Virus record (IMG/VR): IMGVR_UViG_3300045988_004573
Coordinates: 1 to 64,000 of that record
Reading direction: 5' to 3' (one strand)
DNA: 64,000 nucleotides
From: a virus
The position numbers and the translations under genes are program-made. Numbering within the stretch: position 1 is the first letter of the stretch; the number at the start of each line of letters is the position of its first letter. Below the pieces are notes generated by a model, which did no database searches, was not told where the DNA came from, and saw only the letters and a program-made list of their open reading frames with translations. Shown in pieces: positions 1 through 64,000 of the stretch.

Positions 1-58
1 ATACTGAGTTAGTGTTAGGGGCATTAGGACTTATTACTAAAGTTCTTATTGTCTTCAT
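1..58 (-). CDS. 5' end of a leftward CDS running off the window (MKTIRTLVISPNAPNTNSV...)
   Basis: ATG at 58-56, a few nt downstream of the portal stop, open to the window edge; absent from ORF track because partial. Confidence 0.3.
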   Translation of the reverse strand, partial: MKTIRTLVISPNAPNTNSV

Positions 59-63
59 ATCTT

Positions 64-2490
64 TTATTTATTAGTTGTACTACTTTTCTTTCTTAGAGCT
101 TGCCTCTTTATACTTGCATCAGTATTGGCTTTCTCTTTCTCAAGTTTTAATTTATCCTTGTCAAGTTGCAGCTTAAGGTCAAACTCTCTTATCTTCTCAG
201 CAAGATTAGCTTTAGCTTCTGGACTATAATCATCAATCATAATTCCATCATCAAAGTCTGCTTTTGATTCAGCTTGCATTTGAGCTACTATTATCTTAGT
301 CTGATTATCTCTTATATTAGCTTCTTCCTTCTGGAGAAGTTCTGCTTCTTTCTGTTGTTGCTGCATAGCAGCTATTTGCTGTTGAGCTTCAAGTTGTTCC
401 TTCTGAGCCTGTGCCTGTCTTTCTCTAATCTGCTTTTCATCTTTCTCAATCAGTCTTTGCTTTTCAGCCAAGCTGCTTGATGTATAGAGCTTAGTAATAG
501 TAGAGAATGATAAAGTTTGAGTCTGTAATGCAGCCTGAGCCAAAGTATCTAACTTCTGTTGAAGCTCTTGAGTTCCATTACTATTATCTACAACCAAACC
601 ATAATCAGCCTCAGCAAACTCATCACCATCAATATCCATTACTCTGGTTGATGTGTCAGATAAGATATACTGGAACTTCTTACTTCTGCCTCTAAGTGCT
701 ATTTTAGCTGTCTCCAAGAAGCATTCCAATGCTCTCTTCTTAACGTCATCATGTACTACAAACAACCACTCTGTTATATGTGATGACTGCAATGTAGCTC
801 TCTCTACTCCACCTACAGTCTCTCTATTGCTTATCTGACCTTCTCTCTGCTTGGTAATACCTGCAACCTCAGCCATCTCCATCTTAATAAACTCAAGAAG
901 GTTGATTTGCTGTTGGATATAGTTACCTATATTAGTCTCAAGCATACCCTTGCCAGCATTATTCAATGCACCTGCAAGTTTACCAGTTGAAGCTCCTATA
1001 GTACCTTCCTTAAAGCTATCAATAACAGCTATATGGTTAATCTTGGCATAGTACATCCACTTGTCAATAGTCCATCCCTTAGGTACTTTACTCAAGTCAA
1101 GCTCTAGAATAGAACCCCAGTTTGCAGCTAATGCCTTATTAAGCCTGTCATGTATAGCATCATACAGGTAGTTGTAAGGCTTCATCATATCCACTAATGA
1201 GAAAGGTCTGCTATCATTGAGGTTGTAGATTGAACCTACTATACCAAAGTGGCATCTTGATGGATTGCTTAACCTATTGTATTGTACTAGCCTAGGTCTC
1301 ATATTAACAAAGATACCATCCTTGCTATCACCTATCATAGTACCTTCCCAAGCCTCATTTATCCAGAACCTCTGAGCCTCTTCACCTCTATCTTTATCTA
1401 TTACATAGTTCTCAGGGTAGAAGTTATATACTTCTTCACCTGTCTCAGGGTCATAAGACTTAACCTTAAGGATAGCTCTCTTTGACTTCCAATACATTCT
1501 AAGAACTCTAAGGTTTCCTGCCAAGTCATAAGGTAACAATGAAGATGTAACTCCCTCACTGAACAGGTTAGCTGGGTCAAAGTAGTATGAACCATTGACT
1601 GCTGTAACCTCATCACCTATCATACTTGCATTGATGAAGCCATACCTCTCATCAAGGTTATCCATAGAGTCAGTAGCTGCTTGACCAACATGGTCAGGAA
1701 GGTTCTCTATATACTCAATGTCTCTCTTAGTAAGTACATCGTAATAAGTATCTATAACCCTACCAGGACTCCAATAATCCTCTAACAGTATGATGTCAGC
1801 ATCCTCAATCCTATTTGAATAACCTGACTTGAATACTCTAATCTTTAGGGGATTTATCCTCTCAATCACTGGCTCACCACCTACAATATCACATTGGTAA
1901 ATCTCCTCACCAACTGCCATTGCATCCATGAAGCCCTGATTGAATATGAGAGGCATATTAAGCTCCTTGATATAATGGTTCAACAGGGCATTAGCCCTTA
2001 TCTCTCTTATATCCTGCCATTCATAGGTGTAGTAGTCATTCAGCTTCTCAAGCTTCTGGTTGAACTCATCCTCACTTGCTGATGTATCTGCTATAAGCTC
2101 TTGCAATCTTTGGAATAGCTCAGTCCTCTTGTTCTCCTCTATCTCAGATATTGCATTAGGGTTTGTTACAACAACCTTGAAATCAAAGACTCTCTTACTC
2201 TCCTCACCTCTTAGAACATTAAGTTTACTATTCATAATAGGGTAGTGCTGTAACTTATCAGGTATATAACCAGCCTCTATATGGTCTGGGTTAAGTACCA
2301 TCTGCAAGTCTGACATATGCAACCTACCATTGAGCAGGTCATAGTTAATCTTCTTATGAACTACTGACTTCCTAACTAAACTGTAATTGAAGAAGGTCTT
2401 CTGGTTAGCCCATAAAAGGTGGTTTTTCCTCCACTCTTTAGTTTTCTTACTAAAGGAGAGCATTTGTCTTGGAAAATTTATATTATCCAT
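64..2490 (-). CDS. portal protein (crAss-like)
   Basis: 808-aa ORF next to TerL in the packaging block; size and Q/E/K-rich coiled-coil C-terminus fit crAss-like portals; assignment by position and size, not by motif. Confidence 0.6.
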   Translation of the reverse strand: MDNINFPRQMLSFSKKTKEWRKNHLLWANQKTFFNYSLVRKSVVHKKINYDLLNGRLHMSDLQMVLNPDHIEAGYIPDKLQHYPIMNSKLNVLRGEESKRVFDFKVVVTNPNAISEIEENKRTELFQRLQELIADTSASEDEFNQKLEKLNDYYTYEWQDIREIRANALLNHYIKELNMPLIFNQGFMDAMAVGEEIYQCDIVGGEPVIERINPLKIRVFKSGYSNRIEDADIILLEDYWSPGRVIDTYYDVLTKRDIEYIENLPDHVGQAATDSMDNLDERYGFINASMIGDEVTAVNGSYYFDPANLFSEGVTSSLLPYDLAGNLRVLRMYWKSKRAILKVKSYDPETGEEVYNFYPENYVIDKDRGEEAQRFWINEAWEGTMIGDSKDGIFVNMRPRLVQYNRLSNPSRCHFGIVGSIYNLNDSRPFSLVDMMKPYNYLYDAIHDRLNKALAANWGSILELDLSKVPKGWTIDKWMYYAKINHIAVIDSFKEGTIGASTGKLAGALNNAGKGMLETNIGNYIQQQINLLEFIKMEMAEVAGITKQREGQISNRETVGGVERATLQSSHITEWLFVVHDDVKKRALECFLETAKIALRGRSKKFQYILSDTSTRVMDIDGDEFAEADYGLVVDNSNGTQELQQKLDTLAQAALQTQTLSFSTITKLYTSSSLAEKQRLIEKDEKQIRERQAQAQKEQLEAQQQIAAMQQQQKEAELLQKEEANIRDNQTKIIVAQMQAESKADFDDGIMIDDYSPEAKANLAEKIREFDLKLQLDKDKLKLEKEKANTDASIKRQALRKKSSTTNK

Positions 2491-2492
2491 AT

Positions 2493-3197
2493 TTATTCCT
2501 CCTTATATTTCCATATATAGCCATATGCTGTTTTTCTTTTACCATTGCAACAGCAGCTAACATGGTGACCTTTAACATCTAAGTACTGCTCTGCTTCTGT
2601 AGTAGAACTAAATTCTCTTATAATCTCTCCCGTAATCTTATCTATCATCAATACCTTCTTAGATAGAGCTTTTCTTAGCTTCTCCTTTGTAGTATCTGAT
2701 AAATGCTTACCATAGTTAGGATATTCTACTCCAGACTTGAATCCATACTTCAGAAGCTCCTTAAGTCTATGGTCTCTTTGTAGTTCCCAGCATTTTTTAG
2801 CAATTTCTCTTTGTTGCTCAATTCTTTCTCCAGAATGCTTTCTACCATATTGAGATGCTCTTACTCCTCTATATTCTCTAAGTTTAGCTTTAGTTTCTTC
2901 TGAAACTGCTTTAGCTCCTTCTCCCCCATTAGCTATGTTGTAGCTTCTATTGGATTTCCTATATCTGGCTATTAACAACCTCTCTATCCTGCAAGCAGCA
3001 TCTTTGGGCAGTCTTCTAAATAGTATTATATGCTTAAAGTTTTCCCACCCATACTTTATTATAGCAGAGTTTAGATATGGATTGTGTTTATATCCATAGC
3101 CCCATCTTTTGTTAGGATTATGATACTTAGTTATACCTACATAGACCTTAGAGTTAATTATATTTATGTGCAAATATACTATGTATTCATTTTCCAT
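2493..3197 (-). CDS. GIY-YIG homing endonuclease with NUMOD-type DNA-binding repeats
   Basis: N-terminal YIVYLH..KVYVGIT (GIY-YIG), R..R..., YNIANGGEG; repeated SEETKAKLRE / SDTTKEKLRKA (NUMOD3-like) and C-terminal F.STTEAEQYL...YGYIWKY (NUMOD1/IENR1-like). Confidence 0.85.
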   Translation of the reverse strand: MENEYIVYLHINIINSKVYVGITKYHNPNKRWGYGYKHNPYLNSAIIKYGWENFKHIILFRRLPKDAACRIERLLIARYRKSNRSYNIANGGEGAKAVSEETKAKLREYRGVRASQYGRKHSGERIEQQREIAKKCWELQRDHRLKELLKYGFKSGVEYPNYGKHLSDTTKEKLRKALSKKVLMIDKITGEIIREFSSTTEAEQYLDVKGHHVSCCCNGKRKTAYGYIWKYKEE

Positions 3198-3213
3198 GCT
3201 CTATAATTTTATG

Positions 3214-3221
3214 CAAAAGTA
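3214..3221 (-). promoter_or_regulatory. Bacteroidetes-type -7 promoter box TACTTTTG (TAnnTTTG)
   Basis: plus strand CAAAAGTA; lies 17 nt upstream of the GIY-YIG start codon in the portal/TerL gap. Confidence 0.5.
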
Positions 3222-3260
3222 GTCAATCTCACTCATATCTACAAGTAAATAAATGAAATA

Positions 3261-5540
3261 CTAACTAGTTGCCATATCTTTTACTAAATTTACTGGTTTC
3301 TTGAATCTCTTGTCATAGTTATTGGTGAAGAATGGGTCATTGCCTATATAATCCTTTGGAGTAGCATCCTTATCCCTACTAGGATTACCTTGATATAGTA
3401 CCATCTTCTCCTCTCTATATAACATAACCATACCTAATGCCCTGATTCTATCCACATTTATCTCAGGATTGAATGCTATAAGCTCTTCTATCAAGGCTCT
3501 GTTCCTCAAGAAGAACAGGTTCTGAGTAACTACTTCCTGTTCTACTCCACCTATAGTAGTAATCATAGTTACAGGCTTCATCAACCAATCCCTTATAAGA
3601 CCATTGGCATAGTTGTTTATAGCTGCTGTAGCATTGACACCCTTCTGGTTACTACCAAAGGAGCTGTACTTAATCATCTGCTTATCCCTCAGGTACTCAG
3701 GAGTATCAGCTAACAAGTGAGTACAGTTCATCTTTGCAAAGTAGGCATAGATACCCTTCTTATTGGACTCATAGAGGCACTTGGCATTATAAAACAAACA
3801 TAACAATCTCACTATCTCAAAGTTATCCTCTGCAAATGCTTGTCTACCTGTATATTCAGCTACTATCTTGTCAGTCCATAAGTCCAATACAAATGTAGAT
3901 GACAGTGATGATGACTCAGCTTGGTCATTATCTACAGGGTCATGCCCTATTATATACCTAGTGTTGGGTACTTTACCACTCCTATCTTTCTCAGGTAACT
4001 CAAATATCTCTATAGCTCCTGGTGTATCATTCTCTACTCCATACTTTCTGATAGGCTCATCACTAGTAGGTTTGAACTCCACTTCTCCACTCTTATTCAT
4101 AACCAGCTTACCTATATACACATCATCAAATGAGTGAACATCAGTGTCAAGCTGCTGTAGTCTTTCAGTCAATGCTGTAACTGGGAAGAATGCTGCCTTT
4201 ACCTTAATAATAGCCTCAGCAGGTGTAATAGGGTCTTCCGCTATTACTCTAAGAACTGACTTAGGGTCAGCACTATACTTAGCCTTATGCCTTTGCATAA
4301 GTATCTCTATCAGTGCTTTTACTACATCAGATACTCCATCCTTGTTATAACATCCTGCTCTATTTACATATGATGGGAAGAAATAACCAAATGTAGGTTT
4401 ACCTTGCTTAGGTCTATCATATACATTCTCTACTGCAAGTATATTATAAGCCTCTGGGTAATATAATAGAGTCTTAGCTGAGTTAAAGTCTGATTCATCC
4501 TCAGCAGCAGTACCTACCAGATACATGGTAGCAAATGTATAGTCACCATCCTCTACTGATTTTCTGGTAATATCATATAGAGACAGTAGTCCCTTGAATG
4601 AACCCATCTCCTCGAATAGAATCCAACCTCTCTTACCTCTCAGCTTTTCACTATCATCCTTAGCTGATACTGCCAATACCTGATTGAGTGAGCCTCTTTC
4701 AATGCCATACTCATCCTTATAACCCATCTGCCATGACATCTCATTAGGAGAGTTCTTCAACATAAGGTGAGGGAAAGGAGTATGAGAGAAACTAAAGTTA
4801 ATAGCAGGCTTGAACTTAGATAGTGTACCATCCTTATTATCAGATAGATATTCCTTCTGATAAGCAGTCAGTACTGTAATAACCCTTCTTCTGGACTCTT
4901 CTGATTCCCCTAAGATAAGATTATGTCCCATAATAGCTGAGAGTGAGTATGACTTGGCACATCCTCTCTTAGCCAACTCAATAGCATGATGACCTTGCTC
5001 TCTAGCATCAAACAGATAGTAATACCTCCATACATTACCCTCTTGTATAAAAGGGAATGACTCTACTCTGACAGCTTTCTTCCTACCCTCAGTAATCTTG
5101 TTTACCATCATAGGCTGATAGTTCAAGAACCAGTAGTTAAAACCTGAAATCCATGCACCATCTGAGGGTCTTACTAGACCCTCCCAACATCTTCTTCTCT
5201 CCTCATCCCAGAACTTCCTGAACTCAGAGTTAGGATTACTATTGGGTTTTAGGAATGTATAACACCCATGCTTCTGATAGTGTAATGCAGCTTGTCTAAA
5301 GTAGTCAGCATCCTCAAGTATAGGAGGATTAGTTATATCCACTATTGCAGCACCTCTCTCATCCCTAGGTAAATCCTTATAGTAAGGTCTATCTGGAGAT
5401 ATGAGGTTCTTAATGAATTGTATGTTAGTCAGACAATCCATAAGCTGCTCTGCTACCTCACTTGGCAAACTATCAAGTAGCTCCTGTGTGACAGGAGTCT
5501 GATACCTGTTAGTCTGTATCAGTACCTTTATATCTTCCAT
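3261..5540 (-). CDS. terL: terminase large subunit
   Basis: 759 aa; Walker A-like KRGCAKSYS, Walker B-like WILFEEMG, C-terminal nuclease-like IIGHDPVDND; adjacent to portal. Confidence 0.8.
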   Translation of the reverse strand: MEDIKVLIQTNRYQTPVTQELLDSLPSEVAEQLMDCLTNIQFIKNLISPDRPYYKDLPRDERGAAIVDITNPPILEDADYFRQAALHYQKHGCYTFLKPNSNPNSEFRKFWDEERRRCWEGLVRPSDGAWISGFNYWFLNYQPMMVNKITEGRKKAVRVESFPFIQEGNVWRYYYLFDAREQGHHAIELAKRGCAKSYSLSAIMGHNLILGESEESRRRVITVLTAYQKEYLSDNKDGTLSKFKPAINFSFSHTPFPHLMLKNSPNEMSWQMGYKDEYGIERGSLNQVLAVSAKDDSEKLRGKRGWILFEEMGSFKGLLSLYDITRKSVEDGDYTFATMYLVGTAAEDESDFNSAKTLLYYPEAYNILAVENVYDRPKQGKPTFGYFFPSYVNRAGCYNKDGVSDVVKALIEILMQRHKAKYSADPKSVLRVIAEDPITPAEAIIKVKAAFFPVTALTERLQQLDTDVHSFDDVYIGKLVMNKSGEVEFKPTSDEPIRKYGVENDTPGAIEIFELPEKDRSGKVPNTRYIIGHDPVDNDQAESSSLSSTFVLDLWTDKIVAEYTGRQAFAEDNFEIVRLLCLFYNAKCLYESNKKGIYAYFAKMNCTHLLADTPEYLRDKQMIKYSSFGSNQKGVNATAAINNYANGLIRDWLMKPVTMITTIGGVEQEVVTQNLFFLRNRALIEELIAFNPEINVDRIRALGMVMLYREEKMVLYQGNPSRDKDATPKDYIGNDPFFTNNYDKRFKKPVNLVKDMATS

Positions 5541-5847
5541 TCAACATCAAAGTTAAGTTATCATGGTCCAGAAGGAGATTAAAGATAAAGGTAAGGAGTG
5601 ATTCCTCCATGTACTTGGTCATTTCAGACTCTTCCTTTTCAGTAACTACCCTACTGGTATGGGATAATGTAGTTACTTTGAACTTCTCTCCGTTATTTAT
5701 ATACCATAGAGTCCACTTGTACTCTTTATAAGCCTTGCTAAAGCTATTACACTCTATCTCTTTGTGTAGTATGAAATGCACTCCTTTCTTACATCTCATC
5801 CACTCAAACTTGGTATTCAATACTTCTACTATTCCTACTGCATCCAT
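5509..5847 (-). CDS. hypothetical protein
   Basis: 112-aa ORF co-oriented and overlapping the TerL start by 32 nt; no motif recognised. Confidence 0.4.
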   Translation of the reverse strand: MDAVGIVEVLNTKFEWMRCKKGVHFILHKEIECNSFSKAYKEYKWTLWYINNGEKFKVTTLSHTSRVVTEKEESEMTKYMEESLLTFIFNLLLDHDNLTLMLNGRYKGTDTD

Positions 5848-5852
5848 AATGA

Positions 5853-6386
5853 TTACATATCCTCGTAAATACTCTTCTCTTGCGCACCTCTTACCTTATC
5901 ACTCTGTGCTATCTCCTTAGCCAATGCTCTCTCAGCCTCATCTAGGTCTTTAACCATTGATGGCACTTGCTTAATAATAGCACCTAGCTCCTTGACATCC
6001 TTTACATCAAGCTCCGACATATCAGATGTGAGGTCTCTCAACTTATTCCTATAACCATCAACTAAAGCTCTAGTATCTTCCAGTAATAAAGCTGAGGTAG
6101 TCTTGAATGAGGCATATAGCTTCATAGCTTCCTTTACAGTTCCATCAGGTTGCCATGTAGACTTAAGACCCTCACCCTCTTTAATAGCCTTGCTTCTTTC
6201 ATCCCTATCTATGATATACTGGTAATCACTTCTAGGGTCTTCCATGAAATAGCAATATCCCAACTCCATTATAGCCCTTTCCTTAGAGGCTGACTTATCT
6301 CTTACCCATATAGCTCTAAAAGGCTTAAGAGCTAAAGCTTCCTCAGATATGTTGAGGTTATATCCTTCATATTTGAACAGTCTCAT
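5853..6386 (-). CDS. hypothetical protein (helical, packaging-module neighbour)
   Basis: 177-aa ORF tightly packed upstream of the TerL block; no motif recognised. Confidence 0.5.
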   Translation of the reverse strand: MRLFKYEGYNLNISEEALALKPFRAIWVRDKSASKERAIMELGYCYFMEDPRSDYQYIIDRDERSKAIKEGEGLKSTWQPDGTVKEAMKLYASFKTTSALLLEDTRALVDGYRNKLRDLTSDMSELDVKDVKELGAIIKQVPSMVKDLDEAERALAKEIAQSDKVRGAQEKSIYEDM

Positions 6387-6391
6387 ATACT

Positions 6392-6430
6392 ATTAAAATA
6401 AAAGCCCAATCTTGCTTTAAGACTGGGCTT
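6392..6430 (-). terminator. rho-independent terminator (minus strand)
   Basis: minus-strand stem AAGCCCAGTCTT/AAGATTGGGCTT followed by TTTATTTT, just downstream of the 6437..6853 ORF. Confidence 0.6.
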
Positions 6431-6436
6431 ATAGTG

Positions 6437-6853
6437 TTAAACTAGAATCTTTGGTTGTTCAGTGTATATTGCAGGGTTCTCATCAAACTCCTCAACCTCA
6501 GCTACAAACTTAATGTCAGAGTCTTGTAGGTATAGATGTTCAACACCATCTATCTCAACTATGTCAAAGTTGTAACCTATAACTGGGTTGTCCTTGATTA
6601 CCCCATCTTGCAGAGACCCAGGCTTATGTTTCATTACTGCATATCTCTTAGGATTGATAAACACTGTATCTCCTACTTCTATGCCTCTTACCATAGGTCC
6701 AATTGCAACTACAGTTTGGTATTCCTTAACTGTGTTAGCCTTGCTAACATCAATCAGATTACTACCTCTGGCTTTAACTTCACTACCATATCTGTTCATA
6801 GTAGTGATTAACCCATTAAACATGGGCTTGACTTTCTTTATTGTTACTATCAT
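6437..6853 (-). CDS. hypothetical protein, possible GroES/gp31-like co-chaperonin fold
   Basis: 138 aa; pattern V..IGP...GIEVGDTVFINP resembles the GroES signature; weak, by eye only. Confidence 0.45.
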   Translation of the reverse strand: MIVTIKKVKPMFNGLITTMNRYGSEVKARGSNLIDVSKANTVKEYQTVVAIGPMVRGIEVGDTVFINPKRYAVMKHKPGSLQDGVIKDNPVIGYNFDIVEIDGVEHLYLQDSDIKFVAEVEEFDENPAIYTEQPKILV

Positions 6854-7112
6854 CTCTTAGTTTCTTTACATGCTTATACCTATCCTTAATGGCTTTATAC
6901 CTAGGGTAAGTACATGATAACTTACCAATGCTAGGTATATTGAAGTTAGTTCTCAACTTGTTGAACTCCTCCTCACTAAGGTCATCTTTAAGTGGTAGTT
7001 CTGATATGGTGCATCTTATGTACTTCCAATAAGACTCATATGCCTCCTTGACTACTTCTCTGGGTAGCTCAAGCTTATTAGCCACATGGTCTATAGCATC
7101 TTGATAGTTCAT
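6816..7112 (-). CDS. hypothetical protein, possible HU/IHF-like DNA-binding protein
   Basis: 98 aa; N-terminus MNYQDAIDHVANKLELPREVVKEA and later NIPSIGKL resemble HU/IHF layout; tentative. Confidence 0.4.
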   Translation of the reverse strand: MNYQDAIDHVANKLELPREVVKEAYESYWKYIRCTISELPLKDDLSEEEFNKLRTNFNIPSIGKLSCTYPRYKAIKDRYKHVKKLRDDSNNKESQAHV

Positions 7113-7495
7113 TGAAAATCAAATAATAACATCAACTTGAATGAGCCATTCTCCTCAATAACTCTAGGTATATATCTTGGATTAAGCTTACCATCTACTA
7201 TAATGTTATTCTTTCTCAATTTACCCATTATGACTTGGAAGTGAGGAAGAGTTATATTGCACTCTTCCCTTACCTTCCTCTTTGTATCTTCACTCATAAC
7301 GAGTCTGTCAAGAATATCATTATCAGAGACCACCTTACTTAGTTCATATCTCTGCTTGACAAAGGAAGTGGCTACTTCCATTTCCCTTTCTGTAAGATGG
7401 TGAAATGGCTGTAAGAACATAAACCACATCTTAAAGAAAGAGTAGTCAAGCTTACATGGTATTCTCACCACATTGTCCACTCCCTTCTTGACCAT
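7109..7495 (-). CDS. hypothetical protein, possible winged-helix DNA-binding
   Basis: 128-aa ORF with 4-nt overlap to its neighbour; helix-rich LTEREMEV.. and ..HFQVIMGKLRKNNII segments. Confidence 0.45.
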   Translation of the reverse strand: MVKKGVDNVVRIPCKLDYSFFKMWFMFLQPFHHLTEREMEVATSFVKQRYELSKVVSDNDILDRLVMSEDTKRKVREECNITLPHFQVIMGKLRKNNIIVDGKLNPRYIPRVIEENGSFKLMLLFDFQ

Positions 7496-7497
7496 AC

Positions 7498-7815
7498 TTA
7501 ATCCTCCTTATCAGTCTCTGGTGTGTCCTCAGGCTGCTCAGGAGTAGCCATCAAAGTCTCAATCTCATTAGCACATTGCTTCTTGAAGTCTACTGACAAG
7601 TAAGGATTATCCTTATTGATAACTTCAAACAAGTAGTCAAGTCTCTTATATAGGTTAGTCAGGTTAGCTTCATTCAGTGCTATCCTCAACTGCTGGTTCT
7701 GTGCATTAAGCTGCTGAGCCTGCGCACTAAGCTGATGACATACATTCTCTAACTCCTCATAACTGAGCTTCTTAGGTGCTGCTGCACCTGCCTTTGGTTC
7801 TAACTTCTTTTCCAT
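7498..7815 (-). CDS. hypothetical coiled-coil protein
   Basis: 105 aa; Q/N-rich heptad-like LSAQAQQLNAQNQQLRIALNEANL and an acidic tail. Confidence 0.5.
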   Translation of the reverse strand: MEKKLEPKAGAAAPKKLSYEELENVCHQLSAQAQQLNAQNQQLRIALNEANLTNLYKRLDYLFEVINKDNPYLSVDFKKQCANEIETLMATPEQPEDTPETDKED

Positions 7816-7816
7816 T

Positions 7817-8038
7817 TTATTTCATATTTAGATAACTTCCTGCATATTTGGCTGCGTACATTTTCTCCCAATCAAATATATTAGCCTCTTTAGTGTTAGT
7901 ACTACCACACTTCTCACAGTAGTCTATGCCATCTACTGTCAATATCTTTAAGGATAGGCAATCAGCACAGTAGACTACTGGTACAGCATTATACTCATCA
8001 TGCTTATGCTGCTCTTCTACTGTTCTTGAGTTGCCCAT
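7817..8038 (-). CDS. small zinc-ribbon protein
   Basis: 73 aa with CADC...CEKC (two CxxC pairs). Confidence 0.5.
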   Translation of the reverse strand: MGNSRTVEEQHKHDEYNAVPVVYCADCLSLKILTVDGIDYCEKCGSTNTKEANIFDWEKMYAAKYAGSYLNMK

Positions 8039-8261
8039 AAATCTGTCTCTTTATCCTGTTCTCCTTAGTATTGGTGTTACCAAAGGGTCTCTTAGGATAT
8101 ATGACTCCATAAGGAGATACATGACCTCTTCTTATAGCCCTTCTAACACTCTTGAATTTACTTACCGCTTCATAAGTAGCTAATCCTATAGGACAACCTA
8201 CATTGATAATAGGTTCTCTCTTGATACCTTCTGTATCTCCTCCTACTCTAACTTCTTCCAT
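8004..8261 (-). CDS. hypothetical basic protein
   Basis: 85-aa ORF, co-oriented, overlaps the downstream ORF. Confidence 0.4.
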   Translation of the reverse strand: MEEVRVGGDTEGIKREPIINVGCPIGLATYEAVSKFKSVRRAIRRGHVSPYGVIYPKRPFGNTNTKENRIKRQIYGQLKNSRRAA

Positions 8262-8272
8262 AATGCCAGTCT

Positions 8273-8422
8273 TTATTTGTAGAACACCAAGTATATCTGC
8301 CCTCCCAAAGCAAACATACTAACAATATCTTCTCTTGGTATCTCAAGCTCATTGGCTTGAGCAACTATGTTCCTGACTGTCTGACCTACTATACAGGTCA
8401 TCACCTTACCATCTTTAGTCAT
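8273..8422 (-). CDS. hypothetical small protein (start trimmed to MTKDGKV...)
   Basis: the track ORF 8273..8473 runs into tRNA-Met; the internal ATG at 8422 avoids the tRNA. Confidence 0.3.
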   Translation of the reverse strand: MTKDGKVMTCIVGQTVRNIVAQANELEIPREDIVSMFALGGQIYLVFYK

Positions 8423-8440
8423 AGTCTTTAATTTAATTAG

Positions 8441-8513
8441 TTGCGGAGGAGGGACTCGAACCCTCAACCTCAAGGTTATGAGCCTTGCTAGCTACCATTG
8501 CTATCACTCCACG
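8441..8513 (-). tRNA. tRNA-Met(CAU), initiator-like
   Basis: minus-strand cloverleaf read by eye; anticodon loop CUCAUAA; C1xA72 mismatch as in bacterial initiators; T-loop GGTTCGAGTCC. Confidence 0.8.
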
Positions 8514-8519
8514 ATGTTG

Positions 8520-8591
8520 AGCAGATAGAGAGAATCGAACTCTCACCAAAAGATTGGAAATCTCTTATACTAACCTTTATACGATACCTGC
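8520..8591 (-). tRNA. tRNA-Gly(UCC)
   Basis: acceptor GCAGGTA/TATCTGC; anticodon loop UUUCCAA; T-loop TTCGATT. Confidence 0.85.
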
Positions 8592-8993
8592 TTGTTTATT
8601 CTTATAATGTAAGTCTCTATGGCAATTAGCACATAGGACTCTGCACTTTTTAATCTCCTCTTCAAGCTTTCTTGGGGACTCTATCAATTTAACAACCTCT
8701 TTTTCCTTCTCATCAGGATTAACATGATGAAAATCTAAGCACCAAGGTCTGCTTTCCCCACATATCTCACATTTCAAAGTACTTTTATACTCCTCAAACT
8801 CTGCTGTCTTCTTCTTTTTATATTCAGCAGCTTTTGTTTTGTAGTACTCTTTATGTTCCTGATAATGCTTATCTCTGTATATCTTTCTACAAGACTTGCA
8901 ATCTGAGGCATGACCATCCTTTCTTAGTTTATTTATTGCAAACTCAGAGATTGGTTTTAGCTCTCCACATTTACTGCACTTCTTCATTTCCAT
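8577..8993 (-). CDS. HNH homing endonuclease (free-standing, inside tRNA array)
   Basis: 138 aa; Cys-rich N-terminus; LDFHHVNPDEKE ... CANCHRDLH HNH core; 3' end overlaps tRNA-Gly by 15 nt. Confidence 0.8.
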   Translation of the reverse strand: MEMKKCSKCGELKPISEFAINKLRKDGHASDCKSCRKIYRDKHYQEHKEYYKTKAAEYKKKKTAEFEEYKSTLKCEICGESRPWCLDFHHVNPDEKEKEVVKLIESPRKLEEEIKKCRVLCANCHRDLHYKNKQAGIV

Positions 8994-8995
8994 TG

Positions 8996-9068
8996 AGTAG
9001 ATAATCAGATTTGAACTGACCCCTTGACATTGGCAATGTCATATGCTAACCCCTAACACCATATCTAC
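8996..9068 (-). tRNA. tRNA-Gly(GCC)
   Basis: acceptor GTAGATA/TATCTAC; anticodon loop UUGCCAA. Confidence 0.85.
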
Positions 9069-9254
9069 ATAAGCCAAAGATTTGCTATTGGTACTTTGGC
9101 ATTGCAAGTGTCAGCTTAACTTGCACCCTCAATCATCTACACCTCATAAAAGCTTTTTAACTGAATGCCGCAGGTCAGCTCCTGCTGAGGTTTACCTAGT
9201 AGCATTGAGTGTTACTCTCTCACTGTAGGTAAGACAGCTTTTAGTAACTTGTTG

Positions 9255-9328
9255 AGCCTCCTCTCAGAATCGAACTGAGACTTCCTGTTTACAAGGCAGG
9301 CTTGCTAAACCATTAACACTAAGGAGGC
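9255..9328 (-). tRNA. tRNA-Thr(UGU)
   Basis: acceptor GCCTCCT/AGGAGGC; anticodon loop CUUGUAA. Confidence 0.85.
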
Positions 9329-9332
9329 ATAG

Positions 9333-9414
9333 TACCCCTGACAGGATTTGAACCTGCAATCCTCAAGGGCGTTGGTGTTTAAGACCAATGTGTATTCCAT
9401 TCCACCACAGGGGC
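9333..9414 (-). tRNA. tRNA-Leu(UAA)
   Basis: acceptor GCCCCTG/CAGGGGT; anticodon loop CUUAAAC; long variable arm. Confidence 0.85.
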
Positions 9415-9421
9415 ATTATAC

Positions 9422-9874
9422 TTAGTAAGGTCTCAAATCACATAACTCAAATAGGTACTTATATTTCAGTATATTATGTATGAATGTCTCACACTCAGAC
9501 CTAATACCTGCATATAGTGTTCCCTCTGGGATATTCTCATAGAACTTAGTAGTTCCTGCTTTAACCTCATTGATGAAGTCCATAGCATTGAGAGCATCAC
9601 TAGGAGTACCCTTAATCACATTAGGTTGCATATGTCCAAGCAATCCCTGATACTCCTCTGCCAACCCATCCTGATAGTCTGATATAACATCTAGGAACTC
9701 ATCTAGGTAGACATGGATATTCTTCTTAGGAGCTGCCCAATGCAGGTTCTTACACTTAGTCTTCCAACCCTCCAGAAGGTTAATGAAGCTAATGAAGAAC
9801 TGACTAGGGTTCTCATCTTGAGAAGTCTTGAACATCTCATCCATTAGCTGATTATCTAGAAAAACACTATCCAT
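9422..9874 (-). CDS. hypothetical protein, weak Dps/ferritin-like helix pattern
   Basis: 150 aa; KNLHWAAPKKNIHVYLDEF...DGLAEEYQGLLG resembles the Dps helix A/B pattern; by eye only. Confidence 0.45.
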   Translation of the reverse strand: MDSVFLDNQLMDEMFKTSQDENPSQFFISFINLLEGWKTKCKNLHWAAPKKNIHVYLDEFLDVISDYQDGLAEEYQGLLGHMQPNVIKGTPSDALNAMDFINEVKAGTTKFYENIPEGTLYAGIRSECETFIHNILKYKYLFELCDLRPY

Positions 9875-9899
9875 TCCTCTTACTCTTGATTTGATACTG

Positions 9900-9907
9900 C
9901 AAAGTTA
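9900..9907 (-). promoter_or_regulatory. Bacteroidetes-type -7 box TAACTTTG
   Basis: plus CAAAGTTA within CTGCAAAGTTAAGCAAAAT, ~25 nt upstream of the 9874 start. Confidence 0.5.
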
Positions 9908-9960
9908 AGCAAAATATTTAACCTGTGCAAGTAAATTACATTATTTAACTAAAATATCTG

Positions 9961-10043
9961 TACTCTCTAAGGGACTCGAACCCTTACACCTCTCGGCACT
10001 AGAGCCTAAATCTAGCGTGTCTACCAAATTCCACCAAGAGAGC
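9961..10043 (-). tRNA. tRNA-Leu(UAG)
   Basis: acceptor GCTCTCT/AGAGAGT; anticodon loop UUUAGGC; long variable arm. Confidence 0.85.
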
Positions 10044-10051
10044 ATAAGCTC

Positions 10052-10651
10052 TTATAGAGAGCTATATTCTTTTGTAGCATCAAAACTAGGGCAAGCCTTA
10101 TTAGCAAAGTCCCTATGACCATGTATAGATGCTTGAGGGTACTTAGTCTTTAACTCCTTAAGTAACTTAACTAATGACTGCTTCTGCTCAGTAGTCCTAG
10201 TATCTTTAGGTGTCTTACCATCAGAAGCACATCCTCCTATATAGCATACTCCAATAGAGTTAGTATTATGACCAGTGCAGTGCGCACCTATAATAGACTC
10301 ATCTCTACCTATATGTATAGAACCATCTCTATATATTACATAATGGTAGCCTATATCAGAGAAACCTCTTTGAAGATGCCATTGTCTTATAGTATCTACA
10401 CTATAGTCTTTACCTTCTGGTGTAGCACTGCAATGCACTATCAACTCCTTTATATTCCTCTTATTCACTGAGAGATTGAGCTTAGATAAAGTATTAGCTC
10501 CAACAATACCATCCACTTCAAGACCATTAGACCTCTGGAAGTCTTTGACAGCTTCCTCAGTCAGAGGACCAAATATCCCATCTGCCTTTAGGTTCAGCTT
10601 CTCTTGAAGAGCCTTTACCTCATTACCTCTACTACCTAGTTTCAGTACCAT
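10052..10651 (-). CDS. endolysin: PG-binding domain + N-acetylmuramoyl-L-alanine amidase
   Basis: N-terminal GSRGNEVKALQ..DGIFGP.T..AV..FQ (PG_binding_1-like); C-terminal HCSATPEG, GYHYVI, GAHCTGHN, SIGVCYIGG (amidase_2-like). Confidence 0.85.
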   Translation of the reverse strand: MVLKLGSRGNEVKALQEKLNLKADGIFGPLTEEAVKDFQRSNGLEVDGIVGANTLSKLNLSVNKRNIKELIVHCSATPEGKDYSVDTIRQWHLQRGFSDIGYHYVIYRDGSIHIGRDESIIGAHCTGHNTNSIGVCYIGGCASDGKTPKDTRTTEQKQSLVKLLKELKTKYPQASIHGHRDFANKACPSFDATKEYSSL

Positions 10652-10666
10652 ACCTTAATATATTAG

Positions 10667-10741
10667 TGGACATTCATAGAATCGAACTATGTTCTAGGGT
10701 TTTTCAGACCCTCGCAATGTAACCATACCTGCCCAATGTCC
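10667..10741 (-). tRNA. tRNA-Phe(GAA)
   Basis: acceptor GGACATT/AATGTCC; anticodon loop CUGAAAA. Confidence 0.85.
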
Positions 10742-10808
10742 ATATAGCTTATTCTAGTCTCTACCCTAGTCACCACTCATAAGCTAAGAGCAATCCTTTC
10801 TATTGAAG

Positions 10809-10889
10809 TGGGAAGTAAAGGAGTCGAACCTATTCAACCAGAGGTGTCAGATTTACAGTCTGAGGCTATCACCGTGTAGCACACTTCCC
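10809..10889 (-). tRNA. tRNA-Tyr(GUA)
   Basis: acceptor GGGAAGT/ACTTCCC; anticodon loop CUGUAAA; long variable arm. Confidence 0.85.
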
Positions 10890-11069
10890 ATAATTAGTTA
10901 TTATAGTTCCTCATTCAGCAAAAGGGTTATTCCTTGATAATAGGAATACACCCTGTAGGAGTCCAATAGTAACTAGTAGCACTTCTTTCTATATACCACT
11001 TTACTTCTCTTTTCACTAAATTAAGAACTCTTCTCATAACATATAAAATTTGAAGTTAAACATGTTATG

Positions 11070-11142
11070 TTCCCCCACTAGGAGTCGAACCTAGCTCTCA
11101 GGATTAAAAGTCCAGAGCATCCACCATCAATGCTTTGAGGGA
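11070..11142 (-). tRNA. tRNA-Lys(UUU)
   Basis: acceptor TCCCTCA/TGGGGGA; anticodon loop CUUUUAA. Confidence 0.85.
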
Positions 11143-11211
11143 GTGAAGCAGGGTCTTTTATAGAGGTTTCATCTTATTCCTAGGAAAGATTTTACCCTGC
11201 ATACCCTCTAG

Positions 11212-11285
11212 TGCCTCCACAAGGACTTGAACCTTGAGTCCCCTGTTTAAGAGACAGGTGCTTTAACCAATTCAGCTATAGAGGC
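11212..11285 (-). tRNA. tRNA-Lys(CUU)
   Basis: acceptor GCCTCTA/TGGAGGC; anticodon loop CUCUUAA. Confidence 0.85.
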
Positions 11286-11293
11286 TTATATAG

Positions 11294-11368
11294 ACTTGGA
11301 GGTGGGATTTGAACCCACGAATCACCAGTTTTGCAGACTGTGCCCTTAAACCACTCAGGTACTCCAAG
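11294..11368 (-). tRNA. tRNA-Cys(GCA)
   Basis: acceptor CTTGGAG/CTCCAAG; anticodon loop CUGCAAA; slightly irregular variable region. Confidence 0.7.
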
Positions 11369-11369
11369 A

Positions 11370-11774
11370 TTATATCTTAATCAATCCCGCATGAATCTCT
11401 CTATGGCAATTGGCGCAAACCAATATACACTTATCTATTTCTGGTTTGAGAGATTCAAATGACTTAGTCCCTCCACTAATAGTAAAGTCTTTCTCTTGTG
11501 GGTTCAAATGATGAAACTCAAGAGCATTCATACATTTGTTATATCCACATATCTGACATCTACCACCCTTGTACTCTATAAGCCTCTGTTTTACAATACT
11601 TCTATACCTTGAAGTATCTCTTACAGGCTTTATTTGTCTATTAGGTCTTTTCTTAAAAACTATAAACTTTTTTAGAGCTTCATAGGATATATGAAGAGTT
11701 TTCGCTACAACTTTTATATTACCTACTTTGTCATATAGCTTCTGAGCTTCTACTTTTCTATCTTCACTTATCAT
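11370..11774 (-). CDS. HNH homing endonuclease with N-terminal HTH (start trimmed to MISEDRK...)
   Basis: CQICGY..., LEFHHLNPQEKD, CANCHREIH; the first 42 codons of track ORF 11370..11900 overlap two tRNA genes, so the ATG at 11774 is preferred. Confidence 0.8.
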   Translation of the reverse strand: MISEDRKVEAQKLYDKVGNIKVVAKTLHISYEALKKFIVFKKRPNRQIKPVRDTSRYRSIVKQRLIEYKGGRCQICGYNKCMNALEFHHLNPQEKDFTISGGTKSFESLKPEIDKCILVCANCHREIHAGLIKI

Positions 11775-11776
11775 AG

Positions 11777-11853
11777 TACTGGCAGAGGGGATTGAACCCA
11801 CATGCAACCTATTACCCTTTCTACTGTGTATAAGACAGAGGGGATATGCCAGT
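11777..11853 (-). tRNA. atypical tRNA-like gene (no recognisable D-arm; anticodon-like loop CUUAUAC = UAU)
   Basis: perfect 7-bp acceptor ACTGGCA/TGCCAGT and T-arm GTGGG-TTCAATC-CCCTC; the interior folds as one long bulged arm capped by CUUAUAC. Confidence 0.4.
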
Positions 11854-11860
11854 ATATTGG

Positions 11861-11935
11861 GGTGTCTGATGGGACTTGAACCCACACTACTTGGAGCCAC
11901 AATCCAAGGCTCTAGACCAATTAAGCTACAGACAC
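11861..11935 (-). tRNA. tRNA-His(GUG)
   Basis: acceptor GTGTCTG/CAGACAC; discriminator C; anticodon loop UUGUGGC. Confidence 0.85.
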
Positions 11936-11937
11936 AG

Positions 11938-12009
11938 TTCTGATGAGTGGACTCGAACCACTAGCTACTGCCTTATGAGAGCAGCTTTCTACCATTGAAA
12001 TACATCAGA
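11938..12009 (-). tRNA. tRNA-Met or Ile2 (CAU), elongator-type
   Basis: acceptor TCTGATG/CATCAGA; anticodon loop CUCAUAA. Confidence 0.8.
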
Positions 12010-12015
12010 ATATAG

Positions 12016-12087
12016 TTGGCATACATGGAATTGAACCATGATTACTACCTTATCAGAGTAGCTTCCTAACCATTAGAAGATATGCCA
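12016..12087 (-). tRNA. tRNA-Ile(GAU)
   Basis: acceptor TGGCATA/TATGCCA; anticodon loop CUGAUAA. Confidence 0.85.
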
Positions 12088-12096
12088 ATACTCTTG

Positions 12097-12167
12097 CATA
12101 CTCTTAAAGACTCGAACTCTAACCAATGGTTTTGGAGACCATTATGCTACCATTACACCAAGAGTAC
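12097..12167 (-). tRNA. tRNA-Trp(CCA)
   Basis: acceptor GTACTCT/AGAGTAT; anticodon loop CUCCAAA. Confidence 0.85.
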
Positions 12168-12176
12168 ATTCTATTG

Positions 12177-12248
12177 CGGGACCTGTAAGACTCGAACTTA
12201 CATCTGAGGGTTAACAGCCCACTGTTCTGACCTTTGAACTAAAGACCC
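12177..12248 (-). tRNA. tRNA-Asn(GUU)
   Basis: acceptor GGGTCTT/AGGTCCC (one mismatch); anticodon loop CUGUUAA. Confidence 0.8.
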
Positions 12249-12256
12249 AATAATTG

Positions 12257-12330
12257 TTGCTCCTGTAGGAATTGAACCTACGACCTTTTCCTTGTAAGGG
12301 AACTATTCTTAACCACTGAACTAAGGAGCA
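12257..12330 (-). tRNA. tRNA-Val(UAC)
   Basis: acceptor TGCTCCT/AGGAGCA; anticodon loop CUUACAA. Confidence 0.85.
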
Positions 12331-12423
12331 ATGTAGGCTCTCACTGTGGAGAGCCTTTCTACACTAAGAAAAGTGTAGGTGTCCTAACAAACGCTCTAAC
12401 ACTATGAAACACGGAAACTAATG

Positions 12424-12497
12424 TGGAGAATGAGGGACTTGAACCCTGAACTCCTCCTTGCAAGGGAGGTGTGTTAGCCAATTACACCACAAACCCC
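12424..12497 (-). tRNA. tRNA-Ala(UGC)
   Basis: anticodon arm CCTCC-CUUGCAA-GGAGG; G3-U70 pair present; two U-U mismatches in the acceptor stem. Confidence 0.75.
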
Positions 12498-12502
12498 ATT
12501 AG

Positions 12503-12575
12503 TAGAGTAGACAAGACTCGAACTTGCAATATCTGCATCCCAAATGCAGGAGGTTAACCATTACCCAACTACTCT
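12503..12575 (-). tRNA. tRNA-Pro(UGG)
   Basis: acceptor AGAGTAG/CTACTCT; anticodon loop UUUGGGA. Confidence 0.85.
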
Positions 12576-12581
12576 ATATAG

Positions 12582-12668
12582 CGGAGAGCTATGTACTCGA
12601 AACATATACCCATTATAGGTACAATCTGCTTAGCAGGCAGTCCCTAGAACCCTCTAGGTTAACTCTCC
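12582..12668 (-). tRNA. tRNA-Ser(GCU)
   Basis: acceptor GGAGAGT/GCTCTCC; anticodon loop CUGCUAA; long variable arm; unusual U53-A61. Confidence 0.8.
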
Positions 12669-12856
12669 TTCTTCACATACAAGCTACAATGACACTCATC
12701 ATTCTCTCTATAATCTGAGCAAGGACAATGCTTATCAGTACCTGTATTATGACATGGACACTCACCACCATTTAACTCTACTCTCTTCAAGATAGCATTA
12801 ACCACCTTATCATTAGGGTTAAGCATCCAGCTTTCTTTCCTTAATATCTGTATCAT
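12659..12856 (-). CDS. ferredoxin-thioredoxin-reductase catalytic-chain-like mini-protein
   Basis: 65 aa with CPC-x8-CPC-x8-CHC cysteine pattern (FTR beta-chain-like); embedded between two tRNA-Ser genes. Confidence 0.55.
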   Translation of the reverse strand: MIQILRKESWMLNPNDKVVNAILKRVELNGGECPCHNTGTDKHCPCSDYRENDECHCSLYVKKES

Positions 12857-12858
12857 AG

Positions 12859-12950
12859 AGGAGGATGTCAGACTCGAACTGACACACCACTGTTACATGA
12901 TTACTAGTAGTTTTCAAGACTACTGCCTTACCAATTAGGCTTAATCCTCC
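12859..12950 (-). tRNA. tRNA-Ser(UGA)
   Basis: acceptor GGAGGAT/ATCCTCC; anticodon arm GTAGT-CUUGAAA-ACTAC; long variable arm. Confidence 0.85.
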
Positions 12951-13002
12951 ATTTGCCTACCTACCGCTGTAGGATAGGACTTTGGTTCTGTTATAAGTGT
13001 GC

Positions 13003-13073
13003 AGACTATGAGGGAATTGAACCCTAACCTTCACATTGACAGTGTGATATGCAAACCATTACACTACATAGCC
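13003..13073 (-). tRNA. tRNA-Asp(GUC)
   Basis: acceptor GGCTATG/CATAGTC; anticodon loop CUGUCAA; ends +/-1 nt. Confidence 0.8.
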
Positions 13074-13080
13074 TATATAG

Positions 13081-13152
13081 TAGAGTCACTGGGAATTGAA
13101 CCCAGATTTCTGCCTTGAGAGGGCAGTTGCCTAACCTTTAGTAGATGACTCC
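13081..13152 (-). tRNA. tRNA-Glu(CUC)
   Basis: acceptor GGAGTCA/TGACTCT; anticodon loop CUCUCAA. Confidence 0.8.
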
Positions 13153-13158
13153 ATTTAG

Positions 13159-13230
13159 TAGGGAAGTAAGGACTTGAACCTTATCCTCAGCCTTGAAAGA
13201 GCTACGACCTAACCTATAGTCTACATCCCC
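13159..13230 (-). tRNA. tRNA-Glu(UUC)
   Basis: acceptor GGGGATG/CTTCCCT (one mismatch); anticodon loop CUUUCAA. Confidence 0.8.
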
Positions 13231-13239
13231 ATCTCTTAG

Positions 13240-13311
13240 TACCCCCTGAGGGAATCGAACCCCCATTAAAGGCTTAGAAGACCCTTGCATTATCCATTAT
13301 ACTAAGAGGGC
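13240..13311 (-). tRNA. tRNA-Arg(UCU)
   Basis: acceptor GCCCTCT/AGGGGGT; anticodon loop CUUCUAA. Confidence 0.85.
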
Positions 13312-13319
13312 ATTCCTAG

Positions 13320-13391
13320 TTGGGACTAGAGGACTCGAACCTCTGCTATAAGAGCCAAAATCTCATGTGACTACCACTACACCAAGTCCCA
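13320..13391 (-). tRNA. tRNA-Gln(UUG)
   Basis: acceptor TGGGACT/AGTCCCA; anticodon loop UUUUGGC. Confidence 0.85.
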
Positions 13392-13406
13392 TTCTGAATT
13401 ACTCTG

Positions 13407-13414
13407 CAAAGGTA
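13407..13414 (-). promoter_or_regulatory. Bacteroidetes-type -7 box TACCTTTG heading the tRNA array
   Basis: plus CAAAGGTA inside CTGCAAAGGTAAGCAAAAT, 16 nt upstream of the first tRNA (Gln). Confidence 0.55.
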
Positions 13415-13492
13415 AGCAAAATTTTTGAATCTACCAAATTTTACTGTAAGAAATTTAGTTATTAGAGTCCAGAAGAGTATTAAGTAAGTAGC

Positions 13493-13903
13493 TTAAGTGT
13501 TGATACCCATTAGTTTATCTGCCCACTTCTCAGTATAGAAGTGTGAGTAGCCACTCTCTTCATCACATCCTATATAGTCATTAAGCCAAGCATGGAGTAT
13601 AGATGGCACTCCTATTACTATAAGGTATAGAGGACCTAACATCTTAGATTGCTTTACATGACCACACTCATGTTTGATAGTCATGCCTTGGTCTCTATAA
13701 GTCTGACTAATGAACACATACTTACCTAGTGTTACAGCACCTCCAGCCTTTATCAGATAAGCCTTAGCACCTACTGACTCTATATCATCATTACTTATCT
13801 CTGTAATGATGCTATCCTTCTTGATGTTCTTCCATAACACACCTAATAGATTCTGTGGTAATTGCCATATCCAATCAGATACTATTCTACCTATATTCTT
13901 CAT
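13493..13903 (-). CDS. HExxH zinc-metallopeptidase-like protein
   Basis: 136 aa with IKHECGHVKQ (HExxH). Confidence 0.55.
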   Translation of the reverse strand: MKNIGRIVSDWIWQLPQNLLGVLWKNIKKDSIITEISNDDIESVGAKAYLIKAGGAVTLGKYVFISQTYRDQGMTIKHECGHVKQSKMLGPLYLIVIGVPSILHAWLNDYIGCDEESGYSHFYTEKWADKLMGINT

Positions 13904-14185
13904 ACCTTAATTATTAAGCATAGTATATCCCTAGCCTGTGTTGCCAAGCTTGTTTATATTAGTTCTGCACTTCGTTGGACCCGTTCTTGGTTATACCCCT
14001 TAAAGCATATTTACCTGTACCTTTTCCCAGTAGTATTGGTTATGCTAATCCAACTTATAATAGAACACTTTGTACCAGTATTGGGGACACCTCATTCATA
14101 TATTAGAACTACTACCCAACTTCTGCTCCATTACTTGATTACCTCATGGAGGATAGAGACATACTACCTATCTCTCTGGTAGGTG

Positions 14186-14193
14186 CAAAGGTA
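14186..14193 (-). promoter_or_regulatory. Bacteroidetes-type -7 box TACCTTTG
   Basis: plus CAAAGGTA inside GTGCAAAGGTAAGTATAAT; ~280 nt upstream of the 13903 start with no convincing ORF between. Confidence 0.45.
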
Positions 14194-14436
14194 AGTATAA
14201 TATCTGATATAACCAAATATCTTAAGAAAGTTTAACTATACACTATGGTCTAGGTTGAAAATTTTTTAATTTTTTAATTTTTGAGGTACTTCATTGGTGT
14301 GAGGGGAGTATAATATACTCACACCTCCCCTGCCTCTGGCTTGTTGGGGCTTGTCCCCCGTGGGTTGAAATGATACATACTCACATCAGCCAAGATAGTG
14401 ATAACTTATGTTTAACAATCAAATTACCAAATCATT

Positions 14437-14706
14437 ATGAACAGAACAGATTTAGAGTTTCTGCTTGCATTTGCAGACATTGAAGGCTTAATGAATAAGC
14501 CAGTGACAGAAGTCATCAACCTAGCTACTAAGGCTATCAATGCTAGCACCTTAGATGGTGAAATGGCATCTGCTGATGACTACATTGAGTGCTATCTCTA
14601 TCATTACAGATTGATGAAGGAGTATCATCTGGATGCTGAGGTTAAGACCTTAGTCAGATATGGAGGATATGACTTCTTCATGGCTTGTATAGATTGGGAC
14701 ATCTAG
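14437..14706 (+). CDS. hypothetical early protein
   Basis: 89-aa ORF, first rightward gene after the strand switch. Confidence 0.5.
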   Translation: MNRTDLEFLLAFADIEGLMNKPVTEVINLATKAINASTLDGEMASADDYIECYLYHYRLMKEYHLDAEVKTLVRYGGYDFFMACIDWDI

Positions 14707-14770
14707 TGACTAACTCATTTATGCAGGGTGAGGGGACTAACTCTCACCTTGCCTTTGATAACATTCCTAT

Positions 14771-14953
14771 ATGAAGAAGAATACTGTCATTGCAGTATTG
14801 GTACTGGTAGTGCTGATACTTGCAGGTGTTACTCTCTACCAAAGTGAGAGACTGAGTGCTGCCAAGGCTTATATCTATGACCTTGAGACAGACTATCCTA
14901 AGTACATTGATACCACTTCTGGAGGTGATGCTTACTCAGAGTGGTATAACTAA
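14771..14953 (+). CDS. small membrane protein
   Basis: 60 aa; N-terminal TM helix VIAVLVLVVLILAGVTLY. Confidence 0.45.
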   Translation: MKKNTVIAVLVLVVLILAGVTLYQSERLSAAKAYIYDLETDYPKYIDTTSGGDAYSEWYN

Positions 14954-15018
14954 CTCTTTCCTTATAACTGAATAATTAACTTAGAACCTTATGGTGTATA
15001 GGTCAACCGTGTCATATT

Positions 15019-15300
15019 ATGAACTTGTTTTCTAATCTTAAGGTGTATGGTGGTAAGTGGTCTGAGAAGTCATCTCGGAAGTTCTCTCAGGAAGAGCTTG
15101 CTCTTGTAGACAAGGCTCAGGTAGTTGAGAGTCAGTATGGCTCATCATGCTGCTTCTTTATGAAGAATGGTACTACCATGTATGTACCTATGTCTCAGGA
15201 TGCTAAGTCTGAGGTAGGTGACATGGTAGACCTATCTTCTGCTGAGATTGTCACCCTTGAGAAGCAGGGTGAGAAGGACATTCAGCGCATCAGAGGCTAA
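15019..15300 (+). CDS. hypothetical protein, paralog A of a tandem pair
   Basis: 93 aa, same length and a clear majority of residues shared with 15671..15952, while many shared residues use different codons. Confidence 0.6.
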   Translation: MNLFSNLKVYGGKWSEKSSRKFSQEELALVDKAQVVESQYGSSCCFFMKNGTTMYVPMSQDAKSEVGDMVDLSSAEIVTLEKQGEKDIQRIRG

Positions 15301-15317
15301 TAGTCCTCAGACCTCAT

Positions 15318-15354
15318 AGGAGAGTGGGAGTAATCCTACTCTCCTTTATTTTTT
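15318..15354 (+). terminator. rho-independent terminator
   Basis: stem AGGAGAGT/ACTCTCCT followed by TTTATTTTTT. Confidence 0.7.
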
Positions 15355-15360
15355 GATATG

Positions 15361-15620
15361 GATAGTAAACAACAACATACAACTAACAAGCTATTATATC
15401 ATCTAGACAGTGACTAACTATGAGACAACAACATATGATTATATAGAAGAGGCACTAACTCCTCCCTTGATACTAGCTATACTATTTATTAGCTGACAGT
15501 AGAAGTAATAGTAGTAACTAACAACAACAAGATATGATATATTCAAGAGTATCTTTAGAGCAAGGTCACTAACTCCCCCCTTGCCCTTGCCTTGCATAGC
15601 TAATGCTAATAGTAATAGTT
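15361..15620. repeat. imperfect direct repeats in the inter-paralog spacer
   Basis: repeated ACAACAACA-TATGAT-TATAT ... CACTAACTCC-CCCTTG ... TAGCTA units at about 15424-15490 and 15515-15610. Confidence 0.5.
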
Positions 15621-15670
15621 GTGCATGTGTACAAATAACATTTATCAAATAACATTTAACATTTAGCACT

Positions 15671-15952
15671 ATGAATCTGTTTTCTAGTCTGAAAGTGTAT
15701 GGAGGCAAATGGGCTGAAAAGTCTTCCAGAAAGTTCTCACAAGAGGAACTTGCACTTGTAACAAAAGCCCAAGTGGTTGAATCTCAGTATGGAAACTCTT
15801 GCTGTTTCTTCATGGCAAATGGTACAACTATGTATGTGCCAATGAGCAATGATGCAAAGAGTGAAGTAGGTGACATCATTGACCTCAAAGAGGCAGAGAT
15901 AGTTACCTTGGAGAAGAGTGGTGAAAAAGACATCCAGAGAATCCGAGGATAG
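15671..15952 (+). CDS. hypothetical protein, paralog B of a tandem pair
   Basis: 93 aa; see 15019..15300. Confidence 0.6.
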   Translation: MNLFSSLKVYGGKWAEKSSRKFSQEELALVTKAQVVESQYGNSCCFFMANGTTMYVPMSNDAKSEVGDIIDLKEAEIVTLEKSGEKDIQRIRG

Positions 15953-15960
15953 TCTTAGTG

Positions 15961-16000
15961 AAAGAGTATGTATCACACATTGTGGTACATAACTCTTTTT
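15961..16000 (+). terminator. rho-independent terminator
   Basis: stem AAAGAGTATGTA/TACATAACTCTTT followed by a T-run. Confidence 0.6.
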
Positions 16001-16098
16001 ACTGTTTTACAAGAACAACAAAGTAGAGTGGCTTATATAGTCACCCTACTTTGCTTGTTATTTTTCAAACCAGTTATTCACTAAAAAGAGTTAAAATT

Positions 16099-16383
16099 AT
16101 GAGATACCTACTATCAGTACTACTATTTGTATGTGCCTTCTCTTGTGTACAAGCTCAAGACTATAAACAAGAAGGTACAACATTTGTACAAACCACAAGC
16201 AAGAGCAACAGTAGTAAAGCTACTAAGACTGAGTACACATGGGAGAAAGATGGTGTCAAATACCCAATCTATATCTCATCTAAAGGTAAAGCTTATATTA
16301 TCAGAACATCAAAGAAAACTGGCAAGGAGTATAAGCAATATCTGCCAGACACAGTAGCAGAAACAATCAAAAAGAAGAAGTAA
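16099..16383 (+). CDS. secreted protein or lipoprotein (start trimmed to MRYLLSVLLFVCAFSC...)
   Basis: signal peptide with lipobox-like FSC; the track start at 16051 is a TTG upstream of a better ATG. Confidence 0.55.
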   Translation: MRYLLSVLLFVCAFSCVQAQDYKQEGTTFVQTTSKSNSSKATKTEYTWEKDGVKYPIYISSKGKAYIIRTSKKTGKEYKQYLPDTVAETIKKKK

Positions 16384-16481
16384 TGACACTAGGGGAATGG
16401 TTAGGTATAGTCCTATGTACTGCACTTATAATAGGTGCAGTATGGGACATATCTACAGGATATAGCTCTAAAAACAAATAG
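16383..16481 (+). CDS. possible 32-aa membrane micro-protein
   Basis: TAATG overlap with the upstream stop; MTLGEWLGIVLCTALIIGAVWDISTGYSSKNK; below the ORF-track size cutoff. Confidence 0.3.
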   Translation: MTLGEWLGIVLCTALIIGAVWDISTGYSSKNK

Positions 16482-16819
16482 CACTATTATTATTAGGCAG
16501 TTTTACCTCAAGATAGATAGGAACAATAGGACTCACCTAAATGAAAGTCCGCTGTTGAGTGAAAGATTGATGTGAAGGTTAGATGAGTAGGCTCATGGAG
16601 TTGAAAGCAAGTACCGAGGGACTGGGGATCAAGTAGACAATACGCAGTGCATTAGTAGAAAGGAGGCTCTATCAGCAAGGGTACTAATTCTGATGAGTGT
16701 AAAGAGTATGAGGTTTCTATTAAGGAGATGATACTATCAGCCTGACTTATATGGTATCTACTAAACTCTCTGAATATCTTAAAGTACTGGAGGTCACTAG
16801 CTTTAATAAGTACAGTGCT
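16481..16819 (+). ncRNA. candidate ~340-nt structured RNA with an RNase P RNA-like P4 pairing
   Basis: ORF-free; closing helices 16480-16495/16804-16819 and 16505-16515/16775-16794; GAAAGTCCGCTG (16543-16554) can pair with CAGCCTGACTT (16738-16748) followed by AT, resembling CR-I/CR-V. Confidence 0.3.
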
Positions 16820-16821
16820 TA

Positions 16822-16925
16822 AGGTGATTAGCATATATTGGTTAATGCAGTAGTTATCCTATGACATGAGTCTCAGCTTGTTATCTGGATTACTATGCAA
16901 ATAGGCTCAAATCCTATATCACCTA
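16822..16925 (+). ncRNA. tRNA-like RNA with a rod-like extended anticodon arm (no anticodon)
   Basis: acceptor AGGTGAT/ATCACCT; D-arm GCAT-ATATTGGTTA-ATGC; T-arm ATAGG-CTCAAAT-CCTAT; 47 nt between A26 and the variable loop fold as GTAGT.ATCC.ATGACA-loop-TGTTAT.GGAT.ACTAT. Confidence 0.55.
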
Positions 16926-16956
16926 CTATTTATTAACACATTAAATCCACAAGAAA

Positions 16957-17280
16957 ATGAAGAAGTACATTGTTTATGACACCACTGGTAATCCAGTAGG
17001 TGTTCCTTTCAACACATGGAAGGATGCAGAGACCTATAAGATAGTCTATGGGAGACCTGATTGGACTGTCAAGTTAGCACACATTCATATAGACCGCAAG
17101 TCAACTGAGAGACAGAGAAGAGCTGTCTCATTTGTTGAAGAATGGTGTAATATCTCATTTGAAGGTAATATAAATGACTTCTATGAGGTATCAGACTTCC
17201 TTGCAGACTATCTGGACACTGCTAAAGAGATTGCAGAAGATGCTGCTGCATCATATTGGTCAATGATAAATGGTTACTAA
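16957..17280 (+). CDS. hypothetical protein
   Basis: 107-aa ORF. Confidence 0.5.
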   Translation: MKKYIVYDTTGNPVGVPFNTWKDAETYKIVYGRPDWTVKLAHIHIDRKSTERQRRAVSFVEEWCNISFEGNINDFYEVSDFLADYLDTAKEIAEDAAASYWSMINGY

Positions 17281-17524
17281 GATGAACACAGTGAAGAAGA
17301 TATTGAAGGGTGTGTTGCTATGGGTGACAGCCTTCACAGTCATGCTATTCATATCAGGAGTGGATAGTATAACTGACCAAGGTTACTTAGTGCCTTGGTT
17401 GGTAGTTTGTGCCGTTCTATGCTACTTATGCTACAGGTACATATCTGAGGAGGATTTGAATACTCTCTCAGGTGCCAAGTGGCTTGATAAGAAATTAGGT
17501 AGTAGTGATGATGATTTAAGGTAA
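17270..17524 (+). CDS. membrane protein
   Basis: 84 aa with two predicted TM helices. Confidence 0.5.
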   Translation: MVTKMNTVKKILKGVLLWVTAFTVMLFISGVDSITDQGYLVPWLVVCAVLCYLCYRYISEEDLNTLSGAKWLDKKLGSSDDDLR

Positions 17525-17599
17525 TTTGATTGTACACTCCCAGTCTGTGAAGATAGGGAGTGAAATACCTTCATAGTTCAAGGGATAGAATAACTCTAA

Positions 17600-17767
17600 G
17601 TAAATCATTTATACTATTATATAGATGGAAATTCTTGTAATAACAGAGAAGAGAATCTTCAACTGTTATGCCCTAATTGTCATTCTCTTACAGAGAATTT
17701 TGGTAGTAGGAACAAGAATGCTAATAGTGGTAGAAGTATATACTATGGAAGAGCTAGGGCTGATTAG
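17600..17767 (+). pseudogene. HNH endonuclease remnant (C-terminal core only, no start codon)
   Basis: frame reads VNHLYYYIDGNSCNNREENLQLLCPNCHSLTENFG...; opens right after a stop, has no Met, and ends inside tRNA-Arg. Confidence 0.55.
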
Positions 17768-17831
17768 CTCAACTGCACAGAGCGGGGGTTTCCTAAACCT
17801 CAGGTTGGGAGTTGGAGTCTCCCATCAGCCA
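17758..17831 (+). tRNA. tRNA-Arg(CCU) nested inside the interrupted tRNA
   Basis: acceptor GGCTGAT/ATCAGCC; D-stem GCTC/GAGC; anticodon loop UUCCUAA; T-arm GGGAG-TTGGAGT-CTCCC; D-loop lacks GG and the T-loop has G56 (atypical elbow). Confidence 0.65.
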
Positions 17832-18018
17832 CATTTTGCTTAGAGTAGATACTGGTTCGAGTCCAGTTGGAGGTACAATGTCTATTTAACCACTATTTCC
17901 TGACTCTGCTGGGCAAAATGACTGAAAATGTGGTGCTAATGGGTAAGCCATAGTTTCTTGTTTTAGCTTGTACTTTGTTCTTAGAAAAGAAGCAAAGCAA
18001 TTGGGGAATCACATTTGG

Positions 18019-18102
18019 GAATGTATAGCTTAATGGTAAAGCAGCGTGGTACCACTTCAAAACAATGAGAGCAAGATGTAGGTTCAACTCCTACTGCATT
18101 CC
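18019..18102 (+). ncRNA. aberrant 84-nt tRNA-like RNA
   Basis: acceptor GAATGTA/TGCATTC (extendable to 8-9 bp); D-arm GCTT-AATGGTA-AAGC; T-arm GTAGG-TTCAACT-CCTAC; the 34-nt central part does not form a standard anticodon arm and carries GCAG...ACTTCAA as in the insertion family. Confidence 0.5.
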
Positions 18103-18183
18103 TATCTCAATAGTAGTTAAAATGCACAGCCAGCATTGTATCTATGTATCTAACTGGTCATAGTATATGCTGGCACTACTCAT

Positions 18184-18586
18184 GGGGCTGTTTGGTTTTG
18201 ACTGGTGGCTACTGGGTATGAGGACATGCAGAGACTGATGGAGAGACATCAAAACTTTAGGTGGCAACAGAATTTCTGCACCTGTAGCTCTTGCTGCTTA
18301 AGCAATCTACTGAGTTGGTCACTGACTTGGAAACAGAATAGTGACAAAACAAATAAGGTCAAGAAGGAAGTATAATAAGGCTATACCTACTTTCAGTGCT
18401 TAATGGCTGTGATGCACACAGAGGGTGTGACCTTTCAGATTTCTTGCATAGATGAATGCAAGTGGTGGATGATGTTGACAATCCAGTCAACCCCAGCAGA
18501 GAACCAACTGCATAATAAAGTGGTAAGCATGTGTAATCCTTATATTGAGGGCTATTAGGACAGGGGTTCGACTCCCCTCAGCTCCA
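18184..18586 (+). ncRNA. ssrA: tmRNA
   Basis: 5' GGGGCTGTTTGGTTTTGAC; 3' GGACAGGGGTTCGACTCCCCTCAGCTCCA; acceptor with G3-U70; internal tag frame ...GGC AAC AGA ATT TCT GCA CCT GTA GCT CTT GCT GCT TAA (..NRISAPVALAA stop, 18263-18301). Confidence 0.85.
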
Positions 18587-18617
18587 CAATTAACATCAAC
18601 AATTAAATTACATTAGA

Positions 18618-18899
18618 ATGGCAAAGATTGTAAACAATGACAAGGGGTTCAAGGTAATCAGCTTGTCAATCGAAGATGCTGCATCTCTAGGCTTTGGTCT
18701 ATATGGTTCAGGTGCTTGTGTCTGTATGCACTGTAACAAGGGTTGCTTAAGTGGAGACATCTACTATATAGCAGTACTTAATGACACCATGTGCAAGGAC
18801 TGCTATGAGGAGTGGCTCAAAGGTGCTACAAGGTATGTAGATGATGTTCCATATGAGGCACGGAACTTCAACCGTTATAAGGAGGCATTGGGCTTATGA
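18618..18899 (+). CDS. Cys-rich small protein
   Basis: 93 aa with CVCMHCNKGC ... CKDC. Confidence 0.5.
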   Translation: MAKIVNNDKGFKVISLSIEDAASLGFGLYGSGACVCMHCNKGCLSGDIYYIAVLNDTMCKDCYEEWLKGATRYVDDVPYEARNFNRYKEALGL

Positions 18900-19240
18900 T
18901 TATCTTTATATTGGAGTGTATGCTGCTTGGTATAGTAGCTGCACTGACAGGTATCTTCTATAACTACACTCTACAAACAGGTTCTATATTCTGTAAGCTA
19001 GGTGTGATACTGGATGACTGGGCAGAGAATGAGGGTGGCTTCAAAGGTTGGATAGCCAATCCTTTAGGTGCTTGTATATATTGTAGTACTACATGGATAA
19101 CTATATTCATTATGGCTATTTATTGGCTATCATGGAGTAGTTGCCCAGATATAGCTACTATAGTAATATGTACCTTAGCTGCTGTAGGTGTGCAACATCT
19201 TATAATCAGAATATTTGTAGAACTTGACAATAGAGAGTAG
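18896..19240 (+). CDS. membrane protein
   Basis: 114 aa with about 3 TM helices; 4-nt overlap with the upstream ORF. Confidence 0.5.
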   Translation: MIIFILECMLLGIVAALTGIFYNYTLQTGSIFCKLGVILDDWAENEGGFKGWIANPLGACIYCSTTWITIFIMAIYWLSWSSCPDIATIVICTLAAVGVQHLIIRIFVELDNRE

Positions 19241-19385
19241 ATTATGTATTTCAAAGAGGATGAACCAACAGGAGGGCTTATAACAATACCTCTTCCTGAC
19301 CCTACTTATCAGGGTGGTTATTGGTATTAGAGTTAAATTTATGTTAAAGGTAGGTCATTTGTTTGGTAGTATCAAACTTTTGATT

Positions 19386-19393
19386 TACCTTTG
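19386..19393 (+). promoter_or_regulatory. Bacteroidetes-type -7 box TACCTTTG upstream of the Ro60-like gene
   Basis: GATTTACCTTTGCAAAG with TTTG elements about 20-30 nt upstream; 34 nt before the 19428 start. Confidence 0.55.
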
Positions 19394-19427
19394 CAAAGTC
19401 AAACAAGATTAATTTAATTTTAGTGGT

Positions 19428-20840
19428 ATGTGTTCTAAATTAAATCCAAGATTAAAGCCTGCACCTAAGTTTGAGGGCACTCAACTGGCAGGTGGTTATG
19501 GTGCTTTGGCTGCTAGACAATCCAATGTAGCATTGCTTAGAAGAGCAGTGCTGGCTAATCTCCTTTGGGAAGATGTAGCATACATGGATGGAATTTCAGT
19601 AGCCAGTGAGATTAAGAGGTTAATACCTCTGTGCCCTGCTGAGGATGTATATAACATAGCTCTTGAAGCTAGGTTAATGCAGAAGCTGAGACATACTCCA
19701 TTGTTCATAGCAGTGGAAATGTGCAAGTACCCTGAACATAAGTTATTTGTTAAGGACTTGTTACCTAAGATAATCACAAGAGCTGATATGCTCACTGACT
19801 TCTTGGCTATATATTGGAAGGACAAGAAATGCCCTATCTGTAATCAAGCTAAGAAAGGTCTGGCTTTAGCCTTCCACAACTTCAATGAGTATAAGTTGGC
19901 TAAGTATGACAGAGATGCTGCTATCAAGCTCAGAGATGTGATGTTCTTAGTACATACTAAGCCTAGAAACCAATATGAGCAGGAGTTGTTCAATAAGGTA
20001 GCTGAGAGAACTCTTACACCTCCTGAGACATGGGAAGTCATGTTATCTAGAGGTGAGGATAAGAAAGCTACTTGGACTAAGCTCATTACAGAAGGTAAGA
20101 TAGGAGGATTAGCTATGTTGAGGAATATAGCTAATATGCAGAAAGCTAATGTGGATAGAAAGACTATTCAAGATGGTCTTAAAACACTAAGAAGCTCAAT
20201 GCTATTACCTCTTGACTTCTGGAAGGCTGCTAGGATGAACTCAGTATTTGAGAGAGACATTGAGGATGCTATGATTGAGGCATATAAGAACTTACCTAAA
20301 CTTCCTGGTAAGACACTGTTTATAGTGGATGTATCAGGTTCTATGGGTTCTTTAACCTCTGGTAGTTCTCAGTTCAATAGAATGGACCAAGCCTGTGCTA
20401 TGGCTATCTTGGCAGCTAATCAGTGCGAGGACTATGAGCTTGTAGCTACAGCAGGTAATGATGGTTCTAGAAAGAATGCCTCAGAGTGGATTGAATATCC
20501 TAAGAGAGGTTTTGCTCTTGCTCCACAGATAATGGAGACCAGACATAGGATTGGTGGCGGAGGTATATTCACCAGACAATGCCTAGAGTGGTGTAAGGAT
20601 AAGTTCAAAGACAAGAAGTTTGATAGAATTATCATATTCTCAGACTCTCAAGACTGTGACTATCCTGAGAAGAGAGTGCCTAAACCTTTTGGTACTTACA
20701 ACTATATTTGTGATGTGTCAGCACACACAAAAGGTGTAAACTACAGAGGTACATGGACTGCTGAGATAAGTGGTTTCTCGGAGCATTTCATTACATTCAT
20801 TGCAGCAATGGAAGGTGTTCAGAATACCTTTGAAGAATAA
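19428..20840 (+). CDS. rsr: Ro60 ortholog (TROVE domain + vWA/MIDAS)
   Basis: 470 aa; TROVE-like LLWEDVAYMDG, EARLMQKLRHTPLFIAVEM, KYDRDAAIKLRDVMFLVHTKP, LAMLRNIANM; vWA MIDAS FIVDVSGSMGS, GGGG-I-F-T, IIIFSDSQD. These align by eye with recalled human Ro60 motifs ([45 protein letters not shown]). Confidence 0.85.
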   Translation: MCSKLNPRLKPAPKFEGTQLAGGYGALAARQSNVALLRRAVLANLLWEDVAYMDGISVASEIKRLIPLCPAEDVYNIALEARLMQKLRHTPLFIAVEMCKYPEHKLFVKDLLPKIITRADMLTDFLAIYWKDKKCPICNQAKKGLALAFHNFNEYKLAKYDRDAAIKLRDVMFLVHTKPRNQYEQELFNKVAERTLTPPETWEVMLSRGEDKKATWTKLITEGKIGGLAMLRNIANMQKANVDRKTIQDGLKTLRSSMLLPLDFWKAARMNSVFERDIEDAMIEAYKNLPKLPGKTLFIVDVSGSMGSLTSGSSQFNRMDQACAMAILAANQCEDYELVATAGNDGSRKNASEWIEYPKRGFALAPQIMETRHRIGGGGIFTRQCLEWCKDKFKDKKFDRIIIFSDSQDCDYPEKRVPKPFGTYNYICDVSAHTKGVNYRGTWTAEISGFSEHFITFIAAMEGVQNTFEE

Positions 20841-20843
20841 AAC

Positions 20844-20987
20844 AAAGAGTACTGTGTAGTGTTTTGTCAGACTTACTTCATTAACTAAGTGGTATAGTGC
20901 AAAACTTTTAATTTTGATGTCACAGGTTCGAGTCCTGTATGAGATTGGGGAAACCCAAGTCTGACATCTGTTCTCCAGTACTCTTTT
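20844..20987 (+). ncRNA. Y-RNA-like element: tRNA-like cloverleaf enclosed by two long terminal helices
   Basis: starts 4 nt after the rsr stop; 11-bp perfect stem 20844-20854/20976-20986 then TTTT; 8-bp stem 20865-20872/20959-20966; inside: D-arm ACTA-AGTGGTA-TAGT, arm CAAAA-CUUUUAA-TTTTG, T-arm ACAGG-TTCGAGT-CCTGT, plus a GAAA-capped hairpin. Confidence 0.6.
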
Positions 20988-20994
20988 CAATATG

Positions 20995-21125
20995 GAGGAG
21001 TTAGCTCAGTTGGTTAGAGCACTTAATGTTACTCTGTCAAATGTTCCATAGTAATATTGGTGGCAGATAGAGTTACTTCGGAATTGCTAATTCAGTGGTC
21101 ATAGGTTCAAATCCTATACTCCTCC
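20995..21125 (+). tRNA. tRNA gene with ~57-nt insertion after position 26 (anticodon-like loop UUGCUAA)
   Basis: acceptor GAGGAGT/ACTCCTC; canonical D-arm GCTC-AGTTGGTTA-GAGC; T-arm ATAGG-TTCAAAT-CCTAT; insertion ends in AGAGTTACTTC. Confidence 0.6.
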
Positions 21126-21190
21126 CTTACTTTGTTGGATTTTGTGTGTTCTACCTCACTGGTATGTGAATATAGGTGAGGTTTCTACAA

Positions 21191-21328
21191 GGCGGAGTAG
21201 CTAAATGGTAAAGCAACACCCTTACAGGATTTCTCTGGTAAAGCAGTAGTGAGTTGTCAGGGTTACTTCAAGGTTATAGCATTAGTTTTGGGTACTAAAG
21301 TATGTAAGTTCGAGTCTTACCTCCGCCA
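21191..21328 (+). tRNA. tRNA-Pro(UGG)-like gene with ~64-nt insertion between D-arm and anticodon stem
   Basis: acceptor GGCGGAG/CTCCGCC; D-arm GCTA-AATGGTA-AAGC; intact arm TTAGT-UUUGGGU-ACTAA; T-arm GTAAG-TTCGAGT-CTTAC; insertion carries GCAGTAGTGAGTTGTCAGGGTTACTTCAAG. Confidence 0.65.
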
Positions 21329-21532
21329 CTTATTACCTACCTCACCTAGCGTAGTTGTACAGAGTGAGACCTAATAGGAGGCATCAAAGGAACTATCCTA
21401 GTCACACTGGTGTGCTGTTCAGTGAGTGAGAAAATGAGCAGCCCCGAAGCATAGTGGGGATAATGTCAAGGAGTACCATCCTTAAGCAGCTATGTAAAAC
21501 TGGTTGACAATCTGGAAAGACAGATAATAAAT

Positions 21533-21660
21533 GGGGGAGTAGCTAAATTGGTTACAATACTCTAGCTGTTATTCTCTGGAAGCAGTAGTGTTAGCAAAGA
21601 GTTACTTCAAGCATTCATCTGATAAATGAAAGTATATTGGTTCGAGTCCAATCTCCCCCA
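21533..21660 (+). tRNA. tRNA-Ile(GAU)-like gene with ~53-nt insertion in the D-loop region
   Basis: acceptor GGGGGAG/CTCCCCC; intact arm TTCAT-CUGAUAA-ATGAA; T-arm ATTGG-TTCGAGT-CCAAT; insertion carries GCAGTAGTGTTAGCAAAGAGTTACTTCAAG. Confidence 0.65.
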
Positions 21661-21882
21661 CAAGATAGAGGTTAGTGAATGTTACAGTTACTTCATATTA
21701 TGACTAGTATATTTATTTAACATTCAATCAAGAAAGGAGTAGATTTATTTACAACTTTTCAATTCAACCAACTGTGGCAGAGTTGTTCTACCTCTATTAA
21801 GAGGGCTGTGGTAGCAATACTATAGTCCTCTTTCTTTTTGATAACTGTGTTAGCTACATATATTGTATTACTAAAAAAAAGT

Positions 21883-22281
21883 ATGACAAAGACAAAGGAA
21901 AGTGTCGAGAGAGTCGAGGACTTGAAGGCACAAGTGAAAGACCTTCTTGGTGTAGATGCCATGATGGATGAAGATGTGACTAAGGACATGAAGGAAACCC
22001 TTATCACCCAAGCTAAGAACAATGGTGAGGAACACATCGAAGAGGTGATTGACACCATTGAGAAAGCACTTGAGAAGATTAAGGACCCTGGGTTCAAGGC
22101 TATCATCGCTTCTATCATCTGGACTAAGTGTCCTATGGGTATGCAGAAGTCCTGCATTGAACTCCACAACAAGATGCTATGTGCTGCAATGGCTGCTCAC
22201 ATGGAGAAGCAGACTAAGGGCAATCCCCTTGTAGGTCTTGCACTGCTGGCAGCTACATTGAAAAACAAACTGCATGAGTGA
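21883..22281 (+). CDS. hypothetical protein (start trimmed to MTKTKESVERV...)
   Basis: the track ORF starts at a TTG at 21838; the first ATG is 21883. Confidence 0.5.
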   Translation: MTKTKESVERVEDLKAQVKDLLGVDAMMDEDVTKDMKETLITQAKNNGEEHIEEVIDTIEKALEKIKDPGFKAIIASIIWTKCPMGMQKSCIELHNKMLCAAMAAHMEKQTKGNPLVGLALLAATLKNKLHE

Positions 22282-22645
22282 AATCAAGGTGAGTGTCAGT
22301 ATTACACTACAAGGTGGTGTAATGCTGACCCAAGCTGAGGCTGAACAGCTTGAGAAGAACAAAGTAGGCACTGGCTATGACCTGACTAGAATCAAGGTTG
22401 AGGACAAGAAAGGCAATGCTGATGTCATCAACGTGAGAACTAGGAAGTTCAGAACTGCCACACAGACCATAAGCATGTGCAAAGAGGCTTATGAGTACAT
22501 GACAAGCAAGGATAGCTGTCCTCCCAGTATCAAACAGTTTGTATGGGCTAAAATGAAGCCTGTACAGAGACTGGAGGCACATCTGGACTTAGTGTGCAAG
22601 CACCTCAAAGGCATCTCCTATACCTATAAGGTATTTGATGATTGA
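22274..22645 (+). CDS. hypothetical protein
   Basis: 123-aa ORF with 8-nt overlap to the upstream ORF. Confidence 0.5.
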   Translation: MSEIKVSVSITLQGGVMLTQAEAEQLEKNKVGTGYDLTRIKVEDKKGNADVINVRTRKFRTATQTISMCKEAYEYMTSKDSCPPSIKQFVWAKMKPVQRLEAHLDLVCKHLKGISYTYKVFDD

Positions 22646-22676
22646 GTAATAACAACATCACTTATACTGTAGAAGT

Positions 22677-22865
22677 ATGGAGTTTCTTGTGGTATTAGTG
22701 TCCTTATTGGGAGTTATACTCCTGATAAGGACATTTACTAGGTATGACCCTAATCTTGACTTGGTACAGTCAGGTAGAAAGTACATACTGTTCCTGTGGT
22801 ACAACAAGTACAACTGGAGTGGTGAGTATGAGGGCAGGAAGTACATTAAATTGTTTGAGATATGA
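22677..22865 (+). CDS. small membrane protein
   Basis: 62 aa; N-terminal TM FLVVLVSLLGVILLI; 4-nt overlap with the next ORF. Confidence 0.35.
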   Translation: MEFLVVLVSLLGVILLIRTFTRYDPNLDLVQSGRKYILFLWYNKYNWSGEYEGRKYIKLFEI

Positions 22866-23581
22866 TAGAGTTTGGACTTAAAAGAGCCACAAATGGTAAA
22901 AGGTCTAGGTGGTCTAAGAAGTTCCCTCGTAAGAGAATACTCAATAGAGGGGATGAGAAGGCTGCCTTTTGGTTCAGAAGCAATTGGATAGATGATAACT
23001 ACAGGTACTTCAAGGATAACTTGGATAAGTTCCTTAAGTCCAATGTAGGTAGACCAGTTGATAAGGTATTCTCAGAGTTCCTTGATAGGTGTAATAAATC
23101 TGCCAAGGTATATAATCTGAGGAAATGGTTCTATGATATGTTTGAGGAGAAGTCAGAGATTGGCTGGTCAGGTGGTTTCTACATCACCAATGGCATATTG
23201 AACTACAAGAAGAGAACCAAGAAACTTAAGTCCAAGCCTTACATTAGCATAGGTGACTATAACAGACAGATAATGCCTGATATAGTTACTCTGTGCAAAC
23301 AATGTGAGTCAAGTCATCTCAAGCAACCTGTTGGAGAGTTCAAGCTTACCTATAAGGTCCAGAAGAGAGTTTACTTAGTAGAGAGGGAGGTATGGTTAAA
23401 TGACCTAAAGCTACAGTCTCACTATAGGTTATGCTCTATCTATGGAGTAGGTAAGGGAGTATCTAAAAGTATATGGGACTCTCAAGACAAGATGTACAAG
23501 GCTACCTATGAGCTGTGGGATGACTGGAGCTGGTCTAAACTACCTGAGTTTGTATTTATTACCAAGATTGAGAAGATATGA
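22862..23581 (+). CDS. hypothetical protein
   Basis: 239-aa ORF, no motif recognised. Confidence 0.55.
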   Translation: MIEFGLKRATNGKRSRWSKKFPRKRILNRGDEKAAFWFRSNWIDDNYRYFKDNLDKFLKSNVGRPVDKVFSEFLDRCNKSAKVYNLRKWFYDMFEEKSEIGWSGGFYITNGILNYKKRTKKLKSKPYISIGDYNRQIMPDIVTLCKQCESSHLKQPVGEFKLTYKVQKRVYLVEREVWLNDLKLQSHYRLCSIYGVGKGVSKSIWDSQDKMYKATYELWDDWSWSKLPEFVFITKIEKI

Positions 23582-23772
23582 AGAAAGGTCTTATACTAGT
23601 AGTATGGTTCGTGGTGTTTATGGCTTTGCTGACAGGCTCATTGAGTCTTATATCAGCACCTAACACTATAGAGAACTTGCTAGGAGTAGTGGTACTAGCT
23701 GGTACTGTGGCTCTTAGTATTAAAACAAAGTGTTTAACAAACTTAATAATTGAAAGGAAACATGAGAAGTAA
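23578..23772 (+). CDS. small membrane protein
   Basis: 64 aa with two TM helices. Confidence 0.45.
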   Translation: MKKGLILVVWFVVFMALLTGSLSLISAPNTIENLLGVVVLAGTVALSIKTKCLTNLIIERKHEK

Positions 23773-24547
23773 GATTATGGGCTTTGTGTTAGCCCTGTTT
23801 GCAGTAGTCTCCATGACATCATGTATGGAGAAGGTAGATGCAGGTTGTGAAGGCATCAAGGTGAACTTGTATGGTAGTGACAAGGGAGTAGATGATGCTT
23901 CCTTGGTAACTGGTATTGTATGGTACAATCCTTGGACCACTACAGTATATGAGTACCCTACCTATGTACAGACTATTGACTATGAGCCATTTACAATCAA
24001 TGCTAAGGATGGTTCAGAGTTCACTGTAGACCCTACTGTATCATTGAAGATTATAGATGGTAAATCACCTGCTGTCTTCAAGAAATACAGGAAAGAGTTG
24101 AATGAGGTAATCAAGGGTACTCTGTATAACTATGTGAAGGATGCCTTTAGAATCCAGTTGAACAAGTTCACCACTGATGATATTGTAAGTAAGAGGGATA
24201 GTATTGAAAATGCCATTGAGAGATACTTGACCCAAGCACTTGCCAAAGAGAACTTCCAATTGGAACAACTCACTTCTGGATTGAAATATCCTCAAACCAT
24301 TGTAGAGTCTGTGAATGCTAAGAACAAGGCTATTCAACAAGCTATGCAAGTAGAGAATGAGGTAAAAGTAGCAGAAGCCCAAGCCAAGAAGCTCATTGTA
24401 GCTGCTGAGGCAGAGAAGAAAGCCAATGAATTAAGGCAACAGGCTCTCACTCCAGCTATCCTTGAGAAGATGTGGATTGAGAAGTGGGATGGCAAACTCC
24501 CTGTGTATGGTCAAGTGCCTACTATATTCAAAGACATCAGTAAGTAA
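23762..24547 (+). CDS. SPFH/Band-7 (prohibitin-like) lipoprotein
   Basis: signal peptide with lipobox VSMTSC; SPFH-like body and a C-terminal AEAQAKKLIVAAEAEKKANEL coiled coil; start trimmed from the TTG at 23750. Confidence 0.6.
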   Translation: MRSKIMGFVLALFAVVSMTSCMEKVDAGCEGIKVNLYGSDKGVDDASLVTGIVWYNPWTTTVYEYPTYVQTIDYEPFTINAKDGSEFTVDPTVSLKIIDGKSPAVFKKYRKELNEVIKGTLYNYVKDAFRIQLNKFTTDDIVSKRDSIENAIERYLTQALAKENFQLEQLTSGLKYPQTIVESVNAKNKAIQQAMQVENEVKVAEAQAKKLIVAAEAEKKANELRQQALTPAILEKMWIEKWDGKLPVYGQVPTIFKDISK

Positions 24548-24550
24548 GCT

Positions 24551-24871
24551 ATGGGATGGATTATATTAGGTATAGTGTTCCTTGTGGTGACTATATGGTC
24601 ACTCAAGGGCACTACCATCGCTGAGTACCACTATAAGAACAGAGTGGATGAGTACCATGTTCCTGTATGGATTCTGCTTATAGCTTTTGTAATCTACTGT
24701 ATTCCTATTATGGGTATATTGGCATTCATAGCATATCATATATGGTTCTTTGTGCTTGCCAGTAGGAAACCGCATAATGACTATGAGTACTGGATTATAG
24801 AACTATCAAGCAAGAACACACTACACAGGATTCTTGGTGCTGTAGTAAGTGTACTTAACAAAACAATCTAG
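24551..24871 (+). CDS. membrane protein (possible SPFH partner)
   Basis: 106 aa with 3 TM helices, immediately downstream of the SPFH gene. Confidence 0.5.
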   Translation: MGWIILGIVFLVVTIWSLKGTTIAEYHYKNRVDEYHVPVWILLIAFVIYCIPIMGILAFIAYHIWFFVLASRKPHNDYEYWIIELSSKNTLHRILGAVVSVLNKTI

Positions 24872-24872
24872 T

Positions 24873-25343
24873 ATGAAACAGAAGATATTTAACTATATAC
24901 TGCTGTCTTGGATGGTAGTCCTCACAGGATATACTATCATAGAGAGTAGGAAAGCTCCTCCTGATGTTGAGTTTGAGTTAAAGCTCAATGATAGGGAGAT
25001 TATGAAAGACTTGGAAGCTAATGTTACCAATATGCTTGCAGTGTGTGAATACTATGATGTAAAACATCCTAGGATAGTCACAGCTCAAGCCATACTTGAG
25101 TCTGATAACTTTGAGTCTGAGTTATTCAAGGAGTATAATAATCCCTTTGGTCTTTACAACAGTAAGAAGAAGGATTACTTCAAGTTCAAGCATTGGACAG
25201 ATGCTGTAGCAGCCTATATCTCTATGGTAGAGCATAGGTATGCTGGAGGTGATTATTATAGATTCCTTGAGGAGCTTCCCTATGCCCAAGATAGTAGATA
25301 TATAGATAAAGTCAGAATAATAGAAAGTAATTTACCTCCGTAG
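24873..25343 (+). CDS. membrane-anchored glucosaminidase-like peptidoglycan hydrolase
   Basis: TM anchor then AQAILESDNFESELFKEYNNPFGL (FlgJ/glucosaminidase-like); start trimmed from the GTG at 24849. Confidence 0.6.
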   Translation: MKQKIFNYILLSWMVVLTGYTIIESRKAPPDVEFELKLNDREIMKDLEANVTNMLAVCEYYDVKHPRIVTAQAILESDNFESELFKEYNNPFGLYNSKKKDYFKFKHWTDAVAAYISMVEHRYAGGDYYRFLEELPYAQDSRYIDKVRIIESNLPP

Positions 25344-25345
25344 AT

Positions 25346-26530
25346 ATGAATAGAGAAGATGCAAGAGAAGAGATATTGAGATTGACCAATAAGGCAATAC
25401 TCTTGGAACTCCCAACTGGTTATGGTAAGTCATTGATGGGTATGGACTTATGCTTGAGAGACAATCCTCACAGCATTCTTATAGTAGTACCCAGAGTTGT
25501 TCTTATACAGAACTGGAAGGATGAGTTTAAGAAGTGGGGAAATGATGAGTACCTAGACAGAGTTACATTCAGTACTTATGCTGGGTTACACAAAGTTCCT
25601 GATATTCGAGGACACTTTAACTGTGTCATATTGGATGAAGCTCATCACATAACTCCTAGAGTTCAGGATTTGCTTACCTATATAACATATGACAAGATAA
25701 TCATGTTGTCAGCTACAGTCAAGAGAGACCTCAAGTATGACTTGAAGGATATGTTTCCTGACCTATATTGTTATAAGGTGAACATGAAGGAAGCCATAGA
25801 GAATGAAGTCCTTCCTGACCCTATGGTCTATCTGTTACCTCTTACTCTTGATAGCAGATATAATTCAGAGAAGATAGTGAAGCACAGTAGTGGTAAAACC
25901 TCAGTGACTTGCTCCTATAAGGATAGATGGAACTACCTGAGAAACAAGAACATCAAGTTGACTATTGAGTGTACTCAGCTCCAGAAGAGTGTTGAATTGG
26001 ATAATGAGATAAACTTCTGGAAGGATAAGTACATGAGAACTAGGAATGAGATATTCAAGAACAAATGGTTACATCTTGCAGGTCAGAGGTTGAAGTGGTT
26101 ATCAAACCTAAAGAACCCTATTGTGCTTAGTCTATTGGCTCTATTCAGGAATGAGAGAGTATTGACTTTCTGTAACTCCATAGACCAGACCATTGAACTG
26201 GGTAGGAACTGTATCAACAGTAAGAACAAGAATGCAGTGAAAGTGCTTGAATCCTTTAATAAGGGAGAGATAAGGCACATCACAGCTTGTAATATGCTCA
26301 ATGAGGGTATGAACTTGTCTAACTGTAGGATAGGTATATATGCCAATCTCAATAGTTCTGAGATAATCATCAAGCAAAGGCTTGGTAGAATACTTAGGCA
26401 TAAGAACCCAGTGATAGTGATACCTTTCTATAAGGGTACTAGGGAAGAGGAGTTAGTTGCTAAGATGCTTGAGGACTACAATCCTCAACTGATTCGTACA
26501 GTAGAAAACATAACTGACATAAAGATATGA
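25346..26530 (+). CDS. SF2 (DEAH/SNF2-like) helicase
   Basis: motif I LPTGYGKS, motif II ILDEAHH, motif III LSAT, motif VI QRLGRILRH. Confidence 0.75.
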   Translation: MNREDAREEILRLTNKAILLELPTGYGKSLMGMDLCLRDNPHSILIVVPRVVLIQNWKDEFKKWGNDEYLDRVTFSTYAGLHKVPDIRGHFNCVILDEAHHITPRVQDLLTYITYDKIIMLSATVKRDLKYDLKDMFPDLYCYKVNMKEAIENEVLPDPMVYLLPLTLDSRYNSEKIVKHSSGKTSVTCSYKDRWNYLRNKNIKLTIECTQLQKSVELDNEINFWKDKYMRTRNEIFKNKWLHLAGQRLKWLSNLKNPIVLSLLALFRNERVLTFCNSIDQTIELGRNCINSKNKNAVKVLESFNKGEIRHITACNMLNEGMNLSNCRIGIYANLNSSEIIIKQRLGRILRHKNPVIVIPFYKGTREEELVAKMLEDYNPQLIRTVENITDIKI

Positions 26531-26928
26531 GAAACAGAGTTTTAATTACGGAGTCCACTTTCCATGTGGATGAGGCAAACAAGGTAGTGGTATGCACACT
26601 TGAGTGTGATATGCAGCTTCACAAGCATCCTGCTTGGAATGCTATTGACTGTGATATGCTCAAGAAGCTTCCCTATGTAGATTGTCATGGTAGATTTACT
26701 ACCAAGGCTAAGGCAAGATGCAATGCCACTGACACATTTGATGTTGAGACTGGTAAGATGATTGCTGAGAGCAGAGCTAAAGCCAAGATGTTCAGCACCT
26801 CAAGCAAGGTGTACAAGCTTTGTTCAAGTGCCTTGGCTAAACTGGCAAAGGAATGTAGTAACTCATCTGTAGCTTGTGAGCAGGCTATGATGATTGAGAA
26901 TGACCATGTTCTTGAATTAACTAGGTAA
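26527..26928 (+). CDS. hypothetical protein
   Basis: 133-aa ORF with 4-nt overlap. Confidence 0.5.
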   Translation: MRNRVLITESTFHVDEANKVVVCTLECDMQLHKHPAWNAIDCDMLKKLPYVDCHGRFTTKAKARCNATDTFDVETGKMIAESRAKAKMFSTSSKVYKLCSSALAKLAKECSNSSVACEQAMMIENDHVLELTR

Positions 26929-26931
26929 GGT

Positions 26932-27528
26932 ATGACAATAAGCATAAATGAGTCTATCTGTAAGAAGAATAAGTTAAGCCTAGCAGAGTTGCTATCTATT
27001 CTTCTTATTAAGACTGGTGCTGACATACCTAAGTTATTCAAGAGCCTTGAAGAGAAAGAAGTTATAGTCAAGGATGTATTTGGAGGTTATATGATAACCC
27101 AGAGATGGGATGATGTAGCTTCCACTATACTCCTTGATTCTGACAAGGACAGTCAGCCATCAGAAAGACTTGAGAACTTGGCTGTACAACTGGCTGAAAT
27201 ATTCCCTAAAGAGAAGAAGGCAGGTACTTGCCACTATTTCAGAGGTAATAAGAAAGACACCATACTTCGATTGAAGAAGTTCTTCAAGAGATATGGTAAT
27301 AAGTTCACAGATGAGCAGATACTGGAAGCTGCTAGAAGCTATGTAGCTTCTTTCAATGGTAACTACCACTATATGAGGGTATTAAAGTACTTTATATGGA
27401 AGGATGCCAAGAAGGAAGATGCAGATGGTAATCTGTATGTGGATGAGACATCTGACTTAGCAACCCTGATTGAGAATGCAGGTGCTATTGACTCCATTAA
27501 AGAAGATTGGACAACTAGCTTGAACTGA
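26932..27528 (+). CDS. hypothetical protein
   Basis: 198-aa ORF. Confidence 0.5.
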   Translation: MTISINESICKKNKLSLAELLSILLIKTGADIPKLFKSLEEKEVIVKDVFGGYMITQRWDDVASTILLDSDKDSQPSERLENLAVQLAEIFPKEKKAGTCHYFRGNKKDTILRLKKFFKRYGNKFTDEQILEAARSYVASFNGNYHYMRVLKYFIWKDAKKEDADGNLYVDETSDLATLIENAGAIDSIKEDWTTSLN

Positions 27529-27529
27529 T

Positions 27530-28753
27530 ATGGATGTATTTGACAGGTCAATAGAGAAGCTCAAGGTCAGGAGACAAAGGATATTGGATGGACAGATTAA
27601 CTGTATTCCATTACCTTTCCCTAGATTGAGAACCTGGTTGCCAGGTATTGAAAAGAGAAGATATACCATAATTTCCGCAAATCAAAAAATCGGAAAGTCT
27701 AAGTTATCAGATTATCTGTATGTCTATGAGCCTTTCTTCTATATGATAGAGCATCCTGACCAATTAAGGTTCAAGGTGCTTTACTTCACTCTTGAAATGG
27801 GTAAGGAAGAGAAGTTCTATGAGTTTCTCTGCCACCTGTTATATAGGTTGGATAACATAAGGATAAGTCCTACCAACCTTAAGAGTACCAATGCTGACAA
27901 TCCTTGTCCTGAGCATATACTTGAACTCATTGAGAGTGAGAGGTATCAGGAGTATATAAGGAAGTTCAAGGAGACTGTCATCTATATAGATGATATAAGG
28001 AATCCTACTGGTATCTATAAGAGAATCAGAGGGTTTATGCTTGAAAGAGGTCAGTTCCACTATAAGAAAGGTACTGTTAAGGATGAGAATGGTCTACCTA
28101 TGGAGGTAGATGTCATTGATTACTTTGAACATGCTGATGAAGATGAGTATATAGAAGTAATCCTTGATAACTATTCCAACCTCATGCAAGAGCAAGGTAT
28201 GGATAAGAGAGCTACCATTGAGAAGATGAGTAAGTATGCCATTGAACTCAGAGATAAGTTTGATATTCATTTCTGTGCTATCCAGCATCAAGCCCAAGCT
28301 CAAGAAGGTATTGAGAATCAGAAGCTCAATAAGCTATATCCATCATCAGATGGTCTGGCTGACTGTAAGACTACCACTAGAGATGCTAATCTGGTATTAG
28401 GTCTGTTCAGTCCTTTCAAGTATGGTCTCACAGAGTATGAGAAGTATGACATAACCAGATTCAAGAATAACATCAGGTTCTTGTTAGTCATTGAAGACAG
28501 AGACAATGGTGCAGGTGGTCAGGTATGTCCATTACTCTTTGATGGTGAGGTAAGTAGCTTCTGTGAATTACCTCTTCCTGACAATAAGAGGGAGATTGAG
28601 TCAGCACTACAGTATGTAGAGCAAGTCATAAGAAGGAGGGCTACTCCAGTATTTATGATGTTCACAAGAGAGTTCTCAAGAGAGAAAAGAAAAGTAGTTA
28701 AAGGCTTGCATAGGTGGTTCAATAGAAGTATCTTTGCAAGCAGAAACAAGTAA
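27530..28753 (+). CDS. DnaB/gp4-like (SF4) replicative helicase
   Basis: Walker A ISANQKIGKS, Walker B-like EVILDNYSNL, RecA-like core CAIQHQAQAQ. Confidence 0.7.
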   Translation: MDVFDRSIEKLKVRRQRILDGQINCIPLPFPRLRTWLPGIEKRRYTIISANQKIGKSKLSDYLYVYEPFFYMIEHPDQLRFKVLYFTLEMGKEEKFYEFLCHLLYRLDNIRISPTNLKSTNADNPCPEHILELIESERYQEYIRKFKETVIYIDDIRNPTGIYKRIRGFMLERGQFHYKKGTVKDENGLPMEVDVIDYFEHADEDEYIEVILDNYSNLMQEQGMDKRATIEKMSKYAIELRDKFDIHFCAIQHQAQAQEGIENQKLNKLYPSSDGLADCKTTTRDANLVLGLFSPFKYGLTEYEKYDITRFKNNIRFLLVIEDRDNGAGGQVCPLLFDGEVSSFCELPLPDNKREIESALQYVEQVIRRRATPVFMMFTREFSREKRKVVKGLHRWFNRSIFASRNK

Positions 28754-28759
28754 AGTAAT

Positions 28760-29500
28760 ATGGCAAAAGCATTGATTCTAGCTAAGACTGGGTTTGGTAA
28801 ATCCAGTTCATTGGTTGGTGTACCCTCAGCAGGTATATTGGGCTTAGACCCTAAGGAGACTTATCTTCTTAGTTGTGTCAATAAGCCTCTGCCTATCAAG
28901 GGTGCATCGAAGATTTATGTACCTGTACCTATGCAGGGAGTAACTCCAGCGAACCTAGGTTCAGTTATAGGTAAAGGTAACAGGATTATCACCAAAGATG
29001 CCAAGATTGTAGCTGCTGCTATAGAGCTGTTAATCAATTCACCCTTCAAGAACATAGTGGTTGATGATATGAACTATCTATCACAGGACTACTATATGAA
29101 GAATGCCATGAAAGGTGGTTGGGACACTCCTAAGCAGATAGGTTACAACATGGGTCTTATCTTTGACCAGATTGACAATGTGCCAGAGGATAAGAACATT
29201 ATCTGTATGGCTCACTTTGAGACCTATAAGGATAAGAATGGTGACTCTATCTCTTACAAGTACAAATCAACTGGTAACATGGTTGATGAGTACATTACCC
29301 CAGAAGGTAAGTTTGAGACAGTACTCTTTGGAAAGATGTCTTGGGATGACACAGCTAAGGTAGCTGTAAGGCAGTTTGTAACCAATAATGATGGTGAATA
29401 TCCTGCCAAGAGTCCTGTTGGTATGTTTGAATCCCTGTATATTCCTAATGACTTGGGTATAGTAGCTCAGAAGATGCAGGAGTATTATGAGGGAGAATGA
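28760..29500 (+). CDS. RecA-fold ATPase (AAA_24/Sak4-like)
   Basis: Walker A AKTGFGKSS near the N-terminus, Walker B IVVDDMNY. Confidence 0.6.
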   Translation: MAKALILAKTGFGKSSSLVGVPSAGILGLDPKETYLLSCVNKPLPIKGASKIYVPVPMQGVTPANLGSVIGKGNRIITKDAKIVAAAIELLINSPFKNIVVDDMNYLSQDYYMKNAMKGGWDTPKQIGYNMGLIFDQIDNVPEDKNIICMAHFETYKDKNGDSISYKYKSTGNMVDEYITPEGKFETVLFGKMSWDDTAKVAVRQFVTNNDGEYPAKSPVGMFESLYIPNDLGIVAQKMQEYYEGE

Positions 29501-29781
29501 CCAGAGAGGATGTAATCAGGTTAAGCTACGCAGCTAGCAATGGCAACCTGAGCGGTAGTGATGCGAGTACATTGCTACTATCATACTGCTTGGAGAATGG
29601 GAAACCTTATATGGAAAGTACAATGTTTGTAATAGGCTTGGGCAAGATGCCTGAGCTTCTTGCTTATTGTATATCCTATGCTCTTGGATGGTATGAGAGA
29701 AAATATGCCATAAATAAGCTGTATTCAGCACCTAATCCTATGGCATTAGGTGATGGGAGAAGAATAATCTTAATATATTAA
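29497..29781 (+). CDS. hypothetical protein
   Basis: 94-aa ORF with 4-nt overlap. Confidence 0.45.
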   Translation: MTREDVIRLSYAASNGNLSGSDASTLLLSYCLENGKPYMESTMFVIGLGKMPELLAYCISYALGWYERKYAINKLYSAPNPMALGDGRRIILIY

Positions 29782-29786
29782 GTAAA

Positions 29787-30230
29787 ATGAAAGAGTTAAG
29801 CAAATTTGAGATTGCAGCCATCAAGAGGACTGCACAGAATGTGAATGCAATGGTCACTAAGAAGACCAAGCTGAAAGAGAAGATTGATGCACTTCAAGCT
29901 GAGTATGACCAGATTGAAGAGGCACAGGAGCAGTTTGAAGCACCCATCAGAAAGATGACTGGTGGTTATGGTACTGAGGACCTCGTAGTGAAGGTGACTG
30001 AGGACACTGGCAAGCCAGCTAAGTATGTCTTGAAGTACCCTGACACTATTCTTCCTCCTACTATGGATAATGGTGATGGTGTAGTGGATGACACTGAGAA
30101 AGCTCCTGAGGTTGAAGTACCTGCTGAGGATGCAGTTGCTATTGACCCTACAGTAGAATCTCCTCTTGCTCCTGCTATGGAGAACAAAGAGCATGGTACA
30201 GACTCCAGTGACCTTCCCTTTATGAACTAA
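29787..30230 (+). CDS. hypothetical protein (coiled coil + acidic tail)
   Basis: 147-aa ORF. Confidence 0.5.
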   Translation: MKELSKFEIAAIKRTAQNVNAMVTKKTKLKEKIDALQAEYDQIEEAQEQFEAPIRKMTGGYGTEDLVVKVTEDTGKPAKYVLKYPDTILPPTMDNGDGVVDDTEKAPEVEVPAEDAVAIDPTVESPLAPAMENKEHGTDSSDLPFMN

Positions 30231-30250
30231 TCAAACAAAAGTAAATAAGT

Positions 30251-31195
30251 ATGAAAGAACATAATGTAGTATTTATGGCATTTGCACAGGGCAGTGAGTC
30301 TAAGGAAGTTGTAAGAAAGCTGTACATTGGTATAGCTCCTGTCTTTGTGCTGGCTGTCAATCCTAATAAGGAAGAGACAGAGAAGCTCTATAACACAGAG
30401 CTTGATGAAGCTCCTAACTATCTGAGTGAGGCTGAGGTTGGTCCAGAAGGTAATAAGTCTAAAGTACCTCAGGCTAGGATTGACTTTGTAGTCAAGTCAG
30501 ATAAGGAGAAGTGCAATGGAATTGAGATGCTCACCAGAGTAACTTTCTTCCTTAACAAGGCATATAGGTATAACAAGGACAACACCAAGGTTGAGGTAAT
30601 CAACAAGTATGGTGAGACTACTTGGTTGCCTATTGGTGCAGCTAAAGGTACTGAACCTATCCCTGACAACATGAAGTGGTATGATACTTCTGACATGAGA
30701 CCTGCTTATATTGGTGAGGCAGAGCTTACTGACTTCATCAAGAAGTATCTGAACATTCCCAACAAGTCATTCACTAACCCTAAGACTAAGGAGGTTAAGT
30801 TTATTCCTAACTTGGCTGATGCTGAGGCTAGACTTGACAAGATTGAGAACTACTTCAAGGGTGACTTCACTGAGTTGAAGAACATCATCAAGTTGCAGCC
30901 CAACAACAGGGTTAAGGGTATGTTTGGTGTAAGGACTACTGATGATAATAAGCAGTATCAGGCTGTTTATACTCAGAAGTTCCTGAAACTCAATGTTACA
31001 GACTACAGTAAACTTGATGAGGAAATGCAGAACAGAAAGGCTGCTGGGGCATATCCTACAACTGAGTTCAGCATTGAACCTCTGCATGAGTACAATGTAG
31101 CTGCAACTGATTTCAACTCACCTGAGAATGACCCATTGGGTGCAGGTTCAGCACCTGCTAGTACCCCTTGGGATGCTTGGGGCGGTAACAAGTAA
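30251..31195 (+). CDS. hypothetical protein, possibly ssDNA-binding
   Basis: 314 aa between the ATPase and primase genes, with a flexible G/A/P/W-rich C-tail; function is a positional guess only. Confidence 0.45.
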   Translation: MKEHNVVFMAFAQGSESKEVVRKLYIGIAPVFVLAVNPNKEETEKLYNTELDEAPNYLSEAEVGPEGNKSKVPQARIDFVVKSDKEKCNGIEMLTRVTFFLNKAYRYNKDNTKVEVINKYGETTWLPIGAAKGTEPIPDNMKWYDTSDMRPAYIGEAELTDFIKKYLNIPNKSFTNPKTKEVKFIPNLADAEARLDKIENYFKGDFTELKNIIKLQPNNRVKGMFGVRTTDDNKQYQAVYTQKFLKLNVTDYSKLDEEMQNRKAAGAYPTTEFSIEPLHEYNVAATDFNSPENDPLGAGSAPASTPWDAWGGNK

Positions 31196-31216
31196 TAACT
31201 TTTTAAACTATTAGAC

Positions 31217-32218
31217 ATGGCATTTGCATCTGGAGAACATAGCATTACCCTAGAAGATGTCCTAGCAAGAACTACGGAATTTGACATACTATACCATTAT
31301 TTCAATGTAAGTGAACTGCCTACTATAATACATTCACCTTTGAGGCAGGACAACAGACCTTCATTTGGTCTATATACATTAGATGGTAAGAGGGTACATT
31401 ACACTGACTTAGCTACTAAGGATAGAGGTGGACTGTTTGATTTGCTTATGAAGTATTGGGGGGAGAGTTACAAAGATATGCTTAATCATCTTTGGGAGGA
31501 CTTACCCAATTTCTCCAATGCCAATGTCCAGTTTAATAGTGTGAAGAGTGAGAGGTCTTACCAGTACCAGTCTCTCAAGTCAAGGAACATAGACCTTCAA
31601 TGTAAGGTCAGAGAGTGGAGGGATTATGATTTAGAATACTGGGCTTCTTATGGTATATCACTAGAGTGGCTCAAGTATGCTGACATATATCCCATATCGC
31701 ATAAGATTGTAATTAGGGATGGTCAGAGATATGTATTTGGAGCTGACAAGTATGCCTATGCCTATGTAGAGAGGAAAGAGGGTAAAGTAACCCTCAAGAT
31801 ATACCAGCCTTATAATAAAGGTGGGTATAAGTGGAGCAACAGGCATGACAGGAGTGTCATATCACTATGGACTAAAGTACCTGAGTATGGAGATAAAATC
31901 TGCATATGCTCATCCATGAAGGATGCCTTGTGCTTATGGGCTAACACAGGAATACCAGCACTAGCTATTCAAGGTGAAGGCTATGGTATGAGTGATACTG
32001 CTATTGGTGAACTCAAAAGGAGGTATAGCAAGATATACATTCTCCTAGACAATGATGAAGCTGGACTGCAAGATGCAGTGAAACTGTCAGAGTCTACTGG
32101 GTTCACCAATATAGTATTACCCAAAGTGAATGATGCTAAAGACATCAGTGACTTATACAAATCTCTTCAAGACCCTAATAGGTTTAGGGGTATTATCATG
32201 CCCTTATTTAAGGACTAA
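31217..32218 (+). CDS. TOPRIM-domain DNA primase
   Basis: ICICSSMKDALCLW and ILLDNDEAG (DxD) TOPRIM signatures. Confidence 0.65.
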   Translation: MAFASGEHSITLEDVLARTTEFDILYHYFNVSELPTIIHSPLRQDNRPSFGLYTLDGKRVHYTDLATKDRGGLFDLLMKYWGESYKDMLNHLWEDLPNFSNANVQFNSVKSERSYQYQSLKSRNIDLQCKVREWRDYDLEYWASYGISLEWLKYADIYPISHKIVIRDGQRYVFGADKYAYAYVERKEGKVTLKIYQPYNKGGYKWSNRHDRSVISLWTKVPEYGDKICICSSMKDALCLWANTGIPALAIQGEGYGMSDTAIGELKRRYSKIYILLDNDEAGLQDAVKLSESTGFTNIVLPKVNDAKDISDLYKSLQDPNRFRGIIMPLFKD

Positions 32219-32270
32219 GATTGTTTTAGGATAACATTAACAAAAGTTTTAACATTTAACATTTCAAATT

Positions 32271-32957
32271 ATGGAAACTCGTAAAGTAACTATCATCAAT
32301 TCCAAGACCCAGAGCCAGAAGGTAATTCAGGACTCTAAGGCTACAACTCTCGGTGAACTCAAACAGGAAATGAGGGAGAGAGGTATTGACTACACAGGCA
32401 TGACTTTCTTTGAAGGTCACATGAGAGCTGAACTCAAGGATGATGCAGCTCCTCTGCCTACCAACATCCCCTATAAGGGTCAGGTAGTCAATGACTTGAC
32501 ATTCATGTTGACTGCACCTGAGAAGAAGGTTAAGTCTGGTGCTATGTCAAGAGCAGAAGCCTATGCAGAAATCAAGAAGAGAGGCTTGCAGGGTGCTTGT
32601 GTGGATAAGTTCGGTAAGAACTTCACACAGTGTTCCACTGCTGACCTCATCTCTCTGATTGAGAAGAACTCTACCAAGGCAGCTCCTGCACCTAAAGCTG
32701 AGAAGCCTGTAGAAGTAGCAGCTCCTACTGCTCCTGCAAAGGCAGAGGAAGCTCCTGTAGCACCTGAAACTCCTGCCACTGGATGTAACTGTTCAAAGGC
32801 TCTTGCTATCCTCACAGAGGCTCTCTATGAGAATGACACCATTGAGGAGGGGACCTATGATGCAGTCATGGCTACTCTCAAAGGTGGTTCTTACAATGCA
32901 CCTGAGAAGATGAACAAGAGGGAGATTGATGAGATGTTTGGCTTTGTTGAAAGATAA
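32271..32957 (+). CDS. candidate ubiquitin-like (beta-grasp) protein with HeH/SAP-like middle and a LKGG motif near the C-terminus
   Basis: N-terminal KVTIINSK..QKVIQDSKATTLGELKQEMRERGIDYTGMTFFEG...LTFMLTA has a beta-grasp-like strand/helix pattern; P/A-rich linker; ATLKGG at 32877-32888 followed by a 22-aa tail. Confidence 0.45.
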   Translation: METRKVTIINSKTQSQKVIQDSKATTLGELKQEMRERGIDYTGMTFFEGHMRAELKDDAAPLPTNIPYKGQVVNDLTFMLTAPEKKVKSGAMSRAEAYAEIKKRGLQGACVDKFGKNFTQCSTADLISLIEKNSTKAAPAPKAEKPVEVAAPTAPAKAEEAPVAPETPATGCNCSKALAILTEALYENDTIEEGTYDAVMATLKGGSYNAPEKMNKREIDEMFGFVER

Positions 32958-32976
32958 GGTCAGATTGAACAACACA

Positions 32977-33017
32977 GGTGGAGGGTGAGTAGTATGCTTG
33001 CCCTTCACCTTTTTTTT
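32977..33017 (+). terminator. rho-independent terminator
   Basis: 9-bp stem GGTGGAGGG/CCCTTCACC, 15-nt loop, then T8. Confidence 0.7.
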
Positions 33018-33026
33018 ATACACAGT

Positions 33027-34340
33027 ATGAGTGAAGAAGTAACTAATAAGGTAAGGGAGTTATATGACAACATCATGTACTTCCCTAATAAGGTTCTTAG
33101 CATATTCAATGACTTCTTTGGAGAACAGAGAGTGGATATGCAGGGATTCTGGGGCTTTGATGAGTTCCTACGTTCAATGTCTGAGGACAGGCTTAGTTCT
33201 TTCTTCTCCAGTAAGAGTGCTGTACTTAGTAGTCCAGAGTTCAGAAGTGCCAGTAAAGAGAATAAGGCTGTCATAGAAGATATGCTTGATAATGGTGCTT
33301 TGGATAGTGCTGTAACCAGTGATGAAGCACTTGCTACATACTTCCTACCTATAATGTTTACTGCTGTAATGCAGATTATGCCACAAGGCTTCATTCTTGT
33401 GCATTTCCCTCATGTAAGGGTTACTAATGAGAATGACAGGTTTGTGGATATAAACCATCTATGGGTTAAAGTAGGCATAAAGGCAAGTGGTGCAGGCATG
33501 GGTTACTTTGCTGTAAATAGGAGTGAGTATGAACTCTCTCATATGAAGGCAGACTATATGCACAGTCATGTACCAGGAATACCATTTGATAGGCTTACAG
33601 AGTTCAAGTCTCCTTGTCTGGGCAGTGGACCTATCAGAAGTACAGTAGCTACTCTTGCAGTGGAATATGATGAGGCTATATGGCAGTTGTTCTGTCTTGA
33701 ATTGGACAAGTATGTCAGGGTTGAAAGTATCTCTGGAGTACCTTACAGGTATCTGGAGAAGATAGGTACAGGTGGTGGTACAACTAATGGAGAGACTGAC
33801 TTCTCTATGCAGTCTACCACATTCAATGACTACAATACTATATTCTCTAAAGAGGATATGAAGGACTTCGTAAGGCATCTGATAAGAGACAAGAAACTCA
33901 AGTTCAACTTCATCAGAGGAAGCTATGGCTTTGCAATGTCCTACCTTGACTATAGAATACTCATTAGTAATGAGTTCATCAAGTGGTACAACCTGAGATA
34001 TAACTTAGGAACTTCTACTGCAAGTTATAATAACTTAGTTAGTAGGGGAATACTGAAAGAATGTATCATCAACAATGGTAAGATACAGTATTTCAGGAAC
34101 ACAGGGAGAAGTGGTGAGGACTATGGCAGGTATGAGGGTGCTGAGGTGTGTGTATTCAAAGGCAGACCTATCACCATACATATAGTGGATAGTTCTACTG
34201 ATACACTTAATAAAACAGTATTAGTCAGTGCAGGTATTGCTGAGGAAATAGCTAAAGCAGTGCTTACAATAGTAAATTACAAGTATGGAAGAGAACAAAG
34301 AGAAGAAGCTGGAATTAGTACACCAGCAATCTATCTATAA
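33027..34340 (+). CDS. candidate E2-like (UBC-fold) protein
   Basis: 437 aa from the ATG after the terminator; HFPHVRV and YMHSHVPG...FKSPCLGSG (Cys at 33615-33617) loosely resemble the E2 HPN...C layout; sits where E2 sits in Ubl-E2-JAB-E1 operons. Confidence 0.4.
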   Translation: MSEEVTNKVRELYDNIMYFPNKVLSIFNDFFGEQRVDMQGFWGFDEFLRSMSEDRLSSFFSSKSAVLSSPEFRSASKENKAVIEDMLDNGALDSAVTSDEALATYFLPIMFTAVMQIMPQGFILVHFPHVRVTNENDRFVDINHLWVKVGIKASGAGMGYFAVNRSEYELSHMKADYMHSHVPGIPFDRLTEFKSPCLGSGPIRSTVATLAVEYDEAIWQLFCLELDKYVRVESISGVPYRYLEKIGTGGGTTNGETDFSMQSTTFNDYNTIFSKEDMKDFVRHLIRDKKLKFNFIRGSYGFAMSYLDYRILISNEFIKWYNLRYNLGTSTASYNNLVSRGILKECIINNGKIQYFRNTGRSGEDYGRYEGAEVCVFKGRPITIHIVDSSTDTLNKTVLVSAGIAEEIAKAVLTIVNYKYGREQREEAGISTPAIYL

Positions 34341-35487
34341 GATGGTAATCCCTCAGGAGGTTGAGAAGAAGATAAGACTTCTGTGTAGGGAGATACACAA
34401 TGTGGAATGGTCTGGAGTACTGTTCTACAAGGTAAGTGGTTCATTTGAGGATAAGTCTTTGACAATCACTTGTGTAGACTTGTTCCAGATGGATGAAGGT
34501 ACTGGAGGATATACTGAATATGATATGTCCCCAGATGTCATGGGTTATATGGTAGACCATCCTGAGCTGCTTGATGCAGGTGTATATCAGGGACTTATCC
34601 ATAGTCATAACAACATGGCTACATTCTTTAGTGGTACTGATACAGCTACCTTGCAGTCAGAAGGCAGTGATATGAACCACTTTGTATCACTGATTGTGAA
34701 CAATGCTGGTAAATATACAGCAGGAGTGACTAGGAAGGCTAAGCTCAAACAGACAGTCAATGAGGAGTTCACCTATCCCACATGGGGTGATGAGAGAGTA
34801 TCTGGCAATAGAACCTTTACAGTAGAGAAGGAGTATATCCAATGGTTTAACCTTGACATTGAGATTGAAGGAGTCAGTAATGACTTTGAAGAGGAAATGC
34901 TTGCAAGGATTAAGGAGATTAGGGCAACTAAGTCTAGTAAGAGGAACATTGAGAATGTCAGAAGTCCTTACTATGGCGGAGGCTATAAGAAAGAGGAATA
35001 TGGCAAGCACCCAATAGGTTCTTATGGTAATCCTAAGGGATATACAGTACCTGCTGGACCAGCTAATACTCCTATCAAGAGAGAGGTTAAGCAACCTACA
35101 CTCTTTGATGATACTAATGAGGAGTTTATGATTGACTATGAGAAGTTCAAACTCAATGAGGAGATAGTGGACTGGGTGGTTAAGCAGACCATCACTTGTA
35201 GTGTAATCATTCCTAACTCCAGTAACATTGATGTAGAGAAGTGGGCTAGGTCTATGGATTCTCTGTATAAGAAGAGATTTGCAGATAAGAAGGAGTTTGA
35301 AGCCTTTGCATCAAACTTTGTAGACTTTGTGGTTAACTATACAGAAGACCCAGAGGCTGCTGCTTTCTTGGATGCTACAGAGATGGCTGCTGTATTGGCT
35401 TATCAGGTAAGAGAGAAACTGAACACCCTGCCTAAGAATGAATGGCTGGATGCTTGGATGGAATTGTATGATGATTATATACTGTAA
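34285..35487 (+). CDS. JAB/MPN+ (JAMM) metalloprotease
   Basis: upstream Glu in NVEWSG and a complete HSHNNMATFFSGTD (HxHx7Sx2D) at 34600-34641; an alternative start at 34342 directly follows the upstream stop. Confidence 0.8.
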   Translation: MEENKEKKLELVHQQSIYKMVIPQEVEKKIRLLCREIHNVEWSGVLFYKVSGSFEDKSLTITCVDLFQMDEGTGGYTEYDMSPDVMGYMVDHPELLDAGVYQGLIHSHNNMATFFSGTDTATLQSEGSDMNHFVSLIVNNAGKYTAGVTRKAKLKQTVNEEFTYPTWGDERVSGNRTFTVEKEYIQWFNLDIEIEGVSNDFEEEMLARIKEIRATKSSKRNIENVRSPYYGGGYKKEEYGKHPIGSYGNPKGYTVPAGPANTPIKREVKQPTLFDDTNEEFMIDYEKFKLNEEIVDWVVKQTITCSVIIPNSSNIDVEKWARSMDSLYKKRFADKKEFEAFASNFVDFVVNYTEDPEAAAFLDATEMAAVLAYQVREKLNTLPKNEWLDAWMELYDDYIL

Positions 35488-35489
35488 GT

Positions 35490-36662
35490 ATGGAAGATAT
35501 AGTAAGTGAAGTAACTGCTCAGGCTCTTAATCAGTTAGCTGATAGAAGCGTAGAGCAGGCTCGTCAAGAGTTTGAAAGAGCTATGGAGGAAGATACCAAT
35601 GCACTTCCTATCAATGCCTTTGGTGGAACTCTGTCTCCTGTAGGTTCTGCTGGAGAGTTACACTATATATGTACTCTTCTTAGAGACCATAGGGCAGAGC
35701 TGTCAGTTGATGAATTGATAGATAGAGACAATCTTGTCTATAATGTGCAGATAAATGAGGAGAATGGTCAGCACCATGACTATTGGGTCAATGACTATTG
35801 GCACAATCAGTTACTCATAGCTGCTGGAGTTATGGATGAGGTAATGCCTGAGGAGGCTCAGTTGAGTCCAGAAGAGGAAGCAATGTTAGCAGCAGCATTG
35901 GAGAGTGAGCATCAAGAGATACCTGTAAATTCACAGACAATCACTGTAGATGAGACTACAAGTAGATTCAGTGGTGCTATATGGTATGAGCAAATACAAC
36001 AGCAGACTGTCACTTTGGCAGGTGTTGGAGGTATTGGCAGTTATGTAGGTTTCCTGTTAGGTAGATTGAAGCCTCAGAGACTTATCATATATGACCCTGA
36101 CAGGGTTGAGACTGTCAATATGTCAGGTCAGTTGTATGGTCAGACAGATGTTGGTAATTATAAGAGTTTAGCCCTTGCCAATATGGTCAGAAACTATGCT
36201 AACTATAACAATATAGTGGCATTGAATGACAGGTTTGAGGCTAACTCTGAGGCTACTGACATTATGATATGTGGCTTTGACAATATGACAGCCAGAAGGA
36301 CATTCTATGAGAAGTGGAAGCAGAAGGTACTGTCCTATCCTGCTGGTAGTGATAACAGGAAGAAGTGTTTGTTCATAGATGGAAGATTGGCAGCAGAAGA
36401 GTTCCAAGTACTGTCCATTCAAGGAGATGATGAAAGAGCTATGGTGGAGTATGAGGATAAGTGGCTGTTCAGTGATGCAGAAGCTGAGGAGACTATATGC
36501 TCCTATAAGCAGACTACTTTCATGGCTAACATGATAGCATCAGTGATGGTCAATGTCTTTGTGAACTTCGTGGCTAACCAGTGTGGTCCTATCATAGACA
36601 GGGATGTTCCTTTCTTCATATCCTATGATGCAAGTACAATGTTTACTAAAGTTGAAATGTAA
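35490..36662 (+). CDS. ThiF/MoeB/E1-like adenylating enzyme
   Basis: Rossmann LAGVGGIGSYVG (36021-36041), IIYDPDRVETVNMSGQ, CGFDNMTARR, downstream Cys in ETICSYKQTT; ~150-aa acidic N-terminal extension. Confidence 0.8.
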   Translation: MEDIVSEVTAQALNQLADRSVEQARQEFERAMEEDTNALPINAFGGTLSPVGSAGELHYICTLLRDHRAELSVDELIDRDNLVYNVQINEENGQHHDYWVNDYWHNQLLIAAGVMDEVMPEEAQLSPEEEAMLAAALESEHQEIPVNSQTITVDETTSRFSGAIWYEQIQQQTVTLAGVGGIGSYVGFLLGRLKPQRLIIYDPDRVETVNMSGQLYGQTDVGNYKSLALANMVRNYANYNNIVALNDRFEANSEATDIMICGFDNMTARRTFYEKWKQKVLSYPAGSDNRKKCLFIDGRLAAEEFQVLSIQGDDERAMVEYEDKWLFSDAEAEETICSYKQTTFMANMIASVMVNVFVNFVANQCGPIIDRDVPFFISYDASTMFTKVEM

Positions 36663-37462
36663 TGCAAAGAGTGAGTAGTAGAATGAGTTATACTATTGAG
36701 CATATGTATAACTCAAGGGGAGATATAGCTCCCTATAGCAGTCCAGATGCTAGACTAGTCAATTACTCTATGCACACTGTGTTCCCATCATTCTTTAGGG
36801 TTTCCTTACAAGGAGATAAGATTGAGCTTCCTATATTTGCCAAGGAGTATGTGCAAGGCAAGCTCCTTGAAAGGTTGGAAAATAGAGGAAACCCTATGAG
36901 AAGAAGTGACATTATCATACACTTCCACATTGTAGAGAGTAACTATGCTCCCTATAGGACAGCAGATGCTTTAATCAGGAATCTGGTGGAGTTCAACTCC
37001 AGTAGAAGAGGTATGTATCTAACTGCCAGTACCAATAAAGGAGAGACATATCATGGATGTAATGGTACTATATTCAATAAGGATATGGTTCCACTTATTT
37101 TCAATGTCATAGAATGTGAGATTGTGGATAATACTCTTGTATATAAGAGAGTCAAGAGTTACATACATCCATCAGTATTCTATTCTGATGGTACTGTGGA
37201 GAAGTGTATAGCCAACAAGATTATCCCATTTGTCATGCAGAATGGTATAGAGATAAGACCCTATGACTCAAGGGTAGTTGATAACATCAGCTATGTGGGT
37301 ACAGGAAGAATCAGGAAGACTATACCAGAACTGTCAGTTGCCAATGTAGCTGACAGGTTCTTCTGTAAGCCTATTCTTCCCAGTGTGGCATATAGTGATG
37401 ATGACATCAATGATATGCTGAACAGGAACATTGATGATGTATTCAATATCATTGGGTTATGA
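36662..37462 (+). CDS. hypothetical protein translationally coupled to the E1-like gene
   Basis: 266 aa; ATG overlaps the E1 stop (TAATG). Confidence 0.5.
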   Translation: MQRVSSRMSYTIEHMYNSRGDIAPYSSPDARLVNYSMHTVFPSFFRVSLQGDKIELPIFAKEYVQGKLLERLENRGNPMRRSDIIIHFHIVESNYAPYRTADALIRNLVEFNSSRRGMYLTASTNKGETYHGCNGTIFNKDMVPLIFNVIECEIVDNTLVYKRVKSYIHPSVFYSDGTVEKCIANKIIPFVMQNGIEIRPYDSRVVDNISYVGTGRIRKTIPELSVANVADRFFCKPILPSVAYSDDDINDMLNRNIDDVFNIIGL

Positions 37463-38169
37463 CACTTGAGGAATACTTTGGTGATTGGCTTAGAGTGATT
37501 GACAGAGCAGAGTTGGATAAGGTATTGACACTCCTTAACAGGATGTATAGGGTAAAACCTATATGTCCTGCACAGGAGAATGTATTCAAGGCATTCAACT
37601 TGTGTAAGTACCGTGACTGTAAGGTGGTATTCATAGGTCAAGACCCATACCCTCAGAAGGGTGTGGCTACTGGCATATTGTTTGGGAATGATGCAAGTAC
37701 TAGAGAAGATGACTGGTCTCCTTCATTAAAAATTGTTAGAGATTCAGTTATAGACTTGCGCAGACCACATAATTTGATTACCTTTGACCCCACCTTAGAG
37801 TCATGGGCTAAGCAAGGCATCCTTATGATTAACTCTGCTTTGACCGCGGAGATGAATAAGGTAGGCTCACACACTATGTTGTGGAGACCTTTCATCTCAA
37901 AGCTGCTAAAGAAGATGTCTGAGTATGACACTGGTATGATATATGTGTTGTTTGGTGGTACTGCCCGTACCTTCAAGCCATATATAGGAAAGTATAATGA
38001 TGTGATAGAGATAGAGCATCCTGCATGCTTTGCAAGAATCAACCAAGACATGCCCTCAGATATATTCTATGAGATTAACAAACTATTAAAAGCAAGGTAT
38101 AACACCACTATTAAATGGTATGATGAGGAACAGTGCAATGGAGATATGGAAGAGTATAACAGGCTATGA
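37459..38169 (+). CDS. uracil-DNA glycosylase superfamily protein
   Basis: VVFIGQDPYPQKGVATGILFG (GQDPY motif) and IEHPACFAR (HPSPL-like). Confidence 0.7.
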   Translation: MTLEEYFGDWLRVIDRAELDKVLTLLNRMYRVKPICPAQENVFKAFNLCKYRDCKVVFIGQDPYPQKGVATGILFGNDASTREDDWSPSLKIVRDSVIDLRRPHNLITFDPTLESWAKQGILMINSALTAEMNKVGSHTMLWRPFISKLLKKMSEYDTGMIYVLFGGTARTFKPYIGKYNDVIEIEHPACFARINQDMPSDIFYEINKLLKARYNTTIKWYDEEQCNGDMEEYNRL

Positions 38170-38635
38170 TAACTTATATGAAGTAAGTAACCTTGGTAGA
38201 GTAAAGTCTCTTAAGAGAGTACCTAATACTATCTTGAAACCGTCTAGTAATGGTAGGTATTTGCAACTAGTACTGCACAAGGATGGCAGTAAGAGTAAGA
38301 AATACATACACAGACTAGTGGCAGAGGCTTTTATATCTAACCCTTATGGCTTTTCAGAGGTAAATCATAAGGATGAGGACAAAACCAACAATAATGTATC
38401 TAACTTGGAATGGTGTGATAGCACATACAATAACACATATAATCAGAGACATATCAAATCAAGAGAGTCTTTGAAGAAACCAATTATAGTTAGAGATATT
38501 AGTGGGGAGATTATAGCGGAGTATTCTTCAATATCCCAAGCATCTATTGCTCTTAATATGGACAAGAGCAATATATCAAAATGCTGTAGAGGTGTTATGT
38601 GTTCCTATAAAAGTTTAACATTTTCCTATAAATAG
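38120..38635 (+). CDS. HNH homing endonuclease with NUMOD4-like N-terminus and C-terminal HTH
   Basis: WKSITGYDNLYEVSNLGRVKS (NUMOD4-like), EVNHKDEDKTNNNVSNLEW (HNH), SISQASIALNMDKSNISKCC (IENR1-like); overlaps the UDG 3' end. Confidence 0.75.
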   Translation: MMRNSAMEIWKSITGYDNLYEVSNLGRVKSLKRVPNTILKPSSNGRYLQLVLHKDGSKSKKYIHRLVAEAFISNPYGFSEVNHKDEDKTNNNVSNLEWCDSTYNNTYNQRHIKSRESLKKPIIVRDISGEIIAEYSSISQASIALNMDKSNISKCCRGVMCSYKSLTFSYK

Positions 38636-38649
38636 AAGAAAAAAAAAAT

Positions 38650-39183
38650 ATGAACAAGTTGAAACTGAAAGAGACTGGTAAAGAAGTCAAGATGGGTGAG
38701 AAGCTCATCAAAGTTGTGGAATTGTTTGGCGTTCCTGTACCTGTAGCACAAGTAGAGGTCAATGAAACTACTCTTCCTGACCTTATCAAGCATGGTATAG
38801 TAGTAGCGGAGGGTTCTGATAGTGACATTGATGTTACTATTGAGAGTGCAGTACAGCATCTGGCTAATAGGATTGGCTGGAACAAAGAGAACCTTGAGAA
38901 GTACTTCAACAACCTCTATAAGATTAGCCCTGCTGCTGTCTTTGAGATTGTATTGAAGGAAGTGGCTATCCTGCTTGATGAGAGATACCCTGACCACATC
39001 AGCAACAGTAAGGAGATTTGGGTAATCAATAAGGTCAATGGAGAGATTCAGAAACTCAAAGACCTGAGCAAAATCAAGAGCTTCCAGCACTTTGCAGCAT
39101 TCAGAAGCCTTGAGGATGCTCTTGTAGCCAAGAGAGTGATGGCTCCTGCATTGAAGGACTTGTATGGAAAACAGAAGAATTAA
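38650..39183 (+). CDS. hypothetical protein
   Basis: 177-aa ORF. Confidence 0.5.
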   Translation: MNKLKLKETGKEVKMGEKLIKVVELFGVPVPVAQVEVNETTLPDLIKHGIVVAEGSDSDIDVTIESAVQHLANRIGWNKENLEKYFNNLYKISPAAVFEIVLKEVAILLDERYPDHISNSKEIWVINKVNGEIQKLKDLSKIKSFQHFAAFRSLEDALVAKRVMAPALKDLYGKQKN

Positions 39184-39616
39184 AGGTGCTACGCCTTTAG
39201 TTGTTGATGACATCAAGTTTAAGTCCAAGATTGAGGCAAGTGTATATAAGCACTTGCTTCAAGCTGGATTTAACCCAGTGTATGAGGGTATGAAGTTCAC
39301 TATATGGAGTGGCTTCAAGCCTACAGTCCCATTCTATACAAGGATAGGGCGAAGCAATGGGCTTAATATGAAGAAAACTATAGACATCACCTATACCCCA
39401 GACTTTACATTCATGTATAATGGTAAGCTAATTATCATAGAGGTCAAAGGGTTACAGAATGATGTCTTTCCATATAAGTTTAAGATGTTCAGAGGTATGC
39501 TTGAGAGAGAACCTTATGTAGGCAATACCCTACTGTTTGAGATATTCAGCATCAAGCAACTAAAGGAGTGTATAGAAATCATAAAATCTTATGACTCCAA
39601 TACAAAGGCTAAATAG
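39164..39616 (+). CDS. T7 endonuclease I-like PD-(D/E)xK nuclease (possible junction resolvase)
   Basis: ITYTPDFTFMYNGKLIIIEVKG matches the recalled YTPDF...ExKG core of T7 endonuclease I. Confidence 0.55.
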   Translation: MENRRIKGATPLVVDDIKFKSKIEASVYKHLLQAGFNPVYEGMKFTIWSGFKPTVPFYTRIGRSNGLNMKKTIDITYTPDFTFMYNGKLIIIEVKGLQNDVFPYKFKMFRGMLEREPYVGNTLLFEIFSIKQLKECIEIIKSYDSNTKAK

Positions 39617-39875
39617 TTTGGTAAAGTCATTCCCAGAGAAGGATAGGGAATTGATGCAGAAGATGTTAGATGAAAGGAAGTTTGAAGACTTGTGGGAACT
39701 TGTGAAGTCCTCTATCTATATGGTGAGGAAGTACAAGGACAAGTATGAGGCTGACCTTACTGACATGACTGTGTTCAAGTCTGAACTATCCTCCTATATG
39801 GACCAGTTAGGTCTGGGGGATGATGAGGAGTTTGAGGATGAGGAAGAAATGATTGACACTTATGAAGAGTATTAG
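39591..39875 (+). CDS. hypothetical acidic protein
   Basis: 94-aa ORF. Confidence 0.45.
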   Translation: MTPIQRLNSLVKSFPEKDRELMQKMLDERKFEDLWELVKSSIYMVRKYKDKYEADLTDMTVFKSELSSYMDQLGLGDDEEFEDEEEMIDTYEEY

Positions 39876-40899
39876 AGAACTGGCATGGAATGTGGATGAA
39901 CCAACCTATAGGGCTGATAGTGCTATAAGCTACTCAACTCTAAGCAGGTTTGAGAGGGAAGGATGGAGAAAGCTTGGCTCACTCTTTGATAAGATTGAGA
40001 CACCTTCACTCACATTTGGAAGTGCTGTTGATACTAAGCTGACTGATGGGGATGAGGCATTCAATGAAAGGTTCATTGTATGTGACTTCCCACCATTGTC
40101 AGATACATTGATAAGCATTACAAAGTTCCTCCACAAGAACTTCCATGAGAACCATAGGAAACTCAGCATGATAGATGATGCTGAGATAAGCAGGGCTGCA
40201 CTGATGTTCAACTATTATGCTAATCCCAAGTATGAGAACTTTAGGGTAAAGAGTATTAAGGAGAGCTGTGATGAGTATTACTCATTACTCACATTAGCAG
40301 GAGACAAGACTGTGCTATCACAGAATGACTATGCTGATGTAATGGCTTGTGTGGATGAGTTAAAGACCAATCCAGCAACCAAGTACTTCTTTAGCTCAAA
40401 TCCCTTTGAGACTCACATTGAGAAGGTGTTCCAGTTGAAGTTCAGGGCAGAGTTCCAAGGCATACCTGTCAGATGTATGTTTGATGAGATTATTGTAGAC
40501 CATGAGAAGAAGATGATATACCCTATAGACTTAAAGACCACAGGTCATCCTGAGGAAGAGTTTGAAGGGTCTTTCTCTCAATGGAGATATGATATTCAAG
40601 CCAAGTTATATACCTATATATTACAGGAGTGTATCAAGAATGATGAGTACTTCAAGGATTTCAAGATACAGCCCTATCAGTTTGTGGTTATAAACAGAAG
40701 GACTGTAGCTCCTATTGTATGGGTGTATGAAGGGAACTTTGGACAGGTAGACCTTAGAGATGAGAAAGGTAATATATTGAGGGATTGGAGGAAGATACTC
40801 GATGAACTCCATTATTACCTGAGATATGCTGGCAAGTACAGTATAAGGGCAATAGCAAATAACTGTGTATTAAAGATAAGTAATTTGACACCATGTTGA
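39853..40899 (+). CDS. PD-(D/E)xK (RecB/Cas4/YqaJ-like) exonuclease
   Basis: FDEIIVD...IYPIDLKTTG...YDIQAKLY layout. Confidence 0.55.
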   Translation: MTLMKSIRELAWNVDEPTYRADSAISYSTLSRFEREGWRKLGSLFDKIETPSLTFGSAVDTKLTDGDEAFNERFIVCDFPPLSDTLISITKFLHKNFHENHRKLSMIDDAEISRAALMFNYYANPKYENFRVKSIKESCDEYYSLLTLAGDKTVLSQNDYADVMACVDELKTNPATKYFFSSNPFETHIEKVFQLKFRAEFQGIPVRCMFDEIIVDHEKKMIYPIDLKTTGHPEEEFEGSFSQWRYDIQAKLYTYILQECIKNDEYFKDFKIQPYQFVVINRRTVAPIVWVYEGNFGQVDLRDEKGNILRDWRKILDELHYYLRYAGKYSIRAIANNCVLKISNLTPC

Positions 40900-43052
40900 A
40901 AGTAGTTAAGAGAGACGGAAGTATTGAGGACTTTAATGTCCAGAAGGTAGTCAATGCAGTCCAGAAGGCATTTGCATCAGTAGGGTGTGAGCTACCTGAG
41001 TATCTGAACACAATGATACCTGCCTTATTTGAAGAGGGAGATGTCATTGGTGTAGAGGATATACAGGATAGAGTAGAGCAACTACTGATGAATGACAAGC
41101 ACTTCAAGGCTGCTAAGTCATATATCCTGTATAGAGAGAAGCACAAGCAGGCTAGGTTTATCAAGGAGAGGATTGACTATATGGATAAGTACAGTCAGTC
41201 CAATGAGAATGCAGCCACTTCATCAGAGACAGATGCCAATGCAAATGTCACTATGAAGAATGTAGCTAACCTTGAGGGAGAGGTCTATAAGACCACTAAT
41301 AGAGTAGTGCAGAGACAAAGGATGAAGGATGAGCTGAATAAGTTATATCCAGAGGTAGCCAAGCAGTATGAGGAGGATTTGAACCATCATATCATATACA
41401 CACATGATGAGGCTACTACTCCTGTGTTGAAGCAGTATTGTATGGCAGTCTCACTATATCCTCTTATGACAGAGGGTGTAGGTAATATAGATGGAATAAC
41501 TCCTTCTGCTCCTAATGACCTACAGTCATTCAGTGGGCAAATCACCAATCTTATATTCTTACTCTCATCACAGTGTAAGGGTGCAGTTGCAGTAGGTGAA
41601 TACTTTATTGCACTGAACTATTATATTGTGCAGGAGTTTGGTACTAACTGGTATGAGAAGCTGGATGTAGTAACTGCCACAGAGCATTGCAGTAAGCAGA
41701 GAACTGTAAGGGATGCTATCTATAAGGCATTCAAGCAGTTCATCTATGGTGTAAATCAACCTGCTGGTAATAGGTCTTATCAGAGTCCATTCACCAATGT
41801 GTCATACTATGACCATACCTACTTCAACTCTTTGTTCAGTGACTTCTGCTATCCTGATGGTACTAAACCACAGTGGGAAGCTATAGACTGCCTGCAAAGA
41901 CTGTTTATGAAGTTCTTCAATAAGCTGAGAACCAAGCAGATACTTACCTTCCCTGTAGAAACTATGGCTATGGTGTATGACCCTAAGACCAATGATATTA
42001 TAGATAAGGACTATAAGGACTTCACTGCTGAGATGTATGCAGAAGGTCATAGCTTCTTCACCTATATATCAGATAGTGCTGATAGTCTTGCATCATGTTG
42101 TAGATTGAGGAATGAGCTTGCAGAGAATACTTTCAATCCTACATCAGGTCTTACTGGTGTAATGACTGGTAGCTGTAATGTTATCACTCTTAACATCAAT
42201 AGGATTGTACAGGACTGGTTCAAGTCTATAGGAGGTGTTTATCCTATGGATAGATTATCTACTGACTTTAAGTCTTATCTTACATCTATACTTGAAAGAG
42301 TCTATAAGTATCACATTGCCTTCAAGACAATGCTGTATGACCTTGAGGATAGAGGTATGTTTGCTGCTTCTAATGGTGGATATATCAGAGTATCAAAGCT
42401 ATACAGTACCATAGGTATCAATGGCTTGAATGAAGCTGCTAGGTTCTTGTGTCTTGAGGTATCTAACAATAAGGACTATATTGAGTTCTTGCAGTTGGTT
42501 CTTGGTACTATTAAGGAACAGAACAAGTTACACTCTATCCATGACAGGAAGAGACCATTCCTGTTCAATTCTGAGGTAGTTCCTGCTGAGGGATTAGGTG
42601 GTAAGAACTATAGATGGGATAAGGAAGATGGATATGTAGTTCCAGAAGATGAGAATCTGTATAACTCATACTTCTATAATGCACATGATGATACCTCGGT
42701 GCTTGATAAGTTCATACTTCATGGAAGGCAGACTTACCAATATACTGATGGAGGTTCAGCAGCTCATATCAATCTTGAAGACCATCTGAGTAAAGAGCAG
42801 TATCTCAAGTTGATAGACTTTGCCATAGTCAATGGAACTAATTACTTCACATTTAATATTCCTAATAGTAAGTGTGATGAATGTGGTTACATTACTAAGC
42901 ATCCTATCACTGAGTGTCCTAAGTGCCATAGTAAGAACATTACCCAATATACCAGAGTGATAGGTTATCTCAGACCTATCAAGTCATTTGGTAAGGATAG
43001 ACAAATAGAAGCTAACAAAAGAGTTTACAGTAAGGATGTTGAAGTATGTTGA
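40893..43052 (+). CDS. nrdD: anaerobic ribonucleoside-triphosphate reductase
   Basis: N-terminal ATP-cone VVKRDGSIEDFNVQKV; C-terminal CDECG...CPKCH zinc site; glycyl-radical motif TRVIGYLRP. Confidence 0.9.
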   Translation: MLKVVKRDGSIEDFNVQKVVNAVQKAFASVGCELPEYLNTMIPALFEEGDVIGVEDIQDRVEQLLMNDKHFKAAKSYILYREKHKQARFIKERIDYMDKYSQSNENAATSSETDANANVTMKNVANLEGEVYKTTNRVVQRQRMKDELNKLYPEVAKQYEEDLNHHIIYTHDEATTPVLKQYCMAVSLYPLMTEGVGNIDGITPSAPNDLQSFSGQITNLIFLLSSQCKGAVAVGEYFIALNYYIVQEFGTNWYEKLDVVTATEHCSKQRTVRDAIYKAFKQFIYGVNQPAGNRSYQSPFTNVSYYDHTYFNSLFSDFCYPDGTKPQWEAIDCLQRLFMKFFNKLRTKQILTFPVETMAMVYDPKTNDIIDKDYKDFTAEMYAEGHSFFTYISDSADSLASCCRLRNELAENTFNPTSGLTGVMTGSCNVITLNINRIVQDWFKSIGGVYPMDRLSTDFKSYLTSILERVYKYHIAFKTMLYDLEDRGMFAASNGGYIRVSKLYSTIGINGLNEAARFLCLEVSNNKDYIEFLQLVLGTIKEQNKLHSIHDRKRPFLFNSEVVPAEGLGGKNYRWDKEDGYVVPEDENLYNSYFYNAHDDTSVLDKFILHGRQTYQYTDGGSAAHINLEDHLSKEQYLKLIDFAIVNGTNYFTFNIPNSKCDECGYITKHPITECPKCHSKNITQYTRVIGYLRPIKSFGKDRQIEANKRVYSKDVEVC

Positions 43053-43491
43053 TACTAAGGTAGTCTTTGCAGAGATACCTGATGAGATAACTCTTGCCAT
43101 CAATATATCTAATTGTCCATGCCATTGTAAGGGCTGTCATAGTCCTTACTTGGCAGAGGATATAGGTACTGAACTTACTTTCAATGAGTTAAGAAGGTTA
43201 ATCAGGAATAACAGCGGTATTAGCTGTATAGCTTTTATGGGTGGTGATTCTGAGCCAGAGAGAATAGATGCTTTGGCTTCTTTTGTAACCAACCATTATC
43301 AATTGAAGGTAGCTTGGTATAGTGGTAGACAAGAGCTTAGTAAGGATATTGAGCTTAGGAACTTTGACTACATTAAACTTGGTCCATATATAGAGGAACT
43401 GGGTCCATTGAGTAGTAGGACTACCAACCAAAGACTCTATAGAGTAGAGAAAGAAGTGTTAATAGATATAACAAATAAGTTTTGGAAATGA
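43036..43491 (+). CDS. nrdG: NrdD-activating radical SAM enzyme
   Basis: CPCHCKGCHSPY (CxxxCxxC), FMGGDS; immediately downstream of nrdD. Confidence 0.8.
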   Translation: MLKYVDTKVVFAEIPDEITLAINISNCPCHCKGCHSPYLAEDIGTELTFNELRRLIRNNSGISCIAFMGGDSEPERIDALASFVTNHYQLKVAWYSGRQELSKDIELRNFDYIKLGPYIEELGPLSSRTTNQRLYRVEKEVLIDITNKFWK

Positions 43492-43955
43492 AGATAAAAG
43501 TAAAAGAAATAACTGAGGGGTGCTTCCCTGTAAGGTCTAATGGTTCAGCATCAGATTGCTATGACCTGTTCCTTGCAGAGGATGTAACACTCAAGAAAGG
43601 TGAAATATATGTAGCCAAGCTGGGAGTAGCTATGGAGATGCCTAAGGGTATCATAGCTAGAGTATATAGCAGAAGCAGCTCTCCCAGTAAGTTAGGTATA
43701 GGAGTAGCCAATGGGTTAGGATTCATTGATACTGTCTATTGTGGAGACAATGACGAGTGGAAATGTCCTATCATAGCATATAAGGCTGTAACTATACCCA
43801 AAGGCACAAGAGTATGCCAGTTTGAGGTAGCTCCCTCACAGTTTGCCAAATGGCATCAGAAACTGAGATGGCTATTAACTACTCCTCTTCTGGAGCAGGT
43901 TGACCACCTTGGTAATGTAGATAGAGGGGGTATTGGGACTACTGGTACTAATTAA
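43482..43955 (+). CDS. dut: dUTPase
   Basis: SRSS motif and GLGFIDTVYCGD (G.ID..Y.G) motif. Confidence 0.8.
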   Translation: MEMKIKVKEITEGCFPVRSNGSASDCYDLFLAEDVTLKKGEIYVAKLGVAMEMPKGIIARVYSRSSSPSKLGIGVANGLGFIDTVYCGDNDEWKCPIIAYKAVTIPKGTRVCQFEVAPSQFAKWHQKLRWLLTTPLLEQVDHLGNVDRGGIGTTGTN

Positions 43956-43969
43956 AACAAGTATGGAAC

Positions 43970-44470
43970 ATGGAATTTGTATTGAAAATAGTGTTTGTGT
44001 TGCTACTAGTAGGCATTGCTGCCATAGTAGCACATTTCGTTGATTTGGCTAGGAAGAAGATTTCCTATGATAGGATGTCATTCAGAGAGACTATGGACTT
44101 ATGTGAGCTTCCCATAGTAACATTTATGAATAATGGAAAGAAATTGAATTTCCTCTTGGACACTGGTGCAAGTAAATCTGTTATTCATAGTGGGGCTTTG
44201 GATGGGCTTACTTATAAGAGCCTCAATAAGTCTGGTGATGTATATGGTATAGATGGGAAAAGGCAAGATGCCTCATTTATCAGTATGTCTATAGGATATA
44301 GAGGTAAGGATTATAGTGAGGAGTTCCAATCTATTGATATGAGCATCCCATTCAGTAATCTAAAGTCTGACTTTGGTGTTAATCTGCATGGCATTCTGTC
44401 AAGTACTTTCTTTCAGAAGTATAGGTATGTACTGAACTTTGATGAACTGGTAGCTTATTCTATGGTATGA
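43970..44470 (+). CDS. membrane-anchored retropepsin-like aspartic protease
   Basis: N-terminal TM helix, then FLLDTGASKSVI (DTGA active-site motif). Confidence 0.6.
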   Translation: MEFVLKIVFVLLLVGIAAIVAHFVDLARKKISYDRMSFRETMDLCELPIVTFMNNGKKLNFLLDTGASKSVIHSGALDGLTYKSLNKSGDVYGIDGKRQDASFISMSIGYRGKDYSEEFQSIDMSIPFSNLKSDFGVNLHGILSSTFFQKYRYVLNFDELVAYSMV

Positions 44471-44736
44471 AAGACTTGATTAAACTTAAGTCAAGAGGCT
44501 ATGAGGAGAACTACTTGAAGAAGCTAAAGAAACCTGATGGTTCAGAGTCAAAGACTTATGTACTCAAGGTATCTACTCCCTATCTTAGATGTGGGGAAGT
44601 GGAAGGAGGCAGAAAGTTCATTGACCTATCAGGGGGTCCTATGATTGTAGTAGGTGCTTATCTTGAGGAAGCTGAGGCAGTAGTCAAATCAATAGACTTC
44701 ACTGTAGGTTATGGCTACACTATAACATTTGAGTAA
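44467..44736 (+). CDS. hypothetical protein
   Basis: 89-aa ORF with 4-nt overlap. Confidence 0.45.
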   Translation: MKDLIKLKSRGYEENYLKKLKKPDGSESKTYVLKVSTPYLRCGEVEGGRKFIDLSGGPMIVVGAYLEEAEAVVKSIDFTVGYGYTITFE

Positions 44737-46857
44737 TGGATGAGTGGTTTGAAGAAGGAAAGCATGAAGCTATCAAGTACTATGGTGAGCAGATATACTA
44801 TGTGTCTGGAGTTGCAAACTTATTTAGTGATGCAGAGATAGGATGTCCTTATAAGAATATATCAGTAAGGGAATCACTGGAGCTTCTCAGTACACTAAAG
44901 GTTGTAGGATTGGATAGTGAGACTAGAGGTACAGAGATATGGCAAGGTCAGCTGCTGTTACTTCAATTAGGTAACAAGCACTTTCAAGTAGTCATTGACT
45001 GTACCACTGTAGATGTCAAGCTATACAAGGAGTTCCTTGAGAGTGATAGGCTTTTCATAATTCATAATGCCAAGTTTGACCTAAGATGGTTATATAAGGA
45101 GGGTATTGTAATCAGAAATGTATTTGATACTTTCCTTGCAGAGAAGATACTGTTCCTGGGATTTCCACCAGGAATAGTGTCACTCAGCTTGCAGGCTTGT
45201 TGTGACAGGTATCTTAATGTCTACCTTGACAAGACAGTCAGAGGTAAGATTAACTATGGTGTCACTGATGAGGTAATAATCTATTCAGCCAATGATGTTG
45301 TGTTCCTTGAAGATGTCATGGAAGCACAGTTAAAGCAGATAGAGGCTAGAGGTCAGAGAGTCGCCTTAGAGATAGAGAACAGGTTTGTGAGAGTATTGGC
45401 TTATATTGAGTTCTGTGGTATAAGGCTTGACATTGAAAGGTGGAAAGCCAAGATGGTTAAGGATGCTGAAAGGCTGAGAGTAGCAGAGCAGAAACTCAAT
45501 GATTGGGTTGTAGAGTATGTGATGTCCAAAGGAGACACAGATGCTATAGCCTATGATGTTCAGACTAAGAGAGGAAAGGTAAAGAGAGCTAAGGGTACTA
45601 TAGGTAAGTATGTAGCTATAGACCCACAGCAGAACCTCTTTGAGGAGAACAAGCCAAGATGTATCATCAACTGGAACAGTAACAAGCAGGTTATACCATT
45701 GTTTGAGGAGTTAGGGTTCAATGTATGGGCTAAAGACAAGAAGACTGGAAAGATGAAGAAGTCAGTAGACTCAAAGCTGCTTAAACAGCAGTTGGATAAG
45801 AGTCCTCTGGCTAAGTTATATCTTGATTACTCTGGTGAGTTCAAGGTAGTTACTTCATTTGGTCAGAACTTCTTGGATGCAGTCAATCCTGTTACAGGGA
45901 GAATACACCCTACATTCAATCAGATGATGGACACTGGCAGGTTGAGTTGTGGTAAAGGAGGAAAGAAAGGTGGAGGTAAGACTAAGGATGATGACTTTGC
46001 TGAGGAAGAGCAGACTGAGCAGGATGCTGATGTTATCATAGCAGTAGATAAGAGTGTGAATGTTCAGCAGTTGCCATCTGATGCAGAGACTAGAGCTTGC
46101 TTCATACCTGATAAAGACCACATGCTAGTTGATTGTGATTATGGAGACCAAGAAGGTCATGTCTTTACTGAGTTAAGTCAGGATAAGGCATGGATTGATT
46201 TCTATAATGACCCCAATGAGAGAGATGGTCACTCCTTTGTAGCCAAGATGATATTCTCTGATGAGCTAAAGGATATACCAGAGAAGGAAGTAAAGAAGAA
46301 GAGGAAAGACTTGAGGGATGCTGCAAAGCCAGCAAGGTTTACCTTTAATTATAATGGGACAGCCAATGCCTTAGCAGCTAACACAGGTAAGTCTCTTGAG
46401 TTCTGTGAGTTGTGCTTTAAGAAGTACTTCTCAGCATTCAAAGGTATAGCCAGCTACTTTAGAGTGAGTAAGGCTAATATGTGGAAAAGAGGTTATATCC
46501 TAATCTCAAAGTACACTGGACTGAGGGCTTACATCTATGACTATCCTATACTGAAAGGCATAGAGAGAAGAATCAAGAGAATGGGTCAGGAGTTCTGGGA
46601 TTCCTATAGGAAAGCCAGAGACTCTGGTCAAGTCATTGATGATGTCCCTGCTGTGGTTCTTCAACAGATGGCAAGGAAGTTTGCCAATGGAGAACCTATG
46701 GAGGCTATTGCTATAAGGTATGAGTATAAGGTCAAGAAGGGTAAGAAGATTGAGACAAAGTATATTGATATTAACAGGGAAACTGTATTGATTAAACTCT
46801 GGAAGCATCTGGCAAAGAGAAGGTCATCATCTGAGAACCAGTCCTGTAACTATCCCT
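44736..46857 (+). CDS. family A DNA polymerase, exon 1
   Basis: Exo I GLDSET, Exo II IHNAKFDLRWL, Exo III YSANDV; pol motif A VDCDYGDQE; motif B RDAAKPARFTFNYNG; the reading frame leaves the PolA consensus after ..NQSCNYP. Confidence 0.85.
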
Positions 46858-47081
46858 TAATTGTGGGGGCATATAGTGGTGACATTATATGAAAACTCAG
46901 TGAATTGCTGGAAGGCTAAGGAGAAATCTATGCTAATCAGCAGCCAAGACTTGTAGAAATGCAAGTAAGGTTCAGAGACTAATCAAAGTAAGCTAAGGAG
47001 AAATCTATGCTGAAATGGGCAAGAGTGCTGAGTATCTCTTAATTATTTATTTACCCTATTGGATAATTAAGAAATAATTTG

Positions 47082-47089
47082 TATCTTTG
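47082..47089 (+). promoter_or_regulatory. TAnnTTTG box (TATCTTTG) upstream of the intron HNH ORF
   Basis: 25 nt before the 47115 start, inside the intron. Confidence 0.35.
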
Positions 47090-47114
47090 TACTATAAATT
47101 AAAGATAACAAATT

Positions 47115-47690
47115 ATGAAGAGATGTTCAAGTTGTGGTAAGTTAAAGGATGAATCAGAGTTTTATCATTATAAGTCATCAAAGGATGGCTTGACTCACCA
47201 GTGTAAGCAATGTATGTCTGAATATAGGGCTTCTAAAAGAGAGCATTATAAAGAGTATATGGCTTATAGGAGAGAGGTGGATAATGAAACTATAAAAGCT
47301 AATAGGAGAAAGCATTATAGGAATCATCCTGAGAGTAGAATGTTAATGGCAGCCAAGCAAAGAGCTAAGAATCAAGGATTAGAATTTAACTTGACTATAG
47401 ATGATATAGTCATCCCTGATAAATGCCCTTTGTTAGAAGTTCCTTTTGTTGCTGGAGAAAAAGGTAATTATGAATATACACCCTCCCTTGATAGAATAGA
47501 CCCTACTAAGGGATATATTAAAGGGAATGTATGGGTAATTACTAAAAGAGCAAATACAATGAAGAATAATGCAACAAGGGAGGAATTATTAAAGTTTGCT
47601 GATAACATCTATAAATATTTTGGAGATAATGATATAGTCCAACCTATTGAGAAATCAATAGAACTACAGGATAAAGAGCCTGTAGGGTAA
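47115..47690 (+). CDS. intron-encoded HNH-family homing endonuclease
   Basis: Cys-rich N-terminus CSSCGK..CKQC; SLDRIDPTKGYIKGNVWVITKRANTMKNN; paralog of 52570..53115. Confidence 0.8.
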   Translation: MKRCSSCGKLKDESEFYHYKSSKDGLTHQCKQCMSEYRASKREHYKEYMAYRREVDNETIKANRRKHYRNHPESRMLMAAKQRAKNQGLEFNLTIDDIVIPDKCPLLEVPFVAGEKGNYEYTPSLDRIDPTKGYIKGNVWVITKRANTMKNNATREELLKFADNIYKYFGDNDIVQPIEKSIELQDKEPVG

Positions 47691-47699
47691 TAAATATTG

Positions 47700-47953
47700 C
47701 ACAAGGTACAGCAGCAGCTATGACTAAGATTGCTGGTATAATGTACTTTGACTACTTGGTAGAGTCAGGACTTATATTCAAGGTATTGATACCTAATGAT
47801 GTCCATGATGAGTATCTGATAGAACCACCTACTGATATAGCTGAACAGGAAGCTAGGAAACTTAGTGAATGTATGGAAGCATCAGCAGCTATGTTCTGTC
47901 AGTCAGTCAAGATTAAGGCAGTTCCTGAAATTGCAGACCATTGGGTGCATTAA
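47700..47953 (+). CDS. family A DNA polymerase, exon 2
   Basis: (S)QGTAAAMTKIAG... and the motif C DVHDEYLIE; the frame joins exon 1 through the split codon T/CA. Confidence 0.75.
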
Positions 47954-47956
47954 ACT

Positions 47957-48286
47957 ATGGAAGCTTGGAGAATAGCTATTCCTATAGCAGTATTCATATT
48001 ATGTACTATAGGTGCATGGTATGCAATAAAGCTAAGGTGGAAAGAGCTGAGAGACAGAATGTATGTATATCCTAAGAATGGTCATCAATATATGCCACTT
48101 TATAGATGCAGGATGAAATGTCCTGCATCTGGTGAGTGGTTTGATGCACTAATCTATCAGGATTGCAAGACTGAGAACCTGTATGTTAGGGATAGGAAGG
48201 ACTTCCTTGACAAGTTTGTTAAACTAACTGAATGGGAAAATGACAAGGGAAGAGGCAGTAATGGGCTTGATACTCATAGTGATTAG
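47957..48286 (+). CDS. membrane-anchored hypothetical protein
   Basis: 109 aa with an N-terminal TM helix. Confidence 0.45.
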   Translation: MEAWRIAIPIAVFILCTIGAWYAIKLRWKELRDRMYVYPKNGHQYMPLYRCRMKCPASGEWFDALIYQDCKTENLYVRDRKDFLDKFVKLTEWENDKGRGSNGLDTHSD

Positions 48287-48342
48287 TACATTATATGGAG
48301 TGGCAAGCTATTACTATAGTAAACAGTTAAATAAGTATAAGA

Positions 48343-48768
48343 ATGGAAACAACAGTAAACAAGGAGTATCAGAAACTGATTGATATTGTCAAGTCAGTGA
48401 GGGATATGGCTAGCCTTAGTCCTGAAATGTGTACTAGGCTCAAGACAGTAGAGCAGGGTCTTATGAACTTAGGCTCAAGACCTATGCTATCTGATAATGT
48501 GCAGTCCTTTATGGACATAGCCACTAATATGGCTAAGACTTATGCAGCTAAGAACCATGACTATGGTAACTCATTTGAGCAGTCCTGCAATAAGTTTGGC
48601 ATCATAGCATCAGTGGTAAGACTAGGAGACAAGATGAATAGGATTGAGTCTTTAGCTGTCAAGAAAGCTGAGGTTAAAGATGAGTCTATCAAAGATACTC
48701 TTCTGGACCTTGCTAACTATGCTATTATGACTGTAATGTGGTTAAATCAGCAACCTAAAGAGGAATAA
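48343..48768 (+). CDS. DUF1599-like (nucleotide-modification-associated domain) protein
   Basis: KNHDYGNSFEQ...VVRLGDKMNRIESL pattern, recalled from phage DUF1599 proteins. Confidence 0.45.
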   Translation: METTVNKEYQKLIDIVKSVRDMASLSPEMCTRLKTVEQGLMNLGSRPMLSDNVQSFMDIATNMAKTYAAKNHDYGNSFEQSCNKFGIIASVVRLGDKMNRIESLAVKKAEVKDESIKDTLLDLANYAIMTVMWLNQQPKEE

Positions 48769-48770
48769 GC

Positions 48771-49196
48771 ATGGTAATAGCAGTAGACTTTGATGGAACT
48801 TGTGTAACACATGAGTTCCCCAATGTGGGTAAAGATATAGGTGCAGTACCTGTATTGAAGAGACTTGTAGAGAAGGGTCATCATATCATCCTCCATACTA
48901 TGAGAAGTCATAGCAATGGGGAGATTGGCAACTTTGACAAGAATGGCAATCCTATTGAGAGAGATACTTTACAGGATGCTATTGACTGGTTCAAGAAGAA
49001 TGATATTCCTTTGCTTGGAGTCAATGAGAACCCTACTCAGAAGAGATGGACTTCCTCACCCAAGATATTTGCTCATCTGTATATAGATGATGCAGCTCTT
49101 GGAGTACCACTTAAGAGAGACCCTCAGCTAAGTGACAGGCTCTATGTGGATTGGGAGAAAGTGTTGAACTGGTTAGTAATAAGCGGAATGTTATGA
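48771..49196 (+). CDS. HAD-superfamily phosphatase (nucleotidase-like)
   Basis: N-terminal IAVDFDGTCV (DxDGT). Confidence 0.6.
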   Translation: MVIAVDFDGTCVTHEFPNVGKDIGAVPVLKRLVEKGHHIILHTMRSHSNGEIGNFDKNGNPIERDTLQDAIDWFKKNDIPLLGVNENPTQKRWTSSPKIFAHLYIDDAALGVPLKRDPQLSDRLYVDWEKVLNWLVISGML

Positions 49197-49504
49197 CACA
49201 GAGAGGAATTTATGCAGCACCTTGTCAGACTGCCCCTAACAGAGATAGGGTAGATACAAGTGTAGTTGCTTGTAAAGAGATGAGACTCTGGATTGTAGAG
49301 TTCAGTATTAAGGATATAGGTAATGGATGTGCAGTTGTAAAGGCTGATAATCCTAAGCAAGCTGAGGTACTATTGAAGACTCAAGGTACATTCAATGGCT
49401 TGCCCCACCTGTATAGTATCACTCGTATAGAGGAGATTATACCTTCACCTGACTCTATGTTAATCTGTGAGCAGTTAGCAACCAATGTAAAAGATTTGAA
49501 TTGA
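49193..49504 (+). CDS. hypothetical protein (start trimmed to the ATGA overlap)
   Basis: the track ORF starts at 49151 inside the upstream gene; the ATG at 49193 overlaps the upstream stop. Confidence 0.4.
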   Translation: MTQRGIYAAPCQTAPNRDRVDTSVVACKEMRLWIVEFSIKDIGNGCAVVKADNPKQAEVLLKTQGTFNGLPHLYSITRIEEIIPSPDSMLICEQLATNVKDLN

Positions 49505-49505
49505 C

Positions 49506-50045
49506 ATGAACAAGAAGTTAAGATTACTCTTAACTACTAGGTGTCCTAATAAATGTCCCATGTGTTGTAATAACTCATGGGACTTTTCACGACTGCCAGT
49601 AGTTGAGAGATGGGACTATGAGCAGATAATGTTCACTGGAGGTGAGCCTCTGCTCTATCTTGATAAGCTATGTGGATTAGCAGACTCAATAAGAGCTATC
49701 ACTTCTGCTATGGGTACAGAACCAAAGCTCTATGTATATACAGCTTTGTGTGACTGGATGAAACTCAACAGGGTGATTGACCATGTAGATGGTATAGTAC
49801 TCACTCCTCATAGTAAAGAGAGTGCAGAAGCATTCAAGAAGTTCAATGACTTGGTTAATGCCAGCACCATCCTAATCAATAATCCATTGGAGAGTAAATC
49901 ACTCAGGCTTAACTTGTTTCCTGATATTAAGGAGTATCTTAAAGATGAAGACCTCTCAGGATGGCAAGTGAAGGATATGCAGTGGATTAAAGACTGCCCA
50001 GTGCCTGAGGGAGAGGACTTTAGGAGGGTTGCATTACTTTGGTAG
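49506..50045 (+). CDS. small radical SAM protein (second NrdG-sized activase-like enzyme)
   Basis: TTRCPNKCPMCCNN (Cx3Cx2C) and FTGGEPLL. Confidence 0.65.
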   Translation: MNKKLRLLLTTRCPNKCPMCCNNSWDFSRLPVVERWDYEQIMFTGGEPLLYLDKLCGLADSIRAITSAMGTEPKLYVYTALCDWMKLNRVIDHVDGIVLTPHSKESAEAFKKFNDLVNASTILINNPLESKSLRLNLFPDIKEYLKDEDLSGWQVKDMQWIKDCPVPEGEDFRRVALLW

Positions 50046-50047
50046 GT

Positions 50048-50488
50048 ATGAGGCAATATACACAGAGAGAGTTTATCAAGATATGTATAGCTAATGGTTT
50101 CTATTATAGTAGACATAATGGAGACCATGCTATATATGTCAATGATAAAGGAAGGCATATCAGCATCCCATTAAAACTTGAAAGTGTTATTGCAAGAAGA
50201 TTAATCAAAGAGAATAATTTAGAGATAGATATTAAGAAACTTAAAAAGGAAAAGAGGATGAATAATGTACCATTAGGGGCTAATGAAGACCCCAGAGCAC
50301 CTTGGAATGCACCTCTTGATGTAAAATATAAGAGGTTTGTGAGTGTAACCATATCATATTATGATGAGGTTGAATTACCTCCAGATGCAGAGGAGGAACA
50401 GATTAATGAAGCCTTTCATAAAAAGGTAGAAGATGCTGAGTTTCCTAAAGAGTTTGATATTGATGAAGTTGTAGTAATAGATGATTAA
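50048..50488 (+). CDS. HicA-like domain fused to an acidic C-terminal domain
   Basis: REFIKICIANGFYYSRHNGDHAIYVNDKGRHISIPLK...IARRLIKENNL resembles HicA toxins; followed by ~80 additional residues. Confidence 0.5.
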   Translation: MRQYTQREFIKICIANGFYYSRHNGDHAIYVNDKGRHISIPLKLESVIARRLIKENNLEIDIKKLKKEKRMNNVPLGANEDPRAPWNAPLDVKYKRFVSVTISYYDEVELPPDAEEEQINEAFHKKVEDAEFPKEFDIDEVVVIDD

Positions 50489-50491
50489 AAT

Positions 50492-51715
50492 ATGAGATTA
50501 ATTAAACCAAGTTTTTCTATTTGGGACCAACAAGAAGGTCTTGAAGGAATTTACAAACAGATTGAGAGAGCAGGAAGAGTATGTTATAAATCTGAGGATA
50601 AGATAACAGAAGATTCTGCTAAGGACTTTGTAGATAGAATGATTAAATTGGGACATGGTGCTATGTTAGAGCATGGCACTATATACCTCATAATTGATTG
50701 CTCTGGAAGACTGCTCGATGTTGCAAATAAATATGTCAATAACAAGTATTCCGAATGGACTTTACATCCTGACGGAGTACATTACTGCATTACGACTAAC
50801 TATAGAGTACTACTTCAGAATGGTTGGCTTGATGATTTGCAATATTTATGTGAACCTACAGAATATCATGAAAAGAGAGTTACTATACACTTTGTATGTG
50901 ATAGAGGAGTATCCCATGAGTTTGTAAGGCATAGAGTAATGTCTTTTGCTCAAGAGAGTACAAGGTATTGTAACTACTCCAAGGATAAGTTTGGTAATGA
51001 ACTTACCTTTATTATTCCTTGTTGGACTAATTTACCTGAACAAGAATATGGTGATAGAGTTAATCCCAAAGTATTTAATAGAGGAAATACTAATGGTGTA
51101 GAAACAAGTTATGTAGATTCTTTAAGACAGACTGAATATAACTACTTTAACTTACTAAATCAAGGATGGAAGCCTCAACAAGCTAGAGCAGTATTACCTA
51201 ATGCCTTAAAGACAGAGTTAGTAATGACTGGCTTTGTTGATGACTGGTGGGGTGAATATCTTGTTATTGATAAGGCTACAGGTCTTATTGACCAGAGAAT
51301 ACATGGCAAGTTCTATGATGAGCTTAACAATATTGATAGGGATAAGTATAGGGTAGTTGAGAAAGGCTTCTTCCCTCTTAGGTGTTCTAGTGGAGCACAT
51401 CCTCAAGCACAGGAGCTTGCAATACCATTGAGACAGGAATTTATTAACAAAAAAAGATTTGGTAATATGGGAATATTTGGAACTAAAGTAACAACAGAAA
51501 CAGTAGCAAAGCCTACTTTTGCTGAGCAGAAGGCTGCTATTAAGTCAGCCTTCAAGACTGCACATGAGAATGCAAATAATCTTCACTCCCAAATGGAGGA
51601 GGAAATTAAGAGTAAGGAAGCTCAGATAGCTACACTTCAGAGTGATATTGAAACTATCAATGTAACTAAGAAGGAAGCTGAAACTTTCATGGAGAACATC
51701 TCTAAACTCATTTAA
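50492..51715 (+). CDS. thyX: flavin-dependent thymidylate synthase with C-terminal coiled-coil extension
   Basis: ThyX motif RHRVMSFAQESTRY; ARAVLPNALKT; ~70-aa helical tail. Confidence 0.85.
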   Translation: MRLIKPSFSIWDQQEGLEGIYKQIERAGRVCYKSEDKITEDSAKDFVDRMIKLGHGAMLEHGTIYLIIDCSGRLLDVANKYVNNKYSEWTLHPDGVHYCITTNYRVLLQNGWLDDLQYLCEPTEYHEKRVTIHFVCDRGVSHEFVRHRVMSFAQESTRYCNYSKDKFGNELTFIIPCWTNLPEQEYGDRVNPKVFNRGNTNGVETSYVDSLRQTEYNYFNLLNQGWKPQQARAVLPNALKTELVMTGFVDDWWGEYLVIDKATGLIDQRIHGKFYDELNNIDRDKYRVVEKGFFPLRCSSGAHPQAQELAIPLRQEFINKKRFGNMGIFGTKVTTETVAKPTFAEQKAAIKSAFKTAHENANNLHSQMEEEIKSKEAQIATLQSDIETINVTKKEAETFMENISKLI

Positions 51716-51716
51716 T

Positions 51717-51902
51717 ATGGATGAAGTCATAGATGAAACAAACTTACACTTAGAAGTCCAAAAGAGATGCCACAGAGTTCCTTTATATGATACTATTGAG
51801 GAACTAAAAAACCCAACTGGAATACTTGCTGAGGAATATTCAAGAATTATGAAACAATTAAAAGAGAATAAACAATATGAAAACAGGAATTGCAGTAAAT
51901 GA
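51717..51902 (+). CDS. hypothetical small protein
   Basis: 61-aa ORF. Confidence 0.3.
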   Translation: MDEVIDETNLHLEVQKRCHRVPLYDTIEELKNPTGILAEEYSRIMKQLKENKQYENRNCSK

Positions 51903-52497
51903 TGTACTGAGTGAAGTCAGTCACTACAGAGTGATTGGAATCAATGCTGATGATAGTATCAGAGTAGTACATACAGAAAGTGGTGATGTAGTTAATATAG
52001 GCAGAACCTATGTACAGAACTACATCAAGTCAGGTGATAACTTTGTTGAAGAGGTGAAGGTTACTAAAGAGGACAAGAAGGATGGTACTTTAGGGATACG
52101 AAGCATCTTTGAAGGCATCCATTCTGGTCAGGTATTCACCGTGTGCTTTAAGAAGCAGAATAAGCCTAAGAGCAAGAAGAAACTGCAAGAAGAGATTAAT
52201 ACTATCATAGAGCAGTTCTCTAATAGTATTGACTCTATAAAGAACAGTAAGAAGGGGGTTGCAAATGCAGCTAAGAATCTTGTTACTGAACTTGTAGAGA
52301 ATCCTATCCTGCCTTATGAGGAAGGAGAGGAAAGAGTGCTTAGAGGCTATAAGATTCAGTTTGAATCTAGAGATGGCAGGTATGATTGTGTTGATATGGA
52401 TATTACCAAGACTGATAAAGAGTCTGGTATCAGACCAGTTAACATCCTGACTATTAAGTGGCTTATTTATAATGGTATAAAATATATTGTGGAATAA
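51877..52497 (+). CDS. hypothetical protein
   Basis: 206-aa ORF. Confidence 0.5.
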   Translation: MKTGIAVNDVLSEVSHYRVIGINADDSIRVVHTESGDVVNIGRTYVQNYIKSGDNFVEEVKVTKEDKKDGTLGIRSIFEGIHSGQVFTVCFKKQNKPKSKKKLQEEINTIIEQFSNSIDSIKNSKKGVANAAKNLVTELVENPILPYEEGEERVLRGYKIQFESRDGRYDCVDMDITKTDKESGIRPVNILTIKWLIYNGIKYIVE

Positions 52498-52542
52498 GAC
52501 CTACAATTTCACTATAAATTTGCTGGTCTTATTTATTTTATG

Positions 52543-52550
52543 TATTTTTG
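52543..52550 (+). promoter_or_regulatory. TAnnTTTG box (TATTTTTG) upstream of a free-standing HNH gene
   Basis: 19 nt before the ATG at 52570; argues against the track start at 52540. Confidence 0.45.
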
Positions 52551-52569
52551 CATTATAAATAAAACTAGT

Positions 52570-53115
52570 ATGAAAAAGAGTGAGATTATAGAATGTAACG
52601 GAGTCAGCTATAAGAATTGTCCTCATTGTGGTAGAGTACTTCCAGTAAATTGTTTCTCTAAGAGTAATACTTCAGCTTCTGGTTATAGAAGCTGGTGCAA
52701 GGAGTGTATAAACACTTCTAGAAATACTGAAGAGAATAAAGCTAAGTGTAGAAACTACTATAATTCAAGAGGTAGAGAGCTTAGCAGAATAGCTAAAGAG
52801 CATAATATTCAAAAGTATCTATATACATCAGCTAAGGCTAGAGCTAGACAGAGAGGAGAAACTTTTACTATAGATATAGAGGATATTGTAGTTCCAGAGG
52901 TCTGTCCTATACTTGGAATACCACTTAAATATAATAGGGGTATGAAAGGGGATGACTCATATTCTCTTGATAGAATAGACTCTAGCAGGGGATATGTTAA
53001 AGGCAATATATGGGTCATCTCTCTTAGAGCCAATAGGATAAAGAATGACTCTACTGTGGAGGAATTAAGACTTATAGCTGACAAAGTTGAACAAAAACTT
53101 AAAGAAGCAAGATAA
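52570..53115 (+). CDS. HNH-family homing endonuclease (paralog of the intron ORF)
   Basis: CPHCGR..CKEC; SLDRIDSSRGYVKGNIWVISLRANRIKND. Confidence 0.8.
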   Translation: MKKSEIIECNGVSYKNCPHCGRVLPVNCFSKSNTSASGYRSWCKECINTSRNTEENKAKCRNYYNSRGRELSRIAKEHNIQKYLYTSAKARARQRGETFTIDIEDIVVPEVCPILGIPLKYNRGMKGDDSYSLDRIDSSRGYVKGNIWVISLRANRIKNDSTVEELRLIADKVEQKLKEAR

Positions 53116-53294
53116 TGAGTTTGAAGGAACAATGGCAGCAGGAGTCCAGACATGTAAGGAGATTTAAGAATATTTTTGCATTTATGGATTTCTGCTACAG
53201 ATGTAAGATAACTCCTGATAATAGTGAAACATACTATGATGAGGAGGAAGGCTATATGTATTTGAAATATCCTAATGTAACTCAACTATGGTAA
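53115..53294 (+). CDS. possible 59-aa protein
   Basis: TAATG overlap with the HNH stop and overlap with the next start; MSLKEQWQQE...; below the track cutoff. Confidence 0.35.
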   Translation: MSLKEQWQQESRHVRRFKNIFAFMDFCYRCKITPDNSETYYDEEEGYMYLKYPNVTQLW

Positions 53295-53881
53295 GTATAA
53301 CTAAAGAAGATTTGATTGGTCAGATTGCCAACTTCCCGTTGAAGATAGTGGAAGCTATGGTGGCAAATCAAGTGAGACAAGGTAATCCAGCCAATGTAAA
53401 AGTATTCCAAGAAAAGGTAGATGCCTCCTTTGTTGAAGGTGGTTTCAGTTGGAATAAGTCAGCGGAAGGTCAGTTCTTCTGGAGTAAGGTAATCAATGGT
53501 AAGCAATTTCCTAAAGAGATTGTTCCTCCTGATAAGTCCATTGAGCCTGTCAAACCAGAAGAGCCTGTCAATGAGAGTCCAGAAGAGGTTGTTGGAGAAG
53601 CTAAGGAATCATCTGCTTATAAGGTAGGTGATGTCATTAGAGTTAAGGTAGGAAGTAATACAAGGTCAAGGGTAATTATAGGATATTTTCCTGAGATGCC
53701 TAATCCTTATCTTACAATAACTGAGGAATCATTCAAAGACCTTATGAAGGGTAAGACAAGCTGTCATATCAATGTGACTGCTATTGAAGAGCCTAAGAAG
53801 TATGTATATCTGACTCTCAAAGATATATCTGAGGGTAAGGGTGTGGGTATAGACCCAGACCTTATCAAGATAGTACAGTAA
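53288..53881 (+). CDS. hypothetical protein
   Basis: 197-aa ORF. Confidence 0.5.
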   Translation: MVSITKEDLIGQIANFPLKIVEAMVANQVRQGNPANVKVFQEKVDASFVEGGFSWNKSAEGQFFWSKVINGKQFPKEIVPPDKSIEPVKPEEPVNESPEEVVGEAKESSAYKVGDVIRVKVGSNTRSRVIIGYFPEMPNPYLTITEESFKDLMKGKTSCHINVTAIEEPKKYVYLTLKDISEGKGVGIDPDLIKIVQ

Positions 53882-53991
53882 GACATAGGGTAGGGTGTAG
53901 TAATACATCCTACCTTACTGTTATATTATTAAAGGTGTTAGGGGTGGAGTAAAAACAGCCTTAATACCTTGCACAACTACAATTAAATTAC

Positions 53992-53999
53992 TACTTTTG
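53992..53999 (+). promoter_or_regulatory. TAnnTTTG box (TACTTTTG) upstream of the RNAP gene
   Basis: ATTACTACTTTTGCAC; overlaps the track's TTG start and favours the ATG at 54021. Confidence 0.5.
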
Positions 54000-54020
54000 C
54001 ACAAACTAATTAAAGAAATT

Positions 54021-57000
54021 ATGAGTAAGACAACTTGTTATACTCCACTCAAAGGAGTAGATGATGTTATAGCAGCTCAAGTACCTTCATGGAATAGTCA
54101 TTATGTAGCTAACCTTAGAGGTATGTATGAAGAAGCTAAAGGCAAGTCTACTACAGATGTGAATGAGTTACTGGCATTTAGAAGGAGCTTAAATGCTAAA
54201 GATGCCAAAGCTCTTACAGATGCTATCACAAACCCAATAGCAGCATATGACCAGCTAAAAGAAGCCTTCTCTACTCAAGAGAGAGTAGACAGGGTGAATA
54301 TGATAGCCAATACATTCTCAGATGTTGTTGATGCTATACAGGAGAGTAATCCTAGTCTTAGCAGAGAGGACATTATTATGGGCTATAAAGACCAGAATGG
54401 TAAGTTTCAGGGTGGTCCAGCATTCATATACAGTGAGGTTTATAAGACCCTTAAAGCTGAGATGGATGAATATGCTGAGAATGGCTATGAGGAAGAGGTA
54501 GAGAAGTACAGACAGGTGTTCAAAAACTGGGGAGCTTTAGTGACTTATGCTAACACCACTCTTAGAGATACAGAAGGTCTTAAGATAGGTACTAAGCTGA
54601 CTTTTGCTGATTCCTCTACTATTGCTGACTATGATGAGAATACTGCTGTAGAGTCATTTGTAGCTGAGGAAGCACCTAGAGAGTCATGGCAGGAAGTGTC
54701 AGAGTCTGTAAGTCCTTTTGGAAGTACCTCTATACTAGTAAGAAGATTGCTAGGAAGATTATCTGGCTATACTTCTGAGAATGAGGAAGATTATGATGAC
54801 CTTGGTCATCTTAGGAGATTACCTGCTGTGCAAGTGCATCAAGCACTCATGGAGACCCTTAGAGGTATGCAGAGCGAGAGCGACATGGTAGCTATCCTAA
54901 AACAGAATATGGATAGTAAGCCATATATTAGCTCTATACTTGAAGAGTTTGCTAAAGACCCTATACTTAGAACTCAGTTCTTTGTAGACTTTAGTAAGGT
55001 CTTTCAGCTATACTCAATGCAGAATGAAACAAGGAAGGGAGGTATTACTACATATAAGAATAGTGTACTCAATATCCTCTCAAGGAAGAGTGCCTATAAG
55101 AGGTATTCAGCAGCACTGGCAACTAGAACTCTTAAGGCTGATAATGCAGTCTTTAGATATGAGGATGAAGGTACTCTAGTGAATGAAGCTAGAGCAAAGC
55201 AGTTAGCTGACTTCATAGAGAAGTACTTAGGTACTGACCAAGACATCTTCAATAAGTTCAATGAGCAGGGATTCTCTAATCAGGATAGGATAGACTTCTA
55301 TAAAGCTGTACTGCCTGTACTTGGTATTAACCTTACTGAATCTGACTATGATGTCCTTGTAAAGGATAATAAGAGGGTTATGTCTCTCAACAGAACTCTT
55401 AAAGACCTTCCTACTATTCTTAGAAAGGCTAAGGATGGTATGAAGTTCCAAGACTTAATTGACTTAAAGATAGGTCAAGGAGCTAGTGAGGGTTATCTAA
55501 AAGAGAAGATAGGTAAGATATTCCAAGTCACAGAGAGCTTAGACAGCAGTAAGAAAGTATTGAGCAGAGTAAGGTTTCAAGATAATACTTACTACAGTGA
55601 TATACAATCCTCCTATCTTGGCAGATTCAGAGATACTATAGATGCTCTGGCAAGAAAGGGCAATAAGGCAAAGCTACAGTCTTACTTAGATGAGCATTTC
55701 TTGAGAAATGATTTCTTTAGAAGCTCTGATGGTAAGATATATAATAAGTGGCTCCAAGACCTTTACTATAGCAACCTTCAAGACCAGAAGAGCTTTGCTA
55801 ATATGTTCACTTACAAGAAGTTCTTAGGCGATGACAATCAGAAATTTGAGGACTTTACAGGTAAGAAGCAAGCTATAACCCTGATAAATGAGTACTTTGC
55901 AGAGTCTAAGGATTATGCTTGGTATCCAGTATTCATATTAGGTGATAGTGGTGCTTCAAAGTGGATTAGAGCTAAGAGATACTCATCAGACCAGATAGTA
56001 ACAGGTCTCTATAATGTATATCTTCAAGAGAAGATATTCCAGAGAGAGATTAAAGAACTCAAGGAAGGACTTAAGAGAGATGGTAAATCTCTTGGAAGTC
56101 TTGCTAAGATAGATGAGACTAAGTTTGGTCTACTGCCATTCCTAAATGAGAAGAAGTACAGTGATATGATAGACATGACAAATATTGAACAGTCTGTCAA
56201 AGCTGCTATTAAAGCTCATCTAAGAGATGCCTTCAATGAGTATATGGTCAAGTTGAATAGGGCAGGTGTCTTAGGTAAGACTCAGAAAGGTGACTATAAG
56301 TACCTGAGTAAGCTAACTAAGTTCACAACTAAAGATAAGCAGAAGTTGACTGGTGATGAGGCAGTTAGAGCTAACCTTATGGATTACTTCTACAATAGTA
56401 AGTTTGCTACTGTAATGCAGATGCAGCTTATGACTGTCAATCCTATATTCTATAAGAATGGGGATAGCACAGATGCCCAGAAGAGATATAAGGAAATTCA
56501 TGCCTCAGGTAATAGAGTAAGTGTAGAAGCTGTAAATCCCTTCACAGGTGAGAGATTCAGTAATAGAGACTATCAGACTACTGTATATTTTGATGATGTT
56601 GAAGTAAACCCAGAAGATACTAATCCTGAGTTTATGGAGGTCATTGCTAAGGTATATGGTAAGGATAGTGATGTCTATAAGACCTATAGGGATAAGACAT
56701 CCTTCACTGATGGTCAAGGTTATAGAACTCTTAAGTCTTATAGAGCTGTGATGGGAATGGCTGGCAAGTGGAATAAGAAATGTGAAGATGCTTATAATGA
56801 GATTGAAAGCATCAGAGCAGATATTAGGTCACAAGGTGGAGAGATAACTGATGAGCAGGCTCAGAGAATAGCTAGCTTAATGGTTACATTCCAACCTATC
56901 AAGCCATTCACTTATACACTTGAAAGATGGACATTAGGTAATAGTGTGTTCCAGATACCTGTACAGATGAAGTATGCTGAGACAGTTATGATACCTGAGT

Positions 57001-60000
57001 TGATGCAGAAGGGCAGTAAGCTGAGAGATATGCTTGAATGGGCTGAACAGAAGGATGTAGATGTGATTGCAGCTACTACTGCTGTAAAGGTAGGCTCATT
57101 TGGTGCTGTGAATGTGAAGGATGCTACTAATAAGGATGAGCTGAATGCCTCTTTAGATAATGCTATTGTTCACAATCTGAGCTATAATGACTATGTTATT
57201 CAGAATAACATTCCTGAGCATATTCAAGGCTCACAGCTATTTGCCACTCAGAGTAGAAAGCTGATATTTGCTGGTTTACAGCAGGTTGATGCTAATGGTA
57301 ACACTATGTACTATGACCACTACACTGATGGCAATAGGGTTAACTTGGGTAATGGCATGGTCAGACTCAATGCTTACAACCTCAACAGGTTCTATATAAG
57401 TCTTATAGCAGCTAACATACTTGAGGACTTTGAAGAATTTTCTTCTACTATAAAGAATCCTGAGAAAGTAAGGCAAGCCTTGGTTCAGATGACTGTTAAT
57501 AACAGCAGGGAGACTAGGGATAACCTTAGAGGTTATGGTAAAGGCTTAGAGCATGACTTCCTTCTAGCATTATTTGAAGGTGGTATTGAACATGATACAG
57601 CAGCATTGTTACTGAGTATGTTCAAGAAGCAAGTCAACAAACAGAAGATAAATGGAGGAAGTGCAGTTCAGGTATCAGCATTTGGTATAACTGGCTATAC
57701 TGAGGACAATAATCTTAGGTTTATCAAAGACCCTAACAATGATGCTAACATTCTATATGCTGAGTGTGAGCTTCCTTGGGACTTAAGCTATACTGATAGT
57801 AATGGTAACAAGGTTGAGCTACAATTCAGTGACTGGTGTAATGCTGATGGTACACTTAAAATAGGTAAGAATGGGGTTTCTCTACTAGAGACTAAATTCC
57901 CAGGAATCACCTCTTTCATAGCATATAGAATACCTACAGAGGATAAGTACTCTATGTTGAACCTAAGAGTAAAGAGATTTACTCAGAAGGTCAATGGTGG
58001 TGGTACTATTAAAGTTCCTGCTCAAGGTACTACTATTGCTGGATTTGACTTTGATATTGACAAGCTCTACTTTATGAGAAGGGAATATAAGGTCAAGAAG
58101 AGTGATAAAGATGGTGAGCTTGGAAGCCAGATAATCAAAGCACTGTTTGGTGAGTCTGAACATACAGATGTAGCTGATGTGTTTGATATACATGACTTCG
58201 AGGAGTTTGATTATTCTAAGCCTGCTTGGGATAAGAGTCAGAGCAGAGTGGCTAGAAACAATATGCTAATCACTCTTATGCAGAAGAGACTTGAAGACCC
58301 TCAGACTATAAAGGATAGGACTACTCCTGGTGGATTTACTCATGCAAGTGCTGCTGCTAAGTATATCAGAACTCTTATGGGTATAGATAATCTGAATTAT
58401 GATTATTCTGACCCTTGGACTATGGTAGTATATAACCAGCAAAACCAAGTAGCTGGAAAGCTGATTGGTATATTTGCTAATCAGAATACCAATAATGCCA
58501 TTGCTTCCTTGATGAAGGAGTTCAGCTTGGTACAACCTATAGCATTTGGTAATCATCCTAATGGACTAAGTAACCTTCTCAACCCTAATGCTCTGACTAA
58601 GGAGCTGTTGGCAGCATCTGTGGATGCTGTTAAAGACCCTGTGCTTAACTTCCTGAACTTGAATACTATTACAGCAGATAGTGCAGGTATGTTATGTAGA
58701 TTAGGGTATAGCTTTGAGGAGATTGGTCTGTTAATGAACCAACCTATAATAAGAGAACTATGTGATTACTGTATGGATAGTAACATGTCTGATATAGATA
58801 CTGCAATAGATAACTTGTTACAGGATTATGGTGCTAGAGGTGATTACGCTGATATTCCATCCTCAAGACTGACTGTAGATGTACTTGCTAAGAATATAAC
58901 TGACTTTAGGGATAACCCAGACATTATGAACAATAGTAACTATGTGTTCAATCAAGCTCAGGTGTTGGAACTATTCAGAAGTATCTATGCTACAGCTAAA
59001 GAGGTAGGAGCTTTTGTTACTAATACTAAGTTCACTGCATCAAATGCAGTTAAATCTACCTTTGGTGGTATGTATGCTCAGCAGGACAGAGTGATTAGGT
59101 ATGTGAATAACCTTAAGACCTCAAAGAACCCTAGACTAAGTATTATAGTGAGTGACTTTGTTGATAGTCCTATTACACTAGGTCTTAATATAGGTAATGT
59201 TGAGGAATATATAGCACAGATACTCAATAATCCTTTTGGATATGAGCAAGTGATGTATGATGCTAATGTCCAAGCTGTAAAGGAACTTGGCAAGTATTAT
59301 CCTTATGGTAATTCAACATACACTAACATTAGGAGCTTTATGACTGACCTGACTAAATCAGGGCTTGATGAAGCTACTATAGACCAGATACATGAGTATA
59401 TGCTAAGGTATATGATTGGTCTGGATGAACACAGTAAGTTCAATCCTGAATATCCCATCAACCTTGATAATGGGGAGACAGTAAGAGCAGAAGACTACTA
59501 TACCAAGTATGTTCCTTTGAAGGTAAGTAACCTTTTAAGAGCAAATAAGGAGTTGAAGAGTCTGCCTATCTTTAGTCTACTCACATTTGAGGAAGGTAGT
59601 GATGGTAATGTACAAATGAAGATTGCTGATAGTGGTGCTTTAACACCTACCCAGAAAGATGAAGTAAGGGATAGCTGGGAAGTACTATTAACTAACCCTG
59701 AGTTATCTCAGGTGGCTAAAGACCTTTATATGTACTCCTACTATCAATCAGGATTTGGATTTGGAGTTATAGGATTCAATCACTTAGCTCCATTAGAGTT
59801 GAAGCTGCAATTAGACCTTAACGGTGAGACTAGTTATACTAGTTTCTTGGATAATGTGTTGGATAACAACATACCAGTTGATGAGGTCAAGTTTGCTCAG
59901 ATGTTTCTTAATACCCACAGAGATAACAATAGGCTAGTATATGAGCCTAAGTCCAAGCAATATAATTACATTAAGAGTTATGTGTACCAGAATGGTATGC

Positions 60001-60500
60001 CAGTAGATAGCTTCATATTAGATGTTACTACTGACAAGAATAAGGTTAAACCCTTCATACTGAGGTCTACCAAAGAAGAGGTACATTACAGACCTGCCAT
60101 ACTAGTAGATGGACTCTTATATGTTGCCAATGGCAGTGCATTCAACAGAAGCACTTCTGGAGCTATGGAGTATAGGCTTGTCAAAGGCAAGGACAATAAA
60201 AAGGTAAGTTTATCTGATATAGGAGTTCAAGATGACAAATCAAGTACTGCTATTGATGGTGAACCTATTGTTGATATTGACACTATGTCTATTGATAATC
60301 TAGTGGATGAATTAGTTAAGAGTCAAGTTAAGACTGGCACTTTGATGGCTGAGGAAGCAGAAGAGGCTTCTAGAGGTATAAGAAGTAACATCTTACAGAC
60401 TACTAAGGAAGATGCAAGAGAGCAACTGATTGGAGCTTTACTTGAGGAGTATAAGAAACTTGGTGTATCATGTAAGTTAAATGGTGAAAAGATTTGTTAA
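54021..60500 (+). CDS. crAss-like virion-packaged RNA polymerase (two-barrel, DxDxD)
   Basis: ~2160 aa; GFDFDIDKLY with DFDID at 58047-58061, about two thirds into the protein, as recalled for phi14:2 gp66-type RNAPs. Confidence 0.8.
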   Translation: MSKTTCYTPLKGVDDVIAAQVPSWNSHYVANLRGMYEEAKGKSTTDVNELLAFRRSLNAKDAKALTDAITNPIAAYDQLKEAFSTQERVDRVNMIANTFSDVVDAIQESNPSLSREDIIMGYKDQNGKFQGGPAFIYSEVYKTLKAEMDEYAENGYEEEVEKYRQVFKNWGALVTYANTTLRDTEGLKIGTKLTFADSSTIADYDENTAVESFVAEEAPRESWQEVSESVSPFGSTSILVRRLLGRLSGYTSENEEDYDDLGHLRRLPAVQVHQALMETLRGMQSESDMVAILKQNMDSKPYISSILEEFAKDPILRTQFFVDFSKVFQLYSMQNETRKGGITTYKNSVLNILSRKSAYKRYSAALATRTLKADNAVFRYEDEGTLVNEARAKQLADFIEKYLGTDQDIFNKFNEQGFSNQDRIDFYKAVLPVLGINLTESDYDVLVKDNKRVMSLNRTLKDLPTILRKAKDGMKFQDLIDLKIGQGASEGYLKEKIGKIFQVTESLDSSKKVLSRVRFQDNTYYSDIQSSYLGRFRDTIDALARKGNKAKLQSYLDEHFLRNDFFRSSDGKIYNKWLQDLYYSNLQDQKSFANMFTYKKFLGDDNQKFEDFTGKKQAITLINEYFAESKDYAWYPVFILGDSGASKWIRAKRYSSDQIVTGLYNVYLQEKIFQREIKELKEGLKRDGKSLGSLAKIDETKFGLLPFLNEKKYSDMIDMTNIEQSVKAAIKAHLRDAFNEYMVKLNRAGVLGKTQKGDYKYLSKLTKFTTKDKQKLTGDEAVRANLMDYFYNSKFATVMQMQLMTVNPIFYKNGDSTDAQKRYKEIHASGNRVSVEAVNPFTGERFSNRDYQTTVYFDDVEVNPEDTNPEFMEVIAKVYGKDSDVYKTYRDKTSFTDGQGYRTLKSYRAVMGMAGKWNKKCEDAYNEIESIRADIRSQGGEITDEQAQRIASLMVTFQPIKPFTYTLERWTLGNSVFQIPVQMKYAETVMIPELMQKGSKLRDMLEWAEQKDVDVIAATTAVKVGSFGAVNVKDATNKDELNASLDNAIVHNLSYNDYVIQNNIPEHIQGSQLFATQSRKLIFAGLQQVDANGNTMYYDHYTDGNRVNLGNGMVRLNAYNLNRFYISLIAANILEDFEEFSSTIKNPEKVRQALVQMTVNNSRETRDNLRGYGKGLEHDFLLALFEGGIEHDTAALLLSMFKKQVNKQKINGGSAVQVSAFGITGYTEDNNLRFIKDPNNDANILYAECELPWDLSYTDSNGNKVELQFSDWCNADGTLKIGKNGVSLLETKFPGITSFIAYRIPTEDKYSMLNLRVKRFTQKVNGGGTIKVPAQGTTIAGFDFDIDKLYFMRREYKVKKSDKDGELGSQIIKALFGESEHTDVADVFDIHDFEEFDYSKPAWDKSQSRVARNNMLITLMQKRLEDPQTIKDRTTPGGFTHASAAAKYIRTLMGIDNLNYDYSDPWTMVVYNQQNQVAGKLIGIFANQNTNNAIASLMKEFSLVQPIAFGNHPNGLSNLLNPNALTKELLAASVDAVKDPVLNFLNLNTITADSAGMLCRLGYSFEEIGLLMNQPIIRELCDYCMDSNMSDIDTAIDNLLQDYGARGDYADIPSSRLTVDVLAKNITDFRDNPDIMNNSNYVFNQAQVLELFRSIYATAKEVGAFVTNTKFTASNAVKSTFGGMYAQQDRVIRYVNNLKTSKNPRLSIIVSDFVDSPITLGLNIGNVEEYIAQILNNPFGYEQVMYDANVQAVKELGKYYPYGNSTYTNIRSFMTDLTKSGLDEATIDQIHEYMLRYMIGLDEHSKFNPEYPINLDNGETVRAEDYYTKYVPLKVSNLLRANKELKSLPIFSLLTFEEGSDGNVQMKIADSGALTPTQKDEVRDSWEVLLTNPELSQVAKDLYMYSYYQSGFGFGVIGFNHLAPLELKLQLDLNGETSYTSFLDNVLDNNIPVDEVKFAQMFLNTHRDNNRLVYEPKSKQYNYIKSYVYQNGMPVDSFILDVTTDKNKVKPFILRSTKEEVHYRPAILVDGLLYVANGSAFNRSTSGAMEYRLVKGKDNKKVSLSDIGVQDDKSSTAIDGEPIVDIDTMSIDNLVDELVKSQVKTGTLMAEEAEEASRGIRSNILQTTKEDAREQLIGALLEEYKKLGVSCKLNGEKIC

Positions 60501-60503
60501 GTA

Positions 60504-63500
60504 TGGCAGAGAGTTGTGTATTTAAGCCAACTGTCAGAAACAAAGAAGGTAAGGAAGTGAATAGTAGGTTGTTTGACAACCTACTTCACTTCTCTTCCAA
60601 TGACAGGGAGTTTGCTAAAAAGTATTATTTCATAGGTACTAATGATGAGTTCCTAAGAACCAATGCTAGGCATGTAGAGTATGATGAGAATGGTGAGATT
60701 ACATTCAAGTCACTTAAGAACCTAGTATCACTGGATATATCTTCTGAGAAGATTATTGACCAGTTAAACAAAGACATAAGCTCTGGAGAGCATGAGTATG
60801 GAGAAGCAGTATCACTGATGACTAGCTTCAACAATAATAGCCCATATAACGATGAGTATATGGCTACTATAAGTACAGTTGAGGGAGGTAAGGCAAATCT
60901 ACAGGTTGTTAGAAAGACTACAGCTAATCAGACAGCTCTTGAAGAGACATTGACTAACAAAAGCTTGTTTGATAGAATAAAGCAAGCTGTTGAAAGAGTA
61001 GGAGGAAGTATAGACTTTATAGATGAAAGCTATAGCAAGTATGATACTATCAATGCTAAGAAAGCAGAGTCTGGTCTATATAATGTGATATTCCTCTCAA
61101 AGAAAGGCAATCTTACTGCTGATATGGCAGAAGAGGCAGGTCACTTTGCTGTAGGGGCATTAGGTAATAACCCCCTAGTAAAGAGATTGGAAGCACTTTG
61201 TACTCCAGAAGTACAAGAGGGAATACTAGGTGAGCATTACAGAGATGTGCAGGGAAGAAAGAACCCTAGGAGAGAGACTGCTGGTTTCCTAGTTGGTCAA
61301 TATATAATGAATGAGGTAGACCAAGAGTCTACACTTAGCAGACTTGCAGGAAGAATAGTAAATCTAGCTAAGAGAATGTTCTACAGACTCACTCTAGATG
61401 ATGTAGGTAGAATGAGAGAAGAGGCTAAGGCTATAGCTAAGAATATAGCTAGGGGATTTATGTCTGGTGATAATGCTGGTAGTATTGAGAATGCTTTAGA
61501 GAATAGGGAAGTCCTGTATTCATCTGTAGATTCTGTACCAGTTAGTTCCTTCAAGGATGTTATTCAGCAGCTAAACTTACTAGCTTCTGAAATGTCAGCA
61601 GTAGATAAGACATTATATAGGAAGTGGAAGGATATTGAAGCTAATACTGCTATAGGCAGGTTATTTGAAAACCCCTCATTCTTTGCTGATATGGCTGCTA
61701 TAGATGGCTTATCTGTAGCACTAACACAGCTAGCAGATAGTGTTCCTGAAATGATTGACATGTTGGACTCTGTTAACTATAATCCTGATGAAGTTCCTGC
61801 TAATGCTAAGAAGCTGAGACAAGTAAGCCTATTTGTTCAGGAGTCCATTGCTATCATGGGTATTATAGATAATATGCTTACCAGTGATGAGGTACAGTTG
61901 AAGGAGGATGCCAGAGATGCTCTTGATAAAGCATATAAGAACTTAAGCTCTCTTATTAAGGGAGCAGATAAGCTAGAGGTAAACCTACTAAAGAAAGAGA
62001 GGAAGCTATATCTATCCTTCTTAAAAGATATGTATGGGGGTGAGTATGTTGAAAGGGCAGCTAGAGTTGTCTTTAACTTTAACAAGAGAAAGCTTGAAAG
62101 AGTAGCTGAGAGTAGGGAATATCTATCAAAAGCTATGGAATCTCTTGATAGAGATGATAACTTTATGAATAGATACATAGCATCTATGGCTAACAGTAGT
62201 GATATAATCAACCAGTTAGCTTATAAAACCAAAGCTTCTGCCAACAAGTTTGCTGATGACAATACTATTAAAGCGTGGAATGACATAAGAGCTTTGGAAC
62301 AGAGAGTCAAGAAGGCTAAGGTTGATACAAGGAGGCTGTTAGAAGTATCTGCTAGAGATGGTAAGCTGACTGGTAACTATATATCCAAGTATAATTGGGG
62401 TGATTGGGAGAATGACTGGTATGAGTTTAAGAACAAGTGTAAGGAAGATTTCCTCAGTGACCCATCTATTGAGAGTAAGACTCAGATAGAAAGGGAATAC
62501 TTATGGGATGTCTACTTTAGACCTCTAGCTAAGGACTGGCATAAATCCCACTCCACATATGACCAAACCACTCAAAGACCTATGCCTAATGATGGCTATA
62601 GAAACCATAACTATGATAGATTGACAGATACTGAGAAGGCAGCTCTAGATGACATATTGGAGTTGAAGGGGAGTCTTGATGACCTCCTAATCTATCAGTC
62701 TTATAATGGTGAAATGGTTGAAGCAGCTCATACTCATCTTTATAGAATGCCTCAGTTCAGAGGAAGTACTCAGAATAGAATTGAGAACTTAAAGATGACT
62801 AACCCTCTAGGTAAAGCTGTAAGTGGTGCTATAAGGCAAAACTTAATCAATACTTTTACTATTACCAGTGAAGATAGAGACTATGGTAGTGCTATGACAC
62901 ATAATACTATAGATGAGGATGTATTCTCAGATAGGCTTGACTTCGAGAAGGAGAAAGTGAAGAGAGTTCCTTTATATGGTATAAACAAGCTGAAAGATAT
63001 GTCAGAGTTAAGCACTGATATATTCAATGGTTTGTTACAGTATGCAGCTATGGCTAATACTTATGTAGCTACATCCAGTGTAGTAGATATATTGGAGACA
63101 GGTAGGGATGTATTAGCTAATAGAAGAGTGAAAGGTCTAAAGAGAGAAGTAGAGAGGGATAAGAAGTCAAGAGTATTTGGAAGATATTGTGACTTTCTTG
63201 ATGCTCAGGTATATAACCTATATGCAAATAGCAGGTTGAAGTTTGGTCAAATAGCTCTTACTAAGGTGATAGGCTTCTTTGGAGGTTTGGCATCTAAGGT
63301 GTTCTTGGGTGGTAATGTCGCTGGTGGTATGGTCAATGTTATGACTGGCTTTAATGAAATCACTAAGGAAGCTATAGCAGGAGAAGTATATACATTAGCT
63401 GACCTTACTAAGGCTAATGCCCTTTACTTTAAGTACTTACCAGAGAACTGGTTAGAGGCAGGTATGGGTGTGAAGAACAATAAAGTGTCACTCTTTATGA

Positions 63501-64000
63501 AGAGGTTCAATGTTCAGAACAACCTAGATACTGAGACTAGAAACTGGAGTACTAGAGAAAGCAGACTCACTAGGCTTAACCCATTTGGTAATAACCTAAT
63601 GTTGCCCTATAAGAGTGGAGACCATTATATGCAGTCTATGTCCTACTTGGCAGCAGCTAACCATTATAAGTTCTTAGACACTAATGGAGAGACTATATCA
63701 CTATGGGATGCCCTAGAAGTGAAGAACATAGATGATAGTAACCCTAAAGCTGGTAGGACATTAGAGCTTAAAGAAGGAGTACTATATATAGACCCTGAAA
63801 CTAACCAGACTAGAGAATGGAATCTTGATGATGAGGTTAAATTCCAGAACCTATGTAGAGAGACCAACAATAGAATGCACGGTATCTATAACAGAATGGA
63901 TAAGACAGCCTTCCATAACACTTGGTATGGTCAAGCTGCTTTAGCCATGAGAGGTTATGCACTTGGTCTATTATATAGAAGATTCTCTTCTAACCACTAC
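60504..64000 (+). CDS. second giant ORF of the RNAP block (partial, open to window end)
   Basis: ATG at 60504, 4 nt after the RNAP stop; I translated the first ~1.1 kb (60504-~61580) with no stop. The remainder to 64000 is inferred to be open from gene-like composition and from the track listing only short antisense ORFs there. Missing from the track because it has no stop. Confidence 0.7.

What the first reader, a model, noticed from the sequence alone, without database searches (positions are those of the whole stretch)
20995..21660. Three tRNA genes carrying 53-64-nt structured insertions with a shared motif
**Seen**
- At 20995-21125, 21191-21328 and 21533-21660 the acceptor stem, T-arm and (for the last two) perfect Pro(UGG) and Ile(GAU) anticodon arms are intact.
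- An extra segment sits between the D-arm and the anticodon stem in each.
- The insertions share GCAGUAGUG-N(8-11)-GUUACUUCAAG (21243-21272 and 21582-21611; variant at 21048-21080).
- In each insertion an AGUAG/UUACU-type hairpin can form.
- In each, the hairpin loop can also pair with the segment just upstream:
  - ACCCUUACA with UGUCAGGGU.
  - CUCU-AGC with GCU-AA-AGAG.
  - ACU-CUGUC with GGCAG-GAUA-AGU.
- Different sequences giving the same architecture is covariation-like support.
- Related motif copies occur at 20856-20880 (in the Y-like element), 21672-21695 and 18041-18060.

**Established knowledge:** bacterial and phage tRNA introns are group I introns of 200 nt or more and lie in the anticodon loop. 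Small introns at other tRNA positions are an archaeal feature.

**Inference**
- These are either a new kind of small tRNA-embedded element or intron.
- Or they are tRNA-scaffolded RNAs that present a common protein-binding module.
- The Ro60 gene lies immediately upstream, and Pro(UGG) and Ile(GAU) both exist as normal copies at 12503 and 12016.
Basis: partly seen in the sequence, partly recalled or inferred. Interest (0 to 1): 0.8.

Follow-up and report, generated by a model that had tools for sequence, protein, structure and literature searches.

The report
Y-RNA stems grafted into phage tRNAs
Three tRNA-shaped genes next to the Ro60 gene of a crAss-like gut phage each carry a built-in copy of the stem that Ro60's partner "Y RNAs" use, which makes them a new, inside-out form of the known tRNA-like Y RNAs rather than tRNAs with introns.

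Summary
Three 128-138-nt tRNA-like genes (20995-21125, 21191-21328, 21533-21660) lie downstream of a TROVE/Ro60 gene in a crAss001-like phage, and each carries a shared ~50-nt module.

The anatomy needs correcting:
- The module is one irregular hairpin: P1 (8-9 bp), an internal loop (..GUU / UG..), then P2 (5 bp with a conserved bulged U).
- An invariant single-stranded UUACUUC follows it.
- P1 and P2 both covary.
- In T2 and T3 the D-stem closes around the module, so the insertion is in the D-loop. In T1 it interrupts the 5' strand of the anticodon stem.

The same motif forms the terminal 5'/3' stem of two flanking Y-like RNAs (20846-20984, 21664-21797). It also forms that stem in Rfam-detectable YrlA-like RNAs beside related TROVE genes in Xanthomonas and Caulobacter phages. 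Its 5'-strand signature lies beside TROVE genes in 64 of 80 genome-collection loci, many of them on large bacterial contigs.

The insertions are therefore Y-RNA (YrlA-class) stems closed by a loop and grafted into complete, unpermuted tRNA scaffolds, most likely as Ro60-binding modules. They are not introns. Anticodon loops differ strikingly between close relatives.

This is a new variant of a known kind. Ro60 binding and expression are inferred, not shown.

The parts
19428..20840 (+). TROVE/Ro60 homologue (470 aa, TROVE plus a vWA-like C-terminal part). It heads the locus.
   Evidence: ORF. Pfam TROVE E = 6e-11; vWA_Ro60 is weak. 72-96% identical to the TROVE proteins of crAss001-like phages.
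20846..20984 (+). Y1: an open-form Y-like RNA.
- The 5'/3' ends form the terminal stem (20846-20854 with 20976-20984).
- Bulged U at 20857; UAGUG at 20857-20861, opposite GUUCU at 20970-20974.
- Second helix: 20866-20874 with 20957-20965.
- UUACUUC at 20873-20879 runs into the acceptor stem of an unpermuted tRNA-Lys(UUU)-like domain (20875-20946).
   Evidence: Rfam tRNA 59 bits for the core. The MFE fold recovers both helices, z = -3.2. Coordinates.
20995..21125 (+). T1: a tRNA-like RNA with a normal acceptor stem, D-arm and T-arm.
- The Y-stem module interrupts the 5' strand of the anticodon stem after C27-U28.
- A short anticodon-like hairpin remains at 21081-21093 (loop UUGCUAA, GCU).
   Evidence: Rfam tRNA 47.5 bits with a 70-nt insert. 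ARAGORN calls Ser(GCU) after deletion. Across 22 relatives, 99.4% of cells are paired.
21031..21079 (+). T1 module.
- P1: 21031-21038 with 21066-21073.
- P2: hairpin 21046-21060 with a GUAA loop and a bulged U.
- Flanked by GUUCC and UGGUG.
- ss UUACUUC at 21073-21079.
   Evidence: Model R1, 61 bits. MFE fold. Covariation. Coordinates.
21191..21328 (+). T2: a tRNA-Pro(UGG)-like RNA.
- The D-stem (21200-21203 with 21277-21280) encloses the module, so the insertion is in the D-loop.
- The anticodon arm is intact (21282-21298), as are the T-arm and the acceptor stem.
   Evidence: D-stem pairs UA/CG and GC/UA swap between lineages. ARAGORN calls Pro(UGG) after deletion.
21218..21269 (+). T2 module.
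- P1: 21218-21226 with 21255-21263.
- P2: 21233-21249 (CUCUG-GUAAAG-CAG-U-AG).
- UAGUG at 21247-21251.
- ss UUACUUC at 21263-21269, followed by AAGGUUA (the G18G19-like part of the D-loop).
   Evidence: R1, 64.3 bits. Folds. Covariation.
21533..21660 (+). T3: a tRNA-Ile(GAU)-like RNA.
- The module lies in the D-loop, after GGUUA.
- The D-stem 5' strand GCU (within 21542-21545) pairs with AGC just 5' of the anticodon arm (about 21610-21612).
- The anticodon arm is intact (21614-21630).
   Evidence: ARAGORN calls Ile(GAU) after deletion.
21559..21608 (+). T3 module.
- P1: 21559-21567 with 21593-21602.
- P2: 21574-21588.
- UAGUG at 21586-21590.
- ss UUACUUC at 21602-21608.
   Evidence: R1, 62.8 bits..
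21664..21797 (+). Y2: an open-form Y-like RNA without a tRNA-like payload.
- Terminal stem: 21664-21672 with 21790-21797.
- Bulged U and UAGUG at 21673-21677, opposite GUUCU at 21785-21789.
- P1: 21680-21687 with 21772-21779.
- UUACUUC at 21688-21694.
   Evidence: Motif scan: 0 hits on the minus strand and 0 in 50 shuffles. MFE fold. The tail is conserved in relatives.
21799..21842 (+). Terminator-like hairpin plus a T-run that closes the TROVE/ncRNA array.

Best explanation
T1, T2 and T3 are non-coding Y-RNA/tRNA chimeras that belong to the phage's Ro60 (TROVE) system.

**What they are**
- Each is a complete, unpermuted tRNA-like scaffold: an open 7-bp acceptor stem, a T-arm, D-stem elements and an anticodon-type hairpin.
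- Into each scaffold a Y-RNA stem has been grafted as a closed hairpin.
- From the tRNA side the graft reads: helix P1, a small internal loop (..GUU opposite UG..), two base pairs (C-G plus U-A or C-G), a bulged U, three more pairs and a loop.
- The 3' strand then continues into an invariant single-stranded UUACUUC.

**Why this is a Y-RNA stem**
- The same motif, opened at the loop, is the terminal 5'/3' stem of the neighbouring Y-like RNAs Y1 and Y2.
- It is also the terminal stem of YrlA-type Y RNAs beside related TROVE genes in other phages. Its 5'-strand signature recurs beside TROVE genes in bacterial genome collections.
- In those RNAs UUACUUC occupies the position of the published Ro60-binding motif GNCGAAN0-1G.

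**Proposed mechanism (inferred)**
1. The TROVE gene and the five RNAs are transcribed together early in infection.
2. RNase P and the 3'-end tRNA-processing enzymes cut at the tRNA-like bodies. This also frees Y1 and Y2.
3. The module binds the phage Ro60.
4. The tRNA-shaped body acts as the effector domain. It would tether or gate Ro60 towards factors that recognise tRNA shape or anticodon loops.

The insertion is a permanent functional part of the RNA, not an intron.

**Shown:** the anatomy, the covariation, the motif identity with Y-RNA stems, and the genomic linkage to TROVE.
**Inferred:** transcription, processing, Ro60 binding and the effector role.
For: **Structure**
- P1, P2, the enclosing D-stem and the tRNA helices pair in 95.5% (31 sequences) and 99.4% (22 sequences) of cells. 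Slid controls give 34-52%.
- For the module alone, 92% of cells pair, and 4 of 5 P2 pairs change on both sides.
- An independent set from more distant lineages pairs in 88.6% of cells, against 36-47% when slid. Ten of 14 pairs change on both sides.
- Single-sequence MFE folds recover P1 and P2 with the bulged U.

**Specificity**
- Model R1 finds only the three sites in 64 kb. The next best hit scores 14.5 bits.
- All 128 hits in 48 relatives (411 kb) are on the TROVE strand, within about 1 kb downstream of TROVE.
- The module is also present in lineages with 56-75% TROVE identity.

**Link to Y RNAs**
- Y1 and Y2 carry the same motif in open form.
- Xanthomonas phage 10KY502B has Rfam YrlA matches of 55.9, 46.7 and 25 bits. 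Their 5' strand reads ..GG-U-GGUG-N-helix-GGUUACUUC and their 3' strand reads helix-N-GUUCC-CC.. .
- In those matches GGUUACUU aligns to the YrlA consensus CgaAUGCuu.
- The same pattern occurs in Caulobacter phage CcrPW.
- The 5'-strand motif is present in 64 of 80 genome-collection TROVE loci, with 193 hits on the TROVE strand against 20 on the other.

**tRNA scaffold**
- ARAGORN calls normal tRNAs once the module is removed.
- Published work shows that YrlA RNAs are tRNA mimics encoded next to Ro60. One YrlA is cut by RNase P and receives CCA (PMC4201824).
- The TROVE gene of crAss001 is an early gene (PMC8375218).
Against: - There are no expression, processing or binding data for any of these RNAs.
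- The motif differs in sequence from the published GNCGAAN0-1G/CGAA motif. Its assignment as the Ro60 site rests on position and co-occurrence.
- Rfam YrlA does not match T1-T3. The only hit in the window is a spurious 21.4 bits.
- All characterised Y RNAs present the Ro60 site in a stem made from the RNA's own 5' and 3' ends. A loop-closed version has never been shown to bind.
- A pure Ro60-tether model does not explain two features of T2 and T3: the fully canonical anticodon arm with a 7-nt loop, and its rapid change of anticodon.
- T2 also has a local D-arm-like alternative (GCUAAAUGGUAAAGC).
Confidence: 0.72

Rival explanations
1. The tRNA bodies are mainly processing and stability scaffolds. 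They would act as natural 'tRNA scaffolds', or as punctuation of a polycistronic RNA. RNase P and RNase Z cut at them, which releases and stabilises the Y modules and the flanking Y1 and Y2. The tRNA shape would have no partner-recruiting role. The module still binds Ro60.
For: - Y1 ends 10 nt before the 5' end of T1, and Y2 starts 4 nt after the 3' end of T3. crAss001 and cr106_1 have the same layout.
- There is one terminator-like site at the end of the array.
- T1-type anticodon hairpins are often degenerate.
- From my own knowledge: engineered tRNA scaffolds and the herpesvirus tRNA-miRNA units work this way.
Against: - This does not explain why T2/T3-type RNAs keep a canonical 5-bp/7-nt anticodon arm and G18G19-like residues.
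- It does not explain why anticodons are exchanged between close relatives.
Confidence: 0.25
2. The insertions are a new class of small intervening sequence. They would be excised, by a host or phage activity or by self-cleavage, to give extra mature tRNAs: Ser(GCU), Pro(UGG) and Ile(GAU).
For: - Deleting the module yields sequences that ARAGORN accepts as tRNAs.
- ARAGORN in intron mode reports T1 as Ser(GCU) with a 57-nt intron.
- From my own knowledge: permuted and split tRNAs are processed into normal tRNAs in some archaea and algae.
Against: - No ribozyme or intron family matches at E <= 5. At 50-65 nt the insertion is far below group I size.
- The insertion sits at two different, non-anticodon-loop positions.
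- The module is conserved in sequence like a functional RNA and also occurs outside tRNAs.
- Normal Pro(UGG) and Ile(GAU) genes already exist. The scaffolds are at most 72% identical to any of the phage's canonical tRNAs.
- Orthologues change anticodon. Some have 8-nt loops, A33 or broken stems.
- From my own knowledge: no bacterial splicing endonuclease for such sites is known.
Confidence: 0.06
3. They are working tRNAs that keep the expansion and act in translation. The expansion would serve as a regulatory or identity feature unrelated to Ro60.
For: - T2 and T3 have intact acceptor, T and anticodon arms, with U33 and a purine at position 37.
- GG residues remain in the D-loop region.
Against: - The anticodon stem of T1 is interrupted.
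- Anticodon identity is not conserved among orthologues.
- The module is the Y-RNA stem motif and is strictly linked to TROVE.
- From my own knowledge: a 55-75-nt D-loop has no precedent in a decoding tRNA.
Confidence: 0.05
4. They are decaying tRNA pseudogenes disrupted by a small mobile repeat.
For: - The motif is repeated five times in 840 nt.
- The locus is mosaic between relatives.
Against: - All helices are kept by compensatory changes across lineages down to 56% TROVE identity.
- There are no copies elsewhere in the window or in about 0.6 Mb of flanks.
- Acceptor and T arms are 100% paired.
Confidence: 0.02

Closest known systems
YrlA (Rfam RF02553), the bacterial and phage tRNA-like Y RNAs that partner with Ro60/Rsr (Chen et al. 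2014, PMC4201824; structure: bioRxiv 10.1101/312249)
   Same: - Encoded beside a TROVE/Ro60 gene on the same strand, often several in tandem.
- Modular: a Ro60-type stem plus a tRNA-like domain with conserved D and T arms.
- The stem motif of T1-T3 is the one found in YrlA-like RNAs of related phage TROVE loci. Its 5'-strand signature recurs at bacterial TROVE loci.
- T1 is topologically a circular permutation of YrlA: D-arm, then the GUUCY strand; the URGUG..UUACUUC strand, then the variable region and T-arm.
   Different: - In YrlA the stem is formed by the RNA's own 5' and 3' ends. The tRNA part is permuted, the acceptor stem is closed by a loop, there is no free CCA end and no anticodon loop.
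- In T1-T3 the acceptor stem is open and the Y stem is closed by a loop. An anticodon-type hairpin is present.
- In T2 and T3 the stem leaves from the D-loop, not from the anticodon-stem position.
- The motif reads UUACUUC rather than GNCGAAN0-1G.
- They score below the Rfam threshold.
Metazoan Y RNAs, D. radiodurans Yrn1 and the Thermus phage phiLo Yrl1/Yrl2 (PMC12135203)
   Same: - Stem-bulge-stem architecture, with a bulged pyrimidine on the 5' strand (open form) followed by two pairs and an internal loop.
- phiLo shows that a phage-encoded Ro60 can have phage-encoded partner RNAs.
   Different: - Sequence motifs differ (GGUCCGA, CGAA).
- Those RNAs have no complete tRNA scaffold.
- The likeness to the metazoan bulged helix is recalled from the literature and was not tested here.
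Bacterial and phage tRNA group I introns, and archaeal small tRNA introns at non-canonical positions
   Same: Extra sequence interrupts a tRNA gene. The archaeal introns can lie in the D-arm or other positions and are small.
   Different: - There is no group I core (no Rfam match; 50-65 nt).
- The sequence is not in the anticodon loop.
- No bulge-helix-bulge was sought.
- The insert is itself a conserved, TROVE-linked RNA motif that also exists outside tRNAs.
tRNA scaffolds and tRNA-linked small RNAs: engineered tRNA scaffolds with cargo in the anticodon stem, and gammaherpesvirus tRNA-miRNA units (from my own knowledge)
   Same: A tRNA body carries a foreign structured RNA and supplies RNase P/Z processing and stability. 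The cargo position in T1 (anticodon stem) matches the engineered design.
   Different: - These are natural phage genes.
- The cargo is a Y-RNA stem.
- The D-loop cargo site of T2 and T3 has no counterpart that I know of.

Membership tests
YrlA / Y RNA (Ro60 partner RNAs) | Encoded close to a Ro60/TROVE gene on the same strand | tested here: met
   - The TROVE ORF is 19428-20840(+), and the RNAs lie at 20846-21797(+).
- All 128 module hits in 48 relatives are on the TROVE strand, within about 1 kb downstream.
YrlA / Y RNA (Ro60 partner RNAs) | Conserved stem with a bulge or internal loop carrying the Ro60-binding motif | tested here: inconclusive
   - The module shares helix / bulged U / RG:CY pairs / UG-GUU loop / helix / UUACUUC with Rfam-detectable YrlA-like RNAs of Xanthomonas and Caulobacter phages. 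Its 5'-strand signature is present in 64 of 80 genome-collection loci.
- UUACUU aligns to the consensus AUGCuu at the GNCGAAN0-1G position.
- The literal published motif is absent.
YrlA / Y RNA (Ro60 partner RNAs) | The stem is formed by pairing the RNA's own 5' and 3' ends | tested here: not met
   - In T1-T3 the stem is closed by a 4-9-nt loop, and the RNA ends form a tRNA acceptor stem.
- The feature is met by the neighbours Y1 and Y2.
YrlA / Y RNA (Ro60 partner RNAs) | tRNA-like domain with conserved D and T arms | tested here: met
   - Rfam tRNA scores 47.5 bits for T1, with partial hits for T2 and T3.
- T-loop is GUUCGAGUC / GUUCAAAUC, and GG is kept in the D-loop region.
- ARAGORN calls tRNAs after the module is deleted.
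YrlA / Y RNA (Ro60 partner RNAs) | Circularly permuted tRNA order (T-arm before D-arm, acceptor closed by a loop, no anticodon loop) | tested here: not met
   The order is the normal one (acceptor 5', D, anticodon hairpin, T, acceptor 3'), with an open acceptor stem.
YrlA / Y RNA (Ro60 partner RNAs) | Reaches the Rfam RF02553 gathering score (69 bits) | tested here: not met
   The only match in the window is 21.4 bits, E = 0.4. It spans the 3' part of Y1 and the 5' part of T1.
YrlA / Y RNA (Ro60 partner RNAs) | Physically bound by Ro60 | not testable with these tools
   Needs RIP/CLIP or EMSA with the phage TROVE protein.
Canonical decoding tRNA | Continuous cloverleaf with a normal D-loop and an uninterrupted anticodon stem | tested here: not met
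   - T2 and T3 carry 50-65 extra nt in the D-loop. T1 carries them in the 5' strand of the anticodon stem.
- ARAGORN without the intron option does not call T1 or T3. For T2 it gives only a mis-registered Pro call at the 3' part.
Canonical decoding tRNA | Anticodon identity conserved among orthologues | tested here: not met
   - Orthologous scaffolds carry UGG, AGG, GUA, UGU, GGU, CGU, GAU, CAU, UGA, UUU, UUC and GUG. Some have 8-nt loops or A33.
- The anticodon loop is the most variable region within subgroups.
Group I intron in a tRNA gene | Catalytic core (P3-P9), at least ~200 nt, inserted in the anticodon loop | tested here: not met
   - No Intron_gpI match in 20995-21660 at E <= 5. The window's true group I intron at 46848-47081 is detected.
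- The size is 50-65 nt, and the sites are the D-loop and the anticodon stem.
Archaeal-type small tRNA intron | Bulge-helix-bulge motif at the exon-intron junctions, plus a splicing endonuclease | not tested
   - No BHB search was run.
- The 52.7-102.7 kb half of the crAss001 record that I looked at lists no splicing endonuclease or RNA ligase.

The most novel reading that the evidence does not exclude
The T RNAs may be Ro60-tethered tRNA mimics that can be charged, or at least display an anticodon. Their anticodon loops would be diversified under selection.
- They could act as decoys, sensors or recruiters aimed at host factors that read anticodon loops, for example anticodon nucleases of anti-phage defence systems or particular aminoacyl-tRNA synthetases.
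- The bound Ro60, possibly with a host exonuclease, would then capture, protect or destroy the target.
- Unlike YrlA, these RNAs keep exactly the two features YrlA lacks: a free acceptor end and an anticodon loop.
- The locus would also display the intermediates of the proposed evolution of Y RNAs from tandem tRNAs, with the tRNA attached to the same Y stem at the acceptor stem, the anticodon stem or the D-loop.
Probability: 0.12. Interest if true: 0.85.

Novelty: new variant of a known kind. Interest (0 to 1): 0.66.

Why it matters
**For Y-RNA biology**
- tRNA-like Y RNAs (YrlA) are known, but what their tRNA-shaped domain does is an open question.
- These phage RNAs join the same Ro60-type stem to complete tRNAs with an open acceptor end and an anticodon loop. 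Their anticodons are swapped between close relatives.
- That gives a natural series of variants for testing what the tRNA part recruits.
- It also offers visible intermediates for the proposed origin of Y RNAs from tandem tRNAs.

**For annotation and gut-phage work**
- About 0.9 kb after the TROVE gene of crAss001 and its relatives is packed with five or more unannotated structured RNAs.
- Ordinary tRNA finders miss or mis-call them.
- crAss001 and its relatives are cultivable on Bacteroides intestinalis, so the predictions can be tested directly.

Tried and rejected
Rejected. The G covaries inside P2 (pair 49-60 CG/AU), UUACUUC is invariant, and 0-1 nt separate P1b from UUAC.
- **P2 loop (GAAG/GUAA) pairing with CUUC/UUAC.** The sequences are complementary, but the tail starts directly at the base of P1, about 16 bp from the loop. 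I set this aside.
- **Known ribozyme, intron or riboswitch in the insertions.** Nothing in Rfam at E <= 5.
- **T2 and T3 as recent copies of the phage's own Pro and Ile tRNAs with an insertion.** Identity to any canonical tRNA is at most 72%, and the best matches are other isoacceptors.
- **R1 hit at 11609-11680(-), 14.5 bits.** It lies in an HNH-like ORF and is noise.
- **The 18041-18060 'copy'.** Not supported.
- **The search for homologous proteins.** It listed only relatives at 77% identity or more, so it did not help reach distant lineages. tblastn against the phage collection and alignment-based locus searches did.
- **Long 'tRNA-like' hits in bacterial loci from my acceptor-pairing script.** These are junctions of tandem open-form Y RNAs, not T-forms.
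- **A literal CGAA motif.** Present only by chance in some P2 loops (CCCGAAGGG) and not conserved.
- **Spacer RNAs 21126-21190 and 21329-21532.** Folded without a clear assignment.
Full report
**Where this is.** The window comes from a crAss001-like phage (Crassvirales, Steigviridae).
- The region 19400-21900 matches Bacteroides phages crAss001, PhiCrAssBcn and cr112_1 at about 75% DNA identity.
- The ORF 19428-20840(+) is a TROVE/Ro60 homologue (Pfam TROVE E = 6e-11).
- About 0.9 kb with no ORF follows it, ending in a terminator-like hairpin at 21799-21832.
- In the GenBank and RefSeq records of crAss001, PhiCrAssBcn1 and cr106_1 the equivalent stretch carries no annotation.

**Checking the observation.** The three elements exist as described.
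- T1 (20995-21125) matches Rfam tRNA end to end at 47.5 bits, with a 70-nt gap in the anticodon arm. T2 and T3 match only over their 3' parts.
- ARAGORN misses T1 and T3 and gives a mis-registered Pro call for T2.
- All three have perfect 7-bp acceptor stems and canonical T-arms.
- GTAGTG-N(5-20)-TTACTTC occurs 3 times against 0.06 expected.
- A relaxed version gives five hits within 840 nt on the + strand. Background is about 2.9 per 64 kb on both strands.

**Relatives and structure.** I collected 46 IMG/VR loci through the TROVE protein, plus crAss001 and PhiCrAssBcn1.
- Nearly all carry two or three 124-158-nt tRNA-like elements after TROVE.
- MAFFT alignments of 31 unique T2/T3-type and 22 unique T1-type sequences show a common module:
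  - P1a (ACUCUnnnn);
  - a joiner ending in GUU;
  - P2 (C-Y-NNN, loop, NNN, bulged U, R-G);
  - UG plus 0-4 nt;
  - P1b (nnnnAGAGU);
  - then an invariant UACUUC.
- Pair counts:

| Alignment | Sequences | Cells paired | Slid controls |
|---|---|---|---|
| T2/T3-type, whole RNA | 31 | 95.5% | 38-52% |
| T1-type, whole RNA | 22 | 99.4% | 34-51% |
| Module alone | 32 | 92.0% | 30-45% |

- In the module alignment 4 of 5 P2 pairs and 5 of 9 P1 pairs change on both sides.
- Single-sequence MFE folds recover P1 and P2 with the bulged U independently, in the window and in crAss001.

- In T2/T3-type RNAs the D-stem encloses the insertion.
  - Pairs 11-24 and 12-23 are C-G/U-A in the window group and U-A/G-C in the crAss001 group (helix 2).
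  - Several relatives have no local D-arm at all.
  - G18G19-like GG follows UUACUUC(AA) in most of them.
  - So the insertion is in the D-loop.
- In T1-type RNAs the D-arm is invariant and normal.
  - Two covarying pairs (C-G/G-C/G-U and U-A/G-C) close the anticodon stem.
  - The module then leaves from the 5' strand, and a short anticodon-like hairpin follows.
- The AGUAG/UUACU hairpin is not supported.
  - Its G is the covarying partner of a P2 base. It changes to U in six sequences, with a compensating C-to-A change.
  - UUACUUC never varies.
  - With 0-1 nt between P1b and UUAC, I judge a pseudoknot with the 8-9-bp P1 to be sterically implausible.
- When the module is deleted at these boundaries, ARAGORN calls Ser(GCU), Pro(UGG) and Ile(GAU) for the window. 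It calls Pro(AGG), Lys(UUU) and others for relatives.

**Specificity.** I built a covariance model of the module (R1).
- It finds only the three sites in the window, at 61-64 bits. The next best hit scores 14.5 bits and lies in an HNH-like ORF.
- In the 48 relatives (411 kb) all 128 hits are on the TROVE strand, within about 1 kb downstream of TROVE.
- An alignment-based search brought in lineages whose TROVE proteins are 44-75% identical.
  - Those at 56-75% identity still carry the module inside 122-138-nt tRNA-likes, with quite different P1 sequences such as CCCUGCCAU/AUGGUAGGG.
  - This set was not used to build the model. It keeps 88.6% of cells paired, against 36-47% when slid, and 10 of 14 pairs change on both sides.

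**What the module is.** The same two strands occur opened at the P2 loop in the two flanking RNAs.
- In Y1 (20846-20984) the P2-equivalent helix is made by the RNA's ends: AGAGUACUG..U..UAGUG at the 5' end and GUUCU.C.CAGUACUCU at the 3' end.
  - P1 is GUCAGACUU/AAGUCUGAC.
  - UUACUUC runs into an unpermuted tRNA-Lys-like domain.
- Y2 (21664-21797) has AUAGAGGU-[U]-AGUG-AA-UGUUACAG-UUACUUC ... CUGUGGCA-GAGUU-GUUCU-ACCUCUAU.
- crAss001 and cr106_1 carry further open copies.
- This is the classical Y-RNA layout. The link was confirmed outside crAss phages.
  - Xanthomonas phage 10KY502B has a TROVE protein about 38% identical. Three RNAs upstream of it match Rfam YrlA at 55.9, 46.7 and 25 bits.
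  - Their flanks read ..CUGG-U-GGUG-N-helix-GGUUACUUC and helix-N-GUUCC-CCAG.
  - GGUUACUU aligns to the YrlA consensus CgaAUGCuu. That is the position of the GNCGAAN0-1G motif that Chen et al. assigned to Rsr binding (PMC4201824).
  - Caulobacter phage CcrPW shows six tandem copies of the same pattern.
- In a scan of bacterial and archaeal genomes the 5'-strand signature occurs in 64 of 80 TROVE loci.
  - There are 193 hits on the TROVE strand against 20 on the other.
  - They usually occur as 2-8 tandem copies just upstream of the gene, in Hyphomonadaceae, Bradyrhizobium, Acidobacteriota and others.
- The two pairs next to the bulged U are A-G:C-U in most crAss copies. They are G-G:C-C in T1, Xanthomonas, Caulobacter and the bacterial loci, which is itself a compensated change.
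- The module is therefore the stem of the Y RNAs of this TROVE clade, closed by a loop.

**Topology.**
- YrlA is a permuted tRNA. [quoted passage not shown]
- T1 has the same strand connectivity: D-arm, then the GUUCY strand; the URGUG..UUACUUC strand, then the variable region and T-arm. Its acceptor is opened, its Y stem is closed, and it has an extra anticodon-type hairpin. It is a circular permutation of YrlA.
- Weaker R1 hits (25-42 bits) fall on the junctions between tandem open-form copies. This shows how permutation by tandem duplication could convert one form into the other.
- T2 and T3 attach the stem to the D-loop. Y1 attaches it to the acceptor stem. Y2 has no tRNA.
- I found unpermuted tRNA plus closed stem only in the crAss-like / Bacteroidales-phage lineage, including phage contigs binned into MAGs.

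**Anticodon loops.**
- T2/T3-type RNAs keep a 5-bp stem and a 7-nt loop, but the anticodon differs between close relatives. I saw UGG, AGG, GUA, UGU, GGU, CGU, GAU, CAU and UGA, plus an 8-nt loop and one family with A33.
- T1-type hairpins show UUU, UUC, GUG, GCU or a 9-nt loop.
- Within four subgroups the loop holds significantly more variable columns than the rest in three of them (Fisher p = 0.012, 0.15, 1.8e-4 and 3e-4). Part of this comes from block exchange of whole 3' halves.
- This argues against a fixed decoding role. It is the one feature that the simple Ro60-tether model does not explain.

**Mechanism and rivals.**
- Most likely, the array is co-transcribed with the early TROVE gene (crAss001: PMC8375218). 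It is cut at the tRNA-like bodies by RNase P and the 3'-end enzymes. Y1 ends 10 nt before T1 and Y2 begins 4 nt after T3. The modules then bind the phage Ro60, and the tRNA bodies serve as effector or gate domains.
- Only the anatomy, the covariation, the motif identity and the linkage are shown. Transcription, processing, binding and function are inferred.
- A scaffold-or-punctuation-only role for the tRNA bodies is a serious partial rival.
- The intron, plain-tRNA and pseudogene readings are disfavoured, as set out under the rival explanations.

**Novelty.**
- I found no paper that links crAss-like phages with Y RNAs.
- tRNA-like Y RNAs and phage Ro60/Y-RNA pairs are known (PMC4201824, PMC12135203). 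So this is a new variant of a known kind, not a new category.
- What is new:
  - loop-closed Y stems;
  - complete unpermuted tRNA scaffolds with an open acceptor end and an anticodon loop;
  - two new attachment sites;
  - anticodon turnover.

Noticed in passing
window 18184-18589 (+): A phage-encoded tmRNA (Rfam 90.3 bits) lies about 0.8 kb upstream of the TROVE gene. cr106_1 has a tmRNA annotated at the same relative place, and Rfam finds one in several IMG/VR relatives.
   Followed up: partly
window 18018-18103 (+): An 86-nt tRNA-like gene (Rfam tRNA 47.4 bits).
- About 25 extra nt lie in the anticodon arm, including a GUGGUACCAC hairpin followed by ACUUCAAAA.
- ARAGORN's Trp(CCA) call looks doubtful.
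- The module model does not hit it.
- It may be a T1-like RNA with a reduced or different insert.
   Followed up: partly
window 46848-47081 (+): A group I intron (Rfam 65.3 bits), far from the tRNA-like genes. Its host gene was not examined.
   Followed up: no
window 8440-13391 (-): An array of 25 canonical tRNA genes. The 490-nt gap at 11369-11857 holds an HNH-endonuclease-like ORF (..CANCHREIH..).
   Followed up: partly
window 21126-21190 and 21329-21532 (+): The spacers between the T genes are not empty.
- 21153-21182 forms a hairpin flanked by GUUCU, like a degenerate P2.
- The 204-nt T2-T3 spacer is 82-98% conserved in the closest relatives.
- Its 3' part (21400-21532) folds moderately well (z = -2.0), but its 5' part (21329-21450) does not (z = -0.2). 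It matches no Rfam family.
- These may be further RNAs of another type.
   Followed up: partly
L047 (crAss001) 4369-4447: In crAss001 the first RNA after TROVE is a different stem-loop RNA. It contains GGUCCAAG, which is close to the metazoan Ro60-binding GGUCCGA. The window has no counterpart. The locus content is mosaic between relatives.
   Followed up: no
L042 5649-5757 and 5918-6075: One relative carries 109- and 158-nt tRNA-like elements with a class-II-type D-arm (GCGGAAUGGUAGACGC) and other, unrelated insertions in place of the module.
   Followed up: no
L131-L210 (bacterial TROVE loci): Many bacterial chromosomes carry 2-8 tandem Y-RNA 5'-strand signatures (UGG[UC]G-N-[UA]UACUUC) just upstream of this TROVE clade. 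Examples are Hyphomonadaceae, Bradyrhizobium and Acidobacteriota. This is a motif variant that differs from the published GNCGAAN0-1G.
   Followed up: partly
window, whole: The heptamer TTACTTC occurs 27 times on both strands, against 12.7 +/- 3.4 expected. Only five of these are in the Y-RNA locus. The rest are unexplained.
   Followed up: no
L211 (crAss001 52.7-102.7 kb): The crAss001 record annotates a polynucleotide kinase (Gp61) and a HicA mRNase (Gp55), but no RNA ligase in this half of the genome. This could be relevant to an RNA-repair or tRNA-damage context for the Ro60 system.
   Followed up: no

Follow-up and report, generated by a model that had tools for sequence, protein, structure and literature searches.

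Four consecutive genes, here called A, B, C and D, form the core of what we read as a phage-borne ubiquitin-like (Ubl)–JAB–E1 set that is accompanied by a Cys/His partner protein without a UBC fold. Judged from sequence, the components established so far are a Ubl-like domain in A, a JAB peptidase (C), an E1-like enzyme (D) and a Cys/His protein of unmatched fold (B). The module belongs to the block of replication genes in Steigviridae-type crAss-like phages and in their Flavobacterium-phage and environmental relatives, and its carriers are abundant gut and aquatic phages in which it sits beside DNA-replication genes. The order A–B–C–D is found in all GenBank phages having the module (45 of 45), and is also kept in 84 and a further, diverse 80 IMG/VR loci and in Fipvunavirus (Flavobacterium) phages; these carriers are related phages with conserved gene order, and the adjacency partly reflects shared ancestry, though a uracil-DNA glycosylase (UDG) gene and a fifth gene, E, changed place between branches while A–B–C–D stayed together. 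Across GenBank, IMG/VR and Flavobacterium phages, the block always adjoins primase/UDG. The genes are thus syntenic far more widely than could be seen from the 64,000-nucleotide stretch analysed here (the window), in which all features described below are on the plus strand. The five ORFs (A–E) and the motifs named in a preliminary description of the window were all located at the positions given below. That description had tentatively taken the locus for a full Ubl–E2–JAB–E1 set, of which the JAB, the E1-like enzyme and a small N-terminal domain in A stand, whereas the E2, an LKGG motif in A and E as a core gene do not. As it had surmised, we found no account of the module in Crassvirales in the searchable literature.

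Gene C (34285..35487; 400 aa) shares its first 56 nt with the end of B and encodes a JAB/MPN+ (JAMM) metallopeptidase domain (aa ~20-220) followed by a C-terminal helical domain. Its site is intact (E…HxHx7Sx2D), with E41-W-S-G followed by HSHNNMATFFSGTD at aa 106-119 (nt 34600-34641), and Rpn11 aligns with C across the JAMM motif. The match to Pfam Prok-JAB (E=3.6e-4, 20.8 bits) lies below the cut-off of 25 bits, and that to the PADLOC JAB model is weak (E=0.012). The active-looking JAMM protease noted earlier is upheld by this complete site, by the Prok-JAB similarity and by the presence of the full HxHx7Sx2D in 71 of 78 related loci, and C is a JAMM/JAB peptidase that looks catalytically competent.

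Gene D (35490..36662; 390 aa) begins with a hypervariable region of ~150 aa, which is followed by an E1-like adenylation domain (aa ~157-390); aa 144-390 alone align to other phages. D matches Pfam ThiF (E=1.1e-16) with 61.1 bits, above the cut-off of 28.1 bits, and the three motifs behind its earlier ThiF/E1-like assignment, GVGGIGS (nt 36021-36041), DPDRVETVNMSGQ and FDNMTARR, are all in place. Additionally, D carries D202xD204, K225, D264-N-x3-R269 and Cys337 (nt 36498-36500). The ATP-binding residues and the catalytic Asp are conserved, and the loop residue Cys337 is invariant and sits in what we take to be the region of the ThiF/MoeB reactive Cys; D reads N-M-S-G-Q, without the Arg of the NLxRQ motif. 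Searched against the PDB, the D family profile retrieves UBA5 (6e-12) and MccB (8e-11), then ThiF, MoeB, Uba1, Cap2 and BubCD, and PaaA is also among the top sequence relatives. The best NCBIfam matches are ThiF-type sulfur-carrier adenylyltransferases and PRTRC_ThiF, all far below cut-offs (for PRTRC_ThiF, 38.5 bits against 144.75). The strongest matches in the PADLOC defence library are Cap2-type E1-E2 (2e-11) and BilD (2e-5), and these extend no further than the generic nucleotide-binding portion of the E1 fold. D is an E1-like enzyme of the ThiF/MoeB/UBA superfamily and looks catalytically competent.

Gene A (32271-32957; 228 aa) has as its conserved feature an N-terminal domain of 76–90 aa, in the window 90 aa (32271..32540), that closes at K-S-Gly90 (KKVKSG, nt 32523-32540). 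In an alignment of diverse homologues Gly90 is invariant and Ser89 nearly so, and basic residues precede the Gly. In three environmental lineages (L117, L125 and L126) the domain is a stand-alone ORF of 77-83 aa that ends in ...KSG plus 1–5 residues and lacks the entire C-terminal part, and two gut lineages have A divided by an HNH endonuclease exactly at the Gly90 boundary (L003 and L083/L166, the last two being the same contig). Prokaryotic Ubls have been recognised as small Gly-ended proteins beside JAB and E1-like genes (PMC1779556), and because the A domain is small, Gly-ended and beside such genes, it is a Ubl candidate; specifically, K-S-Gly90 is a candidate processing or activation site and the N-terminal domain a candidate pro-Ubl. 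The domain ends in Ser-Gly, not Gly-Gly.

A itself, like B and E, has no family match of any kind in Pfam or NCBIfam, its profile has no match above negative controls among PDB sequences, and in hhalign comparisons with Ub, NEDD8, SUMO, ThiS, MoaD, Urm1 and Prok_Ub none rose above negative controls. Among sub-threshold similarities, DIX, a beta-grasp fold, is the sole Pfam family matching more than two members of the A-domain alignment (four members), and a search of PDB sequences with the A-domain profile brings up the DIX domain of DVL2; single matches are to Gln-synt_N ('beta-Grasp domain') and to DUF348 ('G5-linked-Ubiquitin-like'). The A domain may have a beta-grasp fold.

The C-terminal part of A (32544..32957) starts with a conserved helix-extended-helix-like segment (aa 93-133), which from its sequence pattern, and with no database match, may be HeH/DNA-binding-like. 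It is followed by a Pro/Ala/Glu-rich linker and an acidic tail with the terminal EIDEMFGFVER; R94, N117, T119, Q120 and L126 are invariant (alignment A2) and the remainder varies. This part of A also contains LKGG (aa 203-206, nt 32877-32888, with GG at nt 32883-32888), 22 residues before the C-terminus, which had been put forward as the cleavage site. This position reads LKDG in a relative 98% identical to A, LKGD in one 90% identical and LKGT in crAss001, and we reject LKGG as a chance motif that is changed even in >90%-identical relatives. The earlier Ubl proposal therefore survives in that A begins with a small domain showing, by comparative genomics, the hallmarks expected of a Ubl precursor, with K-S-Gly90 as the conserved candidate site instead.

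Gene B (33027..34340; 437 aa) occupies the position that the preliminary description had given to an E2. The HSH…C motif on which that assignment drew is real: the region is the best conserved part of a very large family (1963 matches in one search; 2297 clusters at 50% identity in another), and S180, H181 and C197 are invariant in all lineages examined (YMHSH, nt 33555-33569, with Ser180-His181; PCLGSGP, with Cys197 at nt 33615-33617 and Cys197-x-Gly at nt 33615-33623); E233-S234..G237.P239 is also invariant. The E2 identity, however, was not borne out. The AF2 model of B is of high confidence (pLDDT 91.7, pTM 0.80) and has no match among PDB structures (best E about 1) and no UBC fold; the B sequence has no match in the PDB and none in Pfam, where neither Prok-E2 nor UQ_con families respond, no member of the B family matches any Prok-E2 model, and hhalign gives a probability of 0.5% against a Prok-E2_D protein. 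On the model, Pfam and hhalign results, a UBC-fold E2 is rejected. The invariant Ser-His and Cys-x-Gly are as expected for a thiol enzyme, and its position together with the Cys/His pair makes B a candidate Cys-dependent partner of the E1; B might just as well be a peptidase, a sulfurtransferase or an unrelated protein. The last ~11 residues are predicted to be disordered (pLDDT<50); in most gut phages they close with a conserved pair, an aromatic residue followed by an aliphatic one (Y-L or Y-I), whereas outside the gut branch the C-terminus reads ...GHSE (Dulem virus) or ...QVPL (Fpv2). In 185,579 species genomes B occurs on three contigs only, with 45-48% identity within the aligned segment. 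The IMG/VR contig of L062 is among them, a second measures just 1.1 kb, and all three are probably mis-binned phage DNA, so that, with them set aside, B is probably a phage-only protein.

A and B are separated by an intrinsic-terminator-like hairpin with a 16-bp stem and a U-run (32976..33020). An equivalent hairpin and U-run of other sequence lies between A and B in crAss001, the bajarodcaudo virus, cr106_1, DAC15 and Fpv2. An alternative GTG start of B at 32985 is unlikely to be used because it falls inside the hairpin. This positionally conserved terminator fits a substrate-to-enzyme expression ratio; on the other hand, A may be transcribed together with the primase and not in an operon with B-C-D. 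The primase gene (31217..32218; Toprim matches, PHROG 'DNA primase' family 5e-40) is directly 5' of the module, a conserved position. Gene E (36662..37462; 266 aa) begins with an ATG (36662) that overlaps the TAA stop of D (36660-36662) by one base, as had been noted, but its membership of the core does not hold. E is fast-evolving, with only eight invariant columns among six homologues, has no recognisable domain or match in Pfam, PHROGs, NCBIfam, PADLOC or the PDB, and occurs in gut-type (Steigviridae-type) loci while being absent from the Fpv-type loci of the Flavobacterium-phage/environmental branch; it is a peripheral or optional component. The UDG family gene (37459..38169; Pfam UDG E=1.4e-9) follows E in gut phages, whereas in Fpv-type phages it precedes A.

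Intact C and D motifs, the invariant Gly of A at a natural domain or ORF boundary, the invariant Cys/His of B and the strict adjacency of A-B-C-D among deeply diverged phages are the observations from which we tentatively propose, at somewhat less than an even chance, a phage-encoded ubiquitin-like activation and transfer module without a canonical E2. A would be produced in excess, with the terminator dividing it from the enzyme genes, and its N-terminal 76-90-aa domain would be the modifier. C would cleave A right after K-S-Gly90, removing the long C-terminal part in gut phages or the 1-5-residue tail in stand-alone forms, and expose the C-terminal glycine. D, with ATP, would then adenylate Gly90 and probably load the modifier onto the loop Cys337, from which it would pass to Cys197 of B with assistance from His181. 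B would thus fill the place that an E2 has in cellular operons and hand the modifier on to a target, and C may also undo the modification. Gly90 cleavage, thioester formation, the role of B in transfer and the target are steps that we infer.

Clusters of Ubl, E1-like, E2-like and JAB genes on mobile elements, including the PRTRC cassette (Prok_Ub, Prok-E2, ThiF), have been described (Iyer, Burroughs & Aravind 2006, PMC1779556). Like the phage module, they travel on mobile genetic elements, where a small Gly-ended modifier gene stands beside an E1-like enzyme, with a JAB in many versions, and the PRTRC order on a Bacteroidota plasmid (Prok_Ub, unknown, Prok-E2_D, ThiF) resembles A, B, C, D. Distinct from these clusters, the phage module has no Prok-E2 match in the B family and no UBC fold in the B model, D scores far below the PRTRC_ThiF cut-off and A has no Prok_Ub match. 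Its modifier has a Ser-Gly terminus and in most cases continues into a large C-terminal region, and its place is the replication block of a virulent phage, where the clusters compared reside on an ICE or plasmid. A phage precedent for a linker-joined Ubl beside a JAB is lambda/T1 TAPI, a Ubl with a conserved C-terminal Gly, a linker and a C-terminal domain, for which the TAPK JAB (with NlpC/P60) is the predicted cutter at the Gly (PMC1779556). A plus C share this architecture. TAPI/TAPK, however, have no E1-like enzyme and lie in the tail-assembly block, whereas the phage module has an apparently active E1 and B as obligatory partners in the replication region.

Conjugation, counter-defence and tRNA thiolation had been suggested as functions, and the data choose among none of them. 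In the sulfur-carrier trios QbsE/QbsC/QbsD, CysO/MoeZ/Mec+ and TtuB/TtuC, a JAMM peptidase trims the pro-Ubl (QbsD does so for QbsE, and CysO is acted on by Mec+), and a ThiF/MoeB-type enzyme then adenylates it. The phage module is predicted to share both steps, and the A domain, trimmed by the JAB and adenylated by D, might instead receive a C-terminal thiocarboxylate, with B as a Cys-persulfide sulfurtransferase or sulfur-inserting enzyme and with s2U34 of phage tRNA-Lys(UUU), Glu(UUC) and Gln(UUG), for example, or DNA or a cofactor as the outlet. These tRNAs, which normally bear 2-thiouridine, are among the 29 in the window (8440-13391 and 17758-21329), the invariant Cys of B would suit such a role, the best NCBIfam matches of D are of sulfur-carrier type (though far below cut-offs), and sulfur-assimilation clusters of JAB, E1-like and ThiS/MoaD-like genes are known (PMC1779556). 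We nevertheless consider this unlikely. The module always lies among replication genes, with the tRNA genes about 11 kb or more away, a large DNA-binding-like C-terminal part is in most cases attached to its modifier, and D has no rhodanese domain. Carriers of the trios end in Gly-Gly, a rhodanese or persulfide donor is either part of the E1 or recruited by it, and a dedicated sulfur-accepting enzyme is encoded nearby. In the phage module, Pfam and NCBIfam reveal no such enzyme family and no PP-loop ATPase (TtuA/Ncs6/MnmA-type), cysteine desulfurase or radical-SAM enzyme, and the B model, having no PDB match, gives no indication of a rhodanese or other known sulfurtransferase fold.

Resemblance to host defence bears on two further readings, both of which we hold to be improbable and to a similar degree. 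Bil (BilABCD), CBASS type II (Cap2/Cap3) and Bub combine an E1-like enzyme with a reactive loop residue and an (iso)peptidase for maturing and/or removing the modifier, they adenylate a protein C-terminus, as predicted for the phage module, and D resembles Cap2-type and BilD models at the domain level and, among PDB entries, Cap2 and BubCD. Unlike them, the phage module is phage-encoded, fixed in a phage core region and without an E2 or CD-NTase detectable by Pfam or PADLOC, whereas theirs are host-encoded with a recognisable UBC-type E2, which in Cap2 is fused to the E1, and in CBASS also with a CD-NTase. The JAB, perhaps with the E1-like protein, might act on host Ubl-type immunity and strip cGAS conjugates made by Cap2 (CBASS type II), or Bil-type Ubl conjugates, off phage proteins, or hijack them, with A and B as unrelated replication proteins that are mere neighbours. 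Known bacterial E1/E2/JAB systems are antiphage (PMC11601596; PMC10097602), Cap2 and BilD are the strongest defence-library matches of D, with a weak PADLOC JAB match for C, and the first 150 aa of D, like gene E, show the rapid evolution of arms-race genes. Anti-defence genes, however, are usually accessory and patchy, while this block is fixed in position and order across hosts as unlike as Bacteroides and Flavobacterium and across diverse IMG/VR metagenome sources; a JAB alone would suffice for deconjugation, and an active E1 conserved together with its invariant Cys would not be needed; A, through its Gly-ended domain, is a constant neighbour whose architecture co-varies with the module; and the Cap2/BilD matches are confined to the generic nucleotide-binding part.

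Alternatively, as Cap2 adenylates the C-terminus of its CD-NTase, D might adenylate the disordered tail of B, or another protein, and the JAB reverse this, with no separate Ubl; the N-terminal domain of A would then serve a replication protein for docking or regulation and would not be conjugated. In a variant, the substrate of D would be a small molecule or peptide, as with MccB and PaaA. The disordered B tail, the setting apart of A from B-C-D by the terminator, and the presence of MccB and PaaA, with UBA5, among the top PDB relatives of D are in line with this. The B C-terminus, however, is unconserved outside the gut branch and does not end in Gly or Ala, and a docking domain leaves unexplained the invariant Gly90 boundary, which is near-terminal in stand-alone forms. 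MccB-type systems require a short precursor peptide ending in Asn and, to our knowledge, include no JAB, which argues against the variant.

Returning to the activation and transfer module that we propose, its placement offers a possible direction for its function. Because the module is constantly placed beside primase and UDG and a DNA-binding-like segment is fused to the modifier, we speculate that the target, or the released fragment of A, may act in phage DNA replication.

Of the phages in GenBank, cr106_1 and crAss001 are the nearest to this Steigviridae-type crAss-like phage. Five ORFs, all read from the + strand, lie downstream of a Toprim DNA primase gene (31217-32218, +): A, the candidate pro-Ubl gene (32271-32957, 228 aa); B, a Cys/His protein in the "E2" position (33027-34340, 437 aa); C, the JAMM/JAB gene (34285-35487, 400 aa); D, the E1-like gene (35490-36662, 390 aa); and E (36662-37462, 266 aa). 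The last 56 nt of B are shared with C, the start of E shares one base with the stop of D (TAA, 36660-36662), and E overlaps by 4 nt the downstream gene of a UDG-family protein (37459-38169, +).

That these genes form a syntenic module, as the preliminary description proposed, is borne out in related phages. Specifically, a single set of 45 GenBank phage records contains both A and B, and each of these also carries the E1-like gene; wherever a GenBank phage has A, B-JAB-E1 follows it directly. The 45 records comprise crAss001, 24 PhiCrAssBcn phages, DAC15, DAC17, Kehishuvirus and Kolpuevirus isolates, six cr* genomes, a bajarodcaudo virus and Dulem virus 41, and the six loci that were inspected belong to Steigviridae or unclassified relatives. 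In crAss001, the genes gp79 (A), gp78 (B), gp77 ("metalloprotease", C), gp76 ("ThiF", D), gp75 (E) and gp74 (UDG) come right after the primase gp80. In Flavobacterium phage Fpv2 (Fipvunavirus), the order is primase, UDG, gp58 (A-like, ...KQVKSGG), gp57 (B-like), gp56 and gp54, which represent a JAB split by an endonuclease gene, and gp53 (ThiF), followed by a non-homologous gp52. We further retrieved 80 diverse IMG/VR loci through alignment of the E1-like gene and annotated them with purpose-built HMMs. Essentially all of these loci read Prim-UDG-A-B-C-D or Prim-A-B-C-D-E-UDG, and A holds the same position in essentially all of those with sufficient upstream sequence. With these two arrangements, A-B-C-D is the invariant block, relative to which the UDG gene has moved, and E is found in the gut branch (Steigviridae-type phages) only. 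In addition, E is poorly conserved, with 8 invariant columns in 6 sequences, and has no match in Pfam, PHROGs, NCBIfam, PADLOC or PDB; from its sequence we treat it as a peripheral component. The UDG gene downstream of E is present in two pieces, about 0.5-1.1 kb apart, in six gut-phage loci (L165, L166, L168, L169, L170 and L174; in L170 at 10448-10663 and 11570-12070), which suggests a further insertion, of an intron or a homing-endonuclease gene, in a conserved replication gene.

A and B are separated by a GC-rich hairpin with a 16-bp stem and a U-run behind it (32976-33020, +), and an alternative GTG start of B at 32985 falls within it. A strong hairpin with a U-run, shaped like an intrinsic terminator, is found between A and B in 6 of the 7 genomes examined, including the related loci L001 (3006-3066), L002 (3378-3450), L003 (8205-8293), L004 (7742-7804) and L006 (Fpv2, 3501-3571); its position is kept and its sequence differs in each genome. 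The positional conservation of this terminator-like element points to transcriptional regulation at the junction of modifier and enzyme genes, and suggests that A is expressed at another, probably higher, level than B-C-D. Separately, the B-C overlap (34285-34340 in the window, 4340-4401 in L001) spans 56-62 nt read in different frames, both of which are conserved as protein in gut phages. It encodes the B tail (...G.S.P..Y[LI]) and the C N-terminus (MEE...LELV....K.VIP.EV), and judged from these two readings it represents a conserved dual-coding stretch with likely translational coupling. On a larger scale, the GC skew of the window reverses around 14 kb (window ~13000-15000), going from about -0.2 to +0.15-0.25, where minus-strand genes (the tRNA array) give way to the plus-strand replication block; this switch presumably marks the border between divergent transcription modules.

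Gene D was initially described as E1-like, an identity that the profile searches uphold. In particular, D matches Pfam PF00899 (ThiF) over aa 166-364 with 61.1 bits against a cut-off of 28.1 bits (E=1.1e-16), and a profile of seven divergent D homologues retrieves UBA5 from the PDB sequences at 6e-12, along with MccB, PaaA, TcdA, ThiF, MoeB, Uba1, Cap2 and BubCD. Residues R159, G178-x-G180-G181, D202, D204, K225, D264, R269 and Cys337 are invariant in the seven homologues. The nucleotide-binding GxGxxG, the ribose/Mg Asp, the phosphate-binding Lys and the N-terminal Arg are thus all present, with roles assigned by analogy to MoeB/ThiF, whose established residue functions we assume to carry over. 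Cys337 (ICSYKQT), 73 residues past the catalytic Asp, sits by position roughly where we take ThiF C184 and MoeB C187 to be. The Arg of the NLxRQ motif is absent, the segment reading N-M-S-G-Q (N-T-G-G-Q in Fpv2) with G213 and Q214 invariant in the seven homologues, and on this alignment the missing Arg is a deviation specific to the D family.

The subfamily of D is less readily assigned. We considered the ThiF equivalogs, PRTRC_ThiF, MoeB, TcdA, 6A-MBL cap2_3 and the SAMP E1, and no NCBIfam equivalog cut-off was reached: all 16 matches fall far below and cover the N-terminal half only, the best scores being 58.2 bits for ThiF PRK08644 (cut-off 159) and 38.5 for PRTRC_ThiF (cut-off 144.75). D also weakly matches ApbA beside ThiF in the Pfam/NCBIfam search. 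The nearest defence models, Cap2-type E1-E2 (2e-11) and BilD (2e-5), align with the generic nucleotide-binding part only. Residues 1 to ~150 of D (35490-35940) are hypervariable, and alignment to other phages starts at residue ~144. This N-terminal extension ranges from 0 to ~165 aa and is divergent in sequence even where the catalytic domains are ~70% identical, as also seen in the related loci L001, L003 and L004; it may serve as a specificity or arms-race element. ThiF-only matches in Xanthomonas, Erwinia and Acinetobacter jumbo phages and in plasmids were rejected as members of the same module, being generic MoeB/ThiF relatives without A, B or C. The jumbo phage PhiXhv-12 of Xanthomonas (L007) carries at 4956-5818 a short ThiF-like protein gene followed by an overlapping 70-aa ORF, next to a gene for an 892-aa hypothetical protein and topoisomerase genes and without A-, B- or C-like genes, and may represent an unrelated ThiF and small-protein pair.

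Gene C likewise proves to be the JAMM peptidase that it was first taken for. It carries the complete signature, E41 followed by H106-S-H108-x7-S116-x2-D119 (HSHNNMATFFSGTD at aa 106-119), and 71 of 78 related loci keep HxHx7Sx2D whole; in the others the gene is split by insertions or, in one case, ends at a contig edge. Pfam Prok-JAB aligns with 102 of its 114 profile positions and falls just short of its cut-off (20.8 against 25 bits; E=3.6e-4), the PADLOC JAB model matches at E=0.012, and Rpn11 matches at E=0.81 with an alignment that spans the motif. The JAB gene is broken at or beside the HxH-coding sequence in Fpv2 (L006, 4710-7002) and in six further loci (L125, L129, L142, L149, L150 and L163). 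The Fpv2 insertion bears an endonuclease gene on the opposite strand, and the JAB gene is uninterrupted in an Fpv3-type contig (L096). These interruptions look like mobile intron or homing-endonuclease insertions that recur in several lineages.

In gene A, the LKGG motif (aa 203-206), earlier singled out as the processing site, is present, yet it reads LKDG or LKGD in 98%- and 90%-identical relatives and LKGT in crAss001, and we reject that role for it. The conserved part of A is instead an N-terminal domain that ends K-K-V-K-S-Gly90 (nt 32523-32540), in which G90 is invariant and S89 nearly invariant across the homologues. The length up to the invariant Gly is 76-90 aa overall and 76 residues in the environmental forms. 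Three states of the domain can be told apart. In most lineages it is fused to a variable C-terminal part. Elsewhere, it forms a stand-alone ORF of 77-83 aa directly upstream of B, which terminates ...KTKSGK (L117), ...KVKSGNKN (L125) or ...KVKSGNEKKH (L126). In the third state, found in cr106_1 and a bajarodcaudo-like phage (L083/L166), an HNH homing endonuclease sits right after the Gly and parts the domain from the remainder of A; these ORFs terminate KSGKF or RSGIC, respectively. The invariant Gly thus lies at an ORF or domain boundary. A di-glycine end is not the rule, the consensus being K-S-G, with S-G-G only in Fpv-type phages and N-G or L-G in a few. This organization recalls the working definition of a prokaryotic Ubl precursor, namely a small protein, ending in a Gly plus a few further residues, whose gene neighbours those of an E1-like enzyme and a JAB (PMC1779556), and the fused form is similar to lambda/T1 TAPI, in which a Ubl, a linker and a C-terminal domain adjoin the JAB of TAPK (PMC1779556).

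The fold of this domain is hinted at by weak matches. No significant beta-grasp match was obtained for it against PDB (HMM) or Pfam (whole proteins), and hhalign against Ub, NEDD8, SUMO1, ThiS, MoaD, Urm1 and Prok_Ub performed no better than five negative controls (Prok_Ub was taken from L092; the other reference and control sequences were entered by hand). Below threshold, DIX, which we take to have a beta-grasp fold, was matched by 4 of 30 members (best E=0.028) and is the only Pfam family matched by more than two of the 30 domain sequences; the weak PDB matches include the DVL2 DIX domain. Single sub-threshold matches were to DUF348 ("G5-linked-Ubiquitin-like", 0.065) and Gln-synt_N ("beta-Grasp domain", 0.055). 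Additionally, a crude propensity profile of the domain gives a pattern that resembles that of ubiquitin under the same method. The rest of A, optional across lineages, contains an R-x-E-x-Y..I...GL......FG(K/R)N(F/Y)TQ segment, a low-complexity linker and an acidic tail with an aromatic end; the conserved segment after Gly90 reads as helix-extended-helix-like. As a separate observation, an HNH/NUMOD-type homing endonuclease gene (MEIWKSITGYDNLYEVSNLGRVK...) is encoded just after the UDG gene in the window (38120-38635, +). Clear homology connects it with the endonucleases that interrupt A right after Gly90 (7281-7796 in L003, cr106_1; 6888-7406 in L083, of the L083/L166 phage), and on this evidence one family seems to move between sites of the replication block.

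Gene B belongs to a large family, with 1963 matches in a 90%-clustered collection and 2297 clusters at 50% identity (E≤0.001), 825 of which reach E≤1e-30. Across 150 diverse representatives, N134, S180, H181, C197, G199, G201, P202, L210, E225, E233, S234, G237, P239 and F281 are invariant, and once environmental lineages join, the universal core consists of N134, R165, Y177, S180-H181, C197-x-G199, E233-S234, G237 and P239. A four-ligand zinc site (H179, H181, C197 and C223) was considered and rejected: some environmental lineages have Gln in place of H179, and C223, like E225 and P202, is not universal. On this alignment, the conserved residues look more like a Cys/His-type active site than like a metal site with four ligands. 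A deaminase assignment was likewise discarded, as the match of one member to DAAD (E=0.028) is noise and the PCxxC motif is absent. The Cys-His pair, 16 residues apart, resembles an E2 layout, a feature that is not specific to E2s; in E2s, the Cys is spaced about 8-10 residues from the upstream His/Asn.

The suggestion that B has a UBC fold is not sustained by structure prediction. Of two AF2 models, the first, built from 28 sequences, was of low quality near the motif (pLDDT 69.5), and the second, built from the 150 representatives, is confident (pLDDT 91.7, pTM 0.80). Foldseek searches of both models against PDB (350,542 chains) gave no significant match (best E about 1), and no E2 appears among the best 50 matches listed. 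Since the PDB sequence copy contains Cap2 and BubCD, E2-bearing structures should be in the fold library. The predicted order of elements, a helix, four strands, a loop with the His, the Cys and further helices, is superficially E2-like, with long strands. We considered UQ_con, Prok-E2_A-E, the Cap2 E2 domain, BilB and BubB as possible E2 classes. B matches no family in Pfam, NCBIfam or PADLOC and finds no relative in a PDB sequence profile search, and 30 diverse B core segments searched against Pfam give no Prok-E2 or UQ_con match at E up to 10. The BFVD search with the B model returned only its own family (crAss-like and podovirus MAGs) and a 420-aa protein, probably the Fpv homologue. By hhalign, a Prok-E2_D protein of a PRTRC cassette scores a probability of 0.5%, the best local alignment setting PFDRLTEFKSPCLGSG against the Cys motif of that E2, PFPNISSNGQVCLGSA, which is suggestive and not significant; the neighbouring 338-aa PRTRC protein gives no significant alignment either. 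We therefore do not class B as an E2, yet it may work in an E2-like manner. Among 185,579 species genomes, B occurs in only three metagenome-assembled contigs, at 45-48% identity over the matched stretch. One of these is the 94-kb contig of the IMG/VR locus L062 and another is 1.1 kb long. All three probably derive from phages and were mis-binned, which makes B look phage-specific.

Taken together, the best-supported reading, which we hold tentatively, is that A supplies a pro-Ubl, C cuts it, D activates it and B takes the place of an E2 or ligase. The pro-Ubl would be the N-terminal domain of A; C would cleave it after Gly90; D would adenylate the exposed glycine, probably with a thioester on Cys337; and B would stand in for the E2 or ligase by way of Cys197 and His181. 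We infer the chemistry throughout. Placement beside the primase and UDG genes, with a DNA-binding-like segment fused to the modifier, points loosely to a link with replication. A more far-reaching version, which we consider rather unlikely, is that Steigviridae-type crAss-like phages and their aquatic relatives run their own Ubl conjugation as a fixed part of replication, in which a JAMM-released, Gly-ended domain is activated by the E1 and passed through B, a non-UBC Cys/His "E2-analogue", to phage or host replication proteins.

Other uses of the same parts appear less probable. ThiF-type enzymes and Gly-ended proteins could also serve a sulfur-carrier pathway, and the window encodes 29 tRNA genes (ARAGORN), 25 in a dense array on the - strand (8440-13391) and four on the + strand (17758-21329), which cover most amino acids and include Lys-UUU, Glu-UUC and Gln-UUG. 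However, Pfam and NCBIfam reveal no rhodanese, PP-loop ATPase, cysteine desulfurase or MoaE/ThiG-type synthase family in A, B, D or E, and the B model, without a PDB match, offers no fold of a sulfur donor or acceptor; host enzymes could substitute, and we regard this pathway as improbable. Counter-defence against CBASS-II or Bil would agree with the domain-level matches of D to the Cap2 and BilD models, but the module keeps its fixed, core-like character in phages of very different hosts, which makes that role more doubtful still. We give an equally low probability to a CBASS-like conjugation of B's own tail, which the model predicts to be disordered, or to an MccB-like peptide adenylation, as might be expected from MccB and PaaA being among the relatives of D; conservation of B's tail does not extend beyond gut phages.

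Bacterial-world Ubl conjugation is known from host defence (CBASS type II, Bil and Bub) and from uncharacterised mobile-element cassettes. The nearest kinds are the latter, the Ubl/E1/E2/JAB cassettes of mobile elements including PRTRC (Iyer et al. 2006, PMC1779556), whose logic of modifier, E1 and JAB the phage module shares; further comparators are the antiphage Bil, CBASS-II and Bub systems (PMC11601596) and the lambda/T1 TAPI/TAPK pair of Ubl and JAB. The module differs from them in having no UBC-type E2 and no CD-NTase, in E1 subfamily scores far below the cut-offs and in its Ser-Gly end, and membership of each specific family therefore fails; it further differs in being encoded by a phage and fixed in the replication block. 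In GenBank, its genes are labelled "thiamine biosynthesis protein", "metalloprotease domain containing protein", "E1 enzyme family protein" and "hypothetical protein". We found no treatment of them as a system in the literature searched (Crassvirales or crAss001 with ubiquitin, ThiF, E1-like or metalloprotease), coverage of which is incomplete, so that an earlier description is possible.

The reading of A-B-C-D as a conjugation module would give a function to four conserved genes, crAss001 gp76-gp79 and their counterparts in DAC15, PhiCrAssBcn and Fpv phages. It predicts, if cleavage follows Gly90, a Ser-Gly remnant (+144.05 Da) on target lysines after trypsin, and cultured carriers are at hand in crAss001 with B. 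intestinalis, DAC15 with B. thetaiotaomicron and the Fpv phages with F. psychrophilum. If the sulfur-carrier pathway were true instead, the module would be tied to modification of the phage's large tRNA set, which would also be new for phages. Should B truly receive the modifier, it would be a structurally new answer to the E2 step, and conjugation in phage replication would amount to a virus-encoded, bacterial-world Ubl system in which this step was invented independently. The lineage that bears the module includes the crAss001-type phages, highly abundant in the human gut, and a fixed core module of this kind in virulent phages would reveal the opposing side of the conflict, or else a housekeeping Ubl chemistry in phage replication.
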